Assembly: GCF_045037415.1 (NCBI RefSeq)
Contig: NZ_CP173438.1
Length of the DNA: 64,000 nucleotides
Origin: Escherichia coli
GTDB lineage: Bacteria > Pseudomonadota > Gammaproteobacteria > Enterobacterales > Enterobacteriaceae
Reading direction: 5' to 3' (one strand)
Shown here: positions 1 to 64,000 of the stretch, one piece after another
Position numbering within the stretch: the first letter of the stretch is position 1
Layout: each line of letters begins with the position of its first letter
Position numbers and translations under genes: made by a program
The notes under the pieces: model-generated
Databases searched by the model: none
The model's input: the letters and a program-made list of their open reading frames with translations, nothing else
What the model was told of the DNA's origin: nothing

Positions 1-65
1 CGCCTTATCAGGCCTACAAAATCAATACGTCGTTTGCAGGCCTGATAAGCGCTGCGCATCAGGCA
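1..65. repeat. REP/BIME-like palindromic unit (cgccttatcaggcctac ... gcaggcctgataagcg)
   Basis: Inverted repeat with the typical E. coli REP consensus (GCCTGATAAGCG / CGCTTATCAGGC) at the window start. Confidence 0.5.
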
Positions 66-388
66 TTATTGCGTTAACCCTGCTTCTGCGTATTAATCTC
101 TCAGCGCATCCTGCAAAATTTTCATTGCCGCATCGAATTGCGCAACCGGGATGGTATGGGCTTCGTTAGGCGGCGCATATTTGTGGTATTTGATCCGCCG
201 CTATCGCAAAGTGCCATTGTATGATGGCGACAGAACGCCGGTGAGCGAAACGTAATAGTCGAATGCGCGGCGCATTATCCTGCCTGAGGGTAATGCACCG
301 CGCCATTAACTATAAAAATATGTATGACCCGGATCACGAGTGCTATCATCCGCCCTTATGCTTAGCGCATTAACCCCAGGGGCAAATA

Positions 389-634
389 ATGAACCACGAT
401 ATCCCGCTAAAATATTATGATATTGCCGATGAGTACGCGACCGAATGCGCAGAGCCTGTCGCAGACGCTGAACGCACACCGCTGGCCCACTACTTCCAGT
501 TACTGCTCACCCGTTTGATGAACAATGAAGAGATCAGTGAAGAAGCCCAACATGAAATGGCTGCTGAAGCGGGGATTAATCCCGTACGCATTGATGAGAT
601 CGCAGAGTTTTTGAATCAATGGGGTAATGAGTAA
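389..634 (+). CDS. ymjA: Small protein YmjA (DUF2543 family), 81 aa
   Basis: 81-aa ORF immediately upstream of sapA, matching K-12 gene order and size. Confidence 0.75.
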
Positions 635-667
635 TTATTTAATTGCAGACTATCGGTCAGTATCGTT

Positions 668-698
668 GCCCGGATAAAGCGTTCGCGCCGCATCCGGC
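668..698. repeat. REP-like palindrome (gcccggataaagcgttcgcgccgcatccggc) downstream of ymjA
   Basis: GC-rich imperfect palindrome of REP type in the ymjA-sapA intergenic region. Confidence 0.4.
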
Positions 699-946
699 TA
701 AAAATGACACGCACTGCAGCGTGCTTTAATGGGTTTCTCACGATCGTACCGCTCTGCTCCTCGCTAAGTTGTTCTGTGAGTTATAGTTATAAAGAAATCA
801 CGGGTACGAATGTTGAACTGATGGCGACGCCACCTGTTCAATGACCAACCACACGGCCCTCATTATTACCTCTGAACACAAACGGTAATGGCAAATGTCA
901 TTAAATATTAGTAAGATAGCCTCTTTACATAAAATCCCTTAATATT

Positions 947-2590
947 ATGCGCCAGGTATTATCGTCTCTTTTGGTGATTGCTGGACTTGTGAGTGGTCAG
1001 GCAATCGCCGCGCCTGAATCCCCCCCGCATGCTGATATCCGCGACAGCGGTTTTGTCTATTGCGTCAGCGGGCAAGTCAACACCTTTAACCCATCCAAAG
1101 CGAGCAGTGGGTTAATTGTCGATACCCTTGCCGCCCAGTTTTATGATCGACTGCTGGATGTCGATCCCTATACCTATCGTCTGATGCCGGAACTTGCCGA
1201 AAGCTGGGAAGTACTCGACAACGGCGCAACCTATCGCTTCCACCTGCGTCGCGATGTTCCGTTTCAAAAAACCGACTGGTTTACTCCCACTCGTAAAATG
1301 AATGCCGACGATGTGGTTTTTACCTTCCAGCGAATTTTTGACCGCAACAACCCGTGGCATAACGTTAATGGCAGCAACTTCCCCTACTTCGACAGCCTGC
1401 AATTTGCCGATAACGTGAAAAGCGTCCGCAAACTGGATAATCATACCGTTGAGTTCCGTCTGGCTCAGCCGGATGCTTCTTTTTTGTGGCACCTCGCGAC
1501 CCATTATGCTTCGGTCATGTCGGCAGAATATGCAGGGAAGTTAGAGAAAGAAGATCGCCAGGAGCAACTCGACCGTCAACCGGTCGGCACCGGTCCGTAT
1601 CAGTTGTCGGAATACCGCGCCGGGCAATATATTCGCTTACAACGTCATGATGATTTCTGGCGTGGTAAGCCGTTGATGCCACAAGTGGTGGTGGATTTAG
1701 GCTCTGGCGGTACAGGACGATTGTCGAAACTCCTGACCGGGGAGTGCGACGTTCTGGCCTGGCCTGCTGCCAGTCAGCTATCCATTTTGCGTGACGACCC
1801 ACGCTTGCGTTTAACGCTGCGTCCTGGGATGAACGTCGCCTATCTGGCATTCAACACCGCCAAACCGCCGCTAAATAATCCCGCTGTCCGCCATGCGCTG
1901 GCACTGGCAATTAATAACCAGCGCCTGATGCAATCCATCTATTATGGTACGGCTGAAACAGCGGCCTCTATTTTACCGCGCGCCTCGTGGGCCTATGACA
2001 ACGAGGCTAAAATTACTGAATACAATCCGGCAAAATCGCGCGAACAGTTGAAGGCGTTGGGGCTGGAAAACTTAACGCTGAAACTGTGGGTGCCCACACG
2101 TTCGCAGGCGTGGAACCCCAGTCCACTGAAAACCGCCGAACTGATTCAGGCGGATATGGCACAGGTTGGCGTAAAAGTGGTGATTGTGCCGGTAGAAGGT
2201 CGTTTTCAGGAGGCGCGGTTGATGGATATGAGCCATGATCTGACGTTATCCGGTTGGGCGACGGACAGTAACGACCCGGACAGTTTCTTCCGTCCGTTAC
2301 TGAGCTGCGCGGCAATTCATTCGCAGACCAACCTCGCCCACTGGTGCGATCCGAAATTCGACAGCGTGTTGCGTAAGGCGCTCTCCTCGCAGCAGCTGGC
2401 GGCGCGTATTGAAGCCTATGACGAAGCGCAAAGTATTCTGGCGCAGGAATTACCTATTCTGCCGCTGGCGTCGTCATTGCGTTTGCAGGCCTATCGGTAC
2501 GATATCAAAGGTCTGGTACTTAGCCCGTTTGGTAACGCCTCCTTTGCTGGGGTGTATCGCGAGAAACAGGATGAGGTGAAAAAGCCATGA
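947..2590 (+). CDS. sapA: Periplasmic peptide-binding protein SapA (ABC transporter substrate-binding component)
   Basis: 547-aa ORF with N-terminal signal peptide, first gene of a five-gene ABC operon with overlapping stops and starts. Confidence 0.9.
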
Positions 2591-3552
2591 TTATCTTCAC
2601 CTTACGCCGTATTTTGTTATTGATTGTGACCTTGTTCCTGCTGACCTTCGTTGGCTTCAGCTTGAGCTATTTCACCCCACATGCGCCGTTACAAGGCGCG
2701 TCACTGTGGAATGCCTGGGTGTTCTGGTTTAATGGCCTGATCCACTGGGATTTTGGTGTTTCCAGCATTAACGGTCAACCGATTGCCGAACAGTTAAAAG
2801 AGGTCTTCCCGGCAACGATGGAACTGTGCATCCTCGCCTTCGGTTTTGCGCTGATTGTTGGCATCCCCGTGGGGATGATTGCCGGGATTACGCGCCATAA
2901 GTGGCAGGATAACTTGATCAACGCCATCGCCTTACTGGGCTTTTCAATCCCGGTGTTCTGGCTGGCGCTTCTGTTGACGCTGTTTTGTTCACTCACGCTA
3001 GGTTGGTTGCCCGTTTCAGGGCGTTTCGATCTGCTCTACGAAGTGAAACCGATTACCGGTTTTGCGTTGATTGATGCCTGGCTTTCGGACTCACCGTGGC
3101 GGGATGAAATGATCATTAGCGCAATCCGCCATATGGTATTGCCCGTGATCACCCTGTCGGTTGCGCCAACAACTGAAGTGATCCGACTGATGCGTATCAG
3201 CACTATCGAAGTGTATGACCAGAACTATGTTAAAGCAGCGGCGACCCGCGGTTTGTCGCGCTTTACTATTTTGCGTCGCCACGTTCTGCATAACGCGTTA
3301 CCTCCGGTTATTCCTCGCCTGGGCTTACAGTTTTCCACCATGCTGACGCTGGCGATGATCACCGAAATGGTTTTTAGCTGGCCGGGTTTAGGGCGCTGGT
3401 TAATTAACGCCATCCGCCAGCAGGATTACGCAGCCATTTCCGCCGGAGTGATGGTGTGTGGCTCACTGGTCATTATTGTTAACGTGATTTCTGATATTTT
3501 GGGTGCCATGGCTAACCCTCTGAAACATAAGGAATGGTATGCCTTACGATAG
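2587..3552 (+). CDS. sapB: ABC transporter permease SapB
   Basis: 321-aa hydrophobic ORF, ATGA overlap with the sapA stop. Confidence 0.9.
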
Positions 3553-4429
3553 CGTATACAGCGAAAAGCGCCCGCCGGGCACGCTGCGTACCGCCTGGCG
3601 CAAATTTTATAGTGACGCCTCTGCGATGGTCGGCCTGTACGGCTGCGCGGGGCTGGCTGTACTGTGTATTTTTGGCGGCTGGTTTGCGCCTTACGGCATC
3701 GACCAGCAATTTCTCGGTTATCAATTATTGCCGCCGTCATGGTCGCGCTATGGCGAAGTTTCTTTCTTCCTGGGGACTGACGACCTCGGACGCGATGTTT
3801 TAAGCCGTTTACTGAGCGGAGCTGCGCCAACCGTAGGTGGCGCATTTGTGGTGACGCTTGCCGCGACGATCTGTGGCCTGGTACTGGGCACCTTCGCCGG
3901 GGCGACCCACGGCCTACGCTCAGCGGTGCTTAACCATATTCTGGATACCTTACTGGCGATCCCTTCGCTGCTGCTGGCAATTATCGTTGTAGCGTTTGCC
4001 GGACCGAGTTTGTCTCACGCCATGTTTGCTGTCTGGCTGGCGCTGCTGCCACGTATGGTACGTTCGATTTACAGCATGGTGCATGACGAACTGGAAAAAG
4101 AGTACGTTATCGCCGCCCGTCTGGATGGCGCATCAACGCTGAATATTCTCTGGTTTGCTGTGATGCCCAACATCACCGCCGGGCTGGTCACCGAGATCAC
4201 CCGCGCACTGTCGATGGCAATTCTCGATATCGCCGCGCTGGGCTTTCTCGATCTCGGCGCACAACTGCCCTCGCCTGAATGGGGAGCGATGCTCGGTGAT
4301 GCGCTGGAACTGATTTATGTCGCCCCGTGGACTGTCATGCTGCCTGGTGCGGCGATTATGATTAGCGTGCTGTTGGTTAACCTCCTTGGCGACGGTGTCC
4401 GTCGTGCAATTATTGCGGGGGTGGAATAA
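3539..4429 (+). CDS. sapC: ABC transporter permease SapC
   Basis: 296-aa hydrophobic ORF overlapping the sapB 3' end. Confidence 0.9.
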
Positions 4430-5421
4430 TGCCATTACTCGATATTCGTAACCTGACCATTGAATTTAAAACCGGTGATGAGTGGGTTAAAGCCGTCGAC
4501 CGCGTAAGTATGACCTTAACCGAAGGTGAAATCCGCGGTCTTGTTGGCGAATCCGGTTCCGGTAAAAGTTTGATTGCGAAAGCGATTTGTGGGGTGAATA
4601 AAGATAACTGGCGTGTTACTGCTGACCGTATGCGTTTTGATGATATCGATTTGCTGCGTCTCTCCGCACGCGAACGGCGCAAGCTGGTTGGTCACAACGT
4701 GTCGATGATTTTCCAGGAACCGCAGTCGTGTCTTGACCCTTCAGAACGTGTGGGTCGCCAGTTGATGCAAAACATCCCAGCCTGGACCTATAAAGGCCGT
4801 TGGTGGCAGCGTTTTGGCTGGCGCAAACGCCGTGCCATTGAACTGCTGCACCGCGTGGGGATTAAAGATCACAAAGATGCGATGCGCAGTTTTCCCTATG
4901 AGTTGACCGAAGGCGAATGTCAGAAAGTGATGATAGCCATTGCACTGGCGAATCAACCGCGTCTGCTGATTGCTGACGAACCGACAAACTCAATGGAGCC
5001 AACAACCCAGGCGCAAATCTTTCGCCTCCTGACGCGTCTCAACCAAAACAGCAATACCACTATTTTGCTTATCAGCCATGACTTACAAATGCTTAGCCAA
5101 TGGGCGGATAAAATTAACGTGCTTTACTGCGGTCAAACGGTGGAAACCGCGCCGAGTAAGGAGTTGGTGACGATGCCACACCATCCTTATACCCAGGCGC
5201 TGATCCGCGCGATACCAGACTTCGGCAGCGCGATGCCGCATAAAAGTCGCCTCAATACGCTGCCCGGCGCTATCCCGCTACTGGAACAGTTACCGATTGG
5301 TTGTCGTCTGGGGCCACGTTGCCCGTATGCACAACGAGAATGCATTGTGACGCCACGTTTGACGGGGGCGAAAAATCATCTCTATGCCTGTCATTTCCCA
5401 CTGAACATGGAGAAAGAGTGA
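4429..5421 (+). CDS. sapD: ABC transporter ATP-binding protein SapD
   Basis: Walker A motif GESGSGKS; 330 aa; start overlaps the sapC stop. Confidence 0.9.
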
Positions 5422-5422
5422 G

Positions 5423-6229
5423 ATGATCGAAACGCTACTTGAAGTGCGTAATTTAAGTAAAACGTTCCGCTACCGGACCGGCTGGTTTCGTCGTCAGACC
5501 GTAGAAGCGGTAAAACCCTTGAGCTTTACGCTACGTGAAGGCCAGACACTGGCGATTATCGGCGAGAATGGTTCGGGTAAATCCACGCTGGCAAAAATGC
5601 TGGCGGGAATGATAGAACCTACCAGCGGCGAGTTATTGATTGACGATCATCCGCTGCATTTTGGCGATTATTCCTTCCGCAGTCAGCGTATTCGCATGAT
5701 TTTTCAGGATCCTTCCACCTCGTTGAATCCCCGTCAACGTATCTCGCAAATTCTGGATTTTCCACTGCGCCTGAACACCGACCTGGAACCGGAACAGCGT
5801 CGCAAACAGATTATTGAAACGATGCGTATGGTTGGGCTGCTACCGGATCACGTCAGTTACTATCCGCATATGTTGGCACCCGGGCAAAAACAGCGTCTGG
5901 GTCTGGCGCGCGCGCTGATATTGCGCCCAAAAGTCATTATTGCCGATGAAGCCCTCGCCTCACTGGATATGTCGATGCGTTCGCAGTTGATTAATCTGAT
6001 GCTGGAGTTACAGGAAAAACAGGGCATTTCGTATATTTATGTTACCCAGCATATCGGAATGATGAAGCACATTAGCGACCAGGTGCTGGTGATGCATCAG
6101 GGCGAGGTTGTCGAGCGAGGCAGCACCGCAGATGTGCTGGCATCGCCGCTGCATGAACTCACCAAACGGCTGATCGCCGGTCATTTTGGCGAGGCATTGA
6201 CGGCGGATGCGTGGCGTAAGGACCGTTAG
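5423..6229 (+). CDS. sapF: ABC transporter ATP-binding protein SapF
   Basis: Walker A motif GENGSGKST; 268 aa; last gene of the sap operon. Confidence 0.9.
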   Translation: MIETLLEVRNLSKTFRYRTGWFRRQTVEAVKPLSFTLREGQTLAIIGENGSGKSTLAKMLAGMIEPTSGELLIDDHPLHFGDYSFRSQRIRMIFQDPSTSLNPRQRISQILDFPLRLNTDLEPEQRRKQIIETMRMVGLLPDHVSYYPHMLAPGQKQRLGLARALILRPKVIIADEALASLDMSMRSQLINLMLELQEKQGISYIYVTQHIGMMKHISDQVLVMHQGEVVERGSTADVLASPLHELTKRLIAGHFGEALTADAWRKDR

Positions 6230-6236
6230 TGTTTTG

Positions 6237-6272
6237 CACCTCATCCTGACAGGCCCCCCTCAGGATGAGGTG
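6237..6272. terminator. Bidirectional hairpin terminator between convergent sapF and the MFS gene
   Basis: Perfect 13-bp inverted repeat cacctcatcctga / tcaggatgaggtg around a C-rich loop. Confidence 0.5.
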
Positions 6273-6276
6273 TTCA

Positions 6277-7440
6277 TTACTTTTGGTTGTCGATTCTGGT
6301 GAGAGCAACCAGCAATGCCAGCGTATAACACACCGTAATTGCCAGACTCATTTTTAACAGTGTTTCTCCGCCAATTCCCGACAATGGCGCGGCTATACCG
6401 CCGAAGACAAACATGCTCATCCCCATCAACGCAGACGCCGTTCCAGATTCCTGCGTCCCTACTGCACTCATAGCCTCTGCCCCGCCAACAGTGCCGATGC
6501 CGCTACAAAATGCGATGGTGAAAAATAATGCCACCAGTGCCGGAATGGGCAATTGTATCCATGCGCATAAGACCGTGAGCAATGCACACAAAATTGCCGC
6601 TATCAGGCCACCTCGCAACAATGTCATCGCGTTAATCCGTCGCGCCAGGCGCGAGAAGATCCATGAAGCAATGATAAGTCCGGTGCCGTTAAGGCCAAAC
6701 ACCAGGCTAAATTGCATTGGACTAAAGCCAAATTCCTTCTGCAACACGAACGACGAAGAGCCGATATATGCAAACAAACCGGCCAGCATAAAACTTTGAA
6801 TCAGGCAAAAGCGCATAAAACGGCGGTTCTGCACCACGCTTCGTCCGGTTAATAGCAATGATGAGCCCCTTTTATTTTCTGGCAAGGTCTCATGAATAAA
6901 TAACAGACAGCCCAGCAACAGTACGGTGCTAATTTCAGCCATTACCCAGAATAAAGTGCGCCAGTCAAAAGTGCTAACAATGTACCCGCCCAGCACTGGC
7001 GACAACACCGGTGCCAGGCCATTCACCGTCATTAACAGCGCAAAAAACTGGGTCAACGTTACTCCCTGATATTTGTCACGAGCAATAGAACGAGAGAGCA
7101 CCGAACCACCCGCCCCCGCGATCCCTTGAATAAAACGCCAGACCACCAGCCAGTAAATATTGTTCGTTGTCGCGCATAAAATGGAAGAAACAATAAACAA
7201 TAGCAACGACAAGATTAACGGACGTTTACGCCCTATTTTGTCGCTCAGAGGGCCAAATAACAGTTGTCCGACGCCAAGACCAATCAGTGATGCGGTCAGG
7301 GTTAATTGCGTTATGGTCGTGGTTGCCGCCAGTTGCTCAGACATCTCCGGCAAAGCCGGCAAATAAAGATCGGTACACATCGGGCCGATACCGGCTAAAA
7401 GACCAAGAATCAATGCCCATGAAAGAGAGACTCTAGCCAT
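6277..7440 (-). CDS. MFS drug efflux transporter, Bcr/CflA (DHA1) type, 387 aa
   Basis: Twelve hydrophobic segments with MFS signatures (GPLSDKIGRKRP-like motif); last gene of the accessory efflux cluster. Confidence 0.75.
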   Translation of the reverse strand: MARVSLSWALILGLLAGIGPMCTDLYLPALPEMSEQLAATTTITQLTLTASLIGLGVGQLLFGPLSDKIGRKRPLILSLLLFIVSSILCATTNNIYWLVVWRFIQGIAGAGGSVLSRSIARDKYQGVTLTQFFALLMTVNGLAPVLSPVLGGYIVSTFDWRTLFWVMAEISTVLLLGCLLFIHETLPENKRGSSLLLTGRSVVQNRRFMRFCLIQSFMLAGLFAYIGSSSFVLQKEFGFSPMQFSLVFGLNGTGLIIASWIFSRLARRINAMTLLRGGLIAAILCALLTVLCAWIQLPIPALVALFFTIAFCSGIGTVGGAEAMSAVGTQESGTASALMGMSMFVFGGIAAPLSGIGGETLLKMSLAITVCYTLALLVALTRIDNQK

Positions 7441-7448
7441 ATTATTCC

Positions 7449-8822
7449 TTACTTGAGTGATGACATACCGCCGCCCAGCGACTGCCAGAGCGTGATTCGG
7501 TTTGTAAAATCAGTCAGTTGCAGTGCCAGCAGCTCCTGCTGTGCGCTCCACAAGCTGCGCTGCGCCGTCAACACGGTCAGGTAATCACCAACACCCGCCT
7601 GATAGCGACGCAAGCCAACATCGACCGTTTGTTGTTCAGCTTTAACATACTGGCGCTGTGCATCCAGTTGCTCTTCAAGCGTGGTCCGCCGCGCCAGTGC
7701 GTTAGCGACATCTTTAAATGCGCTCTGAACGGTTTTTTCATAGGTGGCAATGAGTCCACGCTTTTGTGCTTCTGCGTAACGAAGCTGCGCCAGATTACTT
7801 CCGCCAGTAAACAGCGGTAATGTGACCGATGGCGCAAATGACCAGATCTGCATTCCGTGGCTGAACAACGACGACAACGCGTCACTGCCAACACCGGCAC
7901 TGGCAGTCAGCGAAATCGTCGGGAAAAAGTTAGCCCGCGCCGCGCCAATATCTGCATTGGCGCTCTTCAAATTATGTTCCGCTTCCTGGATATCCGGGCG
8001 ACGCAGCAGAACATCAGATGATACTCCCGCAGGAACCAGACTTATCATTTGTTCCGGCAGGCTTTCCAGTGTTCCCGGTAGCAGATTTTCCGCAAGCGTT
8101 GTACCTGCCAGTAAGTTCAGCGCATTTTTATCCTGCATCACTTGTGTCTGATAGCTGGCAACGCTGGCGCGCGCTTGCTGATAAACACTCATCGCCTCAC
8201 TGACATCTGTCGCTGCCGCCGTGCCAACCTGTTGCTGGCGCTGGATAATTTTCAATGAGTTTTCTGCACTGGCCATCGTTTCTTTTGCCAGGGCCAGGTT
8301 GCTGTTATCAGCCGCCAGTGTCAGCCAGGCGGTGCTGATTTCAGCAATCAGCGTTAAACGAGTGTTCTGGGCTGTAAATTCACTGGCAAGCCAGGTTTCC
8401 CGCGCCGCCCGAGATAAACTCTGATTACGACCAAACAGATCTAACGTATAACTGGACACCGTGCCGTCAGCCTCGGCAGTTGTTCCCGTACCATTCGCCA
8501 GCGAACGGCTGCGGGTCGAACTTAAGGCCGCATTCACCGTCGGAAATAACGACGCATTAGTTTGCCCATAGAGCGCCCGTGCTGAGTCAATATCAGCAAT
8601 CGCTTTTTGCACATCGCGGTTACTGTTCAGTGCAATGGTTACTACCTGCTGCAATCGGGGATCGTGGATCACCTGCTGCCAGTCATGGCTGATTGCCTTC
8701 CCCTGGCCCTGTGCTCCCGGCAAGGTCGCCGGGATTGGGGATTCAGGCGTACTGTAGTGAGGATCGAGCGAGACACATCCCGCACTCAACAACACCAGAA
8801 AAATAAGAGAACGACGCAACAT
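7449..8822 (-). CDS. RND efflux outer membrane factor lipoprotein (NodT/OprM family), 457 aa
   Basis: Lipobox LLSAGC at the N-terminus, OprM/TolC-like repeat organisation, start 3 bp after the RND gene stop. Confidence 0.8.
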   Translation of the reverse strand: MLRRSLIFLVLLSAGCVSLDPHYSTPESPIPATLPGAQGQGKAISHDWQQVIHDPRLQQVVTIALNSNRDVQKAIADIDSARALYGQTNASLFPTVNAALSSTRSRSLANGTGTTAEADGTVSSYTLDLFGRNQSLSRAARETWLASEFTAQNTRLTLIAEISTAWLTLAADNSNLALAKETMASAENSLKIIQRQQQVGTAAATDVSEAMSVYQQARASVASYQTQVMQDKNALNLLAGTTLAENLLPGTLESLPEQMISLVPAGVSSDVLLRRPDIQEAEHNLKSANADIGAARANFFPTISLTASAGVGSDALSSLFSHGMQIWSFAPSVTLPLFTGGSNLAQLRYAEAQKRGLIATYEKTVQSAFKDVANALARRTTLEEQLDAQRQYVKAEQQTVDVGLRRYQAGVGDYLTVLTAQRSLWSAQQELLALQLTDFTNRITLWQSLGGGMSSLK

Positions 8823-8825
8823 AAC

Positions 8826-11800
8826 TTACTCCTGACGGCGCGGTTTACCGGCAAACAAACGTTTCACCAGTACAAAAAACAGAGGAACGAAGAAAATGGC
8901 CAGTAATGTAGCGGTCAGCGTGCCGCCAATAATGCCCGTACCAATGGCGATGCGGCTGTTCGCCCCTGCGCCGGTTGCTATCGCCAGCGGCATTACCCCC
9001 GCAATAAACGCCAGCGAGGTCATGATGATTGGGCGTAAACGAGTCTGCGCCGCGCGTAATGCCGCACGACTCAAGGAATAGCCCTCTGCAACCGCCGCTT
9101 CAGCAAATTCCACAATCAGAATGGCGTTTTTCGACGACAAGCCGATAGTAGTTAATAGCGCTACCTGGAAGTAAACGTCGTTGTTTAAATCACGCATCCA
9201 GGCCGCCAGCGCCGCGCCAAGAAGCCCCAGAGGGATCACCAGAATGACCGAGAACGGGACTGACCAGCTTTCGTACAGTGCTGCAAGGCAGAGGAAAACC
9301 ACCAGAATAGAAACTGCATACAGACTTAATGCCTGACCGCTGGCCAGTTTCTCCTGCAATGACAAACCACTCCAGGCCCAGGTTGTTCCCGCAGGAAGAC
9401 TGTTTGCCAGTTCCTCCATTTTTGTCATTGCATCGCCGGAACTAAAGCCAGTCGCGTTTTCGCCCTGAATTTCATAGGCTGCCGAGCCGTTGTAGCGCAC
9501 CAGTCTTTCCGGTCCATACAGCCAGCGGGTGGTCGCAAAAGCAGAGAATGGTGTCATGGCGTTATCGCTGCCGCGCACAAACCATTTACCTAAGTCTGAC
9601 GGCGCGGAACGAAATTCGCTGTCGCCCTGAATGTAGACTTTTTTCACACGACCACGGTCAATAAAGTCATTCACATAAGTACCGCCCCACGCACTGGACA
9701 GGGTGTCGGTGACATCATTCAAACTCAACCCTAATGACACCGCTTTATTACTATCAATATCTACCTGCAATTGCGGCATTTGTGGCAAATCATTGGCGCG
9801 TACAGAATGTAACTCCGGACTTTGATTCGCTTTTTCTATCAACTGATTACGCATTTGCAGCAGTGTTTCACGATCGGTTCCACCGTTAGCTAACAATTCA
9901 AACGTAAAACCATTGCTTTGGCCCAGCCCATCAACGGCTGGCGGCGTCATCGCAAATACCGTGGCATCACGAATTGTGCCCAGCTCTTTGGTTGCCCGTA
10001 GGGCGATAGCCTGGGCGGTGTTTTCTGCCCCTTTACGTTGAGACCAGTTTTTCAACGAAACAAACGCCATCCCGGTGTTCTGTCCGCTACCGCTAAAACT
10101 GAAACCATCAACGGTAAAGATGACATCGGTATTTGCTTTCTCGTTAATCAGGAACCAGTCAACAATCTGGCGATTCACTTCTGCTGTACGGGCAGCGGTC
10201 GCCCCGGCCGGCAGCGTGTACTGCACCATGATTTCGCCCTGGTCTTCAGTGGGTAAGAAACTGCCCGGCAGTTTCCACATCATCAGGGCCATTCCACCAC
10301 CCAGCACGACATAAAGCCCCATCGTTCGGGCTGCACGGCGCAGGACATAAATTACGCCTCGCTGATATTTATCTTCAGTACGGCGGTAAAAGCGGTTAAA
10401 TGCGCCGAAAAAGCCTTTTTTATGTGGTGGAACATGCTGGAGGACGGAACCGCACAGGGCGGGAGTCAAGGTCAATGCCACCACCACGGAAAGCAGCATT
10501 GCGGAGATGATGGTGATGGAGAACTGACGATAAATTACCCCCGTAGATCCCCCAAAGAAGGCCATCGGCAGGAATACGGCTGACAACACCAGCGCAATGG
10601 CAACCAGTGCGCCAGAAATCTCGCCCATTGATTTTTCCGTGGCTTCACGCGCGGGCAACCCTTCGTCACGCATAATGCGTTCGACGTTCTCTACCACCAC
10701 AATGGCATCGTCCACCAGCAAGCCGATCGCCAGCACCATTGCAAACAACGTCAGGGTATTAATCGAATAGCCAAACAACGCAAGAACGCCGAATGTGCCC
10801 AGCAAAACGACGGGGACAGCTAACGCCGGAATCAGTGTGGCACGCAGGTTTTGCAGGAATAAATACATCACGCAAACCACCAATACGATGGCTTCAAACA
10901 GCGTCTGAATTACGTCCTCTACGGAGATTTTAATAAATTCAGTGCTGTCTTTCGGGTATGCGATGTCGTATCCCTGCGGCATGTTCCGCTGGAATTCGGC
11001 AATCTTATCCTTGACCAGCGTCGCCGTATTCAGCGCATTCGCACCGGGCGAAAGCATTACAGCAACCCCGGCAGACGGGTGACCGTTAAGTTTGCCGATA
11101 GCGGTATAATCTTCACTGCCCATCTCAACGCGAGCCACATCTTTTATACGAACAACTGCGCCGTCTGACTGGCTTTTCACGATAATATTTTTGAACTGAT
11201 CCACCGTCTGCAAGCGAGACTGCGCACGTACCGTTGCGGTCAGTTGCTGAGTATCCGGTGAAGGCAATGCCCCTATTTTCCCGGCAGTAACCTGCACGTT
11301 TTGCGCTTCAATAGCACTTTGCACGTCTGAAGGCATCAGCGAGTAAGACGCCAGTTTGGCCGGGTCAAGCCAGATGCGCATAGCGTATTCCGCGCCAAAG
11401 ACTTGCAGACTCCCCACACCTTCAACACGCGCCAGCGGGTCCTGAACGTTACTGACCAGCCAGTCGGCGATATCCGAACTGGAGGCTTTGTCAGTGGTGT
11501 CATACACGGCAGCAATCAGCAAAAAGTTGCTTTGTGATTTCTCCACCGTAACACCCGTTTGCTGCACTTCGCTGGGTAGGCGCGACTCCGCCTGCTGAAT
11601 TTTATTCTGCACCTGAACCTGTGCAGTATCTGGATCGGTACCTTGTTCAAAGGTCACATTAATACTGACCGAACCATCAGAGCTACTGGTTGAGCTGAAA
11701 TAGAGTAAATTATCAAGCCCAGTGAGTTGTTGCTCGATAACCTGAGTCACGCTGTTCTCCAGCGTTTCGGCAGAAGCACCAGTATAAGTGGCTGAAATTT

Positions 11801-11933
11801 TAATGGTCGGCGGTGCAACGTCAGGATATTGCGCGACGGGCAATGTGCGAATAGCCAGAATCCCTGCCAACATAATCAAAATGGCGATAACCCAGGCAAA
11901 GACCGGGCGGCGAACAAAAAAGCGCGAAAACAT
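8826..11933 (-). CDS. RND multidrug efflux permease (AcrB/MexB HAE1 family), 1035 aa
   Basis: N-terminal region aligns closely by eye with E. coli AcrB (RPVFAWVIAI..MLAG..LPVAQYP..; LIPxxAVPVVLLGTF; GLLVDDAIVVVENVER). Confidence 0.9.
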   Translation of the reverse strand: MFSRFFVRRPVFAWVIAILIMLAGILAIRTLPVAQYPDVAPPTIKISATYTGASAETLENSVTQVIEQQLTGLDNLLYFSSTSSSDGSVSINVTFEQGTDPDTAQVQVQNKIQQAESRLPSEVQQTGVTVEKSQSNFLLIAAVYDTTDKASSSDIADWLVSNVQDPLARVEGVGSLQVFGAEYAMRIWLDPAKLASYSLMPSDVQSAIEAQNVQVTAGKIGALPSPDTQQLTATVRAQSRLQTVDQFKNIIVKSQSDGAVVRIKDVARVEMGSEDYTAIGKLNGHPSAGVAVMLSPGANALNTATLVKDKIAEFQRNMPQGYDIAYPKDSTEFIKISVEDVIQTLFEAIVLVVCVMYLFLQNLRATLIPALAVPVVLLGTFGVLALFGYSINTLTLFAMVLAIGLLVDDAIVVVENVERIMRDEGLPAREATEKSMGEISGALVAIALVLSAVFLPMAFFGGSTGVIYRQFSITIISAMLLSVVVALTLTPALCGSVLQHVPPHKKGFFGAFNRFYRRTEDKYQRGVIYVLRRAARTMGLYVVLGGGMALMMWKLPGSFLPTEDQGEIMVQYTLPAGATAARTAEVNRQIVDWFLINEKANTDVIFTVDGFSFSGSGQNTGMAFVSLKNWSQRKGAENTAQAIALRATKELGTIRDATVFAMTPPAVDGLGQSNGFTFELLANGGTDRETLLQMRNQLIEKANQSPELHSVRANDLPQMPQLQVDIDSNKAVSLGLSLNDVTDTLSSAWGGTYVNDFIDRGRVKKVYIQGDSEFRSAPSDLGKWFVRGSDNAMTPFSAFATTRWLYGPERLVRYNGSAAYEIQGENATGFSSGDAMTKMEELANSLPAGTTWAWSGLSLQEKLASGQALSLYAVSILVVFLCLAALYESWSVPFSVILVIPLGLLGAALAAWMRDLNNDVYFQVALLTTIGLSSKNAILIVEFAEAAVAEGYSLSRAALRAAQTRLRPIIMTSLAFIAGVMPLAIATGAGANSRIAIGTGIIGGTLTATLLAIFFVPLFFVLVKRLFAGKPRRQE

Positions 11934-13053
11934 CAGGCGTTGCCTCCATTAGCCTGAACTTCAACAGCCTTGACGGTCTGCCCTGAAGTGACTTTGGCAG
12001 AACCTTCAACAATCAGTCGGTCGCCGTTGTGCAGGCCGTTCAGCACCAGCCATTTATCACCATACGTTTCTCCCGTTTCGAGCGTTCGCTGCTCTACTTT
12101 ATTGTCTTTATTCACCACCAGCGCAGTTGCATTGCCTTTAGCATCGCGCGTAACGCCCTGTTGAGGCGCGAGAATAGCGTTTTCCATCACGCCTTCATCG
12201 ACACGAGCGCGAACAAACATTCCCGGTAATAACTGCTGTTGTGGATTGGGGAAAATTGCCCGTAATATCACCGAACCGGTAGACTCATCCACCGCGACTT
12301 CGGTGAGTTCCAGACGCCCTTTTTCGCTGTAGGTTGTGCCATCTTCCAGAATAAGTGAGACGCTCATGGTGTCACTGTTGGTCGCCAGTGACTGTTTACG
12401 CAGACGTAATAAATCGACACTGGAGCGAGTGAGGTCGACATACATTGTATCCAGACCACGAATAGTCGTTAACGCTGTATCCTGCGACGCGGTCACCAGT
12501 GCGCCAGGGGTTACCGACGAAATACCAATACGCCCCGAAATCGGTGCGGTTACCGTGGTCCAGTCAAGATTAATGCGCGCAGTTTCCAGTGCGGCTTTTT
12601 TCGCCTCTACACTGGCTTTATCTTGTGCACAGGTAGACTGAGCATCATCAGCATCCTGTTGTGAAACACCATTCTCTTTCACCAGTCGGGCATAACGCTG
12701 CGCTTTCTGGCAATCGGCTTTTACCAGTGCCTGTGCTTGTTGTAATGCTGCCCGGGCTTCATTCCATGCAGCCTGATAACTGGCCGCATCAATCTGGTAG
12801 AGAGGCTGTCCAGCCTTGACCAGATCACCTTCCTTAAATAAGCGTTTCTGGATAATTCCCCCAACCTGCGGACGTACTTCAGCACTGAGCGCAGCACTGG
12901 TGCGTCCGGTTAATTCACTGACTACCGAAACCGGTTGAGATTTGAGCGTAACAACGCCGACTTCTGTTTCTGACGGGGATGAATTGTTACTTTGCGTATT
13001 ATCACAACCCGATAAGAGCAGCATTGCCACTACAGATGTTGCTATATACTTCA
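11933..13053 (-). CDS. RND efflux periplasmic adaptor (membrane fusion protein, AcrA/MexA family) lipoprotein
   Basis: Start chosen at MKYIATS with GGAG Shine-Dalgarno upstream (ORF track extends to 13087); lipobox LLLSGC; stop overlaps the RND start. Confidence 0.8.
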
Positions 13054-13080
13054 TTATTTTCTCCAGGGTGAGAAATACCC

Positions 13081-13153
13081 TCCTCATTGAAATTAATGAG
13101 GATATGTCAGGGATATTCAGTTATAACGAACCCGCATCGCGAAATGAATTTCG
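13081..13153. promoter_or_regulatory. Candidate operator region upstream of the efflux operon: two perfect 7-bp-arm palindromes (CCTCATT-N6-AATGAGG at 13081-13100; GCGAAAT-N2-ATTTCGC at 13138-13153)
   Basis: Palindromes directly seen between the TetR gene and the adaptor gene start; a TetR-type operator is inferred. Confidence 0.3.
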
Positions 13154-13163
13154 CAATGAAATA

Positions 13164-13181
13164 AGGGGGATTAATATCCCC
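13164..13181 (-). terminator. Hairpin GGGGGAT-taat-ATCCCCC downstream of the TetR gene
   Basis: Perfect inverted repeat followed by a T-rich stretch on the minus strand. Confidence 0.3.
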
Positions 13182-13202
13182 CGCTATTGGTTAATTCTGT
13201 TC

Positions 13203-13769
13203 TTATTTATTTATCAACATACTAACAATATCCTGATATATTTCCTGCAGATGTTGTGGATCGCTTTTTTGCGGTGTTAAACGACGATAAACCGTACCTT
13301 CCATCATGGTAGCAAACACTTCAACGCAGCAACGAATGTGCTCGTCGCTAAGATGGGGATGCATTCTTTTCATATGTGCACAACCGTTAGCGAACATTCT
13401 GGCGTCAGCTTCTTCAAGCATTGCCATAACCCGCGGGTTGCGTGTGGCTTCTGCAGCCACTTCCAGCATCAGCGCGTCGTCGTCCTCATTTAAGGATTTA
13501 CGCAAGGCAAGGACTTCCGGGAAGTGATCGGTACGCGCGTCAATGTCCATTTGGGCAATACGAAAGTCGATGATACGGCGAACCATCTCTTCAATAATGG
13601 CGTCTTTGTTGGCGAAGTAACGATATATCTGACCCACGCTAAGCTGAGCTTCGCTGGCAATTTGCGACATACTGGCGGCATGAAATCCGCAGCGACGAAA
13701 ACACCGACGGGCGGCGTTAATGATTTCATCCTGACGCTGTTTGTGGCGTATCTCCAGCTTGCTGGTCAT
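13203..13769 (-). CDS. TetR/AcrR family transcriptional regulator, probable regulator of the adjacent efflux operon
   Basis: N-terminal helix-turn-helix signature (ASMSQIASEAQLSVGQIYRYFANKDAI); start placed at MTSKLE with AGGAG upstream (ORF track extends to 13868). Confidence 0.75.
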   Translation of the reverse strand: MTSKLEIRHKQRQDEIINAARRCFRRCGFHAASMSQIASEAQLSVGQIYRYFANKDAIIEEMVRRIIDFRIAQMDIDARTDHFPEVLALRKSLNEDDDALMLEVAAEATRNPRVMAMLEEADARMFANGCAHMKRMHPHLSDEHIRCCVEVFATMMEGTVYRRLTPQKSDPQHLQEIYQDIVSMLINK

Positions 13770-14246
13770 TTCTGTCTCCTGGCCTATCACTTGGTGAGAA
13801 TGATCATTCTCATTTTTGCTAATTATACGTTTCTCCAAAGTAATGGAAAGTATTTTTATCTTATTCATGATGCATATTCTGATAATGAAGAGATTGTGGA
13901 GATTCTGTGAAGATAGTTGACAATATTAAGTTGGAGTCAATTCATCAGAAAGACAGCGACTTGTTGTCGCCAGTTCTGTTTTCATCATTAAACTTATAGG
14001 AGCTAATACGAATAGTTTCAAAGTCAGATTCTATAAGATATTTCCCCAACCTCCCCCTTGCAGGCGTCAGGAGTAGATAACGCAAAATGCTCTGTACCGC
14101 AGCTTCTCTCCGCTACAGAAAGCGCAACTATAGCCACCCACAGCCAGGTTGATTATAATAACCGTTTATCAGTTCGTACTGTTTACTAAAACGACGAATC
14201 GCCTGATTTTCAGGCACAACAAGCATCAACAATAAGGATTAAAGCT

Positions 14247-15035
14247 ATGGGTTTTCTTTCCGGTAAGCGCATTCTGGTAACCGGTGTTGCCAGCAAACTG
14301 TCCATCGCCTACGGTATCGCTCAGGCGATGCACCGCGAAGGAGCTGAACTGGCATTCACCTACCAGAACGACAAACTGAAAGGCCGCGTAGAAGAATTTG
14401 CCGCTCAATTGGGTTCTGACATCGTTCTGCAGTGCGATGTTGCCGAAGATACCAGCATCGACACCATGTTCGCTGAACTGGGGAAAGTTTGGCCGAAATT
14501 TGACGGTTTCGTACACTCTATTGGTTTTGCACCTGGCGATCAGCTGGATGGTGACTATGTTAACGCCGTTACTCGTGAAGGCTTCAAAATTGCCCACGAC
14601 ATCAGCTCCTACAGCTTCGTTGCAATGGCAAAAGCTTGCCGCTCCATGCTGAATCCGGGTTCTGCCCTGCTGACCCTTTCCTACCTTGGCGCTGAGCGCG
14701 CTATCCCGAATTACAACGTTATGGGTCTGGCAAAAGCGTCTCTGGAAGCGAACGTGCGCTATATGGCGAACGCGATGGGTCCGGAAGGTGTGCGTGTTAA
14801 CGCCATCTCTGCTGGTCCGATCCGTACTCTGGCGGCTTCCGGTATCAAAGACTTCCGCAAAATGCTGGCTCATTGCGAAGCCGTTACCCCGATTCGCCGT
14901 ACCGTTACTATTGAAGATGTGGGTAACTCCGCGGCATTCCTGTGCTCCGATCTCTCTGCCGGTATCTCCGGTGAAGTGGTCCACGTTGACGGCGGTTTCA
15001 GCATCGCTGCAATGAACGAACTCGAACTGAAATAA
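14247..15035 (+). CDS. fabI: Enoyl-ACP reductase (NADH) FabI
   Basis: 262-aa ORF recognised as E. coli FabI ([28 protein letters not shown]...). Confidence 0.95.
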
Positions 15036-15179
15036 TCGTTCTGTTGGTAAATATTGGGCGGCGTTCTGCCGCCCGTTATCTCTGTTATACCTTTCTGATA
15101 TTTGTTATCGCCGATCCGTCTTTCTCCCCTTCCCGCCTTGCGTCAGGATAACGATTTCCTTTACGACCAAGGAGCGCCC

Positions 15180-16307
15180 ATGGAACAACGCCACATCACC
15201 GGCAAAAGCCACTGGTATCATGAAACGCAATCCAGTACTGCGGAGTATGACGTTCTGCCTCTGGTCCCGGAAGCCGCAAAGGTCAGCGATCCCTTTCTGC
15301 TCGACGTGATCCTTGATGAAGAAACGCTGGCCCCCTTCCTTTCATGGCTGGTCCCTGCGCGCGTTCTTGCAGTGGAGTTGTTCCCTGACCCGCTTACCGT
15401 GACTCGTTCACAGACCTTCACCGCTTATGAACGCTTGTCGACGGCCCTGACGGTTGCTCAGGTTTGCGGCGTCCAACGGTTATGTAACTACTATTCTGCG
15501 CGACTTACGCCGCTCCCCGGGCCTGATTCCTCCAGGGAAAGTAATCATCGGTTGGCACAAATCACGCAATATGCCCGCCAACTGGCTAGCTCGCCTTCTA
15601 TTATCGACAACCGATCGCGCCAGCATCTGAATGACGTTGGTCTTACTGTCTGTGACTGTGTGATCATTAACCAAATCATTGGTTTTATTGGCTTTCAGGC
15701 GCGGACCATTGCGACATTTCAGGCTTATCTCGGGCATCCAGTACGCTGGTTACCCGGGCTGGAGATACAAAACTACGCCGACGCGTCACTGTTTGCTGAT
15801 GAATCATTACGCTGGCGAAGCAGCTATGAGGTGGAAAAACTCCCTGAAGAGCACACAAAAAGTTCAACTGCAGAACTTTGCCAACTGGCCAACACACTCT
15901 CTCTCCACCCTATTTCACTTTCCCTTCTCGAAAAGTTGTTAAACAGCACACGGGTCAATACACAGCCGGATAATCAGCTTGCGGCGTTGTTATGCGCGCG
16001 GATAAATGGCAGTCCTGCTTGTTTTGCCGCCTGTATGAATTCATCAAATGAATATAAAAAAATCAGCCCCCTTCTGCGCAAGGGCGAAAATGAAATTAAC
16101 CGATGGGCTGACCGTCATTCTGTTGAGCGCGCTACCGTTCAGGCGATACAATGGCTGACCCGAGCACCCGATCGCTTTAGCGCCGCCCAGTTCAGCCCAT
16201 TACTCGAACACGAAAAATCATCAACGCAGATTATTAATCTGCTAGTATGGAGCGGGCTGTGTGGCTGGATAAATCGCTTAAAAATCGCGTTGGGTGAGAC
16301 ATATTAA
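15180..16307 (+). CDS. yciW: YciW, predicted oxidoreductase-family protein
   Basis: ORF between fabI and rnb as in K-12; start placed at the internal Met (MEQRH); the longest ORF starts at 15102. Confidence 0.7.
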
Positions 16308-16374
16308 CCTTGCCGCGTCAGACAGATTCGCGTAAAACTGTCAGCCGCTCTAATGGCCACCAAAATAGACAATT

Positions 16375-18309
16375 ATGTTTCAGGACAACCCGCTGCTAGC
16401 GCAGCTTAAACAGCAACTGCATTCCCAGACGCCACGCGCTGAAGGGGTGGTAAAAGCCACAGAAAAAGGCTTTGGCTTCCTGGAAGTCGACGCGCAAAAA
16501 AGTTATTTCATTCCGCCGCCGCAGATGAAAAAAGTCATGCATGGCGACCGAATTATCGCGGTGATCCACAGTGAAAAAGAACGTGAATCCGCAGAGCCAG
16601 AAGAACTGGTTGAACCGTTCCTGACTCGTTTCGTGGGTAAAGTTCAGGGCAAAAATGACCGTCTGGCCATCGTTCCTGACCATCCACTCTTAAAAGACGC
16701 CATTCCTTGCCGCGCAGCCCGTGGCCTGAACCACGAGTTTAAAGAAGGTGACTGGGCGGTTGCCGAAATGCGCCGTCATCCGCTGAAAGGCGATCGTTCT
16801 TTCTATGCTGAACTGACACAATACATCACTTTTGGTGACGATCACTTTGTACCGTGGTGGGTTACCCTTGCGCGTCATAATCTGGAAAAAGAAGCACCAG
16901 ACGGCGTTGCTACCGAAATGCTCGATGAAGGTCTGGTTCGTGAAGATCTGACTGCGCTGGATTTTGTCACCATCGACAGTGCCAGCACAGAAGATATGGA
17001 TGACGCCCTTTTCGCCAAGGCGTTACCGGATGGCAAACTTCAGCTGATTGTGGCGATTGCCGATCCAACCGCGTGGATTGCTGAAGGCAGCAAGCTGGAC
17101 AAAGCCGCGAAAATTCGCGCATTCACCAACTATCTGCCTGGCTTCAACATCCCTATGCTGCCTCGCGAGCTTTCTGACGATCTCTGCTCACTGCGCGCCA
17201 ATGAAGTCCGCCCGGTACTGGCATGCCGCATGACGCTCTCCACTGATGGCACCATTGAAGATAATATCGAATTCTTTGCCGCCACCATCGAATCCAAAGC
17301 GAAGCTGGTGTATGACCAGGTTTCTGACTGGCTGGAAAATACCGGTGACTGGCAGCCTGAAAGCGAAGCAATTGCCGAACAAGTCCGTTTGCTAGCACAA
17401 ATTTGCCAACGCCGCGGCGAGTGGCGTCATAACCACGCACTGGTGTTTAAAGATCGCCCGGATTACCGCTTTATTCTCGGTGAAAAAGGTGAAGTGCTGG
17501 ATATCGTCGCCGAGCCTCGTCGCATTGCCAACCGTATCGTCGAAGAAGCGATGATTGCCGCTAACATTTGTGCGGCCCGCGTACTGCGCGATAAGCTCGG
17601 TTTTGGCATCTATAACGTGCATATGGGCTTTGATCCGGCGAATGCCGACGCGCTGGCAGCGTTGCTGAAAACGCACGGTCTGCATGTCGATGCTGAAGAA
17701 GTGCTCACGCTGGACGGTTTCTGCAAACTGCGTCGTGAACTGGATGCGCAACCAACTGGTTTCCTCGACAGCCGCATTCGTCGCTTCCAGTCATTTGCTG
17801 AAATTAGCACTGAACCCGGTCCTCACTTTGGCCTCGGTCTGGAAGCATACGCCACTTGGACTTCGCCGATCCGTAAATATGGCGACATGATCAACCACCG
17901 TCTGCTGAAAGCGGTTATCAAAGGCGAAACTGCGACGCGTCCACAGGATGAAATCACTGTCCAAATGGCCGAGCGTCGCCGTCTCAACCGGATGGCAGAA
18001 CGTGATGTTGGCGACTGGTTATACGCACGCTTCCTGAAAGACAAAGCCGGGACCGACACCCGTTTCGCGGCGGAAATTGTCGATATCAGCCGTGGCGGCA
18101 TGCGTGTTCGTTTGGTTGATAACGGCGCTATCGCCTTTATTCCAGCACCTTTCTTACACGCTGTGCGCGATGAACTGGTTTGCAGCCAGGAAAACGGCAC
18201 TGTACAAATTAAAGGTGAAACGGCTTACAAAGTGACTGACGTTATTGACGTCACCATTGCCGAAGTCCGCATGGAAACCCGCAGCATTATTGCGCGCCCA
18301 GTCGCGTAA
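16375..18309 (+). CDS. rnb: Exoribonuclease II (RNase II)
   Basis: 644-aa ORF with RNB-family features and an S1-like C-terminus, in the K-12 position. Confidence 0.9.
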
Positions 18310-18319
18310 TCTCCTTTCA

Positions 18320-18350
18320 CGGCCCATTCCTCATGGATGGGCCGTTTATT
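18320..18350 (+). terminator. Rho-independent terminator downstream of rnb
   Basis: Hairpin cggcccat-tcctca-tggatgggccg followed by TTTATTT. Confidence 0.6.
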
Positions 18351-18542
18351 TCCCCGCTCAACCTTCGTCATATCCCGGCAGATTTTTAACTGACTTTCGT
18401 TTGAAAACTGGCGTTTTTCCAAAACTGGATTACAAATAAATATATAAAAAAACAATGTGTTTAGCCGCCGTTAATTTCATGTAAGTCATGTTGTTCCTTT
18501 TATTTAACTGCGGACTCCGCTGTTAACCGGAGGATATGCATC

Positions 18543-20528
18543 ATGAAAACCGTTAGGGAGTCCACAACGTTGTACAACTTTCTCGGATCGCACAATCCAT
18601 ACTGGCGGTTGACGGAAAGCAGCGATGTTTTGCGCTTTTCTACCACCGAAATCACAGAACCCGATCGTATTTTGCAACTATCTGCCGAACAGGCTGCTCG
18701 CATCAGGGAAATGACGGTCATCACCTCCAGCCTGATGATGAGTCTGACCGTCGATGAAAGCGATCTTTCTGTGCATCTGGTAGGACGAAAAATCAATAAA
18801 CGAGAATGGGGAGGCAACGCGTCTGCATGGCATGACACACCGGCGGTTGCTCGTGATTTATCACATGGGCTTTCCTTTGCTGAGCAGGTAGTTTCTGAAG
18901 CACATTCCGCAATAGTGATTCTCGACAGCCGGGGGAATATCCAGCGCTTTAATCGGTTATGTGAAGATTACACAGGCTTGAAAGAACACGACGTCATTGG
19001 GCAAAGCGTGTTTAAACTGTTTATGAGTCGTCGTGAAGCTGCGGCATCCAGGCGCAATAACCGTGTATTTTTTCGAAGCGGCAATGCATATGAAGTCGAA
19101 CTGTGGATACCAACACGTAAAGGCCAGCGGCTGTTTCTGTTTCGCAATAAATTTGTCCACAGCGGCAGTGGCAAAAACGAGATTTTTTTAATCTGTTCCG
19201 GCACCGACATTACCGAAGAGCGCCGCGCTCAGGAGCGACTGCGTATTCTGGCAAATACCGACAGTATCACCGGACTGCCGAATCGTAACGCAATGCAGGA
19301 GTTAATCGATCACGCTATTAATCAGGCAGATAACAATAAAGTTGGGGTTGTGTATCTTGATTTGGATAATTTTAAAAAGGTCAACGACGCCTATGGGCAT
19401 TTGTTTGGTGACCAGTTATTACGCGACGTGTCATTGGCTATTTTAAGCTGTCTCGAACATGACCAGGTATTGGCGCGTCCAGGTGGCGATGAGTTTCTGG
19501 TACTGGCATCCAATACCTCACAAAGCGCGCTGGAAGCAATGGCATCACGAATTTTGACCCGCTTACGGCTCCCCTTTCGCATTGGTTTAATTGAAGTTTA
19601 TACCAGCTGTTCAGTAGGTATTTCACTCTCTCCCGAACATGGTTCGGACAGCGCGGCTATTATTCGTCACGCCGACACAGCAATGTACACAGCGAAGGAA
19701 GGCGGACGAGGACAATTTTGCGTTTTTACCCCAGAAATGAATCAGAGGGTATTTGAATATCTCTGGCTGGATACCAACTTGCGTAAAGCACTGGAAAACG
19801 ATCAGTTGGTTATTCACTATCAACCGAAAATCACCTGGCGTGGTGAAGTGCGCAGTCTGGAAGCACTAGTACGTTGGCAGTCACCTGAACGTGGGTTGAT
19901 TCCACCGTTGGACTTCATTTCCTACGCCGAAGAATCAGGGCTAATTGTGCCTTTAGGCCGTTGGGTGATTCTCGATGTCGTACGCCAGGTAGCGAAGTGG
20001 CGGGATAAAGGCATTAACCTGCGAGTAGCGGTAAATATTTCTGCACGTCAGCTCGCCGATCAAACCATTTTCACCGCCCTGAAACAGGTTCTCCAGGAAC
20101 TCAATTTTGAATACTGCCCTATAGATGTTGAACTGACGGAGAGCTGCCTGATTGAGAATGATGAACTGGCACTGTCTGTTATTCAACAATTTAGCCGATT
20201 AGGTGCGCAAGTTCATCTGGACGATTTTGGTACCGGCTACTCTTCACTTTCGCAACTGGCGCGCTTTCCGATCGATGCCATCAAACTTGACCAGGTTTTT
20301 GTTCGGGATATTCACAAACAGCCTGTCTCGCAATCACTGGTCCGGGCGATCGTCGCTGTGGCCCAGGCATTGAATCTTCAGGTGATCGCCGAAGGTGTAG
20401 AAAGTGCAAAGGAAGATGCTTTTTTAACCAAGAACGGGATCAATGAGCGACAAGGATTTTTGTTTGCCAAACCGATGCCCGCCGTCGCCTTCGAACGCTG
20501 GTATAAACGCTATCTGAAGCGCGCATAA
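18543..20528 (+). CDS. pdeR: Cyclic-di-GMP phosphodiesterase PdeR (YciR/Gmr), PAS-GGDEF-EAL protein
   Basis: 661 aa; degenerate GGDEF region and EAL-domain motifs (EALVRW, QPK, DDFGTGYSS). Confidence 0.85.
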   Translation: MKTVRESTTLYNFLGSHNPYWRLTESSDVLRFSTTEITEPDRILQLSAEQAARIREMTVITSSLMMSLTVDESDLSVHLVGRKINKREWGGNASAWHDTPAVARDLSHGLSFAEQVVSEAHSAIVILDSRGNIQRFNRLCEDYTGLKEHDVIGQSVFKLFMSRREAAASRRNNRVFFRSGNAYEVELWIPTRKGQRLFLFRNKFVHSGSGKNEIFLICSGTDITEERRAQERLRILANTDSITGLPNRNAMQELIDHAINQADNNKVGVVYLDLDNFKKVNDAYGHLFGDQLLRDVSLAILSCLEHDQVLARPGGDEFLVLASNTSQSALEAMASRILTRLRLPFRIGLIEVYTSCSVGISLSPEHGSDSAAIIRHADTAMYTAKEGGRGQFCVFTPEMNQRVFEYLWLDTNLRKALENDQLVIHYQPKITWRGEVRSLEALVRWQSPERGLIPPLDFISYAEESGLIVPLGRWVILDVVRQVAKWRDKGINLRVAVNISARQLADQTIFTALKQVLQELNFEYCPIDVELTESCLIENDELALSVIQQFSRLGAQVHLDDFGTGYSSLSQLARFPIDAIKLDQVFVRDIHKQPVSQSLVRAIVAVAQALNLQVIAEGVESAKEDAFLTKNGINERQGFLFAKPMPAVAFERWYKRYLKRA

Positions 20529-20666
20529 GTAGATGAATATATATACTTAGCGCTATATTCCGTCATTATATATCGTATTCCCGGATGATAATTAGCCGTT
20601 GCTGTTAAACCCTTCTCTTTTAGCGGCAATTTTTGCATTATTCATTTTCCCCCTTTTGCTATAAGG

Positions 20667-20849
20667 ATGTCCTTGATGTCTGAATTTGATGCCCAGCGCG
20701 TTGCCGAACGTATTGATATTGTGTTAGATATCCTTGTGGCAGGCGATTACCACTCTGCGATCCATAATCTCGAGATACTTAAAGCAGAACTCTTGCGCCA
20801 GGTTGCTGAATCTACGCCAGACATCCCGAAGGCACCGTGGGAGATTTAA
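20667..20849 (+). CDS. yciZ: Small protein, YciZ-like
   Basis: 60-aa ORF between pdeR and yciT; the true start may be the Met at 20676. Confidence 0.55.
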
Positions 20850-20937
20850 CAATCGTGCCTTCAGGTTTTCCTATTTGAGGATGCCGGCGCGTCAGTATTT
20901 TTTTATTTAGTATTATAACGTTATAAGAATTACAGCG

Positions 20938-21687
20938 ATGAATTCCCGACAACAAACTATTCTACAGATGGTCATTGACCAGGGTCAGGTTAGCGTAACC
21001 GATCTGGCAAAAGCCACTGGAGTTTCTGAAGTTACCATTCGCCAGGATCTCAACACCCTCGAAAAACTGAGTTACCTCCGACGTGCACATGGTTTTGCAG
21101 TTTCGCTTGATAGTGATGACGTCGAAACCCGTATGATGAGCAACTATACGCTGAAGCGTGAACTCGCCGAGTTTGCCGCGTCACTGGTTCAACCGGGCGA
21201 AACCATCTTTATCGAAAATGGTAGCAGCAATGCCCTGCTCGCCCGGACTCTGGGCGAGCAGAAGAAAAATGTCACTATCATCACGGTCAGCAGCTACATC
21301 GCGCATTTGCTGAAAGACGCGCCTTGTGAAGTCATTTTGCTCGGTGGCGTGTACCAGAAAAAAAGCGAAAGTATGGTTGGCCCTTTGACACGCCAGTGCA
21401 TCCAACAGGTGCATTTCAGCAAAGCATTTATTGGTATTGATGGCTGGCAACCTGAAACTGGGTTTACCGGTCGCGATATGATGCGTACCGATGTGGTCAA
21501 TGCCGTGCTGGAAAAAGAGTGCGAGGCGATAGTCCTGACCGACAGCTCGAAATTTGGTGCTGTACATTCATACTCCATCGGCCCCGTTGAGCGATTCAAT
21601 CGCGTGATTACCGATTCGAAAATACGCGCCAGCGATCTGATGCATCTTGAACAAAGTAAACTCACCGTTCACGTCGTTGACATTTAA
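20938..21687 (+). CDS. yciT: DeoR-family transcriptional regulator YciT
   Basis: 249 aa with an N-terminal DeoR-type helix-turn-helix ([21 protein letters not shown]). Confidence 0.85.
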
Positions 21688-21955
21688 CCATTTCCCTTCT
21701 CTACGGATGATTTGCAGTTTGGCAAATCATCCGCTCTAAGATGATTCCTGGTTGATAATTAAGACTATTTACCTGTTATTAACACTCTCAAGATATAAAA
21801 TTATTATCAGCGATATAACAGGAAGTCATTATCACCTGCGTGATATAACCCTGCGCGCGAGCGGATTTCACGGAATAATTTCACCTGGCTTATTCTTAGC
21901 TATTATAGTTATAGAGAGCTTACTTCCGTGAATCATAAATTCAGGAGAGAGTATT

Positions 21956-22174
21956 ATGTTTGTAACGAGCAAAAAAATGACCGCGGCTGTTCTGGCAATT
22001 ACCCTGGCAATGTCTCTGAGTGCCTGTTCTAACTGGTCTAAACGGGACCGCAACACCGCAATCGGCGCAGGTGCAGGGGCATTAGGCGGTGCAGTACTGA
22101 CCGATGGCAGTACGTTGGGTACATTAGGTGGTGCAGCCGTCGGTGGTGTTATTGGTCACCAGGTCGGTAAATAA
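21956..22174 (+). CDS. osmB: Osmotically inducible lipoprotein OsmB
   Basis: 72 aa, lipobox LSAC, Gly-rich repeats GAGAGALGGA. Confidence 0.9.
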   Translation: MFVTSKKMTAAVLAITLAMSLSACSNWSKRDRNTAIGAGAGALGGAVLTDGSTLGTLGGAAVGGVIGHQVGK

Positions 22175-22269
22175 TCGTAAATAAATGTCGATTATCGACT
22201 CGCAATTATAATACGCTTGATTCTGTTCAGTACGAAATAACTGAATAATACACACAGTAAAATATTCGA

Positions 22270-22297
22270 AAGCCACGGATATATCCGTGGCTTTTTA
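22270..22297. terminator. Bidirectional terminator hairpin between osmB and yciH
   Basis: Inverted repeat agccacggat-atatccgtggct followed by TTTTT. Confidence 0.6.
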
Positions 22298-22299
22298 TG

Positions 22300-22629
22300 T
22301 TAGCCGCCTGCAAGTTTTACCTTCATCCCTTTCGCTTCAAGCATTGATTTTAATAAATCACGCTTATCGCCCTGGATTTCAATAATTCCATCTTTTACTG
22401 CTCCGCCGCAGCCGCATTTTTTCTTCAGTTCAGCTGCCAGTTTCGTCAGTTCGGCATCATCGAGATCGACACCGGTAATCAGGCAAACGCCCTTACCTTT
22501 GCGTCCACTGGTCTGACGCTGAATACGCACCACACCGTCGCCTTTAGGGCGTACAGGGGCCGCTTTTGGCTCATCAATACGTCCGGTTTCCGTTGAGTAG
22601 ACCAGACGGCTGTTGGAATCACTCATCAT
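22300..22629 (-). CDS. yciH: SUI1-family translation initiation factor homologue YciH
   Basis: 109-aa ORF overlapping the pyrF stop, as in the K-12 pyrF-yciH operon. Confidence 0.85.
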
Positions 22630-23363
22630 GCACTCCGCTGTAAAGAGGCGTTGATCGCTTTCAGCGTCTGCGCTGGATCTACCGATTGCGTTACCGGGCG
22701 ACCAATCACCATATAATCAACACCAGCCGCCAACGCCTGTTCTGGCGTCATAATGCGGCGCTGGTCGCCAGCATCACTCCCCTGCGGACGAATGCCCGGC
22801 GTAACCAGTTTGAACTCCTGACCGAATACCTGTTTAAAGCGCACAGCTTCCTGAGCAGAACACACCACACCATCAAGGCCACATTTTTGCGTCAGTGCCG
22901 CCAGACGTTCTGCATAATCTGCAGGTGACAGTGTCACGCCAAGATCGGCCAGGTCGCAGGCTTCCATGCTGGTCAACACTGTCACAGCAATCAAAAGCGG
23001 TGCATCTTTGCCAAACGGAACCAGTGCCTCACGCGCTGCGGCCATCATACGCGCCCCACCGGAGGCATGAACATTCACCATCCACACGCCTAAGTCAGCC
23101 GCAGCAGCGACAGCGTGCGCTGCAGTGTTGGGAATATCGTGGAATTTCAGGTCAAGAAAGATATCAAAATCACGCTGTTGAAGTTCGCGCACAAACTGTG
23201 GCCCAAACAATGTAAACATCTCTTTGCCGACCTTCAGACGACAATCGCGTGGGTCGATCTTGTCGACAAAGGCCAGCGCGGCATCGCGATTATGATAATC
23301 AAGGGCAACAACTACAGGAGAATTCGTAACAGCGCGGGAAGAAGATGAAGCAGTTAACGTCAT
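22626..23363 (-). CDS. pyrF: Orotidine-5'-phosphate decarboxylase PyrF
   Basis: Start placed at MTLTASSS (245 aa); the ORF track extends to 23423. Confidence 0.9.
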
Positions 23364-23554
23364 GACCAGACCTTCTTGATGATGGGCACCGGAAGTGGCG
23401 CGAAACAGGTAAACGGCGAGCATTCTACCCGTGGAAATAAAAAATTAACAGTTGCGATTTCTCCTCTGGCAGGCTTTTCCGCGCCGTCGGTACCGGAACA
23501 CAATAGAAGATCAATAATTAGTATGTTGTAACTAAAGTCGGATTTTTTTAAAAA

Positions 23555-24724
23555 TTACAGGCCATCAAGACCGCGAATTGGTTTAATGGTTGACCAGGCC
23601 CGACAAGACGGACAATGCCAGTAGAGGGTGTATGCGGTAAAACCACATTTCTGGCAGCGATAACGAGGCTTACTACGTACCTTCTCGCCAACCATGTCAC
23701 GCAGCACCATCAGACTCTCTTTGGCACGCCCTTCTTCTGCTTCATTTAAGTGGTAATCCATTAATTTATGGAACACACGCATGGTCGGATGACGCTGAAG
23801 CTGGCGCGTAATATAGACCTGTGCAGCCTCACTACCGTCGCGCGCTTCGATGATATCCGCAAGCATCAATTCAGCATCGGCACCGGTGTTCTCTTCCACC
23901 GCGCGCTGCAGGAATTCTGCCCATTCGGCAGTTTTACCCAACAGCTGATAGCATGTTTGCAGCATTTCCAGCGTTTCGCTGACCAGTTCTCTGTCCTGGG
24001 ATATGACACGTTGCAAACTTTCGACGGCTTTGGCGTATTCTGCTTTCGCCATAAACACGCGTCCCATCATGATGGATACGCGGGCGCTGTTTTTATCTGC
24101 CGCCGCACCTTTTTTTAGCAAAGTCATGGCACGATCGAGATCGTCGCTGGCCATATGCTGCAGAGCTAACTCACAGTAGAAATGGGCAATTTCGACGCGC
24201 TGTTTATCTTTACCCAGCTTCACCAGGCGTTCGGCAACATCAATTGCTTTCTGCCACTCGCTGGTAGCCTGGTAAATTTGTAGCAGTTGTTGCAGCGCGC
24301 CGATGCGGAAGTCAGTTTCATCTGTCAGCTGATTGAACATGTCTTCCGCGCGGTCGTATAACCCGGCAGCCATGTAATCACGCCCCAGTTGTTGAATCGC
24401 CAAAAGCCGCTGTTCATAGGTCAGCGAGGCGCTTTCCATTAGGGTCTGATGGATGCGAATAGCGCGATCAACTTCGCCACGCGAACGGAACAGGTTTCCG
24501 AGCGTAAGGTGGGCTTCAACGGTACCTGTATCCTCTTTAAGCATATCGAGAAACAGGTCTACCGCTTTATCCTGTTGATTACTAAGCAGGAAGTTAACCC
24601 CCGCTACGTAATCACGCGACAAGCGGTTGGCTTCATCTTGCTTGTTTTGTTGCGCACTTCTGCGGCCCATATACCAGCCATAGGCAGCGGCTACAGGCAA
24701 AAGCAGAAACAACAACTCCAGCAT
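23555..24724 (-). CDS. lapB: LPS assembly regulator LapB (YciM), TPR and rubredoxin-like protein
   Basis: 389 aa with TPR repeats and a C-terminal CxxC..CxxC metal-binding motif. Confidence 0.9.
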   Translation of the reverse strand: MLELLFLLLPVAAAYGWYMGRRSAQQNKQDEANRLSRDYVAGVNFLLSNQQDKAVDLFLDMLKEDTGTVEAHLTLGNLFRSRGEVDRAIRIHQTLMESASLTYEQRLLAIQQLGRDYMAAGLYDRAEDMFNQLTDETDFRIGALQQLLQIYQATSEWQKAIDVAERLVKLGKDKQRVEIAHFYCELALQHMASDDLDRAMTLLKKGAAADKNSARVSIMMGRVFMAKAEYAKAVESLQRVISQDRELVSETLEMLQTCYQLLGKTAEWAEFLQRAVEENTGADAELMLADIIEARDGSEAAQVYITRQLQRHPTMRVFHKLMDYHLNEAEEGRAKESLMVLRDMVGEKVRSKPRYRCQKCGFTAYTLYWHCPSCRAWSTIKPIRGLDGL

Positions 24725-24730
24725 AGAAAG

Positions 24731-25039
24731 TTATTCCTTCGCCGCAGACGAGTGCGGCGCTACAGCCACGTCAGTCGCGGGTGAAAGCTGGTTTTCCAGT
24801 CGCTTTATTTTACGTTCAGCGCGCGCCAGGGAAACACGAACTCGCAGCCAGAACAGGCCGCAAATCAACCAACCGATAGCAAACCCCGCAGCAAACAATA
24901 CCGCCAGCAATGTGGAAATACGGTACTCCCCTTGCGCTAACAGATAATTAAACGTCACCTGTTGATCGTTCTGCGCACCCAACGTGACCGAAATCACGAA
25001 GATCGCTAACACCAGTAAGAAAATGAGTAAATATTTCAC
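24731..25039 (-). CDS. lapA: LPS assembly protein LapA (YciS)
   Basis: 102-aa membrane protein directly upstream of lapB. Confidence 0.85.
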   Translation of the reverse strand: MKYLLIFLLVLAIFVISVTLGAQNDQQVTFNYLLAQGEYRISTLLAVLFAAGFAIGWLICGLFWLRVRVSLARAERKIKRLENQLSPATDVAVAPHSSAAKE

Positions 25040-25187
25040 ATTACTTCCCGTTATGTGGTTAGAGCGAATAAATTATGGTCAACTTACCGCAATAGCCCTT
25101 TAAAGTACCATTTTCGCGCCGTCTGCGAAATGGCATCCACGCGCATTGTTGATGATTTAAGGGCTAAATTCGGAAAATCAACCAGCG

Positions 25188-25952
25188 TTAACTTTCTTGT
25201 TCTCGTTGCGCTATTTCGCGATTTTCTTCCGCAGGTGGTGTTAATGGCCCACAAATTCGTTGCGCAAGCCACGTTGCCACCGCCACCAGCGCCCACGAAA
25301 TCAACGTAGCTACAACCAGATCGCGTGGCCAATGCATCCCGAGCAGCAGGCGGCTTCCCATGACTCCCGTTGCCCAGACCAACAAGATAGCAATGGTTAA
25401 CGTTCGCCGACGCGGCCACAGCAAACCAACGGCCAGCAGTGCCCAACTGGCAGCAAACATCGTGTGACCGGAAGGAAAGGCAAACCCCGTCTCTTTCTGC
25501 CAGTGTGAACGCAAATATTGTGGGATATTTTTCTCTTCAGCCAACTGTTCTTTCACCAGATTTCCGCGTTCTGCTCGCTTTAAAGTGTAGAACTCATCAA
25601 CCGGAATATGATGTGTTTTTTCCAGCCAGATAACAAAAGGTCGTGGTTCCTGGACTTTGTCTTTGATCCAGGATTTAACGCCTTGTCCCATAAGGATTGC
25701 TGCCGCCAGAATGGCAAATAACATAATGGCAGCCTTAATGCGAAAACGCAGACACCAGAGAAACCAGCCGAATAAAATCAAATGTGTAATGACGCCCCAG
25801 GGCTGGGTGACAGTTTCAGTAACCCAAAAAGCCGCTTTTAGTAACCAACTTTGTTCTCCAGGTTGCCAACGCCAGCCAGAAATCCATACGGCTACTGGCA
25901 TGACAAGCAATAGTGCAGCTCCCACTGCGGTACGTCTGGCAATCGAACGCAT
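25188..25952 (-). CDS. pgpB: Phosphatidylglycerophosphatase B
   Basis: 254-aa integral membrane PAP2 protein (PSGH motif). Confidence 0.85.
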   Translation of the reverse strand: MRSIARRTAVGAALLLVMPVAVWISGWRWQPGEQSWLLKAAFWVTETVTQPWGVITHLILFGWFLWCLRFRIKAAIMLFAILAAAILMGQGVKSWIKDKVQEPRPFVIWLEKTHHIPVDEFYTLKRAERGNLVKEQLAEEKNIPQYLRSHWQKETGFAFPSGHTMFAASWALLAVGLLWPRRRTLTIAILLVWATGVMGSRLLLGMHWPRDLVVATLISWALVAVATWLAQRICGPLTPPAEENREIAQREQES

Positions 25953-26121
25953 GGCCTCTCCTTTTTGATAAGTCCCACAATCATAACTGAAAATGCCAGT
26001 TCCAGGAAAAATTGACAGATTTGTGCCATTCCGTGAACGATCGACGCGTCGTGATTAGGTGAACCCCTTCTCGTTATGGCAAAATAAGCCAATACAGAAC
26101 CAGCATTATCTGGAGAATTTC

Positions 26122-26712
26122 ATGCAGCTTAAACGTGTGGCAGAAGCCAAACTGCCAACCCCATGGGGCGATTTCCTGATGGTGGGATTTGAAGAACTGG
26201 CAACCGGACACGATCATGTCGCGCTAGTCTATGGCGATATTTCCGGGCATACCCCGGTACTTGCGCGCGTCCATTCCGAATGTCTGACCGGTGACGCCCT
26301 GTTCAGCTTGCGCTGCGATTGTGGCTTCCAGCTCGAAGCGGCATTGACGCAAATTGCCGAGGAAGGCCGTGGTATTTTGCTGTATCACCGTCAGGAAGGT
26401 CGTAACATTGGTCTGCTGAATAAAATCCGCGCTTACGCACTGCAGGATCAAGGTTACGATACTGTAGAGGCTAACCACCAGTTAGGCTTCGCCGCTGATG
26501 AGCGCGACTTCACTCTTTGCGCTGATATGTTCAAACTCCTTGGCGTCAATGAAGTCCGCTTGTTAACCAATAACCCGAAAAAAGTCGAAATTCTGACCGA
26601 AGCAGGGATTAATATTATTGAACGCGTACCGTTGATTGTAGGTCGCAACCCCAATAACGAACATTATCTCGATACCAAAGCCGAGAAAATGGGTCATTTG
26701 CTGAACAAATAA
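26122..26712 (+). CDS. ribA: GTP cyclohydrolase II RibA
   Basis: Start placed at [11 protein letters not shown] (196 aa); CxxC..C zinc motif; the ORF track starts at 26059. Confidence 0.9.
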
Positions 26713-26734
26713 CCCTCTTGCATTGTGTAATTAA

Positions 26735-26769
26735 TTTGCTTGCCGGAAGCAAAATAACCGGCAAGCAAA
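26735..26769. terminator. Bidirectional terminator between convergent ribA and acnA
   Basis: Inverted repeat tttgcttgccgg ... ccggcaagcaaa. Confidence 0.6.
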
Positions 26770-26775
26770 TACTCG

Positions 26776-29451
26776 TTACTTCAACATATTACGAATGACA
26801 TAATGCAAAATGCCGTCGTTCTGGTAGTAGGTCAACTCCGTCGCGGTGTCGATACGACAATGGCAGGGTACGACTTCCTGGCTACCATCCGCGCGCGTAA
26901 GCGTCACCGGAACCGTCGCGCCGGGTTGTAGATTTTGCAGATCACCAATATCAATCTTCTCTTCCCCGGTAAGCTCTAACGTTTTACGCGTCACACCTTG
27001 TGGAAATTCCAGCGGCAGGATGCCCATGCCTATTAAATTCGAACGGTGAATTCGTTCAAACGATTCGGCAATCACAACACGAATACCAAGCAGACGCGGA
27101 CCTTTTGCCGCCCAGTCACGGCTGGAGCCTGATCCATACTCTTTCCCGGCAATCACCGCCAGCGGCGTTTGCTCCTGCTTATAGCGCATTGCGGCATCAT
27201 AAATAGAGACGACATCGCTGTCAGGTAAATGGCGCGTCATCCCCCCTTCAACGCCAGGCACCATTTCATTACGGATGCGAATATTGGCGAAGGTGCCGCG
27301 CATCATCACTTCATGGTTACCACGCCGCGAACCATAGGAGTTAAAGTCTTTCCGCTCAACACCCCGACCTTGTAGATATCGACCCGCCGGGCTGTCGGGC
27401 TTAATACTGCCCGCCGGAGAGATATGGTCAGTGGTGACTGAATCCCCCAGCATTGCGAGGATCCGCGCACCGTGAATATCTTCCACAGGTGCTGGTGTTG
27501 CCTGCATTTCATCAAAGAAAGGCGATAAGCGAATATAGGTTGAATCCTCCTGCCAACCGTAGGTATCGGATCGTGTGACGTTAATTTCCTTCCACTCGGC
27601 TGTGCCTTCAAAAACTTCTGCGTACTCTTTGCGGAACATTTCTGTGGAGACTTGGTCTACCGCACGGGCAATTTCTTGTGCCGATGGCCAGATATCTTTC
27701 AGAAATACCGGCTCGCCTTTGCGATCATGGCCGATAGGCTCAGAAGCCAGATTGATATTCATATTTCCCGCCAGCGCATAGGCAACCACCAGCGGCGGCG
27801 AGGCCAGCCAGTTGGTTTTAACCAGCGGATGGATACGGCCTTCAAAGTTACGGTTGCCGGACAGCACTGCACCGACGGTTAAATCGCCTTTTTTGATTGC
27901 CGTTTCGATAGGATCGGGCAACGGTCCCGAGTTACCAATACAGGTGGTACAACCGTATCCCACAAGGTTAAATCCCAGTTCATCGAGATACGGTGTCAGT
28001 TTCGCTTTTGCCAGATAATCAGAAACGACTTTCGAACCCGGTGCCAGCGACGCTTTGACCCATGGTTGCCGCTTGAGGCCCAGAGTTACGGCTTTTTTCG
28101 CCAGCAAGCCTGCGGCCATCAGCACACTTGGGTTAGAGGTGTTGGTGCACGACGTTATCGCAGCAATGACCACAGCGCCATCAGGTAACTGATACTGATG
28201 TCCGTTCATAACATAATCGACCGGCAGGCGATCTTTATGCGTGGCATTCACTTCCAGTTCGCTACTGGCAGCAAATGCTTTTGGTACATCGGGCAGTGCA
28301 ACGCGATCCTGCGGGCGTTTTGGCCCTGCCAGGCTCGCTTCAACGTCATTCATATCCAGTTCTAACACACTGGTAAAAATTGGTTCATCGCCCGGATTAC
28401 GCCACATGCCCTGCGCTTTGGCATATTTTTCGACCAACTCGACCTGATCTTCACTGCGCCCGCTTAAACGCATGTAATCGAGGGTGACAGCATCGATTGG
28501 GAAGAAGCCACAGGTGGCACCATATTCTGGCGACATATTGGCAATGGTGGCGCGATCCGCCAGCGGTAGTGAATCCAGCCCATCACCATAAAATTCGACG
28601 AATTTCCCCACCACGCCATGTTTGCGCAACATTTGGGTAACAGTGAGAACCAGGTCTGTGGCGGTAATACCTTCACGTAATTTTCCGGTAAGTTTAAAGC
28701 CCACTACGTCCGGGATAAGCATGGAAACCGGCTGGCCTAACATTGCGGCTTCTGCTTCGATGCCACCAACGCCCCACCCCAGCACGCCAAGGCCGTTGAT
28801 CATGGTGGTGTGCGAGTCAGTACCAACGAGTGTATCCGGATAAGCAATCCATTCACCGTCCTGCAATTCGCTCCACACTGCTTTGCCGAGATATTCGAGG
28901 TTAACCTGATGGCAAATGCCTGTGCCTGGCGGCACGACGCTAAACCGACTGAACGCCTGCTTTCCCCATTTCAGGAACACATAACGTTCGTGGTTGCGCT
29001 CCATTTCCAGGCGTACGTTTTCTTCAAATGCCTCATCATCACCAAAACGATCGACGGTCACCGAGTGGTCAATGACCAGGTCGACCGGTGAGAGCGGATT
29101 AACCTTTGCAGTATCGCCGCCGAGGCGTTTAACCGCTTCGCGCATTGCCGCCAGATCAACAACGGCAGGTACGCCGGTAAAGTCCTGCATCAGCACTCTT
29201 GCCGGGCGGTAGGCAATTTCACGGTCAGCATGGGCATTTTTCAGCCATCCCGCCAGCGCGTGGATATCCTCTTCGGTAACCGATTTACCATCCCGCCAGC
29301 GCAGCAGGTTTTCGAGCAAAACTTTGAATGACTTGGGTAGACGGGTGATATCGCCCAGTGATTTGGCAGCAAGCGGCAAGCTGTAGTAGTGGTAAGTTTT
29401 ATCTTTGGCCTGCAACGTGTCCTTACTGGCTTCTCGTAGGGTTGACGACAT
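26776..29451 (-). CDS. acnA: Aconitate hydratase A
   Basis: 891 aa with aconitase family signatures. Confidence 0.95.
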
Positions 29452-29809
29452 AGCTCCTCCTTAATGACAGGGTTGCGAAGCCCTGATTCTCTTCAGGGTG
29501 AATATTAAAGATAACACAAACATCGCGTAACGATTTGATAACAACCCAAATTGATAAAAGAGGAGAAACCTTGAGGCAAAGCAAACAGCGGGATCAGGGA
29601 TCAGTGAGTAATGATCCAGAGGAGTTCGGCCCAGAAGAGCATCGACAGAGAAAATGCGCCCATCCAGGACCAATATTTCATATTTGTGTTGATCATAGGC
29701 TACACCCTTAACGGTTATTACTTTGTGTTGAGATAACTCAACCTGTTATTGCTGCGGTGTATTAAAAGCCCTGTAATTCATTAAAAATGGGTAATAAGAA
29801 TGATGATAA

Positions 29810-29977
29810 TTATTGTTTCGGCTGATCATCTTCAGCAAACAGTTCTATAAAGGCTTGTTGCTGCGATGTTAGTTGCCAGTCGTCTGGAATAACGACGGAA
29901 CATTCCCGTTTTGCTTCTGGTTCATTGTCACTATGCTGACATAATGGTGACGACTCCAGTTGCTCCTGACCGACCAT
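29810..29977 (-). CDS. yciX: Small protein YciX-like (55 aa from MVGQEQ)
   Basis: Start overlaps the stop of the upstream peptide gene (ataaccATGg); the ORF track gives 29810..29998. Confidence 0.45.
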   Translation of the reverse strand: MVGQEQLESSPLCQHSDNEPEAKRECSVVIPDDWQLTSQQQAFIELFAEDDQPKQ

Positions 29978-29979
29978 GG

Positions 29980-30108
29980 TTATCCCCACAATTTCCAAAT
30001 AAGCAGTGCGACAACCACCCAGAAAAGTGCAGAACCAAGAAAAACCGCCAGCCAGGCTTTACGTTTTAATTCAGGATTGCGGCGGGGTTCCTGATTTCCA
30101 GAAGGCAT
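29980..30108 (-). CDS. Small membrane peptide (42 aa, MPSGNQEPRRNPELKRKAWLAVFLGSALFWVVVALLIWKLWG), YmiA-like
   Basis: GAGG Shine-Dalgarno 6 nt upstream of the ATG, single hydrophobic helix, stop/start coupling with the yciX-like ORF; an alternative start at 30120 gives 46 aa. Confidence 0.4.
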   Translation of the reverse strand: MPSGNQEPRRNPELKRKAWLAVFLGSALFWVVVALLIWKLWG

Positions 30109-30438
30109 TGCTAACCTCATATAATCGCCATCACTTATCAGCAAGACGTTGAACGATTGGTGTAATTAATCATACGATGAGACAAATCCTAAAGAAACTT
30201 TAGTCAAAAATCCAGCGAATTTACGAATCGTCTCCAGTGAATAATTCAATCTTTTGACCTGAAATAGATATTTGAAAACTGGAGTTTGCGAGGTGTGTAA
30301 TTAGACACTACTTTACAGGTAATTTACCCTATAAATATGAGGGATAAAAATATTGTGCACCGGATACAAATAAGTAACAAAGGAGAATATATTCCGGCAC
30401 CTTCGCTACATAAAAGGTGCCGAAAATAACGCAAGAAA

Positions 30439-31437
<999 letters not shown>

Positions 31438-31567
31438 TCAGAACATCGTTTTTTCGCCACACCAGGCGGGTGACTAATACGATTTAATAATAAAAAAGGT
31501 GCTAACTATAACCACTATATCATTTATAGCCTTAGTGTATAGGTGTGAAGAAAAAATAATATGCAAT

Positions 31568-31593
31568 AAAAAAGGGCCGCTTTCGCGACCCTT
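31568..31593 (-). terminator. Rho-independent terminator downstream of topA
   Basis: Hairpin gggtcgc-gaaa-gcggccc followed by TTTTTTATT on the minus strand. Confidence 0.55.
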
Positions 31594-31622
31594 TGTTTAT
31601 AAAAACCAGACGGAATTAAAGG

Positions 31623-34220
31623 TTATTTTTTCCCTTCAACCCATTTGCCATCAACATAAAATGCTGACCAACCAGTCGCCTTTCCGTCTTTTTCCGAAGA
31701 GACATATTGCTGTTTGGTTTTACGGCTAAAGCGAACCATGGTCTTATTACCTTCCGGATCCTGCTGTGGCGCATCGGCCAGATAACGCAGTTTTTCCGGC
31801 AGACGGTCGCGGAAGCGATAAAGCTCCTCCACCAGAGGCGCACGCGTTTCACGCGATTTCGGGAAGGTATTGGCCGCCAGGAACACACCGGCAGCACCGT
31901 CACGCAACACGAAATAGGCATCTGATTTTTCGCACGGCAGCTCCGGTAATGGCACCGGATCTTCTTTCGGTGGTGCCACTTCGCCGTTACGTAAAATCTT
32001 ACGTGTGTTTTTACACTCTTCGTTGGTGCAGGCCATGTATTTACCGAAACGCCCCATTTTCAGGTGCATTTCAGAGCCACATTTTTCACACTCAACGATC
32101 GGGCCGTCATAACCTTTAATGCGGAATTCACCCTCTTCGATCTCGTAACCGTCGCAGGTTGGGTTATTACCACAGACATGCAACTTACGTTTCGGATCGA
32201 TGAGATAGCTGTCCATCGCCGTGCCACATTTCGGGCAACGACGTTTTGCGCGCAACGCATTGGTTTCAGCGTCTTCACCTTCCAGCACGTTCAGCACTTC
32301 GTTTTCCGGCACCAGGTTAATGGTGGTTTTGCAACGCTCTTTCGGCGGCAGCGCATAGCCAGAACAGCCAAGGAATACCCCGGTGCTCGCTGTGCGAATC
32401 CCCATTTTGCGACCACAAGTCGGGCAGTCAATGCTGGTCAGAACCATCTGGTTCGGGCGCATACCACCCTCTTCCGGATCTTTTTCAGCTTTATCTAACT
32501 GCTGGGTGAAATCCGAGAAGAAGTGATCCAGTACAGCTTTCCACTCTGCTTCGTGATTTGCCACCTGGTCGAGGCTGTTTTCCATCTGCGCGGTGAAGTC
32601 GTAGTTCATTAACTCGCGGAAATTCTCTTCCAGGCGATCGGTGACGATTTCGCCCATTTTTTCCGCATAGAAACGACGATTTTCTACTCGCACATAGCCA
32701 CGATCCTGAATGGTCGAAATGATCGACGCATAGGTAGAAGGACGACCGATACCGCGTTTTTCCAGCTCTTTGACCAGCGATGCTTCACTGAAACGGGCTG
32801 GAGGCTTGGTAAAGTGCTGGGCTGGTGTCAGTTCAACGAGCGTCAGAGCATCGCCTTTATCGACTGCCGGTAAGATACGATCTTCATCGCCTTTACGCAG
32901 TGCAGGCATCACTTTCGTCCAGCCATCAAAGCGCAAAATACGACCGCGTGCTTTCAGGCGGAAATCGCCCGCACCAACGGTCAGCGTCGTGGAGTCATAT
33001 TTCGCTGGGGTCATCTGGCAGGCTACGAACTGACGCCAGATTAACTGGTACAGTTTCTGCGCATCTGCTTCCATATCCTTCAACGATTCCGCCATCACAT
33101 TGACGTCAGAAGGACGAATCGCTTCGTGCGCTTCCTGTGAGTTTTCTTTGCTGGCGTACTGATTCGGACTTTCCGGCAGATATTTCTTACCAAAATTATC
33201 GCTGATATAACCGCGAACCATATTTACCGCGTCCTGACTCAGGTTGGTGGAGTCGGTACGCATGTAAGTGATATAGCCTGCTTCATACAAACGCTGCGCC
33301 ATCATCATGGTTTTTTTCACGCCAAAACCAAGACGGGTGCTGGCAGCTTGTTGCAGCGTAGAGGTAATAAAAGGAGCGCCAGGTTTACTGGTTGTCGGTT
33401 TGTCTTCACGTTCCAGCACGCTGTAGCGCGCTTTTTCCAGCAGACTTACCGCAGCCTGAGTTTGTTCTTTGTTGACCGGACGGAACGGTTTGTCGTTCTG
33501 ATGAGTCACCTGCAACGCCAACGCTTCACCAGATGGCGTGGTCGTGCTGGCATCGACTTCCCAGAACTCTTCCGGTACGAACGCTTTAATTTCACGCTCA
33601 CGCTCGACCACCAGGCGGACCGCCACCGACTGCACACGACCGGCAGACAGACCACGAGCGATCTTTTTCCATAGAAGCGGCGAAACCATATACCCCACCA
33701 CGCGGTCCATAAAGCGACGCGCCTGCTGGGCATTAACACGATCAATATTCAGCTCACCCGGTTTGTTAAATGCCTGGCGGATCGCGTTTTTAGTAATTTC
33801 GTTAAACACCACTCGGCTATAGCGCGCATCATCACCACCAATCACTTCCCGCAGGTGCCATGCAATGGCTTCCCCTTCGCGGTCAAGGTCGGTTGCGAGA
33901 TAGATGTGGTCGGCTTTTTCAGCCAGTTGTTTCAGTTCAGAGACGACCTTCTCTTTACCAGGCAACACTTCATAGTGCGCCTCCCAATTGTGCCACGGGT
34001 CAACCCCCATACGGTTGACGAGAGCGCCACGTTCATCCTTTTTAGGCTTTTTAGCCGTCTTGGTGGAGGTAGAGTCGGCACTCTTTTTGGCAGTTGAGCC
34101 ACTGGTCGGCAAATCGCGGATGTGACCGACGCTGGATTTCACCACGTAGTCACTACCCAGATACTTGTTGATCGTTTTGGCTTTTGCCGGGGACTCAACG
34201 ATGACAAGAGCTTTACCCAT
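31623..34220 (-). CDS. topA: DNA topoisomerase I
   Basis: Start placed at [22 protein letters not shown] (865 aa); C-terminal zinc ribbons; the ORF track extends to 34262. Confidence 0.95.
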
Positions 34221-34599
34221 ATTCACCTTACCTAATTTGATTCTTCCAGGAATGCGTCGCACGTTGATAAACCTTCCACTGGCAACGAGTTACCGATATG
34301 GACTCGCTCTCTGCGGATATCAACCCCTTGTCGTGACTCTGCTCACGAAAATTCAGGTGACTGAGTTAACAGGTCTTGGCCTACAGGCGCTATAGCACGA
34401 CGGAATTTTGGTCGAATGTCAAGCAAATCTATTGCCAGATTGACGAAAGCGTCACACTGTACCTGATAAAATCCGATACGCAACTTTATTAGCATGCAAA
34501 ATCCAAAGTTGCCAGTAAGGCGCTCTTGCCACCAGCGTGGTATATTTGTCTGCAAGCCATGCCTGGCGTAGACTAATGTCCTTGTTTAAGGAGTAAATA

Positions 34600-34851
34600 A
34601 TGAACAAAGAGACTCAACCCATCGACCGCGAAACGCTGTTGAAAGAGGCCAACAAAATCATTCGTGAGCATGAGGATACGCTCGCAGGGATTGAAGCCAC
34701 CGGCGTCACGCAGCGTAATGGCGTGCTGGTATTTACCGGCGACTACTTTTTAGATGAACAAGGATTACCAACTGCCAAAAGCACCGCGGTGTTTAATATG
34801 TTCAAACACCTGGCCCATGTGCTTTCAGAAAAATATCACCTGGTTGATTAA
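34600..34851 (+). CDS. yciN: Small protein YciN
   Basis: 83-aa ORF between topA and sohB. Confidence 0.8.
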
Positions 34852-34855
34852 AGCA

Positions 34856-34888
34856 AAACGCGAGGTCTTATCCTCGCGTTTGTCTTTT
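34856..34888. terminator. Bidirectional terminator between yciN and sohB
   Basis: Hairpin aaacgcgagg-tcttatc-ctcgcgttt followed by a T-tract. Confidence 0.6.
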
Positions 34889-35936
34889 ACATCAACGGCT
34901 TTTGCCCACGCTGCCACCAGCGTAACAACAATCGATCGGCGCTCTCTGCCGCGCTGCCGGTGAATCGGTCAATGAGTCGTTTACGCTGCATATAGCGTAC
35001 ATTGACCACTTCCCGGCCTTCCATCAGGCTAAGAATAACTTCATCACTGGTGTTGATTTCATCAACCAGGCCTTTCTCTACTGCCTGTTGTCCGTACCAG
35101 TGTTCACCCGTTGCCACCTGTTCAATATCCAGAGACGGACGCATACGCTTCACAAAATCTTTAAATAACTGATGCGTTTCGTTCAACTCTTCGCGGAATT
35201 TCTCCCGCCCTTCTTCGGTATTTTCACCCAGCAACGTCAGCGTGCGCTTATACTGCCCGGCGGTGTGCAGTTCGATATCAATATCTTTGCTTTTCAGGAA
35301 GCGGTTAAAGTTGGGCATTTGCGCCACCACCCCAATGGAACCCACAATAGCAAACGGTGCGGAAACAATTTTGTCCGCCACACAGGCCATCATGTAACCG
35401 CCGCTGGCAGCGACTTTGTCTACCGTAACAGTTAAAGGAATGTTTTTATCACGCAGACGCTGCAACTGCGAAGCCGCCAACCCGTAACCATGCACCATGC
35501 CACCTGGGCTTTCCAGACGGAGCACAACCTGATCCTGCGGTTTGAATGCTGCGAGTACCGCCGTTATCTCTTCACGTAGAGAGTTCACTTCATGGGCGTC
35601 CATGCTGCCTTTAAAATCCAGCACCCAGACGCGGGGTTTACTGTCAGTTACCACCTCGCCCAGTTTAGCTTTCGCTTTTGCGGCTTTCGCTTCTTGCTTG
35701 TGCTTTTTCTTCTGCGCTTTGTGCCACTGTTTTTGCTGATGAGTGTCCATCAGCGCCGCGGCCAGTTCTTCTTTCATCTCCTTATACTGTTCGCTGAGAT
35801 TGTTGACTCGTAACTCGCCACGCTGGCGTTTATTACGTTGAGCAACATTGACAATAATGGCGGCAATCGCCGCAATCGCTAGCACAACGGTAACGATTTT
35901 CGCCAAAAACAAACCATATTCAGACAACAATTCCAC
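34887..35936 (-). CDS. sohB: Inner membrane peptidase SohB (S49 family)
   Basis: 349 aa with an N-terminal transmembrane segment and a ClpP/SppA-like fold. Confidence 0.85.
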   Translation of the reverse strand: MELLSEYGLFLAKIVTVVLAIAAIAAIIVNVAQRNKRQRGELRVNNLSEQYKEMKEELAAALMDTHQQKQWHKAQKKKHKQEAKAAKAKAKLGEVVTDSKPRVWVLDFKGSMDAHEVNSLREEITAVLAAFKPQDQVVLRLESPGGMVHGYGLAASQLQRLRDKNIPLTVTVDKVAASGGYMMACVADKIVSAPFAIVGSIGVVAQMPNFNRFLKSKDIDIELHTAGQYKRTLTLLGENTEEGREKFREELNETHQLFKDFVKRMRPSLDIEQVATGEHWYGQQAVEKGLVDEINTSDEVILSLMEGREVVNVRYMQRKRLIDRFTGSAAESADRLLLRWWQRGQKPLM

Positions 35937-36155
35937 GAGTCCCCACCTTGGTTAAACAACGCTTTGGCTCACAGTTTACAACAGGCATGTTTAGCCGTCT
36001 CGCAGAGATGTTATTGCAGCGAAAGTATGACAAAGTATCCATTTTGCGGTGTTATCGCCCCAGGCTGATTGAAATGCCCTTCTGTTTCAGGCATAAAGCC
36101 CCAAAGTCATAAAGTACACTGGCAGCGCGACAGACAACGTCGTTGAGGAGTAGCC

Positions 36156-36914
36156 ATGCATTACCAGCCAAAACAAGATTTACTCAATGATCGCATTATT
36201 CTGGTGACGGGAGCCAGCGATGGAATTGGTCGTGAAGCAGCGATGACGTATGCACGCTATGGTGCGACAGTGATTCTTTTGGGCCGTAATGAAGAAAAAT
36301 TACGTCAGGTAGCCAGCCACATAAACGAAGAAACTGGACGTCAGCCACAGTGGTTTATTCTCGATTTGCTAACCTGCACGTCCGAAGATTGCCAACAACT
36401 GGCACAGCGCATTGCCGTTAATTATCCGCGTCTGGATGGTGTTTTGCATAATGCCGGATTGCTCGGCGATGTTTGCCCAATGAGCGAACAAGATCCGCAA
36501 GTCTGGCAGGACGTCATGCAGGTCAACGTTAATGCCACCTTTATGCTCACCCAGGCACTGCTTCCTTTATTACTCAAATCCGACGCCGGTTCACTGGTCT
36601 TTACCTCATCAAGCGTTGGACGTCAGGGGCGTGCAAACTGGGGCGCATATGCAGCGTCGAAATTTGCCACCGAAGGGATGATGCAGGTACTGGCCGATGA
36701 ATATCAGCAGCGCCTGCGTGTCAACTGCATTAACCCAGGCGGTACGCGCACCGCAATGCGGGCCAGTGCCTTCCCGACCGAAGATCCACAGAAACTTAAA
36801 ACCCCCGCTGATATCATGCCGCTCTACCTCTGGCTGATGGGCGATGACAGCCGCCGTAAAACCGGCATGACCTTTGACGCCCAACCGGGCCGTAAACCAG
36901 GAATTTCCCAATGA
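36156..36914 (+). CDS. yciK: Short-chain dehydrogenase/reductase YciK
   Basis: TGASDGIG Rossmann motif and YxxxK catalytic motif. Confidence 0.85.
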   Translation: MHYQPKQDLLNDRIILVTGASDGIGREAAMTYARYGATVILLGRNEEKLRQVASHINEETGRQPQWFILDLLTCTSEDCQQLAQRIAVNYPRLDGVLHNAGLLGDVCPMSEQDPQVWQDVMQVNVNATFMLTQALLPLLLKSDAGSLVFTSSSVGRQGRANWGAYAASKFATEGMMQVLADEYQQRLRVNCINPGGTRTAMRASAFPTEDPQKLKTPADIMPLYLWLMGDDSRRKTGMTFDAQPGRKPGISQ

Positions 36915-37501
36915 GTGATGAACGCTACCAACAGCGTCAGCAGCGAGTGAAAGAAAAAGTAGATGCTCGTGTGGCCCAGGCCCAGGATGAACGCGGTATT
37001 ATCATCGTCTTTACCGGCAATGGAAAAGGCAAAACCACCGCGGCATTTGGTACGGCAACACGCGCAGTTGGTCACGGAAAAAAAGTGGGCGTCGTGCAGT
37101 TTATTAAAGGCACCTGGCCTAATGGTGAACGAAATCTGCTGGAGCCACACGGCGTTGAGTTTCAGGTAATGGCAACGGGCTTTACCTGGGATACACAAAA
37201 CCGAGAGTCCGATACCGCCGCCTGCCGCGAAGTCTGGCAACATGCAAAGCGGATGCTGGCTGATTCCTCACTGGATATGGTTTTGCTCGATGAACTGACA
37301 TATATGGTAGCGTATGACTATTTGCCACTGGAAGACGTGATTCAGGCGTTAAATGAACGTCCACATCAACAGACGGTGATTATCACGGGTCGAGGCTGTC
37401 ATCGGGATATTCTTGAACTGGCGGATACGGTAAGTGAGCTGCGCCCCATCAAACATGCGTTTGATGCCGGTGTAAAAGCGCAGATAGGGATTGATTACTA
37501 A
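36911..37501 (+). CDS. btuR: Cob(I)yrinic acid a,c-diamide adenosyltransferase BtuR (CobO)
   Basis: 196 aa, P-loop GNGKGKTTAA; start overlaps the yciK stop. Confidence 0.9.
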   Translation: MSDERYQQRQQRVKEKVDARVAQAQDERGIIIVFTGNGKGKTTAAFGTATRAVGHGKKVGVVQFIKGTWPNGERNLLEPHGVEFQVMATGFTWDTQNRESDTAACREVWQHAKRMLADSSLDMVLLDELTYMVAYDYLPLEDVIQALNERPHQQTVIITGRGCHRDILELADTVSELRPIKHAFDAGVKAQIGIDY

Positions 37502-37507
37502 GTGAAA

Positions 37508-37544
37508 GCACCTCAAAAGTTCGCCTCTTGAGGTGCTAATTTTA
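37508..37544 (+). terminator. Rho-independent terminator downstream of btuR
   Basis: Hairpin agcacctcaa ... ttgaggtgct followed by AATTTTA. Confidence 0.6.
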
Positions 37545-37557
37545 GATACTGAATGGC

Positions 37558-37866
37558 TTAATTAGCCACGGCAAAATTAAGAAGAGCTTGAATTTTATTC
37601 AAGTGTGCGGGATATTCCATATCATTATCCGCATTGACGTCTTCAATAAACAGTATTAATTCAGTGATCAAATCATTAGCATCTTCATAACTAATACCCG
37701 TCAGTTCTGGTGACGTTTGCGAGCCATAATTAATTGTCAGATTATTCATTACTGACAAAACCAGAATAAAATATTTGTGACATATATCGCAGGTTGTTCG
37801 GTTTCCTAAGGCATAGTACAGCATATTGAGCAATGCCAGTATTCGTCGATTTTGCACATCGTTCAT
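37558..37866 (-). CDS. Hypothetical protein, 102 aa (AT-rich islet gene 2)
   Basis: ORF 10 bp downstream of the lipoprotein gene on the same strand, markedly AT-rich; no recognisable motif. Confidence 0.5.
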   Translation of the reverse strand: MNDVQNRRILALLNMLYYALGNRTTCDICHKYFILVLSVMNNLTINYGSQTSPELTGISYEDANDLITELILFIEDVNADNDMEYPAHLNKIQALLNFAVAN

Positions 37867-37875
37867 AATGACCTC

Positions 37876-38898
37876 CTATAACATAACTCCGCTGGCAATA
37901 AGAAGTTTTGCCAGCTCCTCTGACGCCTGTAGACCACTAATAACTTGAGAACGAAGGATCTCATTTCTACGCTCTAAATCCGCTTTTGAAAGAGATTTAT
38001 TAGAGTATAAATCTTGTAGATGATTTCCTTTATCCATGAAGGCATTAATAGCTTGTATTGCTGGAGCCGCCGGATCAGATGAACGCAATCTGCTTTCATT
38101 AAGATTAATTACTGCACTCAAAAATTCCTGCCTGCTCTTTAATGTCTTAAACTCTATATTTTTAGTATTTGCCTGGGCCTTATTGTAGTAATAAAAATTA
38201 TTACTGATGTTCGCATAATTATTCCGATCCATTTGCTGCTGTTTCGTTGCTATATCATCGAGTAAATCTTGTAAATTTCTTTGAAGTCGAGGCCAGTCAC
38301 TACCTACCGTTTTACCAACATTTTCTGATTTAATCTTCTCTTTGTATAATCCATTGAAATATTGAACTAAATCTTTAACAGCCACAACTGACTTAGTCAA
38401 TTCTTCACCTTCTGAAAGGCCAAGTAGTTTTTGGGCGTTGTTTGCGTGATCGAGCGCCTGATTAAGTAATATAATTTGTTTACTATCCTCAACATCCATA
38501 CCCACCGTCAACAACTCCACATAGGAACTCATACTGTTAACGACCTCAAGTGAAGCCAGTAGTTTTTGTTTTTCTGTTGTTGCCAATTGAATTTTAGTAA
38601 TGTCTTTATACGATGTTTTGCCCCCTTTCTCTGATTGCAAACATAAGGACTCTTTATTAGTATTATTTTCCATAATCGTTTCGTAATCAGGTCGCAATGC
38701 ACAATCCGGATTAGTCGCATAAAAATTAACAAGAAAGTTTTCACGAGAAGCATAGTATTGTTTAAAGAAACTTGCATTCGCCGCAACCGCCTTGTTACCC
38801 GCAGTAATAACAGTTTCAGCTTGTTCATTCTTCAATGCTTCGGTTGCACAACCTGAAAGCATTAACAGCGATAGAAATATTCCACTATATCTAATCAT
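37876..38898 (-). CDS. Hypothetical lipoprotein, 340 aa (AT-rich islet gene 1)
   Basis: Signal peptide with lipobox LMLSGC (Cys17); hydrophilic, helix-rich body; AT-rich codon usage unlike the flanking genes. Confidence 0.6.
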   Translation of the reverse strand: MIRYSGIFLSLLMLSGCATEALKNEQAETVITAGNKAVAANASFFKQYYASRENFLVNFYATNPDCALRPDYETIMENNTNKESLCLQSEKGGKTSYKDITKIQLATTEKQKLLASLEVVNSMSSYVELLTVGMDVEDSKQIILLNQALDHANNAQKLLGLSEGEELTKSVVAVKDLVQYFNGLYKEKIKSENVGKTVGSDWPRLQRNLQDLLDDIATKQQQMDRNNYANISNNFYYYNKAQANTKNIEFKTLKSRQEFLSAVINLNESRLRSSDPAAPAIQAINAFMDKGNHLQDLYSNKSLSKADLERRNEILRSQVISGLQASEELAKLLIASGVML

Positions 38899-39027
38899 AA
38901 CCCACCTCTTGACGTTGAGTTTATCTCAGATAATTAAATAGTAATGTGGCTATTCCCTGGCATTATTCATAAGCAAGTATGAAATTAAATTAAAATACTG
39001 CGACTATTTATCATACTTCAAATGAAG

Positions 39028-39056
39028 AAAAGGCCCCGCAGGGCCTTTATTTAATA
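39028..39056 (-). terminator. Terminator hairpin downstream of rluB
   Basis: Hairpin aaaggccccgcagggccttt with flanking T-rich tracts. Confidence 0.55.
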
Positions 39057-39067
39057 CTTAACTTAAA

Positions 39068-39943
39068 TTAACCGTTATTATTACGTCCGCCAGAACGACG
39101 ACCGCCGCTCACCTGACTGTGACGTTTCACCGCACGACGAATCTGATTCGCCTTCATACGACGACGGTCTTTTTCTACAGCGACTTTAGAGCTGGTTTCT
39201 GGCGGTAGTTCCACCAGTTCGCGCAGATAGTTAGTCTGGGCGAGGTCCAGCTCCGTCCAGCCACCGCGTGGCAGACCTTTTGGCAGTGGGATATCACCGT
39301 AACGAACGCGAATCAGGCGGCTCACCTGCACACCAACCGCTTCCCACAGACGACGAACTTCACGGTTACGGCCTTCGGTCAGAGTAACGTTGTACCACTG
39401 GTTGATCCCTTCGCCGCCGCTGAACTTGATGGTTTTAAAGGCTGCCGGACCATCTTCCAGCTGCACGCCACGACTCAAATCACGCAGTTTCGCGTCGTCA
39501 ACCTGACCAAATACACGCACGGCATATTCACGTTCAACTTCACGGCTTGGATGCATTAAACGGTTTGCCAGTTCACCGTCGGTGGTGAACAACAACAGAC
39601 CACAGGTGTTAACGTCCAGACGACCTACGGCAATCCAGCGTGCGCCACGCAGCTTTGGCAGACGGTCAAACACCGTTGGACGCCCTTCCGGATCGTTACG
39701 GGTACACAACTCACCTTCCGGTTTGTAATAGGCCAGAACGCGACAAATTTGTTCAGCGGACTCACGTACCGAAATCAGGTGACCATCGATACGGATTTTC
39801 AGTCCAGGGGTAATTTCAACGCGATCGCCGAGTTTAGCAATTTTGCCATCAACACTCACACGACCGGCTTCAATAATAGATTCGATTTCACGGCGAGAAC
39901 CGTGGCCGGCACGCGCCAGCACTTTCTGTAGCTTTTCGCTCAT
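39068..39943 (-). CDS. rluB: 23S rRNA pseudouridine synthase RluB
   Basis: 291 aa with an S4 domain, RsuA-family core and Arg/Gly-rich C-terminal tail. Confidence 0.9.
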
Positions 39944-40155
39944 AGAGCTTCCTTTTGGTGTCGCCTTCCCAGGCGTCTGATATGCTTTTGTGCAACAATG
40001 AGTCAGAACTTACATCTGACTCACTGATAGTAAAGTCTGTTTGAACTCTTCAGGCCTTAAGTAAACGACTCGACGTTTTAACTGGCCTGGCTTTGAGGCG
40101 CAACATACTACACTATCTTTATGGTTAAAGCTTGTTTCGATTAACATCAGCTTTA

Positions 40156-42051
40156 TTACCAGCCACCACCGCCTCCGCCACCCGCACCGCCGCCAGCACC
40201 ACCACCGGAATAACTTCGCCCCAACAAACTGGTATTGGCCCCCAGACTCAGATGCATCTGTAATGAGAACAAAACGCCACTACGGGCAATTTCCGGGGCG
40301 CGGACAGCCGCTGTGAGTGATGGGGTGATACGTGCAGCCCATTCTCTGCCAAGGTTTGCCGAGACCGCCCAACCTAACAAAGCGTAATCCAGTTTCCGTG
40401 CTTCCCCTTTCCTCCGCCGCCCACTGTGTGTTGCTGCCTCTTTACGCGCAAGATAGTTAACGATAGCTTCACCGTGGGCATAACGTTGCTGCCCAGTTTG
40501 GGTAAACTTTGGCAGAAAAATATACCCCATGCCAGTGAGATAACCGGTCAGGAAAACAGCGCTAAAATAACCCGCTGGCATATACCAGTAAAAGAATACA
40601 TCTCCGACATTGATGTAGAGAGAATAGAAGGCCACGCCTGAACAAATCAGTGGTAAAAACAAAGTGATGATTACACGATTAACGCAAGGCTTGTCATCAT
40701 CGCGGGCAAACAAAAGCTCAAGGGAACAAAATAAGAAAGGAAGAAGCCAGCAGATCATAATAAACATATCGCCTACCAGACTCATTCCTGCCCAACCTAC
40801 GGGACTCAGGTTACCGTAGAGAATGACCGCCAATATCGCCATCCCGCCCCATTGCAAAAACGCATCAGGTCGGTAAAACGAAGACTTTTTACGCGGCAGA
40901 TAAAATTTCTGCATCCGTAAAAATGCCTTGCGTAAGACTCTGTTGCGTCTCCCCGTAAGAACGACCTTATCGCCTTTACGAAATAACGCTTCCAGTAATA
41001 ACTGCTCTGCGGGCAGTAATACCGCATTATTTCTGGTCGCGCCTTCATTAACACGAATCAGGATTTGCTGGTTCTTGTCATAATGAGCTTCCAGATGAAT
41101 TTTTCCTTTCACAATCAGATTTACGATATCGGCGCAAAAACCTTTATCGTCATAAACCAGCTTCGCATCGAGACGTAACATGCCGGGCGTGTAATCTGGC
41201 GGAATGACATCGGTTTCAATCACATCTACCGGCGTAAATTGCGGCCTGCGCTTCCAGAGATATAACCATCCACACGCCAGGAACAGGCACGGAAACCAAA
41301 TTAACAACGATGACGTAGAGGGTAAAAGAAGATGGCTGAAAATATTCGTCGTTTGTGGTGCCGGGGCATTACCAAGTAAAGCGTGAGGCCAGCGGTAGAG
41401 GACCGTGAAATCTTCACGATAAAACGGATCGCGAGATTCAATTCTTCCGTCCTCAAGGATGCGGCCATTTCGATATGTGTCGCCCTCATCTCCGGTAAAG
41501 AGATCGATTTCGCTAAATGGATTACCCGCAATATCAGGCAACTTGAGTGAAAATAGGGTCTTATATATTTCAAACGGCCAGTGGTTACCGGTCACGTTCC
41601 AGATTAGCAGATCAGAATCCCCCTCACGCAGGAAAGCATTTTTAACCTGATAATGAATTTGATAATGATAGTCGCCTTGAGGCAAGAAACGTTGTTTATC
41701 GCCCACGACAATACTCATTAACCCGATATGCCAGTCAAGATGCCAGGGTTCAGAAATACCATCACGGGTGACGCCAACAATATGATAGTTCAGCAGTGCA
41801 GCGTCCCCATCAGGCTGCATCCAGAGTCGCGGTAAATCACGATAAAATCCGTGCTTAATCTGCTGATTTCGCGCCTGAAAATGAATGTTCTCTTTGATGT
41901 CGAGCACCCCATTCGGTTGCAGAGTGGCTTCAACATCAAAGAGCGAGATCCCTTCTTCATAAGAAGGGATCTCCGTGTTTTTCGCATAACTCAACGAAGA
42001 GAAAAAAAGCCCAACTATCAATAGCAAAATGCAGCGATATATCCCTGCCAT
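40156..42051 (-). CDS. yciQ: Inner membrane protein YciQ (DUF2207 family)
   Basis: 631 aa with multiple transmembrane segments and a Gly-rich C-terminus, in the K-12 position. Confidence 0.8.
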   Translation of the reverse strand: MAGIYRCILLLIVGLFFSSLSYAKNTEIPSYEEGISLFDVEATLQPNGVLDIKENIHFQARNQQIKHGFYRDLPRLWMQPDGDAALLNYHIVGVTRDGISEPWHLDWHIGLMSIVVGDKQRFLPQGDYHYQIHYQVKNAFLREGDSDLLIWNVTGNHWPFEIYKTLFSLKLPDIAGNPFSEIDLFTGDEGDTYRNGRILEDGRIESRDPFYREDFTVLYRWPHALLGNAPAPQTTNIFSHLLLPSTSSLLIWFPCLFLACGWLYLWKRRPQFTPVDVIETDVIPPDYTPGMLRLDAKLVYDDKGFCADIVNLIVKGKIHLEAHYDKNQQILIRVNEGATRNNAVLLPAEQLLLEALFRKGDKVVLTGRRNRVLRKAFLRMQKFYLPRKKSSFYRPDAFLQWGGMAILAVILYGNLSPVGWAGMSLVGDMFIMICWLLPFLFCSLELLFARDDDKPCVNRVIITLFLPLICSGVAFYSLYINVGDVFFYWYMPAGYFSAVFLTGYLTGMGYIFLPKFTQTGQQRYAHGEAIVNYLARKEAATHSGRRRKGEARKLDYALLGWAVSANLGREWAARITPSLTAAVRAPEIARSGVLFSLQMHLSLGANTSLLGRSYSGGGAGGGAGGGGGGGW

Positions 42052-42078
42052 AATCTTCCATCCGTGGAACGCAATTTG

Positions 42079-42699
42079 TTATAAGAAAGGCTTCACATCA
42101 CCTACGCCTTCACGCACCACGACCGGCGTATCATCGGTGAGATCAATAACCGTTGTTGGTTTCTGCCCGAGATAGCCGCCGTGAATAATCAAATCCACCT
42201 GTTTTTCCAGACGGTCTTTAATTTCTTCCGGATCGGATTCGGTAAATTCACTGCCTGGCAGCATTAGCGAAGTGGAAAGCATCGGTTCGCCCAATGCTTC
42301 AAGCAGCGCCTGCGCAATCGGGTTAGACGGCACGCGCATACCGATGGTTTTGCGTTTTTCCTGCAACAGACGGCGTGGCACCTCCTTAGTCCCCTTCAGG
42401 ATGAAGGTATAGTTGCCTGGCGTGTTGTTTTTCATCAAACGAAACGCAACGTTATCGACAAATGAATAGGTCGAGAGTTCAGAAAGATCGCGACACATCA
42501 GGGTAAAGTTGTGACCGTCCGGCAGCTGGCGAATACGACAAATACGCTCCATCGCGTTTTTATCTTCAATTTTACAGCCGAGCGCATAGCCGGAATCAGT
42601 TGGATAAACAATCACCCCGCCTTTACGCACGATCTCCACCGCCTGGTTGATCAGGCGTTGCTGCGGGTTATCAGGATGAATATAAAAAAACTGGCTCAT
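42079..42699 (-). CDS. yciO: YciO (YrdC/Sua5 family protein)
   Basis: Start placed at MSQFFYIHP; overlaps the trpH stop; the ORF track extends to 42735. Confidence 0.85.
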   Translation of the reverse strand: MSQFFYIHPDNPQQRLINQAVEIVRKGGVIVYPTDSGYALGCKIEDKNAMERICRIRQLPDGHNFTLMCRDLSELSTYSFVDNVAFRLMKNNTPGNYTFILKGTKEVPRRLLQEKRKTIGMRVPSNPIAQALLEALGEPMLSTSLMLPGSEFTESDPEEIKDRLEKQVDLIIHGGYLGQKPTTVIDLTDDTPVVVREGVGDVKPFL

Positions 42700-43577
42700 A
42701 ATTCCCTCTCTGTGGTGTTCTGCGGCTGTTCCCATAGCTGCCAGACGCCTTCAACGCCTGCGGGCAGCCAGAGTTTACGACCCAGTTCGATCCACGGGCA
42801 TGGTTGATGAAAATCAGATCCTTGTGATGCCCATAAATGATGCTGACGCGCAAGTGTCGCCAGCTGGGTGCGTTCATTGGGCGATTGCTGGCACTGCGCG
42901 ACTTCCATCGCGTCGCCGTGGTGTTCGGCAAAATGCGCAACCAATCTTTTCAGCCATTTAGCACTAAGATTGTACCGCCCTGGATGAGCTAGCACCGCCT
43001 TACCGCCAGAATGATGAATGACATCAATAGCTTGTTCTATTGTACACCACTGTGGCGGAACGTATCCGGTTTTCCCGCGCGCCAGATACTTTTTAAAGAC
43101 ATCCGCCATTGAACTGGCTTTTCCGCACTCCACAAGGAAACGCGCAAAATGACCGCGCGTCACCGCACCGCCCTGCGCCAGTTGTTGCGCGCCTTCCAGT
43201 GCCCCAGGTATTTGTGCTTTTTCAAGTCTTTCGGCAATCAGCTGCGCCCGCTGATTGCGCCGTTCTGTCTGCTGCGCGAGGAACTCACACATTAGCGGAT
43301 GAGTAATATCAATATTCAGCCCGACAATATGAATTTCATGATTTTCCCAGACCGTGGAAATTTCCACACCAGGAATAAGATTCAGCGCCAGTCCCGAACG
43401 TGAAATTTCCTCTCTTGCTGGTGCAATTGCAGCTGTGGTGTCATGGTCGGTGATCGCCAGGGTGCCGACGCGCATCTCGACTGCACGGTGCACCAATGCT
43501 TCTGGCGTCAGGCAGCCATCGGAAGCTGTGGTATGGCTGTGCAGGTCGTAAATCACTGAGTAATTCGTGTCGCTCAA
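42696..43577 (-). CDS. trpH: PHP-domain 5'-3' exoribonuclease TrpH (YciV, RNase AM)
   Basis: 293 aa, PHP domain histidines (HSHTTASDG). Confidence 0.85.
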   Translation of the reverse strand: MSDTNYSVIYDLHSHTTASDGCLTPEALVHRAVEMRVGTLAITDHDTTAAIAPAREEISRSGLALNLIPGVEISTVWENHEIHIVGLNIDITHPLMCEFLAQQTERRNQRAQLIAERLEKAQIPGALEGAQQLAQGGAVTRGHFARFLVECGKASSMADVFKKYLARGKTGYVPPQWCTIEQAIDVIHHSGGKAVLAHPGRYNLSAKWLKRLVAHFAEHHGDAMEVAQCQQSPNERTQLATLARQHHLWASQGSDFHQPCPWIELGRKLWLPAGVEGVWQLWEQPQNTTEREL

Positions 43578-43648
43578 GGCGCACTCCCGTTCTGGATAAT
43601 GTTTTTTGCGCCGACATCATAACGGTTCTGGCAAATATTCTGAAATGA

Positions 43649-43683
43649 GCTGTTGACAATTAATCATCGAACTAGTTAACTAG
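43649..43683 (+). promoter_or_regulatory. trp promoter (-35 TTGACA, -10 TTAACT) with overlapping TrpR operator palindrome ACTAGTTAACTAGT
   Basis: Canonical trp promoter/operator sequence read directly (ttgacaattaatcatcgaactagttaactagtacgcaag). Confidence 0.9.
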
Positions 43684-43714
43684 TACGCAAGTTCACGTAA
43701 AAAGGGTATCGACA

Positions 43715-43759
43715 ATGAAAGCAATTTTCGTACTGAAAGGTTGGTGGCGCACTTCCTGA
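43715..43759 (+). CDS. trpL: trp operon leader peptide ([14 protein letters not shown])
   Basis: 14-codon ORF with tandem Trp codons upstream of the attenuator. Confidence 0.9.
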
Positions 43760-43801
43760 AACGGGCAGTGTATTCACCATGCGTAAAGCAATCAGATACC
43801 C

Positions 43802-43829
43802 AGCCCGCCTAATGAGCGGGCTTTTTTTT
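43802..43829 (+). terminator. trp attenuator terminator (3:4 hairpin with U-tract)
   Basis: Hairpin agcccgcc-taatga-gcgggct followed by TTTTTTTT. Confidence 0.9.
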
Positions 43830-43850
43830 GAACAAAATTAGAGAATAACA

Positions 43851-45413
43851 ATGCAAACACAAAAACCGACTCTCGAACTGCTAACCTGCGTAGGCGCTTA
43901 TCGCGACAACCCAACCGCGCTTTTTCACCAGTTGTGTGGGGATCGTCCGGCAACGCTGCTGCTGGAATCCGCAGATATCGACAGCAAAGATGATTTAAAA
44001 AGCCTGCTACTGGTAGACAGTGCGCTGCGCATTACAGCATTAGGTGACACCGTCACAATCCAGGCACTTTCCGGCAATGGCGAAGCCCTGCTGGCACTAC
44101 TGGATAACGCCCTGCCTGCGGGTGTGGAAAATGAACAATCACCAAACTGCCGCGTACTGCGCTTCCCGCCTGTCAGTCCACTGCTGGATGAAGACGCCCG
44201 CTTATGCTCCCTTTCGGTTTTTGACGCATTCCGCTTATTACAGAATCTGTTGAATGTACCGAAGGAAGAACGAGAAGCAATGTTCTTCGGCGGCCTGTTC
44301 TCTTATGACCTTGTGGCGGGATTTGAAGATTTACCGCAACTGTCAGCGGAAAATAACTGCCCTGATTTCTGTTTTTATCTCGCTGAAACGCTGATGGTGA
44401 TTGACCATCAGAAAAAAAGCACCCGTATTCAGGCCAGCCTGTTTGCTCCGAATGAAGAAGAAAAACAACGTCTCACTGCTCGCCTTAACGAACTACGTCA
44501 GCAACTGACCGAAGCCGCGCCGCCGCTGCCGGTGGTTTCCGTGCCGCATATGCGTTGTGAATGTAACCAGAGCGATGAAGAGTTCGGTGGCGTAGTGCGT
44601 TTGTTGCAAAAAGCGATTCGCGCCGGAGAAATTTTCCAGGTGGTGCCATCTCGCCGTTTCTCTCTGCCCTGCCCGTCACCGCTGGCGGCCTATTACGTGC
44701 TGAAAAAGAGTAATCCCAGCCCGTACATGTTTTTTATGCAGGATAATGATTTCACCCTGTTTGGCGCGTCGCCGGAAAGTTCGCTCAAGTATGACGCCAC
44801 CAGCCGCCAGATTGAGATTTACCCGATTGCCGGAACACGTCCACGCGGTCGTCGTGCCGATGGTTCACTGGATAGAGACCTCGACAGCCGCATCGAACTG
44901 GAGATGCGTACCGATCATAAAGAGCTTTCTGAACATCTGATGCTGGTGGATCTCGCCCGTAATGACCTGGCGCGTATTTGCACCCCCGGCAGCCGCTACG
45001 TCGCCGATCTCACCAAAGTTGACCGTTACTCTTACGTGATGCACCTGGTCTCCCGCGTTGTTGGTGAGCTGCGCCACGATCTCGACGCCCTGCACGCTTA
45101 CCGCGCCTGTATGAATATGGGGACGTTAAGCGGTGCGCCGAAAGTACGCGCTATGCAGTTAATTGCCGAAGCAGAAGGTCGTCGCCGCGGCAGCTACGGC
45201 GGCGCGGTAGGTTATTTTACCGCGCATGGCGATCTCGACACCTGCATTGTGATCCGCTCGGCGCTGGTAGAGAACGGAGTCGCCACCGTGCAAGCCGGTG
45301 CTGGCGTGGTACTTGATTCTGTTCCGCAGTCGGAAGCCGACGAAACCCGTAATAAAGCCCGCGCTGTACTGCGCGCTATTGCCACCGCGCATCATGCACA
45401 GGAGACGTTCTAA
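43851..45413 (+). CDS. trpE: Anthranilate synthase component I
   Basis: 520-aa ORF recognised as E. coli TrpE. Confidence 0.95.
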
Positions 45414-47008
45414 TGGCTGACATTCTGCTGCTCGATAATATCGACTCTTTTACTTACAACCTGGCAGATCAGTTGCGCAGCAATGGTCATAACGTGGTGA
45501 TTTACCGCAACCATATTCCGGCGCAGACCTTAATTGAACGCCTGGCGACGATGAGCAATCCGGTGCTGATGCTTTCTCCTGGCCCCGGTGTGCCGAGCGA
45601 AGCCGGTTGTATGCCGGAACTCCTCACCCGCTTGCGTGGCAAGCTGCCAATTATTGGCATTTGCCTCGGACATCAGGCGATTGTCGAAGCTTACGGGGGC
45701 TATGTCGGTCAGGCGGGCGAAATTCTTCACGGTAAAGCGTCGAGCATTGAACATGACGGTCAGGCGATGTTTGCCGGATTAACAAACCCGCTGCCAGTGG
45801 CGCGTTATCACTCGCTGGTTGGCAGTAATATTCCGGCCGGTTTAACCATCAACGCCCATTTTAATGGCATGGTGATGGCGGTGCGCCACGATGCGGATCG
45901 CGTTTGTGGATTCCAGTTCCATCCGGAATCCATTCTTACTACCCAGGGCGCTCGCCTGCTGGAACAAACGCTGGCCTGGGCGCAGCAGAAACTAGAGCAA
46001 ACCAACACGCTGCAACCGATTCTGGAAAAACTGTATCAGGCACAGACGCTTAGCCAACAAGAAAGCCACCAGCTGTTTTCAGCGGTGGTACGTGGCGAGC
46101 TGAAGCCGGAACAACTGGCGGCGGCGCTGGTGAGCATGAAAATTCGCGGTGAGCACCCGAACGAGATCGCCGGGGCAGCAACCGCGCTACTGGAAAACGC
46201 CGCGCCGTTCCCGCGCCCGGATTATCTGTTTGCCGATATCGTCGGTACTGGCGGTGACGGCAGCAACAGCATCAATATTTCTACCGCCAGTGCGTTTGTC
46301 GCCGCGGCCTGCGGGCTGAAAGTGGCGAAACACGGCAACCGTTGCGTCTCCAGTAAATCCGGCTCGTCGGATCTGCTGGCGGCGTTCGGTATTAATCTTG
46401 ATATGAACGCCGATAAATCGCGCCAGGCGCTGGATGAATTAGGCGTCTGTTTCCTCTTTGCACCGAAATATCACACCGGATTCCGCCATGCAATGCCGGT
46501 TCGCCAGCAACTGAAAACCCGCACACTGTTCAATGTGCTGGGGCCATTAATTAACCCGGCGCATCCTCCGCTGGCGTTAATTGGTGTCTACAGCCCGGAG
46601 CTGGTGCTGCCGATTGCCGAAACCTTGCGCGTGCTGGGGTATCAACGCGCGGCAGTGGTGCACAGCGGCGGGATGGATGAAGTTTCATTACACGCGCCGA
46701 CAATCGTTGCCGAACTGCATGACGGCGAAATTAAGAGCTATCAATTGACCGCTGAAGATTTTGGCCTGACACCCTACCACCAGGAGCAACTGGCAGGCGG
46801 AACACCGGAAGAAAACCGTGACATTTTAACACGCTTGTTACAAGGTAAAGGCGACGCCGCTCACGAAGCAGCCGTCGCGGCGAATGTCGCCATGTTAATG
46901 CGCCTGCATGGCCATGAAGATCTGCAAGCCAATGCGCAAACCGTTCTTGAGGTACTGCGCAGTGGTTCCGCTTACGACAGAGTCACCGCACTGGCGGCAC
47001 GAGGGTAA
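45413..47008 (+). CDS. trpD: Anthranilate synthase component II / anthranilate phosphoribosyltransferase (bifunctional)
   Basis: 531 aa with glutamine amidotransferase and PRT domains; start overlaps the trpE stop. Confidence 0.95.
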
Positions 47009-47011
47009 ATA

Positions 47012-48370
47012 ATGCAAACCGTTTTAGCGAAAATCGTCGCAGACAAGGCGATTTGGGTAGAAGCCCGCAAACAGCAGCAACCGCTGGCCAGTTTTCAGAA
47101 TGAGATTCAGCCGAGCACGCGACATTTTTATGATGCGCTACAGGGTGCACGCACGGCGTTTATTCTGGAGTGCAAAAAAGCGTCGCCGTCAAAAGGCGTG
47201 ATCCGTGATGATTTCGATCCGGCACGCATTGCTGCCATTTATAAACATTACGCTTCGGCAATTTCAGTGCTGACTGATGAGAAATATTTTCAGGGGAGCT
47301 TTGATTTCCTCCCCATCGTCAGCCAAATCGCCCCGCAGCCGATTTTATGTAAAGACTTCATTATCGATCCTTACCAGATCTATCTGGCGCGCTATTACCA
47401 GGCCGATGCCTGCTTATTAATGCTTTCAGTACTGGATGACGAACAATATCGCCAGCTTGCAGCCGTCGCCCACAGTCTGGAGATGGGTGTGCTGACCGAA
47501 GTCAGTAATGAAGAGGAACTGGAGCGCGCCATTGCATTGGGGGCAAAGGTCGTTGGCATCAACAACCGCGATCTGCGCGATTTGTCGATTGATCTCAACC
47601 GTACCCGCGAGCTTGCACCGAAACTGGGGCACAACGTGACGGTAATCAGCGAATCCGGCATCAATACTTACGCTCAGGTGCGCGAGTTAAGCCACTTCGC
47701 TAACGGCTTTCTGATTGGTTCGGCGTTGATGGCCCATGACGATTTGAACGCCGCTGTGCGTCGGGTGTTGCTGGGTGAGAATAAAGTATGTGGCCTGACA
47801 CGTGGGCAAGATGCTAAAGCAGCTTATGACGCGGGCGCGATTTACGGTGGGTTGATTTTTGTTGCGACATCACCGCGTTGCGTCAACGTTGAACAGGCGC
47901 AGGAAGTGATGGCTGCGGCACCGTTGCAGTATGTTGGCGTGTTCCGCAATCACGATATTGCCGATGTGGTGGACAAAGCTAAGGTGTTATCGCTGGCGGC
48001 AGTGCAACTGCATGGTAATGAAGATCAGCTGTATATCGACACTCTGCGTGAGGCTCTGCCAGCACACGTCGCCATCTGGAAGGCTTTAAGTGTCGGTGAA
48101 ACTCTTCCCGCGCGCGATTTTCAGCACATCGATAAATATGTATTCGACAACGGTCAGGGCGGGAGCGGACAACGTTTCGACTGGTCACTATTAAATGGTC
48201 AATCGCTTGGCAACGTTCTGCTGGCGGGGGGCTTAGGCGCAGATAACTGCGTGGAAGCGGCACAAACCGGCTGCGCCGGGCTTGATTTTAATTCTGCTGT
48301 AGAGTCGCAACCGGGTATCAAAGACGCACGTCTTTTGGCCTCGGTTTTCCAGACGCTGCGCGCATATTAA
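47012..48370 (+). CDS. trpC: Indole-3-glycerol phosphate synthase / phosphoribosylanthranilate isomerase (bifunctional)
   Basis: 452-aa ORF in the trp operon position. Confidence 0.95.
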
Positions 48371-48381
48371 GGAAAGGAACA

Positions 48382-49575
48382 ATGACAACATTACTTAACC
48401 CCTATTTTGGTGAGTTTGGCGGCATGTACGTGCCACAAATCCTGATGCCCGCTCTGCGCCAGCTGGAAGAAGCTTTTGTCAGCGCGCAAAAAGATCCTGA
48501 ATTTCAGGCTCAGTTCAACGACCTGCTGAAAAACTATGCCGGGCGTCCAACCGCGCTGACCAAATGCCAGAACATTACAGCCGGGACGAACACCACGCTG
48601 TATCTGAAGCGCGAAGATTTGCTGCACGGCGGCGCGCATAAAACTAACCAGGTACTCGGTCAGGCTTTACTGGCGAAGCGGATGGGTAAAACTGAAATTA
48701 TTGCCGAAACCGGTGCCGGTCAGCATGGCGTGGCGTCGGCCCTTGCCAGCGCCCTGCTCGGCCTGAAATGCCGTATTTATATGGGTGCCAAAGACGTTGA
48801 ACGCCAGTCGCCTAACGTTTTCCGGATGCGCTTAATGGGTGCGGAAGTGATCCCGGTGCATAGCGGTTCCGCGACCCTGAAAGATGCCTGTAATGAGGCG
48901 CTACGCGACTGGTCCGGCAGTTATGAAACCGCGCACTATATGCTGGGTACCGCAGCTGGCCCGCATCCTTACCCGACCATTGTGCGTGAGTTTCAGCGGA
49001 TGATTGGCGAAGAAACGAAAGCGCAGATTCTGGAAAGAGAAGGTCGCCTGCCGGATGCCGTTATCGCCTGTGTTGGCGGTGGTTCGAATGCCATCGGTAT
49101 GTTTGCAGATTTCATCAACGAAACCGACGTCGGCCTGATTGGTGTGGAGCCTGGCGGTCACGGTATCGAAACTGGCGAGCACGGCGCACCGTTAAAACAT
49201 GGTCGCGTGGGCATCTATTTCGGTATGAAAGCGCCGATGATGCAAACCGAAGACGGGCAAATTGAAGAGTCTTACTCCATTTCTGCCGGGCTGGATTTCC
49301 CGTCCGTCGGCCCGCAACATGCGTATCTCAACAGCACTGGACGCGCTGATTACGTGTCTATTACCGACGATGAAGCCCTGGAAGCCTTTAAAACGCTTTG
49401 CCTGCATGAAGGGATCATCCCGGCGCTGGAATCCTCCCACGCCCTGGCCCATGCGCTGAAAATGATGCGCGAAAATCCGGAAAAAGAGCAGCTACTGGTG
49501 GTTAACCTTTCCGGTCGCGGCGATAAAGACATCTTCACCGTTCACGATATTTTGAAAGCACGAGGGGAAATCTGA
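48382..49575 (+). CDS. trpB: Tryptophan synthase beta chain
   Basis: 397-aa PLP enzyme (HxGxHK region). Confidence 0.95.
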
Positions 49576-50381
49576 TGGAACGCTACGAATCTCTGTTTGC
49601 CCAGTTGAAGGAGCGCAAAGAAGGCGCATTCGTTCCTTTCGTCACCCTCGGTGATCCGGGCATTGAGCAGTCGCTGAAAATTATCGATACGCTAATTGAA
49701 GCCGGTGCTGACGCGCTGGAGTTAGGCATCCCCTTCTCCGACCCACTGGCGGATGGCCCGACGATTCAAAACGCCACACTGCGTGCCTTTGCGGCGGGTG
49801 TGACCCCGGCGCAGTGCTTTGAGATGCTGGCACTGATTCGTCAAAAACATCCGACCATTCCTGTTGGCCTGCTGATGTACGCCAACCTGGTGTTTAACAA
49901 AGGCATTGATGAGTTTTACGCCCAGTGCGAGAAAGTCGGCGTCGATTCGGTGCTGGTTGCCGATGTGCCAGTTGAAGAGTCCGCGCCCTTCCGCCAGGCC
50001 GCGTTGCGTCATAATGTCGCACCTATCTTTATTTGCCCGCCGAATGCCGACGATGATTTGCTGCGCCAGATAGCCTCCTACGGTCGTGGATACACCTATT
50101 TATTGTCACGTGCGGGCGTGACCGGCGCAGAAAACCGCGCCGCGTTACCCCTCAATCATCTGGTTGCGAAGCTGAAAGAGTACAACGCTGCACCTCCATT
50201 GCAGGGATTTGGTATTTCCGCCCCTGATCAGGTAAAAGCAGCGATTGATGCAGGAGCTGCGGGCGCGATTTCTGGTTCGGCCATCGTTAAAATCATCGAG
50301 CAACATATTAATGAGCCAGAGAAAATGCTGGCGGCACTGAAAGCTTTTGTACAACCGATGAAAGCCACTACACGACGTTAA
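49575..50381 (+). CDS. trpA: Tryptophan synthase alpha chain
   Basis: 268 aa; start overlaps the trpB stop. Confidence 0.95.
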
Positions 50382-50390
50382 TTTGAGACA

Positions 50391-50416
50391 AACCGCCAGA
50401 AAACATCTGGCGGTTT
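50391..50416 (+). terminator. trp operon terminator (trp t)
   Basis: Hairpin aaccgccaga-aaacat-ctggcggttt immediately after the trpA stop. Confidence 0.85.
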
Positions 50417-50431
50417 ATTGATGGTAAAAAA

Positions 50432-50569
50432 TTAGAAGCGGTAACCTGCAGAGAACATAAATACCCACGGGTCAAGGCGTACGTTGTCAGAATAACGCCC
50501 TGCAGGCAGCACTGCGCCGTTGGATTTATATTTCACTTCGGTATCGATATCCATGTACCAGACCGACAT
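50432..50569 (-). pseudogene. ompW: ompW 3'-terminal fragment (last 45 codons, ...VRLDPWVFMFSAGYRF), candidate prophage attachment junction
   Basis: Translation ends with the characteristic OmpW C-terminus; the frame is closed by a stop immediately upstream of codon MSVW; the 5' part of the gene is absent from the window. Confidence 0.75.
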
Positions 50570-50756
50570 GTTTTAAAAAATGCAATAAGACATTGTATCT
50601 GAAAGAAAAAACAGGATTTGAGGCGCTTTTTTATACCGTTTTTCCGTGTTTTTAACTGCCTGATTTTATTGAAATCTTTTTTAGTTTTGCAGAAAGGATT
50701 TTTTGCTCGATCGCTTTAATTTTATACATTCCTGATAACGGAAATTTTTTTGCCCG

Positions 50757-50786
50757 TTGACAGTTTTTGTTCTCCGGGGCTATATT
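50757..50786 (+). promoter_or_regulatory. Candidate sigma70 promoter (TTGACA, 18-bp spacer, TATATT) upstream of the Rha gene
   Basis: Consensus-like hexamers read in the sequence; function inferred. Confidence 0.3.
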
Positions 50787-51013
50787 CCTCACACAACCGC
50801 AAAATCGGTTGTCGGGATTGGCGTCTCGGATAACATCACAACGCATAGCCGCGTTTGCGGTTTTTTTTGCGTTAAGCATTGCCACATTCGCATTATGGTG
50901 GGGCGTGCAGGGGCGGAGAAATCCGCGCCGGGTTTTGTGATGACCGGTTACGCCAACCCTGTACGTCTCACCACCTCCCTGATTGGCGTCAGAGGTGGTG
51001 ATCATCCAATTAA

Positions 51014-51586
51014 TTGGAGTCATCACATATGAATACAGCTATAACTTTTTCTAACGAGTCACCAAAAGTCTTTTTCAAAGATGGTCGCCTGGTTACCACC
51101 TCTCAAGCTGTTGCCGACTACTTCGATAAACAACATAAACACGTTTTAGCTAAGATTGACACACTCGACTGCTCTCCCGAATTTACATCAGCCAACTTTT
51201 CGGCCGATGTTCAGACTGTCGAAATTGGCAACGGCGCAGAACGTGAATCACGATGCTACCTGATCACAAAAGACGGCTTCATGTTCCTCGTAATGGGATT
51301 TACTGGCAAAAAAGCAGCCAGACTAAAAGAAGCTTACATTGAAAAATTTAACGCAATGGAAGAAGAACTCCACAAACGTCCTCCTGCAGCACAAAACTCC
51401 CCCGCCCCAAATAATGGATGCGCATTACTGATCCACTTCGATAAACACGGTCAGGTCGAGTTCACAGAAAAAGTCCCCGCCGATGCGATGGTATGCACGC
51501 TGGAACGGTTTAAATTTTATCTGGAGCAACATGGGTGGATCGTTGCCCGTAAAGAACAATTGGTGGAAAGGTTGATGCGGTTTTAA
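51014..51586 (+). CDS. Phage regulatory protein, Rha family (190 aa)
   Basis: N-terminal Rha-type motif (VTTSQAVADYFDKQHKHVLAKIDTL; LVMGFTGKKAARLKEAYIEKFNAME). Confidence 0.7.
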   Translation: MESSHMNTAITFSNESPKVFFKDGRLVTTSQAVADYFDKQHKHVLAKIDTLDCSPEFTSANFSADVQTVEIGNGAERESRCYLITKDGFMFLVMGFTGKKAARLKEAYIEKFNAMEEELHKRPPAAQNSPAPNNGCALLIHFDKHGQVEFTEKVPADAMVCTLERFKFYLEQHGWIVARKEQLVERLMRF

Positions 51587-51593
51587 TGAATGC

Positions 51594-51626
51594 AAAACCC
51601 CGGATGATCACCGGGGTTAATTTTAT
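51594..51626 (+). terminator. Rho-independent terminator downstream of the Rha gene
   Basis: Hairpin aaaaccccgg-atgatca-ccggggtt followed by AATTTTA. Confidence 0.6.
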
Positions 51627-51947
51627 CGAGCGTGATTGCCGCTAATCGCCATCGCTCTGATTGAGCGTAAATCATTCAGGTTATTCAGTTCTTCCTTCTG
51701 CTCTCGCTGACGTCAATAAATCCCATCATTGCGATCAACCTCATCCTTAACCATTGATGCGAGCAGTTCTTCCAGTTTCTGCGCTGACAGCTTTACCTGG
51801 TGATCTTCAGCATCTTCCCGGGCTATTGTGGTTCGCGCAGTGGCTGATTTTGCTGACATCACCACAGGGGGCAGACGGACCATTGAACCATGGCCTCCGG
51901 AACAAATAAGGGCAAAAATAACAACCACTATCGAAAGCTCACAAACT

Positions 51948-52085
51948 AACCGCAGCACGTTCCTGCATACGACGTGTCTGCGGCATAATCCCAATGATTA
52001 CTCCCTGACAGGATTTGCAGGCCACTCAATATCAGGTGCAGTTGATGTATCAACACGATTCAACAATACCCGATATTTATTCCAT
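51948..52085. repeat. Direct repeat copy 1 (about 140 bp): tfa 3' end plus its terminator hairpin
   Basis: Roughly 85-90 percent identical by eye to 52998-53135 (aaccgcagcacgt...ggcataatcccaatgattactccctgacag...ggccactcaatatcaggtgcagttgatgtatcaacacg). Confidence 0.8.
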
Positions 52086-52267
52086 GCCTCCAGCAACGAT
52101 CTTTCTTCCTCCGTTGCGATTTCCAGATCTACAGCATCCTGCAGTGGCGCAATATACTCACTGAATTCCTGGATGTAGAACTGTGTGGTGACGGTCTTCC
52201 AGCCATTCGGCTCCTGCTGTATCGAAGCATACCAGGCTATTTCAATATCGCTATGCTGCGGCAGCAT
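51998..52267 (-). pseudogene. Tail fibre assembly protein (Tfa) C-terminal fragment, 89 codons
   Basis: C-terminus ...[36 protein letters not shown] resembles the intact Tfa at 54952-55479; the N-terminal half is missing. Confidence 0.65.
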
Positions 52268-52323
52268 TTAACCCCTTGTAATTCATCGCCATAATTGATT
52301 TAATTCACAAATAAAACTATAAC

Positions 52324-52992
52324 ATGGTGAAATCAATGAAAAAAAACACAGATGATGGGGCTAAAATTTACACACCACTTACCCTAAAGCTTTATGACTG
52401 GTGGGTTTTGGGAGTATCAAATCGGCTTGCATGGGGATGTCCTACAAAGGAACACCTTCTTCCACACTTTCTGGAACATGTAGGTAACAACCATCTGGAT
52501 ATTGGTGTTGGAACTGGGTTTTACCTTACTCACGTACCTGAGAGTAGTCTGATATCTTTAATGGATTTGAACGAAGCTAGCCTGAACGCGGCATCTACAA
52601 GGGCTGGGGAATCAAAAATTAAACATAAAATTAGCCATGATGTTTTTGAACCTTATCCCGCGGCGTTACATGGTCAATTTGATTCCATTTCCATGTTTTA
52701 CCTTCTTCACTGCCTGCCTGGAAATATATCTACAAAAAGCTGTGTAATACGCAATGCGGCGCAGGCCTTAACTGACGATGGAACTCTATACGGAGCCACA
52801 ATTCTTGGCGATGGAGTTGTGCACAATAGCTTCGGTCAAAAACTGATGCGCATTTACAATCAGAAAGGCATCTTTTCAAACACAAAAGATTCCGAAGAAG
52901 GCTTAACACATATACTCTCAGAGCATTTCGAGAATGTTAAAACCAAGGTTCAAGGTACTGTAGTAATGTTTTCCGCTTCAGGGAAAAAATAG
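52324..52992 (+). CDS. Class I SAM-dependent methyltransferase (222 aa), prophage moron
   Basis: Motif I LDIGVGTGFY; AT-rich coding sequence; flanked by the diverged tfa 3' repeats. Confidence 0.7.
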   Translation: MVKSMKKNTDDGAKIYTPLTLKLYDWWVLGVSNRLAWGCPTKEHLLPHFLEHVGNNHLDIGVGTGFYLTHVPESSLISLMDLNEASLNAASTRAGESKIKHKISHDVFEPYPAALHGQFDSISMFYLLHCLPGNISTKSCVIRNAAQALTDDGTLYGATILGDGVVHNSFGQKLMRIYNQKGIFSNTKDSEEGLTHILSEHFENVKTKVQGTVVMFSASGKK

Positions 52993-52997
52993 CATCC

Positions 52998-53135
52998 AAC
53001 CGCAGCACGTTCTTGCTTAAGACGTGCTGCGGCATAATCCCAATGATTACTCCCTGACAGGGTTCGTAGGCCACTCAATATCAGGTGCAGTTGATGTATC
53101 AACACGGTTCAGTAACACCCGATACTTTTTCTAGG
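52998..53135. repeat. Direct repeat copy 2: tfa 3' remnant plus hairpin (ccgcagcacgt...acgtgctgcgg)
   Basis: Paralogous to 51948-52085; the hairpin lies immediately after the methyltransferase stop. Confidence 0.8.
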
Positions 53136-53139
53136 CTTC

Positions 53140-53373
53140 CACCACCAGCACGACAAGATGCCGCATACAGTGAACCAGTCAGTCCAGTTTTCAGACAACC
53201 AGTGCGTCACCTTTTTGAAGGCGCTTTAAAGCACGTTTTAATCCAGGTCGGCCTGTCCTTGTTCCGCTTAATTTATCTTCAAATATTTGTTCATATCCTG
53301 CACAAACAAGAGCGTTTCGTTGCAGATCTGTATTCTGGTCATTTGTTGATACCCTTACATAGCCAATCAGCAC
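53140..53373 (-). pseudogene. pin: DNA invertase Pin/Gin/Hin family, truncated and interrupted
   Basis: N-terminal serine recombinase signature (V)LIGYVRVSTNDQNTDLQRNAL...LKRLQKGDALVV, then in-frame stop, degenerate sequence and fusion to the tfa remnant about 75 codons in. Confidence 0.8.
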
Positions 53374-53427
53374 GCTGAATCTCCCGTCCAAAAGCACAAA
53401 TCATGCCATGCAGGCCAGAAACCGCCA

Positions 53428-53453
53428 TTATCTAAAACCTCGGTTTACGAGAA
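53428..53453. repeat. Invertase crossover site (pix/gix-like, TTATCTAAAACCTCGGTTTACGAGAA)
   Basis: 26-bp site matching the Gin/Pin crossover consensus, inverted relative to the site at 56509-56534. Confidence 0.85.
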
Positions 53454-54386
53454 CTCGGCACAAGCGGGGAGAAAATACCGTTACTCAGTACAGCGAATAC
53501 CTGGACTAATCGACAAACATTCAGCGGTGGCCTTTCTGGTGAACTATCCGGCAATGCTTCTACAGCTGCAAAATTAAAAACTGCCAGGAAAATAAGCAAT
53601 GTGGCTTTTGATGGTTCCTCCGATATCACATTAAAAGCAAGTCATGTTGGTGCGTTTGCCTTAGGGAAAACAGGAAGCACCGTTGCGAATGATAAAGCAG
53701 TTGGATGGAACTGGAGTAGCGGAGCCTATAACGCAACTATTAGTGGTGCATCAACGTTAATTATTCATTTTTATATGGGAGAAGGAAGTTGTCCTGCAGC
53801 TCAGTTTCGGATTAATTATAAAAATGGCGGTATTTTTTATCGTTCAGCCCGTGATGGTTATGGTTTTGAAGCCGACTGGTCCGAATTTTACACCACCACC
53901 AGAAAGCCTTCAGCAGGAGATGTTGGTGCACTGCCGTTATCTGGTGGTCAACTGAATGGTGCACTGGGTATCGGAACATCCAGTGCTCTTGGCGGTAATT
54001 CGATTGTATTGGGTGATAATGACACGGGCTTTAAACAAAATGGCGATGGTAATCTGGATGTTTATGCTAATAACGTCCATGTTATGCGCTTTGTCTCCGG
54101 AAGCATTCAAAGTAATAAAACCATAAATATTACAGGGCGTGTTAACCCCTCGGATTACGGTAACTTTGATTCCCGTTATGTGAAAGATGTTCGACTTGGT
54201 TCACAGCAATATTATGGAGTGAACAACTGGCAAACATGGAATTTCCAGTGCCCTTCAGGTCATGTATTGTCTGGTATTAATGTTCAGGATACAGGGTCTA
54301 ACTCTGCCGATAATATAGCGGGCGTTTATTACAGACCCGTTCAAAAGTATATAAATGGCACCTGGTATAATGTAGCGAGCGTTTAA
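53441..54386 (+). CDS. Silent alternative tail-fibre C-terminal cassette (receptor-binding domain), in frame from the crossover site
   Basis: Frame open from the crossover site ([61 protein letters not shown]...); shares ALGGNSIxLGDNDTGxKQxGDG and QKYIxGxWYNV motifs with the expressed Stf C-terminus; ORF track lists 53601..54386. Confidence 0.7.
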
Positions 54387-54387
54387 T

Positions 54388-54921
54388 ATGATGCACTTAA
54401 AGAACATAAAAGCGGGTAATGCTAAAACACTGGAACAGTATGAGTTAACAAAGAAACACGGAGTTATCTGGCTTTACTCTGAGGACGGAAAAAACTGGTA
54501 TGAGGAAGTGAAAAACTTTCAGCCAGACACCATAAAGATTGTTTACGATGAAAATAATATTATTGTTGCCATAACCAAAGATGCCTCCACACTTAACCCT
54601 GAAGGTTATAGCGTCGTTGAGATTCCTGATATTACCGCCAACCGGCGTGCTGACGACTCAGGTAAATGGATGTTTAAAGATGGCGCAGTCATTAAACGTG
54701 TATATACCGAAGAAGAGTTGCGCCTACAGACGGAAAACCAGAAAAAAATATTATTACAGCAGGCCAGAGAAAAAACGCAGTTCTGGCAAACACAGCTTAC
54801 TTTGGGGATTATCACTGATTCAGACAGACAGCAACTGATGAACTGGATGCGATACGTGCAACAGGTTGAGACAACTGATACCTCGGTTCTTCCTGTAACA
54901 TTCCCGGAACCACCAGAATAA
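54388..54921 (+). CDS. Tail fibre assembly protein Tfa (cognate to the silent cassette)
   Basis: 177 aa paralogous to the minus-strand Tfa (MxHLKNIxAGNxKT..EQYxLTKK.GVIWLY.EDGKNWY). Confidence 0.8.
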
Positions 54922-54922
54922 G

Positions 54923-54947
54923 AAAAGGCCCGTACGGGCCTTAATTT
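54923..54947. terminator. Bidirectional terminator at the centre of the invertible segment
   Basis: Hairpin aaaaggcccgtacgggcctt between the convergent tfa genes. Confidence 0.6.
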
Positions 54948-54951
54948 GTTG

Positions 54952-55479
54952 TTATTCTGGTTTCTGTGGCCATTCAGGCTTTGCAGTATCCACACGGCTG
55001 ACCATAACGCTGTAGCGTTCCCATGATTCCAGTCGTGTGCGTTCCTCATCAGTTGCCATATTCAGTCTGACAGCACGTTCCAGCGGTTGAATCACAGACT
55101 CCGCTTCGGAAAGCAAAGCGGCTTTTTGTAACTCTGCCTGCTGTTGCAGTTCCTGTTTTGTATATTCCCGCTTTACTACTTTACCATCCAGAAACTTCCA
55201 GTTTCCCGAGATATCGGCGCGACGGTTGGCTGTTATATTCGGTAACTCAACAACACTTAACCCGTCAGGGTTAAGTGTTGATACGTCTTTCTCAATACAA
55301 CGAATAATCCCCTTCTGGTCATAAGCTATTTTTAAAGTATCATCCTGAAAGTTTTTTAATTCGTCATACCAGTTTTTACCGTCTTCTGTATATAGCCAGA
55401 TAACGCCAGCTTTTTTCGTAAGCTGATACTGCTCAATGGTTTTGGGGTTTCCGGCGGTAATATTTTTCAGATGTTGCAT
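54952..55479 (-). CDS. Tail fibre assembly protein Tfa (expressed orientation)
   Basis: 175-aa ORF directly downstream of stf. Confidence 0.85.
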
Positions 55480-55494
55480 ATATTCTCCTGATGG

Positions 55495-58401
55495 CTATGC
55501 CTGTTCAACGTTATACCAGTTACCAGAAATGTATTTTTGTAGTGGTCGTGACACCATCCAGTCATCTCCATCAACCTCACCAATAATTTGCAATCCTGTT
55601 GTCACATGACCATTACCTGGTTCGCAAAGTCCTCCGCGATATAATGTGTCAGAACGTCTGCCTCCCAGACGCACATTTCTGATAAAAGAACTATTCAGGT
55701 AATCATTTAAGTTTGACCCCCAGCACCCACCAAATATATTTCCATCGGTGTTATAACGGACGCCACCCGCAATAAGAGCACCCGGTGAAATAAAGGATTT
55801 ATCGTTCGGGTTAAACTGCCATAAAGCATCATTACCGCCATCGCCACGCATATGAATACATGGAACCGGAAATCCATACTGTTCTGTCAGTAAATACCCA
55901 AAGCTGACCGCGCCGGGATAGCCCTGTCCATTGCGAATGGACAAGCCCTTAACTATCGGCACGTAAAGACCACCAGGAGTGGGATTCCAGGCAAACTGCG
56001 TCTGAACAAAAGGCGCGGTGGCATTATTCAACTGGTCTGCAAATGCGCCACTTCCATCAGGAATTATTCCCTGATGAATATATGCAACCCGCTTATAAAA
56101 ATCAGCAGATGCGGGTTGAAGCCCAAATGCCAGTTGTCCATTTGAATAGAATAAAAGGACACCGTCGCCGCCCTGTTTAATACCAGTGTCGTTATCTCCG
56201 AGAGTAATGGAATTACCGCCCAGTGCGTTATCTGTACCAAGCGCCAGCCCACCATCAATTTTGGCCCCGTGGCTGACAGATATAGCACCTGTTCTCAGAT
56301 TTATAGCGAATGGCCTTAATGGGCCGATATCACCGTTTTCGCCTTGTCCTTCAGCCGTCGGAATGAAATGAAGAAAATCTTCTGAACGACGGAAAATAAG
56401 ACCGAAGGCATCATTGAAAATTCGCAGCGCATTCACCGTGCCAATTTTCAGTTCTCCGGTCATTTTATCGCCGGAACGCTGAACGGCGTTACCAGCCTTG
56501 TTTACCGTTTCCTGTAAACCGAGGTATTCGATAACGGCGGCAACGGTCGATTTCGCAAGAATATCCCGCCCAACTTTTGTCAGGGTTGCCAGACTGGCAA
56601 CATCATTCCCCGTAAAATACGGAAACCTGTCTGCCGCAGTAGCAAGCCCGGCCAGCGCCGTCAGGGTGGCATCTTTCGGTTGCTTACCCGCAAGCGCGCT
56701 AGTCATGGTGGTCGCAAAATTCGGGTCGTTGCCCAACGCCGCAGCCAGCTCGTTCAGCGTATTCAGTGCGTCAGGCGACGAGTCCACGAGGGCAGCGATC
56801 GCAGCCATAACATAAGCCGTGCTTGCGATTTGGGTATTATTCGTTCCCTGTCGCGCAGTTGGTGTTGTTGGCGTTCCGGTCAGTGCAGGACTATTTAAGG
56901 GCGCTTTCTTGTTCGTTTCACCCATTACCGCCTTAACCGCTTTTGGCGTTGCCGCCAGTGACTCGGAAGTGCTGTTGGTCGCACTGCTGAGCTGTACTAT
57001 CCCCTTTTTCGTCGTGCTCGCATCCTCAAGCGCCACGGCGGATGCAATATCCTCTGCCCGTTTTGCCGCTGTCTCGGCGCGCGTTGCCGCGGATTCCGCC
57101 GTACTTTTGCTCTGAGCTGCCGCCGTCGCACTGCCAGCTGCCTCTGTCGCCTTCGTGGATGCCGTCGTGGCGCTGCCCTTTGCTGCTGACGCCTGTCTGG
57201 TCGCCTCATCTTTTGAAGCAGACGCAGATGATGCCGATGACGCCGCTGAACTGGCTGACGATGCGGCTGCCGCCTTAGAGGAAGCAGCATTGTCTGCTGA
57301 AGTCTTTGCATTTGTTTCAGAGGTTTTTGCTGCAGAAGCAGACCTCGCTGCTGCAGTGGCTTGCTCAGTGGCTTTGCCAGCCTTCGTTGTGGCTGTTGAA
57401 GCGGATGATGCGGCGCTTTCTGCCGATTTTCCGGCGGCGGTGGCACTGGCTGAGGCCTGCCCGGCACTTGTTGACGCGGCACTGGCAGATAATGCAGCCG
57501 CTGTTTTTGAACCTGCCGCAGCTGAGGCGCTCTGTCCCGCTGCTGTTTCAGAAGACTTAGCGTTCGTCTCGGACGTTTTTGCCGCCTTCGCGGAATTTCC
57601 TGCCGCCGTTGCCGAGGAAGCTGCACTACTGGCACTTGATGATGCATTCGTTTCTGAAGATTTCGCTGCCTCTTTTGAGGCCGCCGCACCCCGTGCCGAG
57701 GTGGCAGCTTCTGACGCCTTCGTGGTCGCTGTGGATGCAGAAGTGGCTGCCGATTTTTGTGATGCTGCGGCATTCGTTTCTGACGTTTTCGCGGCACTGG
57801 CGCTGGTAGCTGCCGCGCTTTTTGATGACTCTGCAGCAGCAGCACTTTTTGCTGCTTCACGGGCCTTTGTCGATGCCGTTCCTGCGCTGGAAGACGCTGA
57901 CTGAGCCGACGACGCGGCCTGTCCGGCTGACGTGCTGGCGGCACGTGATGAGGCTGCAGCATCGGTTGCATGAGTTGCCGCCTCGCTGGCTGATGCACTG
58001 GCATCGCTGGCTGATTTTTTCGCGGCTGCCGTATTCTGTGCAACCGCGGAGGCGTTACGTGACACCTCTTCTACCATCTGCTCAAAGCGGCGCAGTGCCT
58101 CCGGTCGTACATCATCCTCCGTCATGGCACCGAGAAAATCATTCAGCGTACCTGGTCTGGAACCTTCATAGACGGTAATGGTCCCGGCATGTGAAGGCGG
58201 AAAACCTTCAACCAGCAGGGTGACGCTGTACTGACCATGCTCAACATCCATGCTGTAACGTCCGGCTTCATCCGGATTTTCAGAGGCCACCGTGTTCACC
58301 ACCACCGTGCTGCTGGTTCGTCTGGCCTTCAGCACAATGGTGCAGTTCTGTACTGGTTTTCCTGTGCCATCTTTAAGCACGCCAGAAATTTTTACTGTCA
58401 T
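55495..58401 (-). CDS. stf: Side tail fibre protein Stf (968 aa): lambda-like constant N-terminal part fused at the crossover site to variable C-terminal cassette A
   Basis: N-terminus MTVKISGVLKDGTGKPVQNCTIVLKARR... recognised as lambda Stf-like; long Ala/Ser/Thr-rich repeat region; crossover site encodes IEYLGLQET. Confidence 0.9.
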   Translation of the reverse strand: MTVKISGVLKDGTGKPVQNCTIVLKARRTSSTVVVNTVASENPDEAGRYSMDVEHGQYSVTLLVEGFPPSHAGTITVYEGSRPGTLNDFLGAMTEDDVRPEALRRFEQMVEEVSRNASAVAQNTAAAKKSASDASASASEAATHATDAAASSRAASTSAGQAASSAQSASSSAGTASTKAREAAKSAAAAESSKSAAATSASAAKTSETNAAASQKSAATSASTATTKASEAATSARGAAASKEAAKSSETNASSSASSAASSATAAGNSAKAAKTSETNAKSSETAAGQSASAAAGSKTAAALSASAASTSAGQASASATAAGKSAESAASSASTATTKAGKATEQATAAARSASAAKTSETNAKTSADNAASSKAAAASSASSAASSASSASASKDEATRQASAAKGSATTASTKATEAAGSATAAAQSKSTAESAATRAETAAKRAEDIASAVALEDASTTKKGIVQLSSATNSTSESLAATPKAVKAVMGETNKKAPLNSPALTGTPTTPTARQGTNNTQIASTAYVMAAIAALVDSSPDALNTLNELAAALGNDPNFATTMTSALAGKQPKDATLTALAGLATAADRFPYFTGNDVASLATLTKVGRDILAKSTVAAVIEYLGLQETVNKAGNAVQRSGDKMTGELKIGTVNALRIFNDAFGLIFRRSEDFLHFIPTAEGQGENGDIGPLRPFAINLRTGAISVSHGAKIDGGLALGTDNALGGNSITLGDNDTGIKQGGDGVLLFYSNGQLAFGLQPASADFYKRVAYIHQGIIPDGSGAFADQLNNATAPFVQTQFAWNPTPGGLYVPIVKGLSIRNGQGYPGAVSFGYLLTEQYGFPVPCIHMRGDGGNDALWQFNPNDKSFISPGALIAGGVRYNTDGNIFGGCWGSNLNDYLNSSFIRNVRLGGRRSDTLYRGGLCEPGNGHVTTGLQIIGEVDGDDWMVSRPLQKYISGNWYNVEQA
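56509..56534. repeat. Invertase crossover site inside stf (TTCCTGTAAACCGAGGTATTCGATAA)
   Basis: Reverse complement matches the site at 53428-53453 at 22 of 26 positions; Gin/Pin consensus. Confidence 0.85.
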
Positions 58402-58553
58402 ACTTTTCCACCAATAAAAAAAGCCCGCAGCAGTGACGCCACGGGCTTCAGGACAGTGTAACTTTACGTTTCCTCAAACGCAGTTCACCCCATAAGGTGG
58501 ATGAACCTGCGTATCATAACAATATTTACAGAAGATAAATCGGCGTCTGTTGT

Positions 58554-58775
58554 CAGAAACGGTATCCGATACCAACAATAAATGCATCCGTTCGCCAGTC
58601 GCCACTACCGGAACCTTCATAAGCAAGGTCAATGGTCACGGATTCGGTCGGGTTAAACTGCACGCCAGCCCCCCACGCCAGAGACGTGTTGCTGTGGCGA
58701 CCGTCATCACTTCCGGTCAGCACATCGTGCGTTTTCCCCTTGTTGTCAGTTACGCGGAGATAATCCCCGGAGAAA
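58554..58775 (-). pseudogene. lom: lom 3' fragment (Lom/Ail/OmpX-family outer membrane protein, C-terminal part SGDYLRVTDNKGKTHD...GYRF)
   Basis: Translation recognised as the lambda Lom C-terminus; separated from its N-terminal part by the IS element. Confidence 0.85.
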
Positions 58776-58862
58776 GTTGCGTATTACCGTGAAGGAGATC
58801 GGTGAGTAACATCGATGGAGATCGGTTCGTGTCACTTTCACAGAACCGTTTTTAAATTACCT

Positions 58863-59612
58863 TCACTGATCTCCTTCGGTCAACGGAGATTGTATTTTCC
58901 GCATTGATTCTCCTTTAAGTTCGATCTTGATACTGCCATGAACCAGTCGATCTAGGATGGCATCCGCATGTGTGGAGTCTCCGATCATTTTGTACCAGTT
59001 TTCCACCGGCAACTGGCTCACTACGATGATTGAGCCTCGTTGGTACATCAGATCCACTATTTCCAGCAGGTCGCTACGCTGTTCTGATGAGAGAGGTTCC
59101 AGCCCCCAGTCATCCAGAAGCAGCAGATCGCTATTATTCAGCCTGGTCAAAAGTTTGCTGTATCTTCCATCAGCATGCCCCTGATAGCACTGTTCCATCA
59201 GCGCTTTAAGGCGATAATAGTAGACCTTGTATCCCTGTCGGCAGGCATTATGACCAAGTGCACATGCCAGGAACGTTTTACCGCTGCCGGTGGCCCCGGT
59301 CAGTAAAATATTTTGTTTCAGGGTTAACCAGTTTCCCTGACTGAGTGAACGGATGAGGGCCCTGTCCAGCCCTCTATTGTTACGATAATCCAGCTTTGAT
59401 AACTCAGCATTAAGTCTGAACCGTGCATGTTTGATCAGACGCTCTGCCTTCCTGTTTTCACGGCAGGTTAGTTCTTCTGCTGTCAGTAATGACAGGCGTT
59501 CTTCGAAGCCCAGCTCCTGGTATGTGCCCGGTTGAGCAAGTTGCTTTTTAAGCGCATCACGGAAGCCGGTGAGTTTAAGTGCGGTCAGTTGTTCGTAAAG
59601 ATGATTCATCAT
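58863..59612 (-). CDS. istB: IS21-family helper protein IstB (AAA+ ATPase)
   Basis: Walker A GATGSGKTF, Walker B LLLDDWG; 249 aa. Confidence 0.85.
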   Translation of the reverse strand: MMNHLYEQLTALKLTGFRDALKKQLAQPGTYQELGFEERLSLLTAEELTCRENRKAERLIKHARFRLNAELSKLDYRNNRGLDRALIRSLSQGNWLTLKQNILLTGATGSGKTFLACALGHNACRQGYKVYYYRLKALMEQCYQGHADGRYSKLLTRLNNSDLLLLDDWGLEPLSSEQRSDLLEIVDLMYQRGSIIVVSQLPVENWYKMIGDSTHADAILDRLVHGSIKIELKGESMRKIQSPLTEGDQ

Positions 59613-59623
59613 TGGATCCCGTA

Positions 59624-61165
59624 TCAGTGGTAATACTCACTGCCGCGTACGTTTTCGTGTTCCATCGTGGATAACAGATCTGGTTTTGGATCCTGAACAG
59701 GTTGTTTATCCAGACCTTTTTCCAGGATCGATTTAATACCTGACAGACGCCATACCTTTGTTTTCAGAGCTCTTGCACATGCTGCATTAAGTCTGGCTTT
59801 ACTGTATTTTTTATGAAGGTTCAGGAGTCCAAGGCAGAAGCGATAGCTTTGTTCCGGATGTGGACGAGAGTTCAGTATATGAAGCACATAACTATGAGTT
59901 TCACTGCCTATGTGCCCCGCCCATTCCAGAAGACGCTCTGGCGTCCAGGTGGCATGCTGTCGATGAGCTTCAGGCATGTGCTCGTTGCGGGTACTGTAGC
60001 CATAAGTACGCTTGCGCGGGTGCACAGCAACCTCCTGCCCCTGATTGAAGAGTCTTACCAGTTCTCCGGAGATCCATGCTTCCAGTTGCTGGCCTAACAG
60101 CGAACATGGAACCGAGTAGTAATGTTTGTCGATTTCCACGTGGTAATCGGCATGAACTCTGACTTTCTTCACCAGGGTGTAACTGTAACTGGCTTCAGGA
60201 AGAGGCTTCAGTGCGGGTTTATCAAGCTGGATGAAGAGTTCTGCACGTGAATAACCCAACTTCTGCATTATTTTGTTATTCAGTCTTTCCAGCAACTCCC
60301 GAATGCGCTGATTAAGCGATGCAAGGCTGTAGAAGATCTCATGCCTGATTCGGGCCATGATCCAGCGTTCAACAACCTGAACGCCAACTTCAGCTTTGGC
60401 TTTATCTTTCGGTTTACGTGGCCGCGCAGGCAAAACTGCGACATTATAATGCTCAAGCATCTGCTGGTAGGTAGGGTTAACGTCAGGATCATACTTACAT
60501 GCCCTGGATGTGGCGCTTTTCAGATTGTCCGGAACAACAAGTTCAGGAACGCCACCCAACCACTGGAAGCAGCGAACATGACTCATCACCCAGTCTTCAA
60601 GCTGCTGAGACCAGGTGGCCTCTGCCCATGTGTAACTTGATGCCCCGAGAACAGCTACGATGACCTGAGCAGTTCTTATTTCTCCGGTCTCAGGGTCGGT
60701 AACGCCAACGGTAGGTCCACAGTAATCAACGAAAAGTTTTTCGCCAGCTTTATGTACCTGACGCATTGATGGTGAAGTGGTTTTGAGCCATTCACGGTAC
60801 ATCCGGCAGTAATGGTTATAGCTGTAAAAACCGCCTGGATTACGCTCACAGTATTCTTCCCAGAGTAGCTGCAGCGTCACGCATTTATTACGCAGTTCCC
60901 GGTGTACTGTAGCCCAGTCAGGCAGAGAGTGCTTCTTCATCTTAACCTGGGTCTGAAGGAACGCATGTTTTAGTTTTGTATCATCCCATCCTGTAGGTAA
61001 GGGCCACTGCTTTATGCCAAGTTGAGCCGCCCGATTAGCATATCTGGATACAACGGAAGGGGAGATTGCAAGACTACGACCAATTTGTCGATGGCTGAGT
61101 CCAACACCGTATTTAAGCCTAAGAATTTCTTTAAGTTTTCTCATAGAAATTGGAACTGTTGGCAT
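59624..61165 (-). CDS. istA: IS21-family transposase IstA
   Basis: N-terminal helix-turn-helix and DDE-type integrase core upstream of istB; the 513-aa ORF is longer than typical IstA, so the true start may be internal. Confidence 0.75.
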   Translation of the reverse strand: MPTVPISMRKLKEILRLKYGVGLSHRQIGRSLAISPSVVSRYANRAAQLGIKQWPLPTGWDDTKLKHAFLQTQVKMKKHSLPDWATVHRELRNKCVTLQLLWEEYCERNPGGFYSYNHYCRMYREWLKTTSPSMRQVHKAGEKLFVDYCGPTVGVTDPETGEIRTAQVIVAVLGASSYTWAEATWSQQLEDWVMSHVRCFQWLGGVPELVVPDNLKSATSRACKYDPDVNPTYQQMLEHYNVAVLPARPRKPKDKAKAEVGVQVVERWIMARIRHEIFYSLASLNQRIRELLERLNNKIMQKLGYSRAELFIQLDKPALKPLPEASYSYTLVKKVRVHADYHVEIDKHYYSVPCSLLGQQLEAWISGELVRLFNQGQEVAVHPRKRTYGYSTRNEHMPEAHRQHATWTPERLLEWAGHIGSETHSYVLHILNSRPHPEQSYRFCLGLLNLHKKYSKARLNAACARALKTKVWRLSGIKSILEKGLDKQPVQDPKPDLLSTMEHENVRGSEYYH

Positions 61166-61357
61166 AGGTATCCTTTACCGGAATGGCAAAAGATACAGAT
61201 CAACACACCTGTGAAGTTCCAATAACATTGATGGAGATCACTGAATAACAAAATGAGTCAAAAGTGATCTCCATCGATGTTATTCAGCGATCTGTTCAAA
61301 TGTTATTACCCGATCTCGATGGAAGTTATTGAGTGATCTCCTTTCATGAAAATACGC

Positions 61358-61738
61358 AAAAGTCGACACACGGCTGTAAGCCACACCCGCCATCGCATAC
61401 GCGCTGAACCATTCATTCACGCGTACAGACGGCCCCGCCATCACGCTGAACCAGCGGTTACGCACGGAATCTTCATGCCAGCGGGTATCGCTGTAGCGCG
61501 TTTTTTGCTCATCCTCAGCATTGGCATAACTGAAGGACGTAATCAGCCCCAGCGCGTCCGTAAACTCATAACGGTATTTCACGTTAATCCCGTTCAGATC
61601 ATCACTACCGGGAACGTTCGTCGAGGCATGGAGATACCCCGCGCTCAGCGTGGACTGATGTTCTGCTGCACTCGCTGGCGTAGCAGCGGCGACCTGCCAG
61701 ACTACTGCGGACAAAATAACAGCACATAATTTACGCAT
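61358..61738 (-). pseudogene. lom: lom 5' fragment (signal peptide and first beta-strands, MRKLCAVILSAVV...AYSRVSTF)
   Basis: Recognised as the lambda Lom N-terminus; the ORF track extends it into the IS end (61280..61738). Confidence 0.85.
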
Positions 61739-61765
61739 AATTACCTCTCGCTTTTCTGCAATAAA

Positions 61766-61790
61766 AAAGGCGCCATTTCTGGCGCCCGTA
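61766..61790 (-). terminator. Hairpin with T-tract downstream of J
   Basis: ggcgcca-tttc-tggcgcc followed by TTTTTTATT on the minus strand. Confidence 0.5.
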
Positions 61791-61805
61791 TCTGGGTTAT
61801 AAAAT

Positions 61806-64000
61806 TCAGCTAATCGTGATGCCTGCAGTGGCTTTCTTCATCACCACAACCAGCAAATCGCTGATACTTGCTGTGGGATACCAGTTATTTACCAGCCATG
61901 CTGACACCGAAAACTCCAGTGTCATGTGACCGTGACCGGCAGGCATATCAATAACACCACTGTAAATCAGCGTATTATCCAGCGCGGTACGGTTATAAAT
62001 TTCAGCACCGTTTTTCCGCACTATCAGACGGCATGAGGAGTAAATATCAGTATGCTCTTTCTCATGTTTAGCGCCGCTGAATGCCACCGCCGGAATAACA
62101 ATCTGCCGGTCAAACGGCTGATCGTCATAAACCCTGACGGTAATGGTTCCTGATGGCCACCGCTCCGGTGCACGGGAGTCCCGGGGGAAAGCTTTGCCCA
62201 CTGTTTTAACGAGATCGCCTTCAATCTGGTTCGCGGACAATTTTCCCAGAACCCGACAGTTCTCGTTAATCGTGACGTTGTTGAGCGTCCCGGAGTTCGC
62301 ATTCACGTTACCGCTGATATCGGCATTTTTCGCCGTCAGCCGCCCGTCCGGTGTCAGGGAAAATGCCGGAGGATTACCGCCGCTGGTAATGGTGGGAGCC
62401 GTCAGATATTTCAGGAACACTTCATTCATAAATATCTGATCGCCCTGACCAACAAACATCGGCTTTGTGTTGCCATTCGCAGGATTAATCATCGCAATCC
62501 TGTCTGCCGCCAGCAGCACCTGACTCTGCATTCCTGCTGGCGTATTCTCAATACCGGCACCGATACCCGCAATATAAAGGCGTCCGTCCTGCATCTGCTG
62601 CAGTTTCACGGCCCACATGCTGTTCAGGTTATTATTTGTATCAACCTGAACTTTCTGTATCTGCTGGATTGCCGCACTCTGATTTTCCAGTTTTTTATTG
62701 ACGGTCTGCGTGATTTCATTGCTGACATTCGTAATGGACGTCCTGATTTCAGCCAGGTCCGGCGCAAGCTGACCGTTATCAATCTGCGTCCACAGCTCCT
62801 GGGCCAGATGTGTTTTCCCGATTTCTCCTTTGAAAAAATCCAGGTAACCTTCCGCATCATCGCTCGCCCGACCGACAGCCTCCACGAATGCCGATTTGCC
62901 AACAGTATTCACACTGCGGATATAAAAATAATAATCATGGCCCGGTTTGATATTGATACTGGCAGCTATCCAGTACAGCGCCGAGCCAAGATAGCGGGCT
63001 GCGGTTTCAACCTGCCTGATATCCGCAATCCGCTTTTCCGAGAACCAGAACTCAAACTGTACCGTCGGGTCATAAACGGCAAGATGTGGCGTTGCGGTTA
63101 TCTGAAAATAGCCCGGCGTCAGCTCAATCCGCGACGGTGCTGCCGGTGCGGCAATCCGGAAGGTGGTGGTGGCAGGTTCACCCTGCTGGCCATAGCTGTT
63201 TATCGCCCGCACCGTCAGGGTGTATTCCCCGAGCGGCAGGCCGCTGAAACGGTGCTCCGTGTCTGCGGTGATGGCGGTGGTCACCAGTCTGGCATCCGTT
63301 CCCTTACCACTGGTCAGGCGCAGACTGAAGCGCACACCCTTCACCACCCGCGGCGTGTCCCATTTCGCCTGCGCCAGATACTGGCCGTCAGCTGCGCTCA
63401 CCTCCACCGTCAGGTGCTGCACTGCCGGTGGGATGACGCTGTTCAGGGAACCTGACTGCGGCTCAAAGCGGGCACCGTTATCCACGATGGCTTCTTTTTC
63501 CGGTACGTGCTGCACCGCCGTGATGGCAAAGGTGCCGTCCGTGTTTTCCCGGATGGAGACACAGCGGAACAGGCGACGGCGCAGTGACGGCAGGGAGAGT
63601 CCCCACACCCCGTATGTCTCCACACCATCAGGCAGGGTACTGACCTGTATCCGGTCCGGCGCGGGGTGTGCGGTGATGTCCACACTCACCGGCTTACCGC
63701 TGCCGTTAATCAGGTTCACCGCCGATGTACCTGTCTCCGGCAGGGTAACCTCACGGTCCAGCGTCAGGGTGCGGGTGGCAGCATCAATGGACAGGACACG
63801 TCCGCCGGTCAGGGTCCCGGCATAGTCATTATCACAGATTTCAATAATGTCACCGGGTGTGTGCCGCAGCCCCTGAACCCGAGCGTGAAATCCACCGTCT
63901 GCGTTTCCAGCAGTTCGGTCTTTATCACCCACAGTCCGGCACGGTGGGCCTGACCGCGGCTGGTACAGCCGAACGCGTCCATCTTCAGCAGGTTGCGTCC
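61806..64000 (-). CDS. J: Tail tip host-specificity protein J, 3' portion (gene continues beyond the window end)
   Basis: Long ORF upstream of lom in lambda gene order, resembling the central and C-terminal regions of lambda J; frame still open at the window edge. Confidence 0.8.

Follow-up and report, generated by a model that had tools for sequence, protein, structure and literature searches.

The eefRABCD efflux operon at the sapF-fabI site of an Escherichia coli chromosome and the structured spacer between its genes eefR and eefA

The window, as the whole 64,000-nucleotide stretch of Escherichia coli DNA analysed here (contig NZ_CP173438.1) is called, carries between sapF and fabI five minus-strand genes in the order eefR-eefA-eefB-eefC-eefD, all of them co-oriented, tightly packed and intact (Table 1), and no inactivating internal stop was found in any of the five ORFs. 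A previous sequence-only reading had described a TetR regulator, an adaptor, an AcrB-like pump, an outer-membrane factor and an MFS pump at this place; the ORFs are located where it put them and their families were confirmed by profile scores. Two of its start codons were corrected. The regulator had been started at 13868, the limit of its maximal ORF (13203-13868), whose 33 extra codons span the -10 box, the promoter and the operator; the annotated and published start is 13769, preceded by an AGGAG ribosome-binding site, and the resulting 188-aa protein has a TetR-type N-terminus. Likewise, the adaptor had been started at 13087 (maximal ORF 11933-13087), the annotated and actual start being 13054. 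As for the packing, the reported gaps of 3 and 8 bp are real, but the supposed ATGA overlap between adaptor and pump is a single nucleotide shared by the eefA stop and the eefB start (TGATG).

Table 1. Features of the eefRABCD locus and its borders (window coordinates)
Feature	Position	Strand	Description
sapF	5423-6229	+	left flanking gene
sapF/eefD hairpin	6237-6272		13-bp stem between convergent genes; arms shared with K-12-type genomes
eefD	6277-7440	-	Bcr/CflA-type (DHA1) MFS efflux pump, 387 aa
eefC	7449-8822	-	NodT/OprM-type outer-membrane factor lipoprotein, 457 aa, lipobox LSAGC
eefB	8826-11933	-	HAE1 RND permease, 1035 aa
eefA	11933-13054	-	periplasmic adaptor lipoprotein, 373 aa, lipobox LLSGC
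Hairpin H3	13081-13102	-	just upstream of the eefA ribosome-binding site; compensatory changes
Hairpin H2	13135-13158	-	CAUUGCGAAAU-UC-AUUUCGCGAUG; strongly covarying, G·U pairs on the operon strand
Hairpin H1	13155-13182	-	GGGGGAU-AUUA-AUCCCCC followed by UUAUUUCAUU; from terminator scan
eefR	13203-13769	-	TetR-family autorepressor, 188 aa; V45 and R50 present
EefR operator	13795-13812		perfect 18-bp palindrome TGAGAATGATCATTCTCA, 9 bp downstream of the -10 box
eefR promoter-like site	13822-13849	-	TTTCCA, 16 nt, TATAAT; 10/12 consensus matches
Right edge of variable segment	14124-14246	+	shared with K-12 from 14124 on; fabI promoter-like site at 14131-14159
fabI	14247-15035	+	right flanking gene

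All four pump proteins scored above the cut-offs of their family profiles: EefA as an RND adaptor (TIGR01730, 273 bits against 94.9), EefB as an HAE1 permease (TIGR00915, 1553.7 against 940.35), EefC as a NodT-type factor (TIGR01845, 373.8 against 210) and EefD as a Bcr/CflA transporter (TIGR00710, 279.5 against 200.9). The features that define an HAE1 tripartite system were all found, namely a permease above cut-off with its Asp-Asp, Lys and Thr residues (D408, D409, K935 and T972, the proton relay, are all in place in EefB) together with an adaptor and a NodT-type factor that are both lipoproteins. The solved structures closest to EefB were AcrB and MexB, and the best PDB match of EefC was OprM (4e-101). 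The description of the cluster as a self-contained, MexAB-OprM-style system with its own outer-membrane lipoprotein plus a Bcr/CflA-type pump agrees with the literature and with the RefSeq annotation.

We are highly confident that positions 6277-13769 are the chromosomal eefRABCD operon, with one promoter, repressed by EefR and long resident at the sapF-fabI site in the genus. This locus is not new, as it has already been published twice as the seventh RND efflux operon (PMC12817139; PMC12482432). [quoted passage not shown] In addition, the operon of the window is 100% identical to that of CP054253.1, which in turn is 99.48% identical to that of ATCC 35218 (Table S6, PMC12482432). The sequence-only reading had presented the cluster as an accessory island and had noted that its being a common, already characterised E. 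coli efflux locus would speak against this, which is precisely the case, with carriage in 2037 of the 5426 complete genomes.

The evidence for repression by EefR, for its operator, for co-transcription of the genes and for efflux by the overexpressed pumps comes from published experiments, carried out in strains ATCC 35218 and ATCC 25922 (PMC12817139 / PMC12482432). EefR represses its own gene, RT-PCR products span every junction of the operon, and in an eefR mutant the eefA to eefD transcripts increase 27- to 83-fold (PMC12817139 / PMC12482432). The promoter-like site upstream of eefR agrees with the published promoter-reporter result, and by EMSA EefR binds TGAGAA-N6-TTCTCA upstream of eefR, whereas a 148-bp fragment downstream of this gene does not compete (PMC12817139 / PMC12482432). 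In the window this pattern was matched without mismatches at the operator, 0.09 matches being expected by chance in the window when up to one mismatch is allowed. The operator is also kept about 40 bp upstream of the eefR ATG in Escherichia, Kluyvera, Enterobacter, Lelliottia, Leclercia, Phytobacter, Kosakonia and Dryocola.

The region between eefR and eefA had been described as containing three perfect palindromes. The inverted repeats are indeed there, but one arm pair has a mismatch, which in RNA is a G·U pair, and the strongest hairpin (13165-13182) lies outside the interval 13081-13153 given for them. Three hairpins of this spacer are conserved in at least seven genera. The first after eefR, H1, looks like an intrinsic terminator or attenuator as judged from its sequence, and a hairpin followed by a T-run stands at its place in most of 26 related spacers, Phytobacter and MAG L031 having the hairpin without a clear T-run. 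In the alignment of H2, 96% of the cells are paired and changes on both sides were seen in 9 of the 10 pairs; the corresponding values for H3 are 87% and 7 of 9. RNAalifold on the MAFFT alignment recovered H2 alone, since that alignment does not keep H1 and H3 in register, and the conservation of H1 to H3 was read from per-sequence folding and a supplied structure. A model of the spacer gave a single match per locus, always between eefR and eefA, and none in the loci in which eefR is directly followed by eefD. No Rfam family was matched in 12900-14300 by covariance-model search up to E = 1, and the spacer hairpins are described in neither PMC12817139 nor PMC12482432.

The palindromes could be DNA operators for EefR or another regulator, the former having been proposed by the sequence-only reading for those at 13081-13153. 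Besides the inverted repeats themselves, positions 13069-13086, immediately upstream of eefA, fit the operator pattern with a single mismatch, and Shen et al. speculate on promoter elements or unidentified regulators in this region (PMC12482432). However, the operator of EefR is upstream of its own gene, the fragment downstream of eefR does not compete in EMSA (PMC12817139 / PMC12482432), and neither the other Escherichia loci nor any other genus has the one-mismatch site. This candidate second operator was consequently rejected as a chance match. Furthermore, the stems keep pairing while their sequences change between genera and the G·U pairs exist on the operon strand only, which argues for RNA and against a protein-binding DNA motif, and no sigma-70-like site was found on the operon strand of the spacer. 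Altogether, the spacer comparison indicates that the palindromes behave like RNA hairpins, and we consider it unlikely that they are operators. Two other candidates were discarded. An internal sigma-70 promoter was rejected because of the lack of a site, and an independent promoter would also fit poorly with how strongly the operon is de-repressed when eefR is mutated. A leader peptide starting at the ATGCGG after H2 was rejected because several Kluyvera sequences lack its ATG, the sole Shine-Dalgarno-like sequence (GGAG) is just 1 nt away from this codon, and neither the length nor the stop of the frames is constant.

In the reading that we favour, the operon works as follows. The single promoter upstream of eefR drives all five genes, and EefR, bound to the 18-bp palindrome over the expected transcription start, keeps eefR and the pump genes nearly silent. 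When EefR is inactivated, or presumably freed by a ligand, transcription would read through the terminator-like hairpin and the structured spacer into eefA-eefB-eefC-eefD; with H1 between eefR and eefA, this single-transcript model fits only if termination is partial. The products are a MexAB-OprM-like pump, made of the EefA lipoprotein adaptor, the proton-driven EefB permease and the EefC lipoprotein channel, with EefD as a separate inner-membrane MFS exporter. When overexpressed in cells lacking AcrB, the eef pumps export dyes, sanguinarine and several antibiotics.

It is possible, though we put it forward only tentatively, that the spacer is an undescribed, conserved cis-acting RNA leader formed by a partial terminator (H1) and the covarying H2 and H3, and that productive expression of eefABCD needs it through mRNA stability or translation. 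Plasmid pBReefABC in an acrB-less strain raised MICs 8- to 32-fold, and ethidium efflux by the eef pumps was reported (PMC12817139 / PMC12482432); according to Shen et al. the resistance phenotype needs sequence upstream of eefA, and their constructs begin at window position 13367, so that the whole spacer is included (PMC12482432). Pugh et al., on the other hand, saw no MIC change either on deletion or on expression of eefABC, and in their constructs, which do not contain the spacer, the eefA ATG is joined to pET vectors used in MG1655 with no IPTG (PMC12817139). This null result, for which low expression from those vectors may account, leaves a contribution of the natively expressed operon to drug resistance hypothetical. 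An RNA leader, if real, would explain the requirement for sequence upstream of eefA and would help to reconcile both studies, the spacer hairpins being perhaps the cis element over which they disagree.

With regard to its distribution, the eef segment occupies the sapF-fabI site in about 38% of complete E. coli genomes, counting as carriers those with at least 80% of window 5400-15100, and ycjD is found in the remainder. The statement that K-12 has ycjD alone between sapF and fabI was borne out for K-12-type genomes, and phylogroups A, B1 and C would have lost the operon. The nucleotide identity of eef across phylogroups is 98-100%, comparable with that of acrAB-tolC. By blastn alignment with K-12, the left edge of the variable segment is marked by the hairpin between sapF and eefD, with the junction at approximately 6273; from its sequence this hairpin is probably a two-way terminator. 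The same fabI-eefRABCD-sapF arrangement is present in E. albertii, E. whittamii and the Escherichia species record MOD1-EC7003. No integrase, recombinase, IS or tRNA gene was detected at the locus, nor any junction repeat of at least 8 bp, and the G+C content of the operon (0.51) is that of its flanks (0.50-0.52). PADLOC gave no match for two neighbouring hypothetical genes. The shared site in other species, the absence of mobility signs and the backbone G+C content point to an old residency, and eef would be an old feature of the genus, with the unrelated ycjD segment having taken its place in phylogroups A, B1 and C. Pugh et al. describe eef remnants inside this segment of K-12 (PMC12817139). 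These were rejected here, as blastn with a word size of 7 between the junctions gave only matches of 11-17 nt (E >= 0.84), none of them significant. Moreover, eefR lies directly beside an eefD-like gene, without eefABC, in Erwinia, Pantoea, Winslowiella, Lonsdalea, Brenneria and some Kluyvera and Kosakonia, which suggests that eefR and the MFS gene formed an older unit and were separated by a later insertion of the RND module.

A recently acquired mobile island, or a plasmid-borne operon spreading horizontally in E. coli, would be the opposite history. Shen et al. list five E. coli 'plasmid' records with the operon (PMC12482432), Pugh et al. propose a lateral origin given the resemblance of the proteins to Pseudomonas Mex systems (PMC12817139), the operon is found in other genomic contexts beyond Escherichia, and one Enterobacter IncFIB record carries eefRABC. 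However, the three of the five 'plasmid' records that were examined (CP134663.1, CP054253.1 and CP141085.1) were all typed as non-mobilizable; CP134663.1 has a size of 4.9 Mb, and the other two have ymjA-sapABCDF and fabI-yciW-rnb-pdeR as flanks, which are chromosomal and comprise the essential gene fabI. These three records look like chromosome mislabelled as plasmid, which weakens the published warning of 'rapid spread' by plasmid carriage. Together with the identical insertion site in E. albertii and E. whittamii and the lack of mobility signs described above, they largely refute a mobile or plasmid origin, which we regard as very improbable. Least probable of all is that the operon is a decaying, functionless remnant, as its silence in the laboratory, its deletion without MIC phenotype (PMC12817139), its loss in phylogroups A, B1 and C and its disruption by an IS in S. 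dysenteriae might suggest, because the five ORFs are intact with their catalytic residues and lipoboxes, the identity across phylogroups matches that of acrAB-tolC, the pumps work when expressed (PMC12817139, PMC12482432), and purifying selection acts across genera on both the operator and the spacer hairpins. The operon matters as a seventh RND pump limited to the E. coli lineages causing most extra-intestinal disease and silent until its repressor is mutated.

Among known systems, EefABC of Klebsiella (Enterobacter) aerogenes and K. pneumoniae is likewise an RND pump of the tripartite type that includes an outer-membrane factor of its own, and Shen et al. give identities of 78, 87 and 75% to the Klebsiella EefA, EefB and EefC (PMC12482432). 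According to both papers, eefR and eefD are absent from the K. aerogenes operon, which H-NS silences (PMC12817139, PMC12482432), and our EefR search recovered no locus from K. aerogenes or from K. pneumoniae. The orthologues of Enterobacter and Lelliottia show the same identity levels as those of Klebsiella for the three proteins. With MexAB-OprM of Pseudomonas aeruginosa and AcrAB-TolC of E. coli the eef system has in common its architecture and proton-relay residues. Unlike the Acr pumps, it has its own channel gene, and its repressor gene is co-directional and the first of the operon. The comparison of the pump with characterised transporters, proposed by the sequence-only reading, gave AcrB and MexB as the nearest solved structures, and the eef proteins stayed below every curated NCBIfam equivalog cut-off for AcrB (1379 against 2150), AcrD (1411 against 1854), MexA (401 against 750), OqxAB (OqxB, 845 against 2200), AcrA, MdtE and AdeK; the locus is therefore none of those pumps. 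EefD was also below the cut-off as a TcaB equivalog (313 against 475). In emrRAB- and marRAB-type operons, as in eef, the repressor gene comes first and a single promoter operator controls repressor and pump genes, their repressor belonging to the MarR family and EefR to the TetR family; we know of no conserved three-hairpin spacer in operons of this type. Finally, the operon of the window shares with the published eefRABCD the gene order, the sapF-fabI site, the protein lengths, the 20 residues, the operator and about 99.5% nucleotide identity to ATCC 35218. Apart from one base in the central spacer of the operator, a T for a C that makes the palindrome of the window perfect, no difference was observed and it is simply another allele.

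Five uninterrupted ORFs, free of internal stops, lie at 6277-13868 on the minus strand of the window and are flanked by sapF and fabI. The products of four of them exceeded the curated family cut-offs of NCBIfam: the RND adaptor EefA (TIGR01730, 273 vs. 94.9), the HAE1 RND permease EefB (TIGR00915, 1553.7 vs. 940), the NodT-type outer-membrane factor EefC (TIGR01845, 373.8 vs. 210) and the Bcr/CflA MFS pump EefD (TIGR00710, 279.5 vs. 200.9). The fifth product, EefR, has an N-terminus of TetR type. The NCBIfam cut-offs of named pumps (AcrB, AcrD, MexA, OqxB, etc.) were reached by none of the five. All the proton-relay residues (D408, D409, K935, T972) were found in EefB, and lipoboxes in EefA and EefC. 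ORFs and scores agree with the five-gene cluster between sapF and fabI described in the sequence-only reading, whose intergenic gaps of 3 and 8 bp were also exact; the ATGA overlap that it gave for adaptor and pump is actually of one base, TGATG.

This locus has already been published as eefRABCD (Pugh et al., bioRxiv 2024, PMC12817139; Shen et al., PMC12482432). The 188-aa EefR represses its own promoter, and the palindrome TGAGAACGATCATTCTCA, located upstream of eefR, is its binding site; all five genes share a transcript, and when eefR is lost, the transcripts of eefA-D increase 27- to 83-fold, with multidrug resistance in an AcrB-lacking strain (Shen et al., PMC12482432). The 20 residues named in both papers are all at their published positions in the window proteins, the operator is a perfect palindrome, and the operon of the window matches that of CP054253.1 at 100% identity, for which an identity of 99.48% to the operon of ATCC 35218 is listed (Shen Table S6, PMC12482432). 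Therefore, membership of the cluster in eefRABCD is established. The earlier interpretation of the cluster is correct and its observation is confirmed with minor corrections; the outcome that it had itself named as a refutation is what was found, this being a common, already characterised E. coli efflux locus.

Two gene starts were corrected. RefSeq annotates a regulator of 188 aa and an adaptor of 373 aa. The TetR ORF had been read as 221 aa from 13868, the true start being the ATG at 13769, with AGGAG ahead; the first 33 codons of the longer ORF span the promoter-like site and the operator. The adaptor start, placed at 13087, is at 13054. The operator follows the −10 box after 9 bp and covers the expected transcription start, a position that fits repression by occlusion, and it is kept in nearly all Enterobacteriaceae loci among those collected for EefR relatives. 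The palindromes at 13081-13153 had been proposed as the TetR target, to be assayed by EMSA. An operator-like site with one mismatch (13069-13086) is not conserved, even among Escherichia loci, and in the published EMSA no competition was seen with a fragment from downstream of eefR (Shen et al., PMC12482432); therefore, the proposed EMSA target is not the operator.

Features of the eef locus in the window
Feature	Position	Strand	Sequence or remark
sapF	5423-6229	+	
sapF-eefD intergenic hairpin	6237-6272		common to K-12
H3, spacer hairpin	13081-13102		
H2, spacer hairpin	13135-13158		
H1, spacer hairpin	13165-13182		GGGGGAU-AUUA-AUCCCCC then UUAUUUCAUU; detected by terminator scan
EefR operator	13795-13812		perfect palindrome TGAGAATGATCATTCTCA
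eefR promoter-like site	13849-13822	minus	TTTCCA-16-TATAAT
fabI	14247-15035	+	

By megablast (coverage of at least 80%), window 5400-15100 was found in 2037 of 5426 complete E. coli genomes with 98-100% identity, the remaining genomes having sapF-ycjD-fabI, which bears out the ycjD content attributed to the K-12 interval. In a survey of about 19,000 assemblies, the operon was present in phylogroups B2, D, E, F and G, always at the fabI-sapF site, with ycjD instead in A, B1 and C (Pugh et al., PMC12817139; bioRxiv 2024). K-12 homology stops at about 6273, right after the common hairpin, and restarts at 14124, 7 bp ahead of the −35 element of the fabI promoter-like site (TAGCCA-17-TATAAT, within 14124-14160); therefore, the promoter of the essential fabI is intact in both alleles. 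The variable segment is of about 7.85 kb in the window vs. about 0.6 kb in K-12. Whereas Pugh et al. described conserved eef fragments, blastn gave no significant eef match within the K-12 segment. The K-12-type interval (L002:2900-3494) holds ycjD (DUF559), a partial duplicate of its 3' end (GGAGACGGTGCTGGAGAATATTC..., present twice) and GC-rich repeat-like sequences (GGGAGAGGGTTAGGGTGAGGGG); this make-up points to a cassette associated with repeats and not to the mere scar of a deletion.

No tRNA, integrase, IS or junction repeat was found at the eef segment, and its GC (0.51) equals that of the flanks. The fabI-eefRABCD-sapF arrangement is also present in E. albertii, E. whittamii and Escherichia sp. 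MOD1-EC7003, and among the collected loci no other genus has these flanks. These data support that the operon is an old resident of the genus which was replaced later, as also concluded by Pugh et al. (PMC12817139). Shen Table S6 (PMC12482432) includes five E. coli 'plasmid' records with the operon. The three checked, CP054253.1 (252 kb), NZ_CP141085.1 (386 kb) and NZ_CP134663.1 (4.9 Mb), carry eefRABCD and were typed as non-mobilizable; in the first two it lies between ymjA-sapABCDF and fabI-yciW-rnb-pdeR, essential fabI included. These records, which serve in the literature as evidence for plasmid carriage, look like chromosome labelled as plasmid.

Across genera, eefR-ABC-D is found in Escherichia, some Kluyvera, Kosakonia oryzendophytica, Enterobacter soli and Enterobacter sp. 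JUb54, and eefR-ABC without eefD in most Enterobacter, Lelliottia, Leclercia, Phytobacter and Dryocola. In Kluyvera georgiana, Kosakonia sacchari, Erwinia, Pantoea, Winslowiella, Lonsdalea and Brenneria, eefR is directly followed by an eefD-like gene, whose product has 46-68% identity to EefD (EefR orthologue and adjacent MFS, no RND genes: loci L012, L013, L024, L026, L029, L030, L032, L034, L040, L043, L044, L046, L048 and L051). Given these architectures and the conserved operator, the repressor/MFS pair may be the older unit. In Erwiniaceae, the stop codon of the EefR orthologue and the EefD-like start codon nearly abut.

Elsewhere (50570-64000), the window ceases to match the backbone of strain SK1144 beside ompW and runs on into one end of a lambdoid prophage, with gpJ and tail-fibre genes, which carries ISEc12 (IS21-family); 214 complete genomes cover 80% or more of the query 50300-64000. 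Two hypothetical genes (102 and 340 aa; 37558-38898, minus strand) lie between cobO and rluB in otherwise standard backbone, without PADLOC match; the K-12 interval presumably has no genes.

The eefR-eefA spacer (148 bp, 13055-13202) contains three hairpins and its folding beats 200 of 200 shuffles (z = −3.4). Among 48 loci encoding EefR relatives (one genome per species), 26 such spacers were compared, from Escherichia, Kluyvera, Enterobacter, Lelliottia, Leclercia, Phytobacter, Dryocola and two metagenome bins. Folded individually, each of the 26 gave these three hairpins in an unchanged order, and most have a T-run after H1, with no clear one in Phytobacter and the metagenome bin L031. In a plain MAFFT alignment, 86% of cells were paired under the supplied structure vs. 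41-51% with partners slid, and 18 of 25 pairs had changed on both sides vs. 4-10 in the slid controls; none of 500 shuffles attained these values. Covariance-model realignment, which favours the structure by construction, gave 96% pairing with both-side changes in 9 of 10 pairs for H2, and 87% with 7 of 9 for H3. H1 was badly captured by columns because its stem length differs between genera. The conserved U·G pairs of H2 are possible on the operon strand only, which indicates an RNA element rather than a DNA-binding site. The spacer had no Rfam match, and its covariance model had exactly one match in each locus, without exception in the eefR-eefA interval. In MOD1-EC7003, a 124-bp insertion resembling an ERIC/IRU repeat (L008:10590-10715) lies between the eefR stop codon and H1, with the three hairpins intact downstream.

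Neither Pugh et al. (PMC12817139) nor Shen et al. (PMC12482432) mentions a terminator or hairpins in this spacer. Multi-gene constructs cannot give the phenotype unless they contain sequence from upstream of eefA (Shen et al., PMC12482432); the forward primer used for them maps to 13348-13367, so the whole spacer was included in those inserts. In the Pugh constructs, eefA was joined through an NdeI site to pET vectors, the host was MG1655 and no IPTG was used (PMC12817139); we infer that their null MICs were due to low expression, possibly also to the missing leader. Compared with the published operon, the only possibly new element of the locus is the conserved structured eefR-eefA spacer.

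Follow-up and report, generated by a model that had tools for sequence, protein, structure and literature searches.

The interval between fabI and sapF in the window (the whole stretch of Escherichia coli DNA that was analysed, 64,000 nucleotides in length) carries a TetR gene together with genes for an adaptor, an RND permease, an outer-membrane factor and an MFS pump, and we identified it as the E. coli accessory operon eefRABCD, which is encoded on the minus strand. Gene order and the position between fabI and sapF agree with the operon described by Shen et al. (Virulence 2025, PMC12482432) and Pugh et al. (Microb Genom 2026, PMC12817139), and the primers of PMC12482432 map exactly onto the window. 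This operon has only recently been recognised as the seventh RND efflux operon and is found in the E. coli phylogroups behind most extra-intestinal infections. Whether it confers drug resistance is disputed between two groups, one of which invokes an undefined cis-acting sequence 5' of eefA.

The first gene, eefR (13203..13769, minus strand, stop codon at 13203-13205), encodes a TetR-family repressor of 188 aa; its mechanical open reading frame reaches 13868 and the annotated and conserved start is 13769. It is followed by eefA (11933..13054, minus strand, ATG at 13054-13052), encoding a periplasmic adaptor of 373 aa with the lipoprotein signal MKYIATSVVAMLLLSGC, and then by eefB (8826-11933, minus strand), eefC and eefD. 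The Shine-Dalgarno sequence GGAG of eefA (13061..13064, minus strand) lies inside the conserved block UUCACCCUGGA(A/G)AAA. From the eefR stop codon to the eefA start codon there is a spacer of 148 nt (13055-13202), which is A+T-rich with 39% G+C.

The earlier note had described three perfect palindromes at this place. All three exist and lie within the spacer, each of them one base further right than it had been placed. Palindrome 1 (CCTCATT-N6-AATGAGG, 13082-13101) grows to 8-bp arms at 13081-13102, palindrome 2 (GCGAAAT-N2-ATTTCGC, 13139-13154) extends to an imperfect repeat with 11-bp arms (CATcGCGAAAT/ATTTCGCaATG, 13135-13158) and palindrome 3 (GGGGGAT-N4-ATCCCCC) occupies 13165-13182. Short inverted repeats as such are commonplace, with 61 perfect palindromes with 7-bp arms in the window or about one per kb, which is what would speak for a chance origin. 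Three of them in 148 nt are nevertheless not expected: 5000 first-order Markov shuffles of the spacer contained on average 0.16 perfect palindromes (arms of 7 bp or longer, loop of 0-6), and the probability of three or more was 0.0074.

Promoter and operator of the operon

The EefR operator is located at 13795..13812, just 3' of a -10 element, and is a perfect 18-bp palindrome, TGAGAATGATCATTCTCA (= TGAGAAYGATCRTTCTCA). EefR binding has been demonstrated for the operator allele TGAGAACGATCATTCTCA by EMSA with deletion and point mutants (PMC12482432); in the window a T replaces the C at position 7 of that allele, which makes the palindrome perfect. Of 43 orthologous loci from many genera, 30 have the exact motif TGAGAA-N6-TTCTCA and 38 have it with at most one mismatch, and in nearly all loci it is situated 37-47 nt 5' of the eefR start, the exception being locus L030 with the motif at -88. 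With an operator sequence that is near-constant across the loci, the specificity of EefR has stayed the same, and yet the palindromes of the spacer are not alike from genus to genus.

Next to the operator we found a promoter-like site, PeefR (13822..13849, minus strand), which reads TTTCCA-16 nt-TATAAT and matches the consensus at 10 of 12 positions. The -35/-10 pair is conserved 5' of eefR in other genera, and it falls inside the 129-bp EMSA probe P1 of PMC12482432, which maps to 13770-13898. A reporter fragment containing PeefR is repressed by EefR, and EMSA, promoter-gfp, RT-PCR and qRT-PCR experiments located promoter and operator 5' of eefR; furthermore eefR and eefA are co-transcribed, as RT-PCR spans their junction, and eefA mRNA is up 83-fold in an eefR mutant (all PMC12482432). 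PeefR is thus likely to be the promoter for the entire eefRABCD operon.

These data bear directly on the proposal of the earlier note that palindromes 1 and 2 are dimer operators of EefR overlapping a separate promoter of the pump genes, with the eefR transcript ending at palindrome 3. The proposal has its attractions: the regulator gene lies 5' of the pump genes and is oriented like them, resembling systems with a repressor bound between them, the palindromes are perfect and hardly due to chance, and a copy of the EefR half-sites with one mismatch overlaps palindrome 1. Not one of the palindromes, however, matches the EefR motif TGAGAA-N6-TTCTCA, and the sole near-match in the spacer is an operator-like pseudo-site, TGAGGAGGGTATTTCTCA (sense strand, 13069..13086), which deviates at one position and overlaps palindrome 1 and the 3' arm of the hairpin formed by it (hairpin C, see below). 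The mismatch in its half-site changes TGAGAA to TGAGGA and is identical to the substitution in primer MT-1 that abolished the shift in EMSA (PMC12482432). The pseudo-site is also unconserved even within Escherichia (TTGTTCA in two other loci, L002 and L003) and lies inside a probe that did not compete for EefR, and we reject it as an operator. This probe is the 'nonspecific' competitor of the published EMSA, the primers of which map to 13055-13200, meaning that it covers the spacer including the three palindromes. This competitor failed to displace EefR from a labelled probe other than the spacer; competition was performed at 1x and 2x only, which excludes high-affinity binding but would leave room for weak binding (PMC12482432).

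The claims that palindromes 1 and 2 are TetR operators, that they overlap a separate pump promoter and that the regulator is transcribed separately from the pump are therefore not supported: the operator and the EefR-repressed promoter are located 5' of eefR, the spacer fragment did not compete, and the junction between eefR and eefA is transcribed. A start upstream of the regulator, read-through into the pump genes and no binding of EefR to the palindromes are essentially what PMC12482432 reports. Moreover, the true operator has kept its sequence in 38 of 43 loci, whereas the spacer palindromes vary and only their pairing is kept, with an excess of G-U over A-C that indicates RNA (see below). 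We regard the operator reading as very improbable and as largely refuted already.

A consensus scan of the coding strand of the spacer (13055-13202) found no sigma-70-like promoter, and the same was true for the spacers of Lelliottia and Kluyvera, although a weak or non-sigma-70 promoter may lie beyond the reach of such a scan. This bears on a second alternative, namely that the spacer contains an EefR-independent internal promoter of eefABCD and that the palindromes are DNA sites of another regulator or a nucleoid protein, e.g. H-NS. In Klebsiella aerogenes H-NS silences eefABC, and this species has been reported to possess eefABC without eefR, which means that a promoter must exist 5' of eefA there. 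Our protein searches for such eefA loci without eefR (K. aerogenes / K. pneumoniae type) returned only eefR-linked relatives. The A+T-rich composition of the spacer would fit an internal promoter as well, and one Enterobacter species has a weak promoter-like match just 5' of the first hairpin, but this match is unconserved. The phenotype of plasmid-borne eefAB, eefABC or eefABCD requires the sequence upstream of eefA, and the authors suggested 'putative native promoter elements' in the 5' region of eefA (PMC12482432), but a requirement for the native leader and ribosome-binding site explains this result equally well. Likewise read-through from PeefR accounts for the 83-fold rise of eefA mRNA on loss of EefR, since the sole known site of EefR is 5' of eefR. 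Finally, a protein site should keep its sequence and here it is the pairing that has been kept. We regard this second alternative as quite unlikely.

Three hairpins in the spacer RNA

On the minus strand the palindromes correspond to three stem-loops, which we named A (palindrome 3), B (palindrome 2) and C (palindrome 1) in 5'-to-3' order. The E. coli spacer folds better than its shuffled versions (z = -3.4, none of 200 as good), and the MFE and centroid structures alike contain all three hairpins. While the operator was compared across 43 orthologous loci, 27 orthologous spacers were used for folding, and hairpins were found at the three matching positions in spacers of at least ten other genera. 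A plain MAFFT alignment followed by RNAalifold recovered hairpin B only, A and C being misaligned, and we therefore used a covariance model and local folding of each sequence. For the whole element in the sequence-only alignment 82.5% of the cells pair, compared to 41-52% with slid partners, and 15 of 25 pairs have changed on both sides. The covariation score of this alignment is 0.336, with 0.08-0.13 for the slid controls and none of 500 shuffles reaching 0.336. In the model-fitted alignment the values are 86.2% pairing cells, 18 of 25 pairs with two-sided changes and a score of 0.357. Genera outside the model building (Citrobacter, Pseudocitrobacter and Raoultella) also match the covariance model with E-values from 2e-32 to 2e-18. 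From the same three positions being occupied in so many genera, from the compensatory substitutions and from controls that stay far below the observed covariation, we consider the reading as functionless chance or neutral features of an A+T-rich spacer to have a next to negligible probability; the covariation already refutes it.

The covariance model has one match in the window and the spacer a median of one place per genome. A dispersed intergenic repeat of the REP, BIME or ERIC type, which would be multi-copy, was therefore dismissed, and a scan of 12800-14400 against Rfam 15 at E-values up to 1 gave no match. One locus, Klebsiella sp. BIGb0407 (L032), has a spacer of 42 nt without the hairpins, showing that at least one background can do without the element.

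Hairpin A (13165..13182, minus strand, GGGGGAU-AUUA-AUCCCCC) begins 20 nt past the eefR stop codon. Its stem of 7 bp includes five G-C pairs, its loop measures 4 nt and its dG is -11.6 kcal/mol. On the minus strand it is followed by TTATTTCATT, and the terminator scan flagged this hairpin; its U-rich tail UUAUUUCAUU (13155..13164, minus strand) contains 7 U in 10 positions, the last 4 nt being also the base of hairpin B. The suggestion of the earlier note that palindrome 3 may terminate the regulator transcript agrees with this Rho-independent anatomy of stem, loop and tail and with its placement, and the arrangement recurs in other genera: all 27 spacers have a hairpin at position A that begins about 20-23 nt after the stop codon, and it was called terminator-like in four genera, i.e. 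at the E. coli locus and in Lelliottia, Enterobacter and Kluyvera. As read-through has been observed by RT-PCR, hairpin A is no strong terminator, and to judge from its sequence it looks like a leaky one. The tails have 5-8 U in 10 positions in most genera, Phytobacter lacks a U-run (tail CGUCAUCAUU) and the hairpin is weak in several Enterobacter species (dG -1.8 to -5.8), from which it follows that termination may not be the conserved role of position A. Hairpin A is perfectly Watson-Crick paired and shows no strand preference.

Hairpin B (13135..13158, minus strand, CAUUGCGAAA-UUCA-UUUCGCGAUG) has 10 bp including one U-G wobble, and the distance from its end to the ATG is 67-83 nt across the spacers. 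RNAalifold on the sequence-only alignment gave 9 pairs, six of them with compensatory changes and almost none broken. The arms are GCGAAAU/AUUUCGC in E. coli, UCCGCG/CGCGGA in Lelliottia and UCUGGC/GCCAGA, UCCGGC/GCCGGA or UCUGAC/GUCAGA in Enterobacter. Within Escherichia the substitutions in the stems of the element either preserve pairing as G-U or are double changes, as seen for hairpin B of strains H32 and H33, where a C opposite a G is changed to U, and for E. albertii, where a G-C is replaced by an A-U pair. Among the pair cells of hairpin B there are 219 Watson-Crick, 31 G-U and 6 A-C combinations, and for 25 of 27 sequences the fold is more stable on the sense than on the antisense strand. 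Conservation of the pairing and not of the sequence, together with G-U wobbles on the mRNA strand, points to an RNA structure and not to a site for a sequence-specific protein.

Hairpin C (13081..13102, minus strand, UCCUCAUU-AAUUUC-AAUGAGGA) ends 26 nt 5' of the eefA start codon, and in all 27 spacers a hairpin at this position ends 18-28 nt before the ATG. Both sides have changed in seven of its nine pairs in the model-fitted and in four of nine in the sequence-only alignment. The strand asymmetry is weaker than in B, with 14 G-U vs 5 A-C cells and a more stable sense strand in 17 sequences vs 8. Taken together, these comparative sequence data show that B and C are held by selection on RNA pairing. 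Their loops are variable in length and sequence, which makes a specific binding site for a ligand or a protein unlikely. The stretch between B and C (13103..13134, minus strand) is mostly unpaired in the predicted fold and has an A/U-rich 3' part (UUAUAACUGAAUAU); this A/U-rich patch is found at the same position in all genera aligned. The stretch 13103-13134 is a candidate entry site for the endonuclease RNase E.

Two further features of the region were considered and discarded. In the fold of the window allele an extra hairpin, UUUCUC/GAGAAA (13057-13074), covers the Shine-Dalgarno sequence, but it is allele-specific, other Escherichia having UUGUUC, and was not retained as a part of the conserved element. 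Open reading frames of 6-8 codons starting with an AUG in the 3' arm of hairpin B are present in E. coli and Enterobacter. A leader peptide was rejected nonetheless: the AUG covaries as part of a base pair, being ACG or GCG in four of five Kluyvera spacers, no Shine-Dalgarno sequence precedes it, and the Enterobacter species vary at first codon positions. CsrA-type GGA motifs at the Shine-Dalgarno sequence were found to be unconserved in Kluyvera.

A possible role of the three-hairpin element

We think it probable that the palindromes are not operators but three stem-loops in the intercistronic part of the eefRABCD mRNA, with a leaky A and with B and C setting the fate of the transcript. According to this model transcription begins, as the published experiments show, at the EefR-repressed promoter 5' of eefR (~13822-13849), which is controlled through the single EefR operator at 13795-13812. 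Hairpin A and its U-tract, the anatomy and conservation of which are described above, would work as an attenuator or an intrinsic terminator that leaks. The main product of basal transcription would then be the eefR message, with a fraction of the polymerases continuing into eefABCD, as expected from the read-through seen by RT-PCR. B and C, flanking a largely unpaired spacer 5' of the eefA ribosome-binding site, would most likely set the fate of the two transcript halves: B, together with A, would shield the 3' end of the eefR segment, and C, once the A/U-rich spacer has been cut, would be a 5' structure that protects or organises the region where eefA translation is initiated. The probable role of hairpins B and C lies in the processing or stability of the mRNA or in the translation of eefA.

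A structured leader that is strongly conserved and kept at fixed distances to the eefR stop and the eefA start might also be a signal-responsive attenuator or riboregulator, gating eefABCD through conditional read-through at A or through access to the eefA ribosome-binding site. Ribosome-mediated attenuation of efflux genes is known in other bacteria, and the signal could come from translation stress where eefR ends, from an RNA-binding protein or small RNA, or from temperature. Such a function would account for pairing being under selection in B and C, both of which lack a terminator tail, and the window allele does possess the hairpin over the Shine-Dalgarno sequence. That hairpin, however, is not shared by other alleles, a match in Rfam is absent, and the AUG of the short open reading frame in the 3' arm of hairpin B is unconserved and varies as a paired base. 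A conserved alternative (antiterminator) pairing was not found either, inspection by eye of the arms of A and B giving no convincing one. We therefore see a riboregulator as rather unlikely though conceivable; if true, it would add a second layer of control, by which the 'cryptic' pump of pathogenic E. coli lineages could be induced independently of EefR.

Returning to the stem-loop model, the spacer is an RNA leader whose structure is kept by purifying selection, and a probable leaky terminator directly follows the repressor gene. In the two papers on eefRABCD (PMC12482432 and PMC12817139) the spacer figures only as a nonspecific competitor in EMSA and as an 'eefA upstream sequence' that is not defined further, and the three stem-loops, their conservation and the terminator-like hairpin are undescribed there. 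The structured leader offers a testable explanation of how the pump can be silent while the repressor is made and why constructs without the native leader behave differently. Palindromes adjoining a TetR gene are easily misread as operators, and the eefR-eefA spacer is a case that corrects this. The practical gain is modest: an element has been defined that can be mutated, and care is advised when constructs are designed and when the start codon of eefA is annotated.

The three-hairpin element is an ordinary kind of feature and can be compared with several known systems. In CmeR-cmeABC of Campylobacter and MepR-mepA of S. aureus the repressor has its site in the interval that separates its gene from those of the pump. 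The eef locus is similar in having a regulator gene directly 5' of pump genes that are oriented like it and inverted repeats in the spacer, but EefR has its only demonstrated site 5' of eefR, and the repeats of the spacer behave like RNA structure. A partial terminator inside an operon is known from E. coli in the form of the rplL-rpoB intercistronic attenuator. Hairpin A resembles it as a G+C-rich hairpin with a U-tract in the spacer of a co-transcribed operon, which would lower the expression of the distal genes; here, in contrast, the proximal gene eefR is the operon's own repressor, two more conserved hairpins follow, and termination at A is predicted. In malE-malF with its REP hairpins, in papB-papA and in the puf operon of Rhodobacter intercistronic stem-loops set mRNA stability after endonucleolytic cleavage. 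The eef spacer shares with them stable hairpins around an A/U-rich single-stranded segment, with the stems conserved and the loops not. Unlike REP the eef element is non-dispersed, its covariance model finding a single place in the window, and processing of the eefRABCD mRNA at this element is a proposal.

Three inverted repeats in the eefRABCD operon

The locus is eefRABCD, an accessory operon found between fabI and sapF in E. coli phylogroups B2, D, E, F and G (PMC12817139) and functionally characterised in PMC12482432. On the minus strand the TetR-family gene eefR (13203–13769, with annotated and conserved start at 13769; a mechanical ORF extends to 13868) is followed by the periplasmic adaptor gene eefA (11933–13054) and an RND permease gene (8826–11933), and the RefSeq annotation of an identical genome places an outer-membrane factor and an MFS pump farther along this strand, with fabI, yciW and rnb on the opposite side. 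Of 5426 complete E. coli genomes, 2040 carry this segment.

The three perfect inverted repeats reported in the earlier note do exist, but reading the window and an exact search place each of them one base farther right, namely CCTCATT-N6-AATGAGG at 13082–13101 (extendable to 8-bp arms, 13081–13102), GCGAAAT-N2-ATTTCGC at 13139–13154 (imperfect 11-bp arms, 13135–13158) and GGGGGAT-N4-ATCCCCC at 13165–13182. All lie within the 148-nt eefR-eefA spacer (13055–13202), and at least three such palindromes occurred with a frequency of 0.0074 (mean 0.16) in 5000 Markov-1 shuffles of it.

One promoter and operator upstream of eefR

The first two repeats had been proposed as TetR operators overlapping a separate pump promoter, which four lines of evidence contradict: motif, binding, conservation pattern and promoter. 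It has been reported that EefR represses a promoter within roughly 316 bp upstream of eefR and that the purified protein shifts a 129-bp probe with the palindrome TGAGAACGATCATTCTCA, the shift being lost upon deletion of the palindrome and also upon point changes including one single base change (PMC12482432). [quoted passage not shown] The published experiments thus show one EefR-controlled promoter and operator upstream of eefR with co-transcription into eefA. The primers used match the window exactly, placing the probe P1 at 13770–13898, where our scan found a promoter-like TTTCCA-16-TATAAT (13849–13822, minus strand) and, just past it, the operator as a perfect palindrome TGAGAATGATCATTCTCA (13795–13812). 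The ‘nonspecific’ competitor (eefA-gel-F and eefA-gel-R) is the eefR-eefA spacer itself (13055–13200) and contains all three palindromes; unlabelled P1 competed and this fragment failed to, with competitor used at 1–2x only (PMC12482432).

When a single genome of each species was scanned with the EefR protein, 48 loci emerged, and for 43 we examined the sequence preceding the eefR homologue. TGAGAA-N6-TTCTCA occurs there exactly in 30 and with at most one mismatch in 38 of the 43, in nearly all loci 37–47 nt before the start codon (88 nt in L030), and a conserved TATAAT-like -10 element precedes it in most loci with eefA downstream. As this motif is kept, the DNA specificity of EefR is the same from Escherichia to Enterobacter, Lelliottia, Kluyvera, Leclercia, Phytobacter and Kosakonia. 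The seventh half-site position is C or G in one or both half-sites in the ATCC 35218 allele (PMC12482432) and in most other genera, whereas the window allele is perfect. A near-copy of the motif, TGAGGA-GGGTAT-TTCTCA (13069–13086), overlaps the first palindrome, but we judged it non-functional because its mismatch is the A-to-G change of the non-shifting single-base mutant MT-1 (PMC12482432), because it is located within the non-competing probe and because it is unconserved even among other Escherichia.

Four Erwinia and Pantoea loci (L025, L028, L030 and L036) carry eefR homologues without eefA downstream. At 70–90 nt upstream of the homologue, L025, L030 and L036 show an operator version with wider spacing, TGAGAATGAACGTTC(A/G)..., which is a full 22-bp palindrome in L036 (TGAGAATGAACGTTCATTCTCA), and L028 the closely related CGAGAATGAACGTTCGTTCTCA. 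These sequences suggest that this type of regulator is used with other target genes too. In the fabI-eefR intergenic region a terminator-like hairpin TGGCGAC-AACAA-GTCGCTG followed by TCTTTCTGAT (13954–13972, minus strand) precedes the eefR promoter by about 100 nt, without an obvious upstream gene on this strand.

Conserved pairing in the eefR-eefA spacer

In mRNA order (minus strand) the eefR stop codon (13205–13203) and 20 nt of variable sequence are followed by hairpin A (GGGGGAU-AUUA-AUCCCCC, 13182–13165, the third palindrome) with its tail UUAUUUCAUU (13164–13155), hairpin B (CAUUGCGAAA-UUCA-UUUCGCGAUG, 13158–13135, the second), a largely unpaired 32-nt segment with an A/U-rich 3' part (13134–13103), hairpin C (UCCUCAUU-AAUUUC-AAUGAGGA, 13102–13081, the first), a conserved block ...UUCACCCUGGAGAAA with the Shine-Dalgarno GGAG (13064–13061) and the eefA AUG (13054). 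This ATG is the conserved EefA start and gives a 373-aa product; the 384 aa of many database entries correspond to an in-frame ATG at 13087, which is part of hairpin C (3' arm), lacks a Shine-Dalgarno and shows no conservation beyond Escherichia. In the predicted E. coli fold, UUUCUC-ACCCUG-GAGAAA (13057–13074, minus strand) can cover the eefA Shine-Dalgarno; the window allele is identical in ST131-type genomes and the 5' arm is UUGUUC in other Escherichia, making this pairing allele-specific.

In 27 loci eefA follows eefR, with a spacer of 129–155 nt in 25 of them. The palindrome sequences are not conserved in these spacers, yet all three positions hold an inverted repeat. The arms of hairpin B read GCGAAAU/AUUUCGC in E. 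coli, UCUGGC/GCCAGA, UCCGGC/GCCGGA or UCUGAC/GUCAGA in Enterobacter species, UCCGCG/CGCGGA in Lelliottia and UCCGC/GCGGA in Phytobacter, flanked in most genera by CAUU...GAUG, whose pairing includes a U-G wobble. An internal promoter or another DNA-binding protein in the spacer would leave this pairing without sequence conservation unexplained and seems quite improbable; a consensus scan found no sigma-70-like promoter between hairpin A and eefA in E. coli, Lelliottia or Kluyvera.

From a sequence-only MAFFT alignment of 26 spacers, RNAalifold recovered hairpin B with 9 pairs, 6 of them compensatory and almost none broken. Over the three helices 82.5% of cells pair in this alignment, compared to 41–52% with the 3' partner slid by 1–3 columns, both sides change in 15 of 25 pairs, and the covariation score of 0.336 (versus 0.08–0.13) was reached by none of 500 shuffles, which rules out chance palindromes. 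Realigning the spacers with a covariance model derived from this alignment gave 86.2%, 18 of 25 pairs and 0.357, but is biased towards structure; the more cautious figures are the unfitted ones. The model also matches Citrobacter amalonaticus, Pseudocitrobacter and Raoultella sequences, obtained via EefA homologues and left out of model building (E 2e-32 to 2e-18), and has only one match within the 64-kb window; Rfam holds no family matching the spacer.

Local folding gave a hairpin at each position in all 27 sequences (mean dG -8.4, -11.4 and -11.1 kcal/mol) at near-constant places, A starting about 20–23 nt after the stop codon and B and C ending 67–83 and 18–28 nt before the eefA ATG. Compared to shuffles, the fold of the E. 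coli spacer has z = -3.4, and its MFE and centroid structures both contain the three hairpins. The cells of hairpin B comprise 219 Watson-Crick, 31 G-U and 6 A-C combinations, and its mRNA strand is more stable than the complement in 25 of 27 sequences; hairpin C follows this trend more weakly (14 versus 5 cells, 17 versus 8 sequences). Stem substitutions among Escherichia also keep pairing: in hairpin B, two E. coli strains have U for C across from G, in L002 and L004 a G replaces A to form G-U, and in E. albertii both partners of a G-C pair have changed to A-U. The comparative data show that the palindromes are selected as sense-strand RNA helices.

Possible role and natural variants of the hairpins

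As suspected in the earlier note, hairpin A has the anatomy of a terminator in E. coli, and likewise in Lelliottia, Kluyvera and Enterobacter, although it is weak in some Enterobacter species and lacks the U-run in Phytobacter. It probably acts as a leaky terminator, so that under repression the repressor message would be made with little pump message, in line with the pump being reported as cryptic. Hairpins B and C, bracketing an A/U-rich single-stranded stretch, probably set either processing and stability of the two transcript parts or how the eefA initiation region folds. Such a mechanism may explain why plasmid-borne eefAB, eefABC or eefABCD required the native sequence upstream of eefA for their phenotype (PMC12482432). 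A signal-responsive attenuator appears unlikely, as no conserved alternative pairing, leader ORF or loop sequence was found in the spacers compared.

Natural variants of the spacer exist. Klebsiella sp. BIGb0407 (L032, 3562–3603) is a deletion variant with a 42-nt spacer and none of the three hairpins. E. coli razor3 (L050, NZ_CP176051.1, 1740–2508) carries IS1 just 3' of hairpin B, at window position 13131–13139 with the 9-bp target duplication CGATGCGGG, splitting eefABCD from eefR and hairpins A and B, which could release the pump from control by EefR. In Escherichia sp. MOD1-EC7003 (L004, about 3581–3704) 124 nt are inserted between the eefR stop and hairpin A with all three hairpins intact downstream; the insertion is a dispersed intergenic repeat in unannotated DNA (median 8 copies per E. 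coli genome), and we take its core to be similar to the ERIC/IRU consensus.

The operon and the EefR operator were known (PMC12817139, PMC12482432), and neither these papers nor Rfam describe the three spacer hairpins. The main value of our analysis is to correct the operator reading and to define a cis element that can be tested, in an efflux operon of clinical relevance. The hairpins themselves are of a familiar kind, a partial intrinsic terminator together with intercistronic stem-loops inside an operon.

Follow-up and report, generated by a model that had tools for sequence, protein, structure and literature searches.

In Escherichia coli K-12 the small gene ycjD (354 bp) lies between sapF and fabI, in the order sapF-ycjD-fabI. 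The DNA considered here is a 64-kb stretch of an E. coli chromosome, referred to below as the window, and its initial annotation, which described the K-12 arrangement correctly, pointed out that nothing of the size of ycjD precedes fabI in it. Two explanations were offered, namely that the insertion of an island displaced or deleted ycjD, or that this lineage never had the gene. The question raised by the locus is thus what stands between sapF and fabI in such strains, and which of the two alternative arrangements is the older one.

Our analysis revealed that the window derives from an E. coli of the type that bears the efflux operon eefRABCD on its chromosome (the eef type). This locus has already been published (Pugh et al., Microb Genom 2026, PMC12817139; bioRxiv 10.1101/2024.08.01.606150), and the sequence upstream of fabI is an ordinary divergent promoter region of the published operon. 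We are highly confident in the overall reading that is developed below, i.e. that the window is of the eef type with a 477-bp divergent regulatory region upstream of fabI, that ycjD and eef are alternatives, and that eef is the older occupant, which was replaced by ycjD in phylogroups A, B1 and C.

Gene Content Between sapF and fabI

The space between sapF and fabI is filled by five co-oriented genes in the order eefR-eefA-eefB-eefC-eefD, all on the minus strand (Table 1); the names of eefD and of the whole operon, eefRABCD, are those given in PMC12817139. All four transport proteins pass their NCBIfam cut-offs (TIGR01730, TIGR00915, TIGR01845, and TIGR00710), and the product of eefR exhibits TetR-type similarity with NCBIfam equivalog matches that are all below the cut-offs. 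The longest ORF of eefA extends to 13087, beyond the RefSeq start at 13054. Regarding the flanks, sapF shares 98.4% nucleotide identity with its K-12 counterpart, and fabI is followed by yciW, rnb and pdeR, the same genes as in K-12. The features of the eef type were found together in the window: the five-gene set, its location between sapF and fabI, the operator motif upstream of it and the absence of ycjD. Furthermore, the region 13770-14246 is 100% identical in strain SK1144 (NZ_AP018784.2) and several other strains.

Table 1. Features of the sapF-fabI locus in the window, with insertions found at the corresponding site in other genera.
Feature	Position	Strand	Evidence or remarks
sapF	5423..6229	+	Conserved left flank; RefSeq annotation of the identical SK1144 region
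Hairpin CACCTCATCCTGA-loop-TCAGGATGAGGTG, between convergent sapF and eefD	6237..6272		Folds at -28 kcal/mol on both strands
eefD, MFS efflux transporter (Bcr/CflA family)	6277..7440	-	RefSeq; TIGR00710, 279 bits, above cut-off
eefC, outer-membrane factor	7449..8822	-	RefSeq; TIGR01845, 374 bits
eefB, RND permease	8826..11933	-	RefSeq; TIGR00915, 1554 bits
eefA, periplasmic adaptor	11933..13054	-	RefSeq start; TIGR01730, 273 bits
eefR, TetR-family autorepressor, 188 aa	13203..13769	-	RefSeq; other assemblies; function in PMC12482432
EefR operator, perfect 18-bp palindrome TGAGAATGATCATTCTCA	13795..13812		Read directly; fits motif TGAGAANNNNNNTTCTCA
Predicted eefR promoter	13822..13849	-	-35 TTTCCA (13849-13844), 16-nt spacer, -10 TATAAT (13827-13822); consensus scan 10/12
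Variable non-coding spacer of the eef allele	13935..14117		Poorly conserved; 32-bp and other indels between Escherichia species
fabI promoter (predicted hexamers) and 5' leader block, 123 bp	14124..14246	+	-35 TAGCCA 14131-14136, -10 TATAAT 14154-14159; scan 10/12
fabI	14247..15035	+	Conserved right flank; ORF list, RefSeq
Citrobacter insertion	sapF-fabI spacer		EAL-domain gene
Pluralibacter insertion	sapF-fabI spacer		Hcp
Enterobacter asburiae insertion	sapF-fabI spacer		Hexapeptide transferase
Insertion in another Enterobacter	sapF-fabI spacer		Glycosyltransferase
Phytobacter and Superficieibacter insertions	sapF-fabI spacer		Fimbrial genes

RefSeq calls the start of eefR at the ATG at 13769, and the same start is found in independent gene calls; the sequence AGGAGA is located 5 nt upstream of it. 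The initial annotation had used the longest ORF of the regulator, which begins at the ATG at 13868, and had given the distance to fabI as 377 bp. The 99-bp extension to 13868 runs through the promoter and the operator of eefR itself. In the annotation of eefR the start belongs at 13769 and not at 13868, and the actual gap measures 477 bp (13770-14246), since eefR starts at 13769.

Some additional observations concern the right flank. Compared to K-12, FabI carries a single residue change, Thr for Ala (14460-14468, the "T" in DVAEDTSID), and wherever this exact protein was read (10 of 10 places), its context was of the eef type. The gene yciW (15180-16307) has 78-80% nucleotide and 77-80% amino acid identity to that of E. 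albertii or of a third Escherichia species (L004), while fabI, rnb and sapF near it have 88-94% nucleotide identity; on these identities, yciW probably evolves unusually fast or has been subject to exchange. Its longest ORF (TTG at 15102) over-extends the annotated start. In the rnb-pdeR interval (approximately 18386-18489) the RefSeq record of an identical strain lists a short frameshifted hypothetical pseudogene (L001, 13617-13720).

Absence of ycjD From the Window

The observation that no ORF of the size of ycjD lies upstream of fabI stands. The largest ORFs in 13870-14246 encode 46 aa (13945-14085, minus strand) and 43 aa (14058-14189, plus strand); several ORFs of 30-46 codons are present in the region upstream of fabI, and in no frame does a stretch without stop codons exceed 55 codons. 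A TBLASTN search of the 64-kb window with K-12 YcjD (117 aa) gave a best E value of 0.66, for a match located in an unrelated part of the sequence, and no meaningful similarity within 13770-14246, and a BLASTN search of the window with ycjD DNA returned only chance matches of 11-21 nt. Because both searches found nothing, an intact ycjD with an odd start codon can be excluded. No ORF of about 117 aa that could be assigned to DUF559, the family of YcjD, was found between sapF and fabI. However, 99.45% of shuffled versions of the 477 bp are likewise devoid of a 117-codon ORF. The missing ORF is therefore what is expected by chance, and what truly distinguishes the window is a gene order that differs from that of K-12. 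A single site is occupied by either ycjD or eefRABCD, and this accounts for the absence of ycjD.

The Regulatory Region Between eefR and fabI

The segment 13870-14246 belongs to a regulatory region of 477 bp from which eefR (minus strand) and fabI (plus strand) diverge. Alignment with E. albertii (L003) and L004 distinguishes three zones of conservation. The first, from 13770 to approximately 13935, is conserved and contains the EefR operator immediately downstream of the predicted -10 of eefR, which is itself conserved in the alignment. E. albertii and L004 retain both operator half-sites (TGAGAA and TTCTCA), and the sole difference is a T to C change in the central spacer of L004. EefR has been found to bind the palindrome TGAGAACGATCATTCTCA (motif TGAGAANNNNNNTTCTCA) between fabI and eefR, as demonstrated by EMSA and point mutants, and to repress its own promoter, while mutations in eefR de-repress EefABC and EefD; a 316-bp upstream fragment drives GFP expression and is repressed by EefR (PMC12482432). 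In the window, EefR bound at the operator would accordingly be expected to repress eefR-eefABC-eefD.

The second zone is the variable spacer (Table 1), about 180 bp that evolve rapidly. The spacer proximal to eefR is AT-rich (38.6% GC). The indels that separate the species in the variable spacer are not multiples of three, and the small ORFs located there are for this reason not coding. This zone also contains a small GC-rich hairpin (GCGACTTGTTGTCGC, 13954-13972) with T-runs on both strands, which is conserved in E. albertii, though not in L004; it may insulate the promoters of eefR and fabI from each other, or it may have no role at all.

The third zone (14118-14246) is nearly invariant. The fabI block within it is 97.6% identical to K-12, E. 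albertii and L004, and the -10 of fabI (TAgAAT/TATAAT) is recognisable in other Enterobacterales. The hexamers assigned here to the eefR and fabI promoters are predictions from a consensus scan, and for fabI they differ from those listed for K-12 in a genomic SELEX paper (GTGAAA-17-GAGAAT).

A gene hidden in the 477 bp, be it a decayed ycjD, a ycjD with an unusual start, or a gene for a small protein or RNA, is in our judgment extremely improbable. The ORFs of 30-46 codons that might suggest one sit in the zone with frame-breaking indels between species, and stretches without stop codons are shorter here than after shuffling (55 codons vs. a mean of 64). The hairpin followed by a T-run at 13954-13972 could also be cited in its favor, but an Rfam scan of 13000-14400 with E values up to 1 gave no match and neither ycjD search found any similarity. 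In addition, no gene is called in the 477 bp by RefSeq or in ten other assemblies. All 10 of the 10 independent assemblies with the exact FabI protein, which are all eef-type E. coli, show the 188-aa TetR gene or its slot followed by a gap of about 477 bp.

Junctions of the eef and ycjD Alleles

A BLASTN comparison of the K-12 sapF-fabI region with the window revealed homology in two places only, at 6158-6236, where it covers the 3' end of sapF and 7 nt beyond it, and at 14124-14286. The variable segment has the sapF hairpin as its left edge and the fabI promoter block as its right edge. The hairpin, which reads CACCTCATTCTGACAA...TTGTCAGAATGAGGTG in K-12, is present in the window, K-12, the ycjD-bearing strain KE47, E. 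albertii and L004, and it is thus common to eef-type and ycjD-type alleles. Its stem shows a compensatory C-G to T-A change between the window and K-12, and the hairpin probably functions as a terminator. Given that the hairpin and the fabI promoter are shared, the alleles differ only in the segment between them, which amounts to 7.85 kb of eef DNA in the window (6273-14123) vs. approximately 0.6 kb in K-12. In the latter, the GTG start of ycjD is formed by the last three bases of the 3' arm of the hairpin, and the SELEX-listed ycjD promoter (CTGACA-16-CAGAAT) falls inside the hairpin.

The right junction (14118-14124) falls on the boundary of the fabI promoter, which is under constraint. Since L004, a more distant species that bears eef, loses similarity at the same point, the true right breakpoint cannot be placed exactly. 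Direct or inverted repeats of at least 8 nt were not found at the two junctions; a single 7-mer was detected, as would occur by chance.

The ycjD Cassette of K-12 and Its Variant

YcjD is a DUF559 protein (PF04480; NCBIfam NF007294) with a Vsr-like PD-(D/E)XK nuclease fold. In the K-12 cassette, ycjD is followed by a second DUF559 3' end, which is only partial, and by repeat-like sequence rich in GC. The partial DUF559 end (L002, 4314-4364) encodes 17 aa that are 76% identical to the C-terminus of YcjD; it lies approximately 45 bp downstream of ycjD and is followed by the GC-rich repeat-like sequence "GGGAGAGGGTTAGGGTGAGGGG". Its presence suggests a duplication or a repeated insertion of DUF559 DNA.

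Strain KE47 (L093, NZ_CP141089.1), whose 4.9-Mb chromosome is filed as a plasmid in PLSDB, carries a variant of the cassette. In the KE47 allele the junctions are exactly those of K-12, and the hairpin and the partial DUF559 fragment are present as well; the allele differs by a 12-nt insertion (ACCCTCACCCCA) near the 3' end of ycjD and by further indels downstream. The ycjD allele is not very young, because the K-12 and KE47 alleles differ by approximately 3% plus indels. The identity of the KE47 junctions to those of K-12 favors a single origin of the cassette followed by transfer over several independent losses of eef. A sliding comparison of the KE47 flanks with K-12 and the window showed all three to be about equally distant; no signal of recombination was seen, but a pattern of this kind speaks neither for nor against import of the ycjD allele.

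On this basis one could picture the cassette of about 0.6 kb as a selfish DUF559 (Vsr-like nuclease) element that landed a single time after the hairpin, with precise loss of the 7.85-kb eef segment, and then spread by homologous recombination to the unrelated ST69 and ST182. A single landing fits the identical junctions of K-12 and KE47, but neither the plasmid collection nor the copy number nor the flank scan gave evidence of mobility, and we regard this scenario as very unlikely. The only close copies of ycjD in the plasmid collection, searched for a plasmid-borne source, were on two Mb-sized E. coli chromosomes filed as plasmids, and the remaining matches were below 60% identity, the best of them being 55% in Azospirillum. 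The gene is present nearly always as one copy per genome, at the sapF-fabI locus.

Distribution of the Two Alleles in E. coli

The full 477-bp eef-type spacer was found in 2034 of 5426 complete E. coli genomes, O157:H7 included. Its last 123 bp, i.e. the fabI block, have matches in 5420 of the 5426 genomes, and outside the eef type only this block is matched. DNA similar to ycjD is present in 3378 of the 5426 genomes, with an identical count by megablast and by sensitive blastn, and by sensitive blastn it is absent from all 2048 genomes without the K-12-type allele. The two counts (2034 + 3378) account for 5412 of the 5426 genomes. Together with the published survey (PMC12817139) they indicate that eef and ycjD probably never occur in one genome.

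According to that survey, eefRABCD always lies between sapF and fabI, and it is present in phylogroups B2, D, E, F and G as well as in E. albertii and E. marmotae, while E. fergusonii and E. ruysiae lack it (PMC12817139). Genomes without eef have the 354-nt ycjD annotated in its place, and ycjD is limited to the derived A/B1/C clade and two additional sequence types; the authors propose a loss of eef (PMC12817139). Figure 3 of the same work shows fragments with homology to eef within the K-12 sapF-fabI spacer. These were not reproduced in our analysis: the best local alignment of the K-12 spacer with the 7.9-kb eef segment scored 15, compared to a shuffle mean of 14.6 and maximum of 19, and 31 of the 60 shuffles scored the same or higher. 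Only one arm of the sapF hairpin, which scores 14, is recognisably common to both.

The sapF-fabI Site in Other Species

FabI-anchored loci were compared among 78 listed species other than E. coli; E. fergusonii, E. ruysiae and the E. coli type strain were not among them. Most of the Enterobacterales listed (Kluyvera, Pantoea, Yersinia, Serratia, Photorhabdus and others) possess a bare sapF-fabI spacer of 120-185 bp, and several genera carry insertions (Table 1). The cargo upstream of fabI (L005-L013, L025, L031, locus position 10001) is unrelated between genera and includes wHTH regulators. The sapF-fabI spacer is an insertion hot spot across the Enterobacteriaceae, and eef and ycjD are therefore both derived states. 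A YcjD homologue near fabI was found in none of the 78 loci.

The operon eefRABCD occupies the same site in E. albertii and L004, neither of which has ycjD. The eef genes of the window share 88-95% nucleotide identity with those of E. albertii and L004, and the corresponding values for the core flanks are 88.5 and 91.5% for sapF, 89.5 and 90.4% for rnb, and 93.3 and 94.0% for fabI, respectively.

Which Occupant Is Older

The co-divergence of eef with sapF, fabI and rnb is the pattern expected if the operon descended vertically from an ancestor shared by these Escherichia species. The presence of eef at the same site in E. albertii and L004, its flank-like divergence and its occurrence in phylogroups B2, D, E, F and G indicate that it predates the ycjD allele. 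We thus propose that eef is probably the older Escherichia occupant, inherited vertically, and that it would have given way to the ycjD cassette in the lineage ancestral to phylogroups A, B1 and C; the direction of this replacement is the one suggested by parsimony and by the co-divergence. As eef is older and was later replaced by ycjD elsewhere, the present lineage would have lost nothing: most likely it kept the older eef state and ycjD was never here.

The interpretation given in the initial annotation is accordingly half right. Its suggestion that the lineage never had ycjD is the better supported one, with eef at the same site in E. albertii and L004 and co-diverging with its flanks, and its suggestion that an island displaced or deleted the gene finds no ycjD relic, no marks of a mobile element and no ycjD-like DNA in genomes that are not of the K-12 type. 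For the latter to hold, ycjD would have to be ancestral and a horizontally acquired efflux island would have to have inserted and deleted it. That eef was inserted at some time is certain, because the site is a hot spot and most Enterobacterales have a bare spacer; unrelated cargo is found there in Citrobacter, Pluralibacter, Enterobacter, Phytobacter and Superficieibacter, and EefABC is closer to the Pseudomonas Mex pumps than to its E. coli paralogues (PMC12817139). However, the insertion predates E. coli, as E. albertii and L004 carry the operon at this very site and its divergence, which is at the species level, matches that of the flanking genes. Moreover, the absence of a YcjD homologue beside fabI in the 78 other species and the confinement of ycjD to a derived clade (A/B1/C) and two sequence types (PMC12817139) do not agree with an ancestral ycjD. 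The cluster does not resemble a recent island either. Its GC content of approximately 52% is like that of the flanks (0.48-0.56 across 6277-13200 vs. 0.50-0.57), and divergence out of step with the core was not found either; direct repeats are missing, and no mobility genes were found in the cluster, all five genes encoding efflux components or their regulator. In ATCC 25922 no IS is located within 10 kb (PMC12817139). The displacement of ycjD by an island is largely refuted by these data, and we consider it very unlikely.

It could also be proposed that an ancestor carried ycjD and eef in tandem at the site and that lineages then lost one or the other. Both cassettes are indeed delimited in exactly the same way, by the sapF hairpin on one side and the fabI promoter on the other, and the ycjD allele, judging by the difference between K-12 and KE47, is not very young. 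Nevertheless, the genome counts reveal no tandem arrangement (2034 + 3378 is at most 5426), neither cassette holds a relic of the other, as the local alignment score at shuffle level indicates, and ycjD is lacking in E. albertii and L004. We hold a tandem ancestor to be highly improbable and retain the replacement of an older eef by ycjD.

Implications and Comparison With Known Systems

The significance of these findings beyond correct annotation is little. The K-12 gene order is a poor template for approximately 37% of E. coli, including O157:H7 and, according to PMC12817139, phylogroups B2, D, E, F and G. Eef-type strains carry a seventh RND pump operon at the position of K-12 ycjD. Their fabI, an essential gene and the target of triclosan, has a different upstream neighbor, with an EefR-controlled divergent promoter approximately 330 bp from the fabI -10, and its core promoter is unchanged between the eef type and the K-12 type.

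Compared to the locus described in PMC12817139, the window has the same five genes in the same order, orientation and position between sapF and fabI, ycjD is absent, and nothing material differs. The count of 2034 of 5426 genomes, O157:H7 included, fits the phylogroup distribution reported there. The DUF559 protein YcjD, which in K-12 is encoded at this position on the same strand as sapF and fabI, is wholly absent from the window. With the system studied in PMC12482432 the window shares the palindrome between fabI and eefR beside a predicted sigma-70 promoter. The difference lies in the central spacer, which has a T in the window (TGAGAATGATCATTCTCA) and a C in ATCC 35218 (TGAGAACGATCATTCTCA), the form for which binding was shown; owing to the T, the palindrome of the window is perfect.

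The eefABC genes of Klebsiella aerogenes and K. pneumoniae have the same name and encode the same kind of tripartite RND pump as the E. coli eef operon, but the K. aerogenes operon lacks eefR and eefD, unlike the E. coli eefRABCD. As far as it is cited in PMC12817139, the K. aerogenes operon is silenced by H-NS, and the AT-richness of the eefR-proximal spacer may be set beside this. Finally, the "eef" operons of Enterobacter, with approximately 73% nucleotide identity, are regarded as not orthologous to that of E. coli (PMC12817139).

Follow-up and report, generated by a model that had tools for sequence, protein, structure and literature searches.

The ymiA-yciX-ymiC locus between cysB and acnA in Escherichia coli: identity, a conserved ymiA/yciX junction and a deleted terminator-like hairpin

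Introduction

A cluster of very small reading frames lies on the minus strand between cysB (30439-31413) and acnA (26776-29451) in the window, by which we mean the whole 64,000-nucleotide stretch of E. coli DNA analysed here. The original prediction, made from the sequence alone, described a 42-aa membrane peptide whose stop meets the start of a 55-aa YciX-like frame, together with a 31-codon hydrophobic frame closer to acnA, all of them easily missed. The question raised by this locus is whether such frames are genes and, if they are, how their expression is tied together and to that of acnA. A total of 56 ORFs of at least 20 aa fall within 3 kb around the locus, and since such short ORFs are frequent by chance their presence alone proves little; it is conservation that raises these three frames above chance. 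Our reading, to which we assign a probability of about 0.93, is that the locus is the known E. coli ymiA-yciX-ymiC operon, encoded on the minus strand and bounded by the cysB terminator and acnA.

Results

Identity and conservation of the three genes

The three frames coincide exactly with RefSeq CDSs (Table 1), the K-12 counterparts of which are ymiA (b4522), yciX (b4523) and ymiC (b4741). E. coli K-12 carries the same genes in the same order between the same neighbours, and the window proteins match those of K-12 at 44/46 residues for YmiA, 53/55 for YciX (the 55-aa frame of the original prediction) and 31/31 for YmiC (its 31-codon hydrophobic frame, present as described). Many E. coli chromosomes carry the 1081-bp region as a whole with 100% identity, and it was found in 5421 of the 5426 complete E. 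coli genomes. Two of the three products belong to curated families: YmiA scores 93.2 bits against NCBIfam NF000536 (cut-off 30) and 120 bits against Pfam PF22868 (cut-off 27), and YmiC scores 66.3 bits against NF041484 (cut-off 42) and 87.5 bits against PF23694 (cut-off 27). The description of the frames as easily missed is thus out of date for YmiA and YmiC, for which the annotation pipeline has dedicated models. The identity, expression and regulation of the locus are already annotated or published, and there is nothing new in the original observation itself.

Table 1. Features of the ymiA-yciX-ymiC locus, listed from cysB towards acnA in window coordinates.
Feature	Position	Strand	Remarks
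Terminator-like hairpin after cysB	30392..30425	-	Operon boundary on the cysB side
Conserved non-coding block upstream of ymiA	30121..30215	-	Presumably promoter and 5' leader; alignment of 28 genera/species
ymiA, 46-aa RefSeq form (MRLAMPSGN...)	29980..30120	-	Single-pass membrane protein, basic N-terminal tail
GAGG (30118-30115), 6-nt spacer, internal ATG (30108-30106)	30106..30118	-	GAGG overlaps the annotated ATG (30120-30118)
ymiA/yciX junction	29975..29987	-	GGGG 29987-29984, TAA 29982-29980, CC, ATG 29977-29975; read directly
yciX, 55 aa	29810..29977	-	RefSeq CDS, 53/55 to K-12; soluble, acidic
Rfam RF02079 (STnc180) match	29557..29769	-	182.6 bits against a gathering score of 50; whole model, positions 1-208
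Hairpin GTTGAG-TTAT-CTCAAC in the yciX-ymiC spacer	29727..29742	-	Inner stem of the STnc180 model
ymiC, 31 aa	29601..29696	-	RefSeq CDS, small membrane protein; product MINTNMKYWSWMGAFSLSMLFWAELLWIITH
Junction of the 14-nt deletion relative to K-12 (CGGCGGGGTTGTCA)	29585..29586	-	3' arm and tail of the post-ymiC hairpin lost

Conservation of the frames among Enterobacteriaceae, proposed as a check in the original prediction, was examined by scanning one genome per species. A YmiA relative was present in 161 genomes, and the best 80 of these 161 loci were examined, all of them Enterobacteriaceae by record title except two unclassified Proteobacteria metagenome bins and a further record labelled Chryseobacterium; counts over 81 loci refer to these best 80 plus the window. 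Almost all of the 80 examined loci, like the window, have the gene order cysB-ymiA-yciX-ymiC-acnA, with yciX found in 78/81 and ymiC in 70/81. Nei-Gojobori dN/dS over the same set is 0.10 for YmiA, 0.24 for YciX and 0.22 for YmiC, the third codon position being the most variable in each gene, and all three frames are under purifying selection across the Enterobacteriaceae. The gene content of the operon also varies in a few groups: ymiC is absent from the Citrobacter freundii group (six loci) and the Pseudescherichia group (three loci), where a terminator lies directly 3' of yciX, and yciX is absent from Salmonella enterica subsp. arizonae and two other taxa, which retain ymiA and ymiC.

Ribosome footprints or tagging, the other evidence called for in the original prediction, are already available in published work for YmiA and YmiC. 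VanOrsdel et al. detected SPA-tagged YmiC with a sequence identical to that encoded in the window (PMC6001520), GFP-YmiA and GFP-YmiC are both membrane-localised (PMC11429745), and YmiA has been quantified by targeted mass spectrometry at ∼1000-3000 copies per cell (PMC12529367). Chance ORFs are ruled out as an explanation of the locus by the dN/dS values together with this protein detection. Direct detection of the YciX protein was not found in the literature accessible to us, and the reality of this gene rests on its conservation and annotation.

The start of YmiA

The 42-codon frame runs from ATG 30108-30106 to TAA 29982-29980 on the minus strand and its product is MPSGNQEPRRNPELKRKAWLAVFLGSALFWVVVALLIWKLWG. 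As a membrane peptide the frame stands, with its GAGG element, a published membrane location and a single strongly hydrophobic segment (KD19 2.54 at residues 24-42) preceded by six K/R residues; its length of 42 aa, on the other hand, is that of the 2006 annotation, which has since become 46 aa. The window protein also shows the traits of the YmiA family, namely a transmembrane helix with a preceding basic KRK motif, within a K-R-K-A-W string that is invariant in the family alignment, and a location between cysB and acnA.

The comparison across genera points to a different YmiA start from the one supported by experiments in K-12. The arrangement GAGG-N6-ATG followed by a frame of exactly 42 codons occurs in 81/81 loci (the best 80 of 161 plus the window), whereas the upstream codon at -4, which is the annotated start in E. 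coli, is ATG in 54 of them, GTG in 5 and ACG, AAG or GCG in the remaining 22. Variable sites are of the non-wobble kind upstream of the internal ATG and of the wobble kind downstream of it, and the NCBIfam YmiA model has 42 positions, which match residues 5-46 of the 46-aa form. In K-12, by contrast, tetracycline ribosome profiling places the main YmiA signal 12 nt upstream, where the 46-aa form begins, and finds little at the 2006 start, and the tryptic peptide LAMPSGNQEPR proves that translation begins upstream of the internal Met (PMC4909307). The invariant internal start, the relaxed codon at -4 and the extent of the family model could all be read to mean that the 42-aa protein is the only functional YmiA, with the 46-aa form a minor and possibly Escherichia-specific by-product, but we consider this unlikely in view of both K-12 results and because no locus is without an in-frame ATG further upstream, whether at codon -4 or at codon -11. 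We conclude instead that the conserved protein is a 42-residue core to which E. coli adds four residues from the GAGG-overlapping ATG, and that both forms may be made; in the window strain translation would start, as in K-12, at ATG 30120 to give 46 aa, and probably at GAGG-N6-ATG 30108 as well (42 aa).

Two features of the sequence ahead of the internal ATG deserve mention in their own right. The 33 nt upstream of it (30106-30141, minus strand) are more conserved than synonymous sites within the gene, and loss of both upstream ATGs, at codons -4 and -11, occurs in none of the loci, against about three such cases expected, a comparison uncorrected for phylogeny. A leader element, dual starts or chance arising from shared ancestry are all possibilities here. 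The ATG pattern was set aside as proof of a required N-terminal extension, given the small expectation (∼3 against 0) and the disregard of kinship.

The ymiA/yciX junction

The minus-strand letters at the junction read GGA TAA CC ATG G, so that yciX begins 2 nt past the ymiA stop, and the apposition described in the original prediction is borne out both in the window and beyond it. The yciX start falls within -4 to +4 nt of the end of the ymiA stop in 78/78 yciX-bearing loci and exactly 2 nt after it in 48 of these, with ATG as the start codon in all but one locus, which has GTG. The TAA-NN-ATG junction is common to K-12 and the window, the 2-nt spacer being CC in the window and CT in K-12. 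A Shine-Dalgarno-like GGGG is contained in the final two ymiA codons (TGG-GGN), ∼6 nt ahead of the yciX ATG, and TGGGGN precedes the ymiA stop in all 81 loci (as TGGAGC in one). A start near the upstream stop and a Shine-Dalgarno element inside the upstream ORF are together the geometry of a translationally coupled pair.

From this geometry we infer translational coupling of ymiA and yciX, for which the classical spacing and its conservation are the best available support. Partition-function folding in 19 species gave no consistent signal of masking at the yciX start, the mean accessibility being 0.41 against an mRNA average of 0.39. As the start is no less accessible than the rest of the mRNA, any coupling would operate through proximity or reinitiation rather than unmasking, and the 2-nt gap with GGGG in the last ymiA codons makes termination-reinitiation or a local hand-over the most likely route to yciX. 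Ribosomes ending ymiA at the TAA would then pass to the yciX ATG and produce YmiA and YciX in a linked ratio. The strict conservation of the junction speaks for a constant YmiA:YciX ratio, and possibly for a complex of the two.

The N-terminal half of YciX, a soluble and acidic protein with a net charge of -9, is variable, and its C-terminal part holds a conserved motif, IPxSWxLTxQQxAFIxxFxEDxxKKQ, in which W34, L36, Q40, F43 and I44 are invariant across loci. Searches with YciX against Pfam, NCBIfam and PDB sequences returned no significant relative and no curated family, and hhalign found it unrelated to both YmiA and YmiC. The AlphaFold2 model (pTM 0.34) is confident only at one helix, residues 38-47; as this short conserved helix is the only ordered part of the prediction, it suggests a partner-binding motif.

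Relationship of YmiA and YmiC

Profile alignment with hhalign pairs YmiA residues 12-33 (in the 42-residue numbering) with YmiC residues 4-25, that is KRKAWLAVFLGSALFW with KYWSWMGAFSLSMLFW, at a probability of 87% and a score of 25.7, against 9.3 ± 2.4 (maximum 18.0) in 200 column shuffles. With a score ∼7 standard deviations above the shuffles, YmiA and YmiC look like paralogues at the level of their sequence profiles. The hydropathy of YmiC is borderline (KD19 1.54), and we would expect both proteins to be N-in single-pass membrane peptides. Two natural recombinants were also encountered, which join ymiA and ymiC at the same shared CCTGG and are reciprocal to each other: locus L083 (1501-1620) carries a ymiA::ymiC fusion without yciX, and locus L084 (1501-1605) a tandem duplication of the form ymiA-yciX-(ymiC::ymiA)-yciX-ymiC.

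Promoter region and regulation

The operon is transcribed from upstream of ymiA in K-12, where a transcriptional reporter rises at low Mg2+ in a PhoQ-dependent manner (PMC11429745), and others have shown negligible promoter activity in the stretch just upstream of ymiC. A preprint (bioRxiv 10.1101/2020.05.05.079178) places the ymiC ORF within the 3'UTR of yciX and notes that it has no promoter of its own. Across genera, the nucleotide sequence of the ∼95 nt ahead of ymiA is strongly conserved and contains an invariant 9-mer, TTAGGATTT at 30192-30184; the window differs from K-12 in this region at only a few bases. A repeated GGATTT also occurs in the block. A PhoP box was sought as (T/G)GTTTA-N5-(T/G)GTTTA near -35, and no canonical box was present upstream of ymiA, where only 3-mismatch matches were seen (30179-30206); matches of this quality number 204 throughout the window against 141 expected by chance. 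Neither does the conserved block with TTAGGATTT fit the PhoP-box consensus. PhoQ dependence may, given the lack of a canonical box, be indirect.

Loss of the distal hairpin and the relationship to acnA

A GC-rich hairpin followed by a T-run lies after ymiC in 66 of the 70 ymiC-bearing loci, typically in the form AAAACCTCGC-NNNN-GCGAGGTTTTTT. The K-12 version is weaker, CCCCGC-TGCG-GCGGGG followed by TTGTCATTT, and relative to K-12 (compared at positions 1873-1894 of its locus, L002) the window lacks 14 nt, including the 3' arm of the hairpin; the terminator-like site present after ymiC in K-12 was not found in the window. A junction-spanning query located the deletion allele in 1141 of 5426 complete E. 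coli genomes (21%), including an O6:K2:H1 strain, and since other Escherichia species retain the hairpin the deletion is derived. In most species a strong intrinsic terminator would close the operon; with its loss in the window strain some read-through into acnA would be expected, and such read-through in the deletion lineage is plausible from the sequence.

These observations bear on a different reading of the locus, in which ymiC is mainly an upstream ORF or leader that tunes acnA, via its translation or via a hairpin, especially in the terminator-less strain. The distance from the end of the frame to the acnA ATG (29451) is 149 nt, and the intervening terminator is deleted in the window. 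One acnA promoter is said, after Cunningham, Gruer and Guest in 1997, to start ∼407 bp upstream, which would put ymiC on that acnA transcript. A strong Fur-site cluster, moreover, has been predicted at -371 of acnA (PMC2189734), which falls in the yciX-ymiC spacer. We nonetheless regard a leader role as improbable, because a strong terminator separates ymiC from acnA in 66/70 loci, 149 nt is too far for direct translational coupling, and a peptide with a dN/dS of 0.22 whose protein is found in the membrane is atypical of a pure leader peptide. As a separate observation, the AT-rich ATAATTATCATCATTCTTATTA at the yciX stop (29790-29812, minus strand) appears to match the predicted Fur-site cluster (PMC2189734).

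ymiC and STnc180

Our preferred reading, that ymiC is the third protein-coding gene of the operon, also has to accommodate the Rfam family STnc180, the model of which is matched over its whole length by a segment that contains ymiC (Table 1). The full model is matched in the window, but its 3' terminator stem, intact in K-12, is broken in the window by the deletion and shows non-standard pairs together with an insertion of 9 nt. In the paper from which the name STnc180 comes, only bands of 500-2000 nt were seen and the RNA was classed as a processed mRNA species; taken with the Rfam match, this identifies STnc180 as the ymiC-coding 3' segment of the operon mRNA. That the segment is a non-coding sRNA in which the 31-codon frame is incidental, as the strong Rfam match (182.6 bits) and a spacer hairpin kept with many stem sequences might suggest, is very improbable and can be dismissed, because the discoverers put their bands down to a processed mRNA and because purifying selection on the frame and detection of the tagged protein both argue against an exclusively non-coding role.

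As the distal gene of the operon, ymiC lies 113 nt beyond yciX and would initiate independently from GGTG-N6-ATG, the GGTG being a Shine-Dalgarno-like element at 29706-29703, 6 nt ahead of the ATG. A per-sequence hairpin search showed that a hairpin is retained at this place, its stem taking 33 distinct sequences among 69 loci; folding of the spacer alignment, which is gappy, with RNAalifold gave no consensus structure. No T-run follows the hairpin. The Rfam model also pairs ACACC (29760-29756) with GGTGT (29706-29702), which contains the ymiC Shine-Dalgarno element, and this predicted pairing would mask ymiC initiation. Both sides of it are nearly invariant, so covariation is uninformative on the pairing.

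Discussion

The comparison of the window with K-12 and with its relatives across the Enterobacteriaceae places the three small frames in an operon that has already attracted experimental attention. In the work of Vellappan et al., YmiA and YmiC belong to a set of 17 small proteins that are induced at low Mg2+; overproduced YmiA caused a prolonged lag phase and longer cells, and strains deleted for ymiA or for ymiC showed no phenotype in the screen (PMC11429745). MgrB and MgtS resemble YmiA and YmiC in size, in their single transmembrane helix, in membrane location, in PhoQP-dependent induction and in the growth lag seen on overproduction, but there is no sequence relationship between them and the analogy is functional only. 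By analogy with other small membrane proteins of the PhoQP regulon, the most likely role of YmiA and YmiC would be to modulate a larger membrane protein.

The layout of the operon likewise has parallels in the PhoQP regulon. The mgtS-mgtT and yriA-yriB pairs are also low-Mg2+-induced small proteins encoded by adjacent cistrons on one transcript; their frames, however, overlap out of frame, whereas ymiA and yciX abut with a 2-nt gap and are followed by a third cistron 113 nt later.

Two further ideas we put forward tentatively and regard as more doubtful than not: that acnA has become Mg2+-responsive in the deletion lineage by fusion to the operon, and that ymiA and ymiC are ancient paralogues that recombine at the shared CCTGG. 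If the second is true, a pair of ancient paralogues flanking yciX would make the locus a small model of how microprotein genes arise and turn over. The conservation of the ymiA/yciX junction, the conflict over the YmiA start, the paralogy and the loss of the terminator are the residual value of this analysis and could guide work on the operon. For the biology of the species, one E. coli lineage is without the terminator that insulates acnA from ymiA-yciX-ymiC. If the first idea is true, this loss fuses an operon responsive to low Mg2+ and PhoQ to acnA in about one fifth of E. coli, and the stress aconitase would be Mg2+-responsive in the deletion lineage only.

Follow-up and report, generated by a model that had tools for sequence, protein, structure and literature searches.

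The window, meaning the whole 64,000-nucleotide stretch of Escherichia coli DNA that was analysed, contains the end of the trp operon, a short piece of the outer membrane protein gene ompW and, from there to its last base, phage DNA. The features on which the argument rests are the following:

49575 to 50381, plus strand: trpA, the last gene of the trp operon
50390 to 50416, both strands: hairpin between the convergent trpA and ompW (from fold energies)
50432 to 50569, minus strand: displaced native 3' end of ompW, the last 45 codons, covering predicted loop 4 and strand beta-8 (from the open reading frame list and identity to strain SK1144)
50540 to 50569, minus strand: attachment (att) repeat at the int-distal junction, ATGTC[G]GTCTGGTACATGGATATCGATACC (from three-way and seven-sequence junction alignments)
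50570 to 50756: AT-rich phage arm (30% G+C) adjoining the repeat
50757 to 51586, plus strand: first phage module inside the junction, with a promoter, isrK and C4-type antisense RNAs, an 'ash family' reading frame and a Rha-type antirepressor
53191 to 53397: truncated DNA invertase beside an invertible segment
58863 to 61165: IS21-family element ISEc12 (istA, istB) interrupting lom (from the annotation of strain H105)
50570 to 64000: int-distal 13.4 kb of a lambdoid prophage of about 55 kb, with tail-fibre remnants, the invertible segment, lom split by ISEc12, and gpJ

The minus-strand reading frame at 50432..50569 translates as MSVWYMDIDTEVKYKSNGAVLPAGRYSDNVRLDPWVFMFSAGYRF and ends in a stop codon at 50432-50434; RefSeq labels it 'OmpW family outer membrane protein, missing N-terminus'. 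Across the fragment, 174 bases match the 3' end of intact ompW in SK1144 (and in other strains) at 100%, which excludes a chance resemblance to an outer membrane beta-strand. The sequence-only reading of this DNA had already recognised the last 45 codons of OmpW on the minus strand, closed by a stop just upstream and followed there by AT-rich phage DNA, and had found the middle of the fragment unlike K-12 OmpW. All of this is reproduced: the translation is the one it quoted, the stop (TAA, 50573-50575) lies one codon further upstream, beyond an additional Asn codon (AAC, 50570-50572) that precedes the fragment's ATG, and the G+C fraction is 0.30 in 50570-50760 versus 0.54 in trpA. The first three bases of the arm (AAC on the minus strand, 50570-50572) are still ompW-like, and of the K-12 type. 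The middle of the fragment reads TEVKYKSNGAVLPAGRYSDN where K-12 OmpW has TTANYKLGGAQQHDS, the loop in the window being five residues longer; judged by its sequence, this unusual middle is the native allele of the host lineage, neither phage sequence nor decay. The fragment itself is promoterless, separated by the prophage from the remainder of its gene, and constitutes a dead remnant adjoining trpA. Its origin accounts for the 'OmpW family, partial' pseudogene found beside trpA in ST131 genomes.

Many ST131 (O25b:H4) chromosomes matched a 1.2-kb query spanning the junction at 100% identity, and the complete junction of the window was present in 344 of 5,426 complete E. coli genomes, the best matches being ST131 strains. 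We took advantage of one such chromosome (H105, 99.993% identical over 48724-64000) to read past the end of the window. Starting from the fragment, H105 carries the Rha antirepressor, tail-fibre remnants, the invertible segment, lom split by ISEc12 and J, after which come the tail, head, terminase and lysis genes, Q, replication genes, cI/cro-like regulators, exo, xis and int. Read from the other end, the RefSeq annotation of H105 thus gives the lambdoid layout (int-xis-exo ... Q, lysis, terminase, head, tail, J, lom, tail fibres). Family matches in the window itself bear out its tail-fibre and invertase genes. The integrase gene lies directly against the 3' end of an ompW that is intact (639 bp), and beyond ompW come yciC, yciB, yciA and tonB. 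The encoded protein has the arm-binding, central and catalytic domains of a lambda-type integrase (PF09003, 2.6e-21; PF22022, 1e-4; PF00589, 2.4e-16); these assignments are taken from Pfam, the NCBIfam match having stayed below threshold. In H105 the reading frames of int and xis are intact. The same prophage carries IS insertions (ISEc12 and a second element, ISEc52) and several truncated genes, which suggests that it is defective and that excision or particle formation may be lost.

The first module inside the junction (50757-51586) opens with a near-consensus promoter (TTGACA-18-TATATT) just inside the prophage end. Rfam matches above the gathering score were obtained for isrK (50793-50867) and C4 antisense RNA (50891-50978), together with a match to the c4-a1b1 target, and the module looks like an antisense-RNA-controlled antirepressor switch of the P1/P7 c4 type or the Gifsy-1 IsrK type. 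Further inward, two minus-strand matches to Rfam IS009 (52041-52244, with 112.5 bits against a gathering score of 117, and 53090-53169) both overlap remnants of tail-fibre-assembly genes.

Strain SK1144 has no prophage at this site, and its chromosome reads trpA, the same hairpin, an intact 654-bp (217-aa) ompW, and yciC; yciG, yciF and yciE are absent. A three-way alignment places the int-side junction on this empty site (attB) to the left of a short repeat, and the junction in the window on attB to its right. The direct repeat at the two prophage ends, of which the window holds one copy, comprises 24 bp of perfect identity (50540-50563), or 30 bp with one mismatch; at the mismatched position the int-side junction has A, and both the trp-side junction and the empty site have G. 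Within it, 50540-50559 (GGTACATGGATATCGATACC) is invariant across the ST131, E2348/69 and O145 lysogens. The two junctions and the empty site satisfy the classical attL, attR and attB definition of site-specific integration. The sequence-only reading had proposed a phage attachment site inside ompW, at which integration leaves a 3' gene fragment at one prophage end, and with this both junctions, the empty site, the repeat and the integrase agree. The comparisons by which it asked to be judged gave concordant results: alignment of the fragment with full-length ompW and with the far end revealed the 24-bp perfect repeat, the unoccupied trpA-ompW region of SK1144 proved to be the sum of the outer junction halves, and the far prophage end (in H105) carries an excisionase and a lambda-type integrase abutting intact ompW. 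An intact ompW thus does exist elsewhere, but with the matching repeat at the other prophage end.

One might suppose that the fragment is not the end of a host gene at all, but an ompW-like sequence carried by the phage, comparable to the secondary attB within a prophage described as attB-in-PP_3 by Nakamura et al. Lambdoid phages are indeed known to carry ompW-like 121-bp sequences (PMC8112680), and we found 15 phage records with a coding sequence resembling the OmpW C-terminus. We nevertheless consider this origin hardly credible, given that the fragment lies on the chromosomal side of the repeat and that it is, together with the stretch leading to trpA, 100% identical to the empty-site chromosome. 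Moreover, the loop variant of the fragment was absent from the phage collection, in which the best E. coli phage matches reached 64-69% protein identity (a single match of higher identity covers only the conserved last 18 residues). With the variant in none of the phage records searched, a phage-borne origin of the loop was dropped.

On the other side of the fragment, the chromosome departs from K-12 before trpA has ended. The TrpA C-terminus (50367-50381) is KATTRR in the window versus KAATRS in K-12 and in Escherichia whittamii, and it is within these last five codons that the sequence diverges from K-12, marking the edge of a divergent block. The hairpin that follows folds with -17.9 kcal/mol on the plus strand (z -4.2) and -21.1 kcal/mol on the minus strand (z -7.1); it has a short T-run and was not called by a simple terminator scan. 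Its fold indicates that it probably acts as a two-way terminator for trpA and ompW. Because the departure from K-12 begins inside the last five trpA codons, the hairpin is, on sequence comparison, part of the lineage-specific divergent block and not the trp t terminator of K-12. Hence, of the earlier description of the fragment as lying twenty bases after the trp terminator, the distance holds (about 16-19 bases past the hairpin) and the identification with the K-12 terminator does not.

The absence of yciG, yciF and yciE between trpA and the ompW fragment, already noted in the sequence-only reading, was likewise borne out; the link to the prophage that the reading implied was not. In K-12 the three genes lie between ompW and trpA, and here they are missing exactly at the end of a prophage, so that their deletion during integration or faulty excision, which would have brought the ompW fragment beside trpA, comes to mind as an explanation. 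This is contradicted by SK1144, in which trpA is followed by an intact ompW without yciGFE although the site is prophage-free, and empty-site strains of this kind refute a phage-caused loss. The variant trpA end, hairpin and ompW 3' end were found in 685 genomes, only 344 of which have the phage junction. As yciGFE was found in 4,730 genomes, the two states sum to 5,415 of 5,426 and are near-exact complements. The extent of the divergence points the same way: ompW of the ST131 type is 97-100% identical to that of K-12 over its first ~215 bases, and from ~nt 215 of ompW to the last trpA codons the identity falls to 56-84%, a divergent block of ~480 bp replacing ~2.2 kb of K-12 sequence. The block starts ~300 bases upstream of the att site (at ~nt 520 of ompW), in a part of the gene that bears no phage footprint, and because of this it was not made by this phage. 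We accordingly give a deletion by the prophage next to no weight.

A degenerate search for the loop, in one genome per species, returned a single other species, E. whittamii. In its strain Sa2BVA5, trpA, the hairpin and ompW are adjacent as in the window, the loop-4 sequence is the same, and the identity to ST131 amounts to 95.6% in the ompW part, 96% in the intergenic hairpin region and 89% in trpA. Taken together, these sequence comparisons suggest that the block represents an old structural allele of the genus, or one that was exchanged between Escherichia species. A further explanation would see in it the scar of an older integration, whose prophage was later deleted together with the original ompW end and yciGFE; after all, phages at this site replace the 3' end of ompW by design, and the block ends inside the last trpA codons, as an untidy deletion might. 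Considering that the block begins at ~nt 215 (well upstream of the att site), that the variant occurs in no phage record and that the whole arrangement is common to E. whittamii, we deem such a scar very improbable; an old structural allele or an inter-species transfer fits better. In either case, the absence of yciGFE and the unusual loop predate the phage and are independent of the prophage.

The ST131-type ompW, a mosaic of a K-12-like start and a divergent remainder, also differs at precursor position 142, with Leu in place of the Ala of K-12. Residue 142 has been described as the minimum determinant for pairing with the TraN of R100-1, and a bulkier residue in Citrobacter rodentium blocks conjugation (PMC10833342). 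From its sequence, the ST131-type allele might alter the uptake of plasmids with alpha-type TraN.

We reason that integration at this locus would have proceeded in the following manner. Beside its integrase gene, the phage att site carries a copy of the final ~120 bases of ompW, and a lambda-type tyrosine integrase (presumably the one encoded by this prophage) would recombine it with chromosomal ompW. The crossover would fall in a stretch of ~25 bp corresponding to codons 174-181 (Ser-Val-Trp-Tyr-Met-Asp-Ile-Asp-Thr). At the int end, this joined the chromosomal 5' part of ompW to the 3' end supplied by the phage, so that the gene persists as an intact 212-aa hybrid, and the host's original 45-codon 3' end was moved ~55 kb away, to its present place beside trpA. 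What is seen at the int side conforms to this outline: to the right of the repeat, the DNA is that of the phage, encodes ...TTAKYKSGVTTVKDSVRLDPWVFMFSAGYRF and has its own downstream hairpin. The hybrid gene encodes 212 aa with the C-terminal strand and the final Phe intact, the last 32 residues being phage-encoded and their native 37-residue counterpart stranded in the window. The phage-borne 3' end keeps the frame open after integration, three independent lysogens carry the same 3' end, and the hybrid OmpW is predicted to be made and functional.

In E2348/69 (GGTCTGG) and O145 (AGTGTGG), the first bases of the repeat match the host-lineage variant at both junctions, unlike the A and G of ST131. 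The phage arm beside the repeat differs as well, reading ...AAAATCTACC in the prophages of E2348/69 and O145 and ...AAAACATGTC in the window, where it resembles ompW of the K-12 type and not that of ST131. For ST131 the predicted attP would consist of the arm ...TTTTTTAAAAC, then ATGTC[A/G]GTCTGGTACATGGATATCGATACC, then ACGGCTAAG.... A single fixed crossover point does not fit the A/G mismatch and the three independent lysogens, unless attP varies among phage lineages. Such variation in attP could explain the junction variants, and would be expected if the overlap must match the host; it is also conceivable that the variable bases lie within a heteroduplex overlap. We infer that the exact crossover point lies within the ~25-bp stretch.

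The OmpW barrel has eight strands, the first two of which are joined by loop 1 (PMC10833342; structures PDB 2F1T and 2MHL), and because of this topology the segment between strands 7 and 8 would be extracellular loop 4. Three versions of this loop are at hand, namely that of K-12 (TTANYKLGGAQQHDS), the native one of ST131 (TEVKYKSNGAVLPAGRYSDN, 20 residues) and the one supplied by the phage (TTAKYKSGVTTVKDS, 15 residues), and the OmpW segments predicted to tell ST131 lysogens from non-lysogens are TTAKYKSGVTTVK and TEVKYKSNGAVLPAGR. OmpW serves as the receptor for colicin S4 (PMC2649078) and as the partner of TraN-alpha in conjugation (PMC10833342). The swap of loop 4 is observed; that it represents a selected lysogenic conversion, altering the receptor behaviour or the antigenicity of OmpW, is a speculative proposition that we hold to be unlikely. 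If true, it would mean an altered receptor for colicin S4, for OmpW-dependent phages or for TraN-alpha mating-pair stabilisation. Lysogens and non-lysogens of the same clone would present different OmpW surface loops, which could matter for work on OmpW as a vaccine antigen, as well as for studies of colicin S4, of OmpW-dependent phages and of TraN-OmpW specificity in conjugation.

Lambda-like prophages integrated in ompW, with a 121-bp att sequence, have been described under the name PPompW (Nakamura et al. 2021, PMC8112680; GenBank LC567822 and related records). An integrase >90% identical over >90% of its length defines the family (PMC8112680), and the integrase studied here, measured on H105, is identical at 375 of 376 positions to IntE of 'Enterobacteria phage PPompW_132418'. 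Every base of the phage-borne ompW 3' end agrees with that of PPompW_132418, whose record marks its ends as 'duplication due to insertion', and the ST131, E2348/69 and O145 lysogens have this 3' end in common. As here, the PPompW prophages of STEC and EPEC occupy the same position in the same target gene, carry xis and int at one end and follow a lambdoid layout. Those of STEC additionally harbour type III effector loci, nleG among them, and a secondary attB of 21 bp; the latter (attB-in-PP_1) is absent, with two mismatches allowed, from the 13.4 kb of the prophage that fall within the window. They differ also in the phage arm adjoining the repeat and in the repeat itself, which is a 121-bp imperfect one in K-12-like PPompW hosts and spans 24-30 bp here, the shared stretch being short because the native ompW allele is so divergent.

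Within ST131, the prophage has a published counterpart in Phi4 of strain EC958 (Forde et al. 2014, PMC4134206), whose invertible tail-fibre segment measures 3,106 bp and whose invertase is truncated. Both published 26-bp Phi4 crossover sites are found in the window (inverted-repeat arms at 53422-53453 and 56509-56540), and, as far as the published description of Phi4 reaches, the two are the same element, with no differences detected. In the available text of that paper ompW is not named, and its passages on Phi4 give no attachment site. We put the probability that the element is a lambda-like prophage of the PPompW family, equivalent to Phi4 of EC958 and integrated in ompW, at about 0.95.

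Prophages at this site are widespread. Of the 5,426 complete E. coli genomes, 1,714 had the int-ompW junction (at a coverage of at least 80%), O157:H7, O104:H4 and ETEC strains among them; this places ompW, with a junction in about a third of complete genomes, among the commonest prophage sites of the species. A related prophage occupies this site in EPEC E2348/69 too, together with the same native ompW fragment; in that strain two insertion sequences (ISEc13 and IS200C) lie between trpA and the fragment.

The 'Atlas' prophage of the ECOR strains, treated by Milkman and Stoltzfus and in Campbell's reviews, is reportedly lambdoid and situated at the same chromosomal place, between trp and tonB. 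The arrangement as a whole recalls that of phage 21 and element e14 in icd, in which the att site also lies within a gene, the phage brings a substitute 3' end so that the target stays intact, and the native 3' fragment ends up displaced at the opposite junction, as at ompW. The two systems differ in target gene and integrase, and the part that is exchanged here is a surface loop rather than an internal part of an enzyme. Publications already cover the site of integration, the phage family and this prophage, and the case is an ordinary one of its kind.
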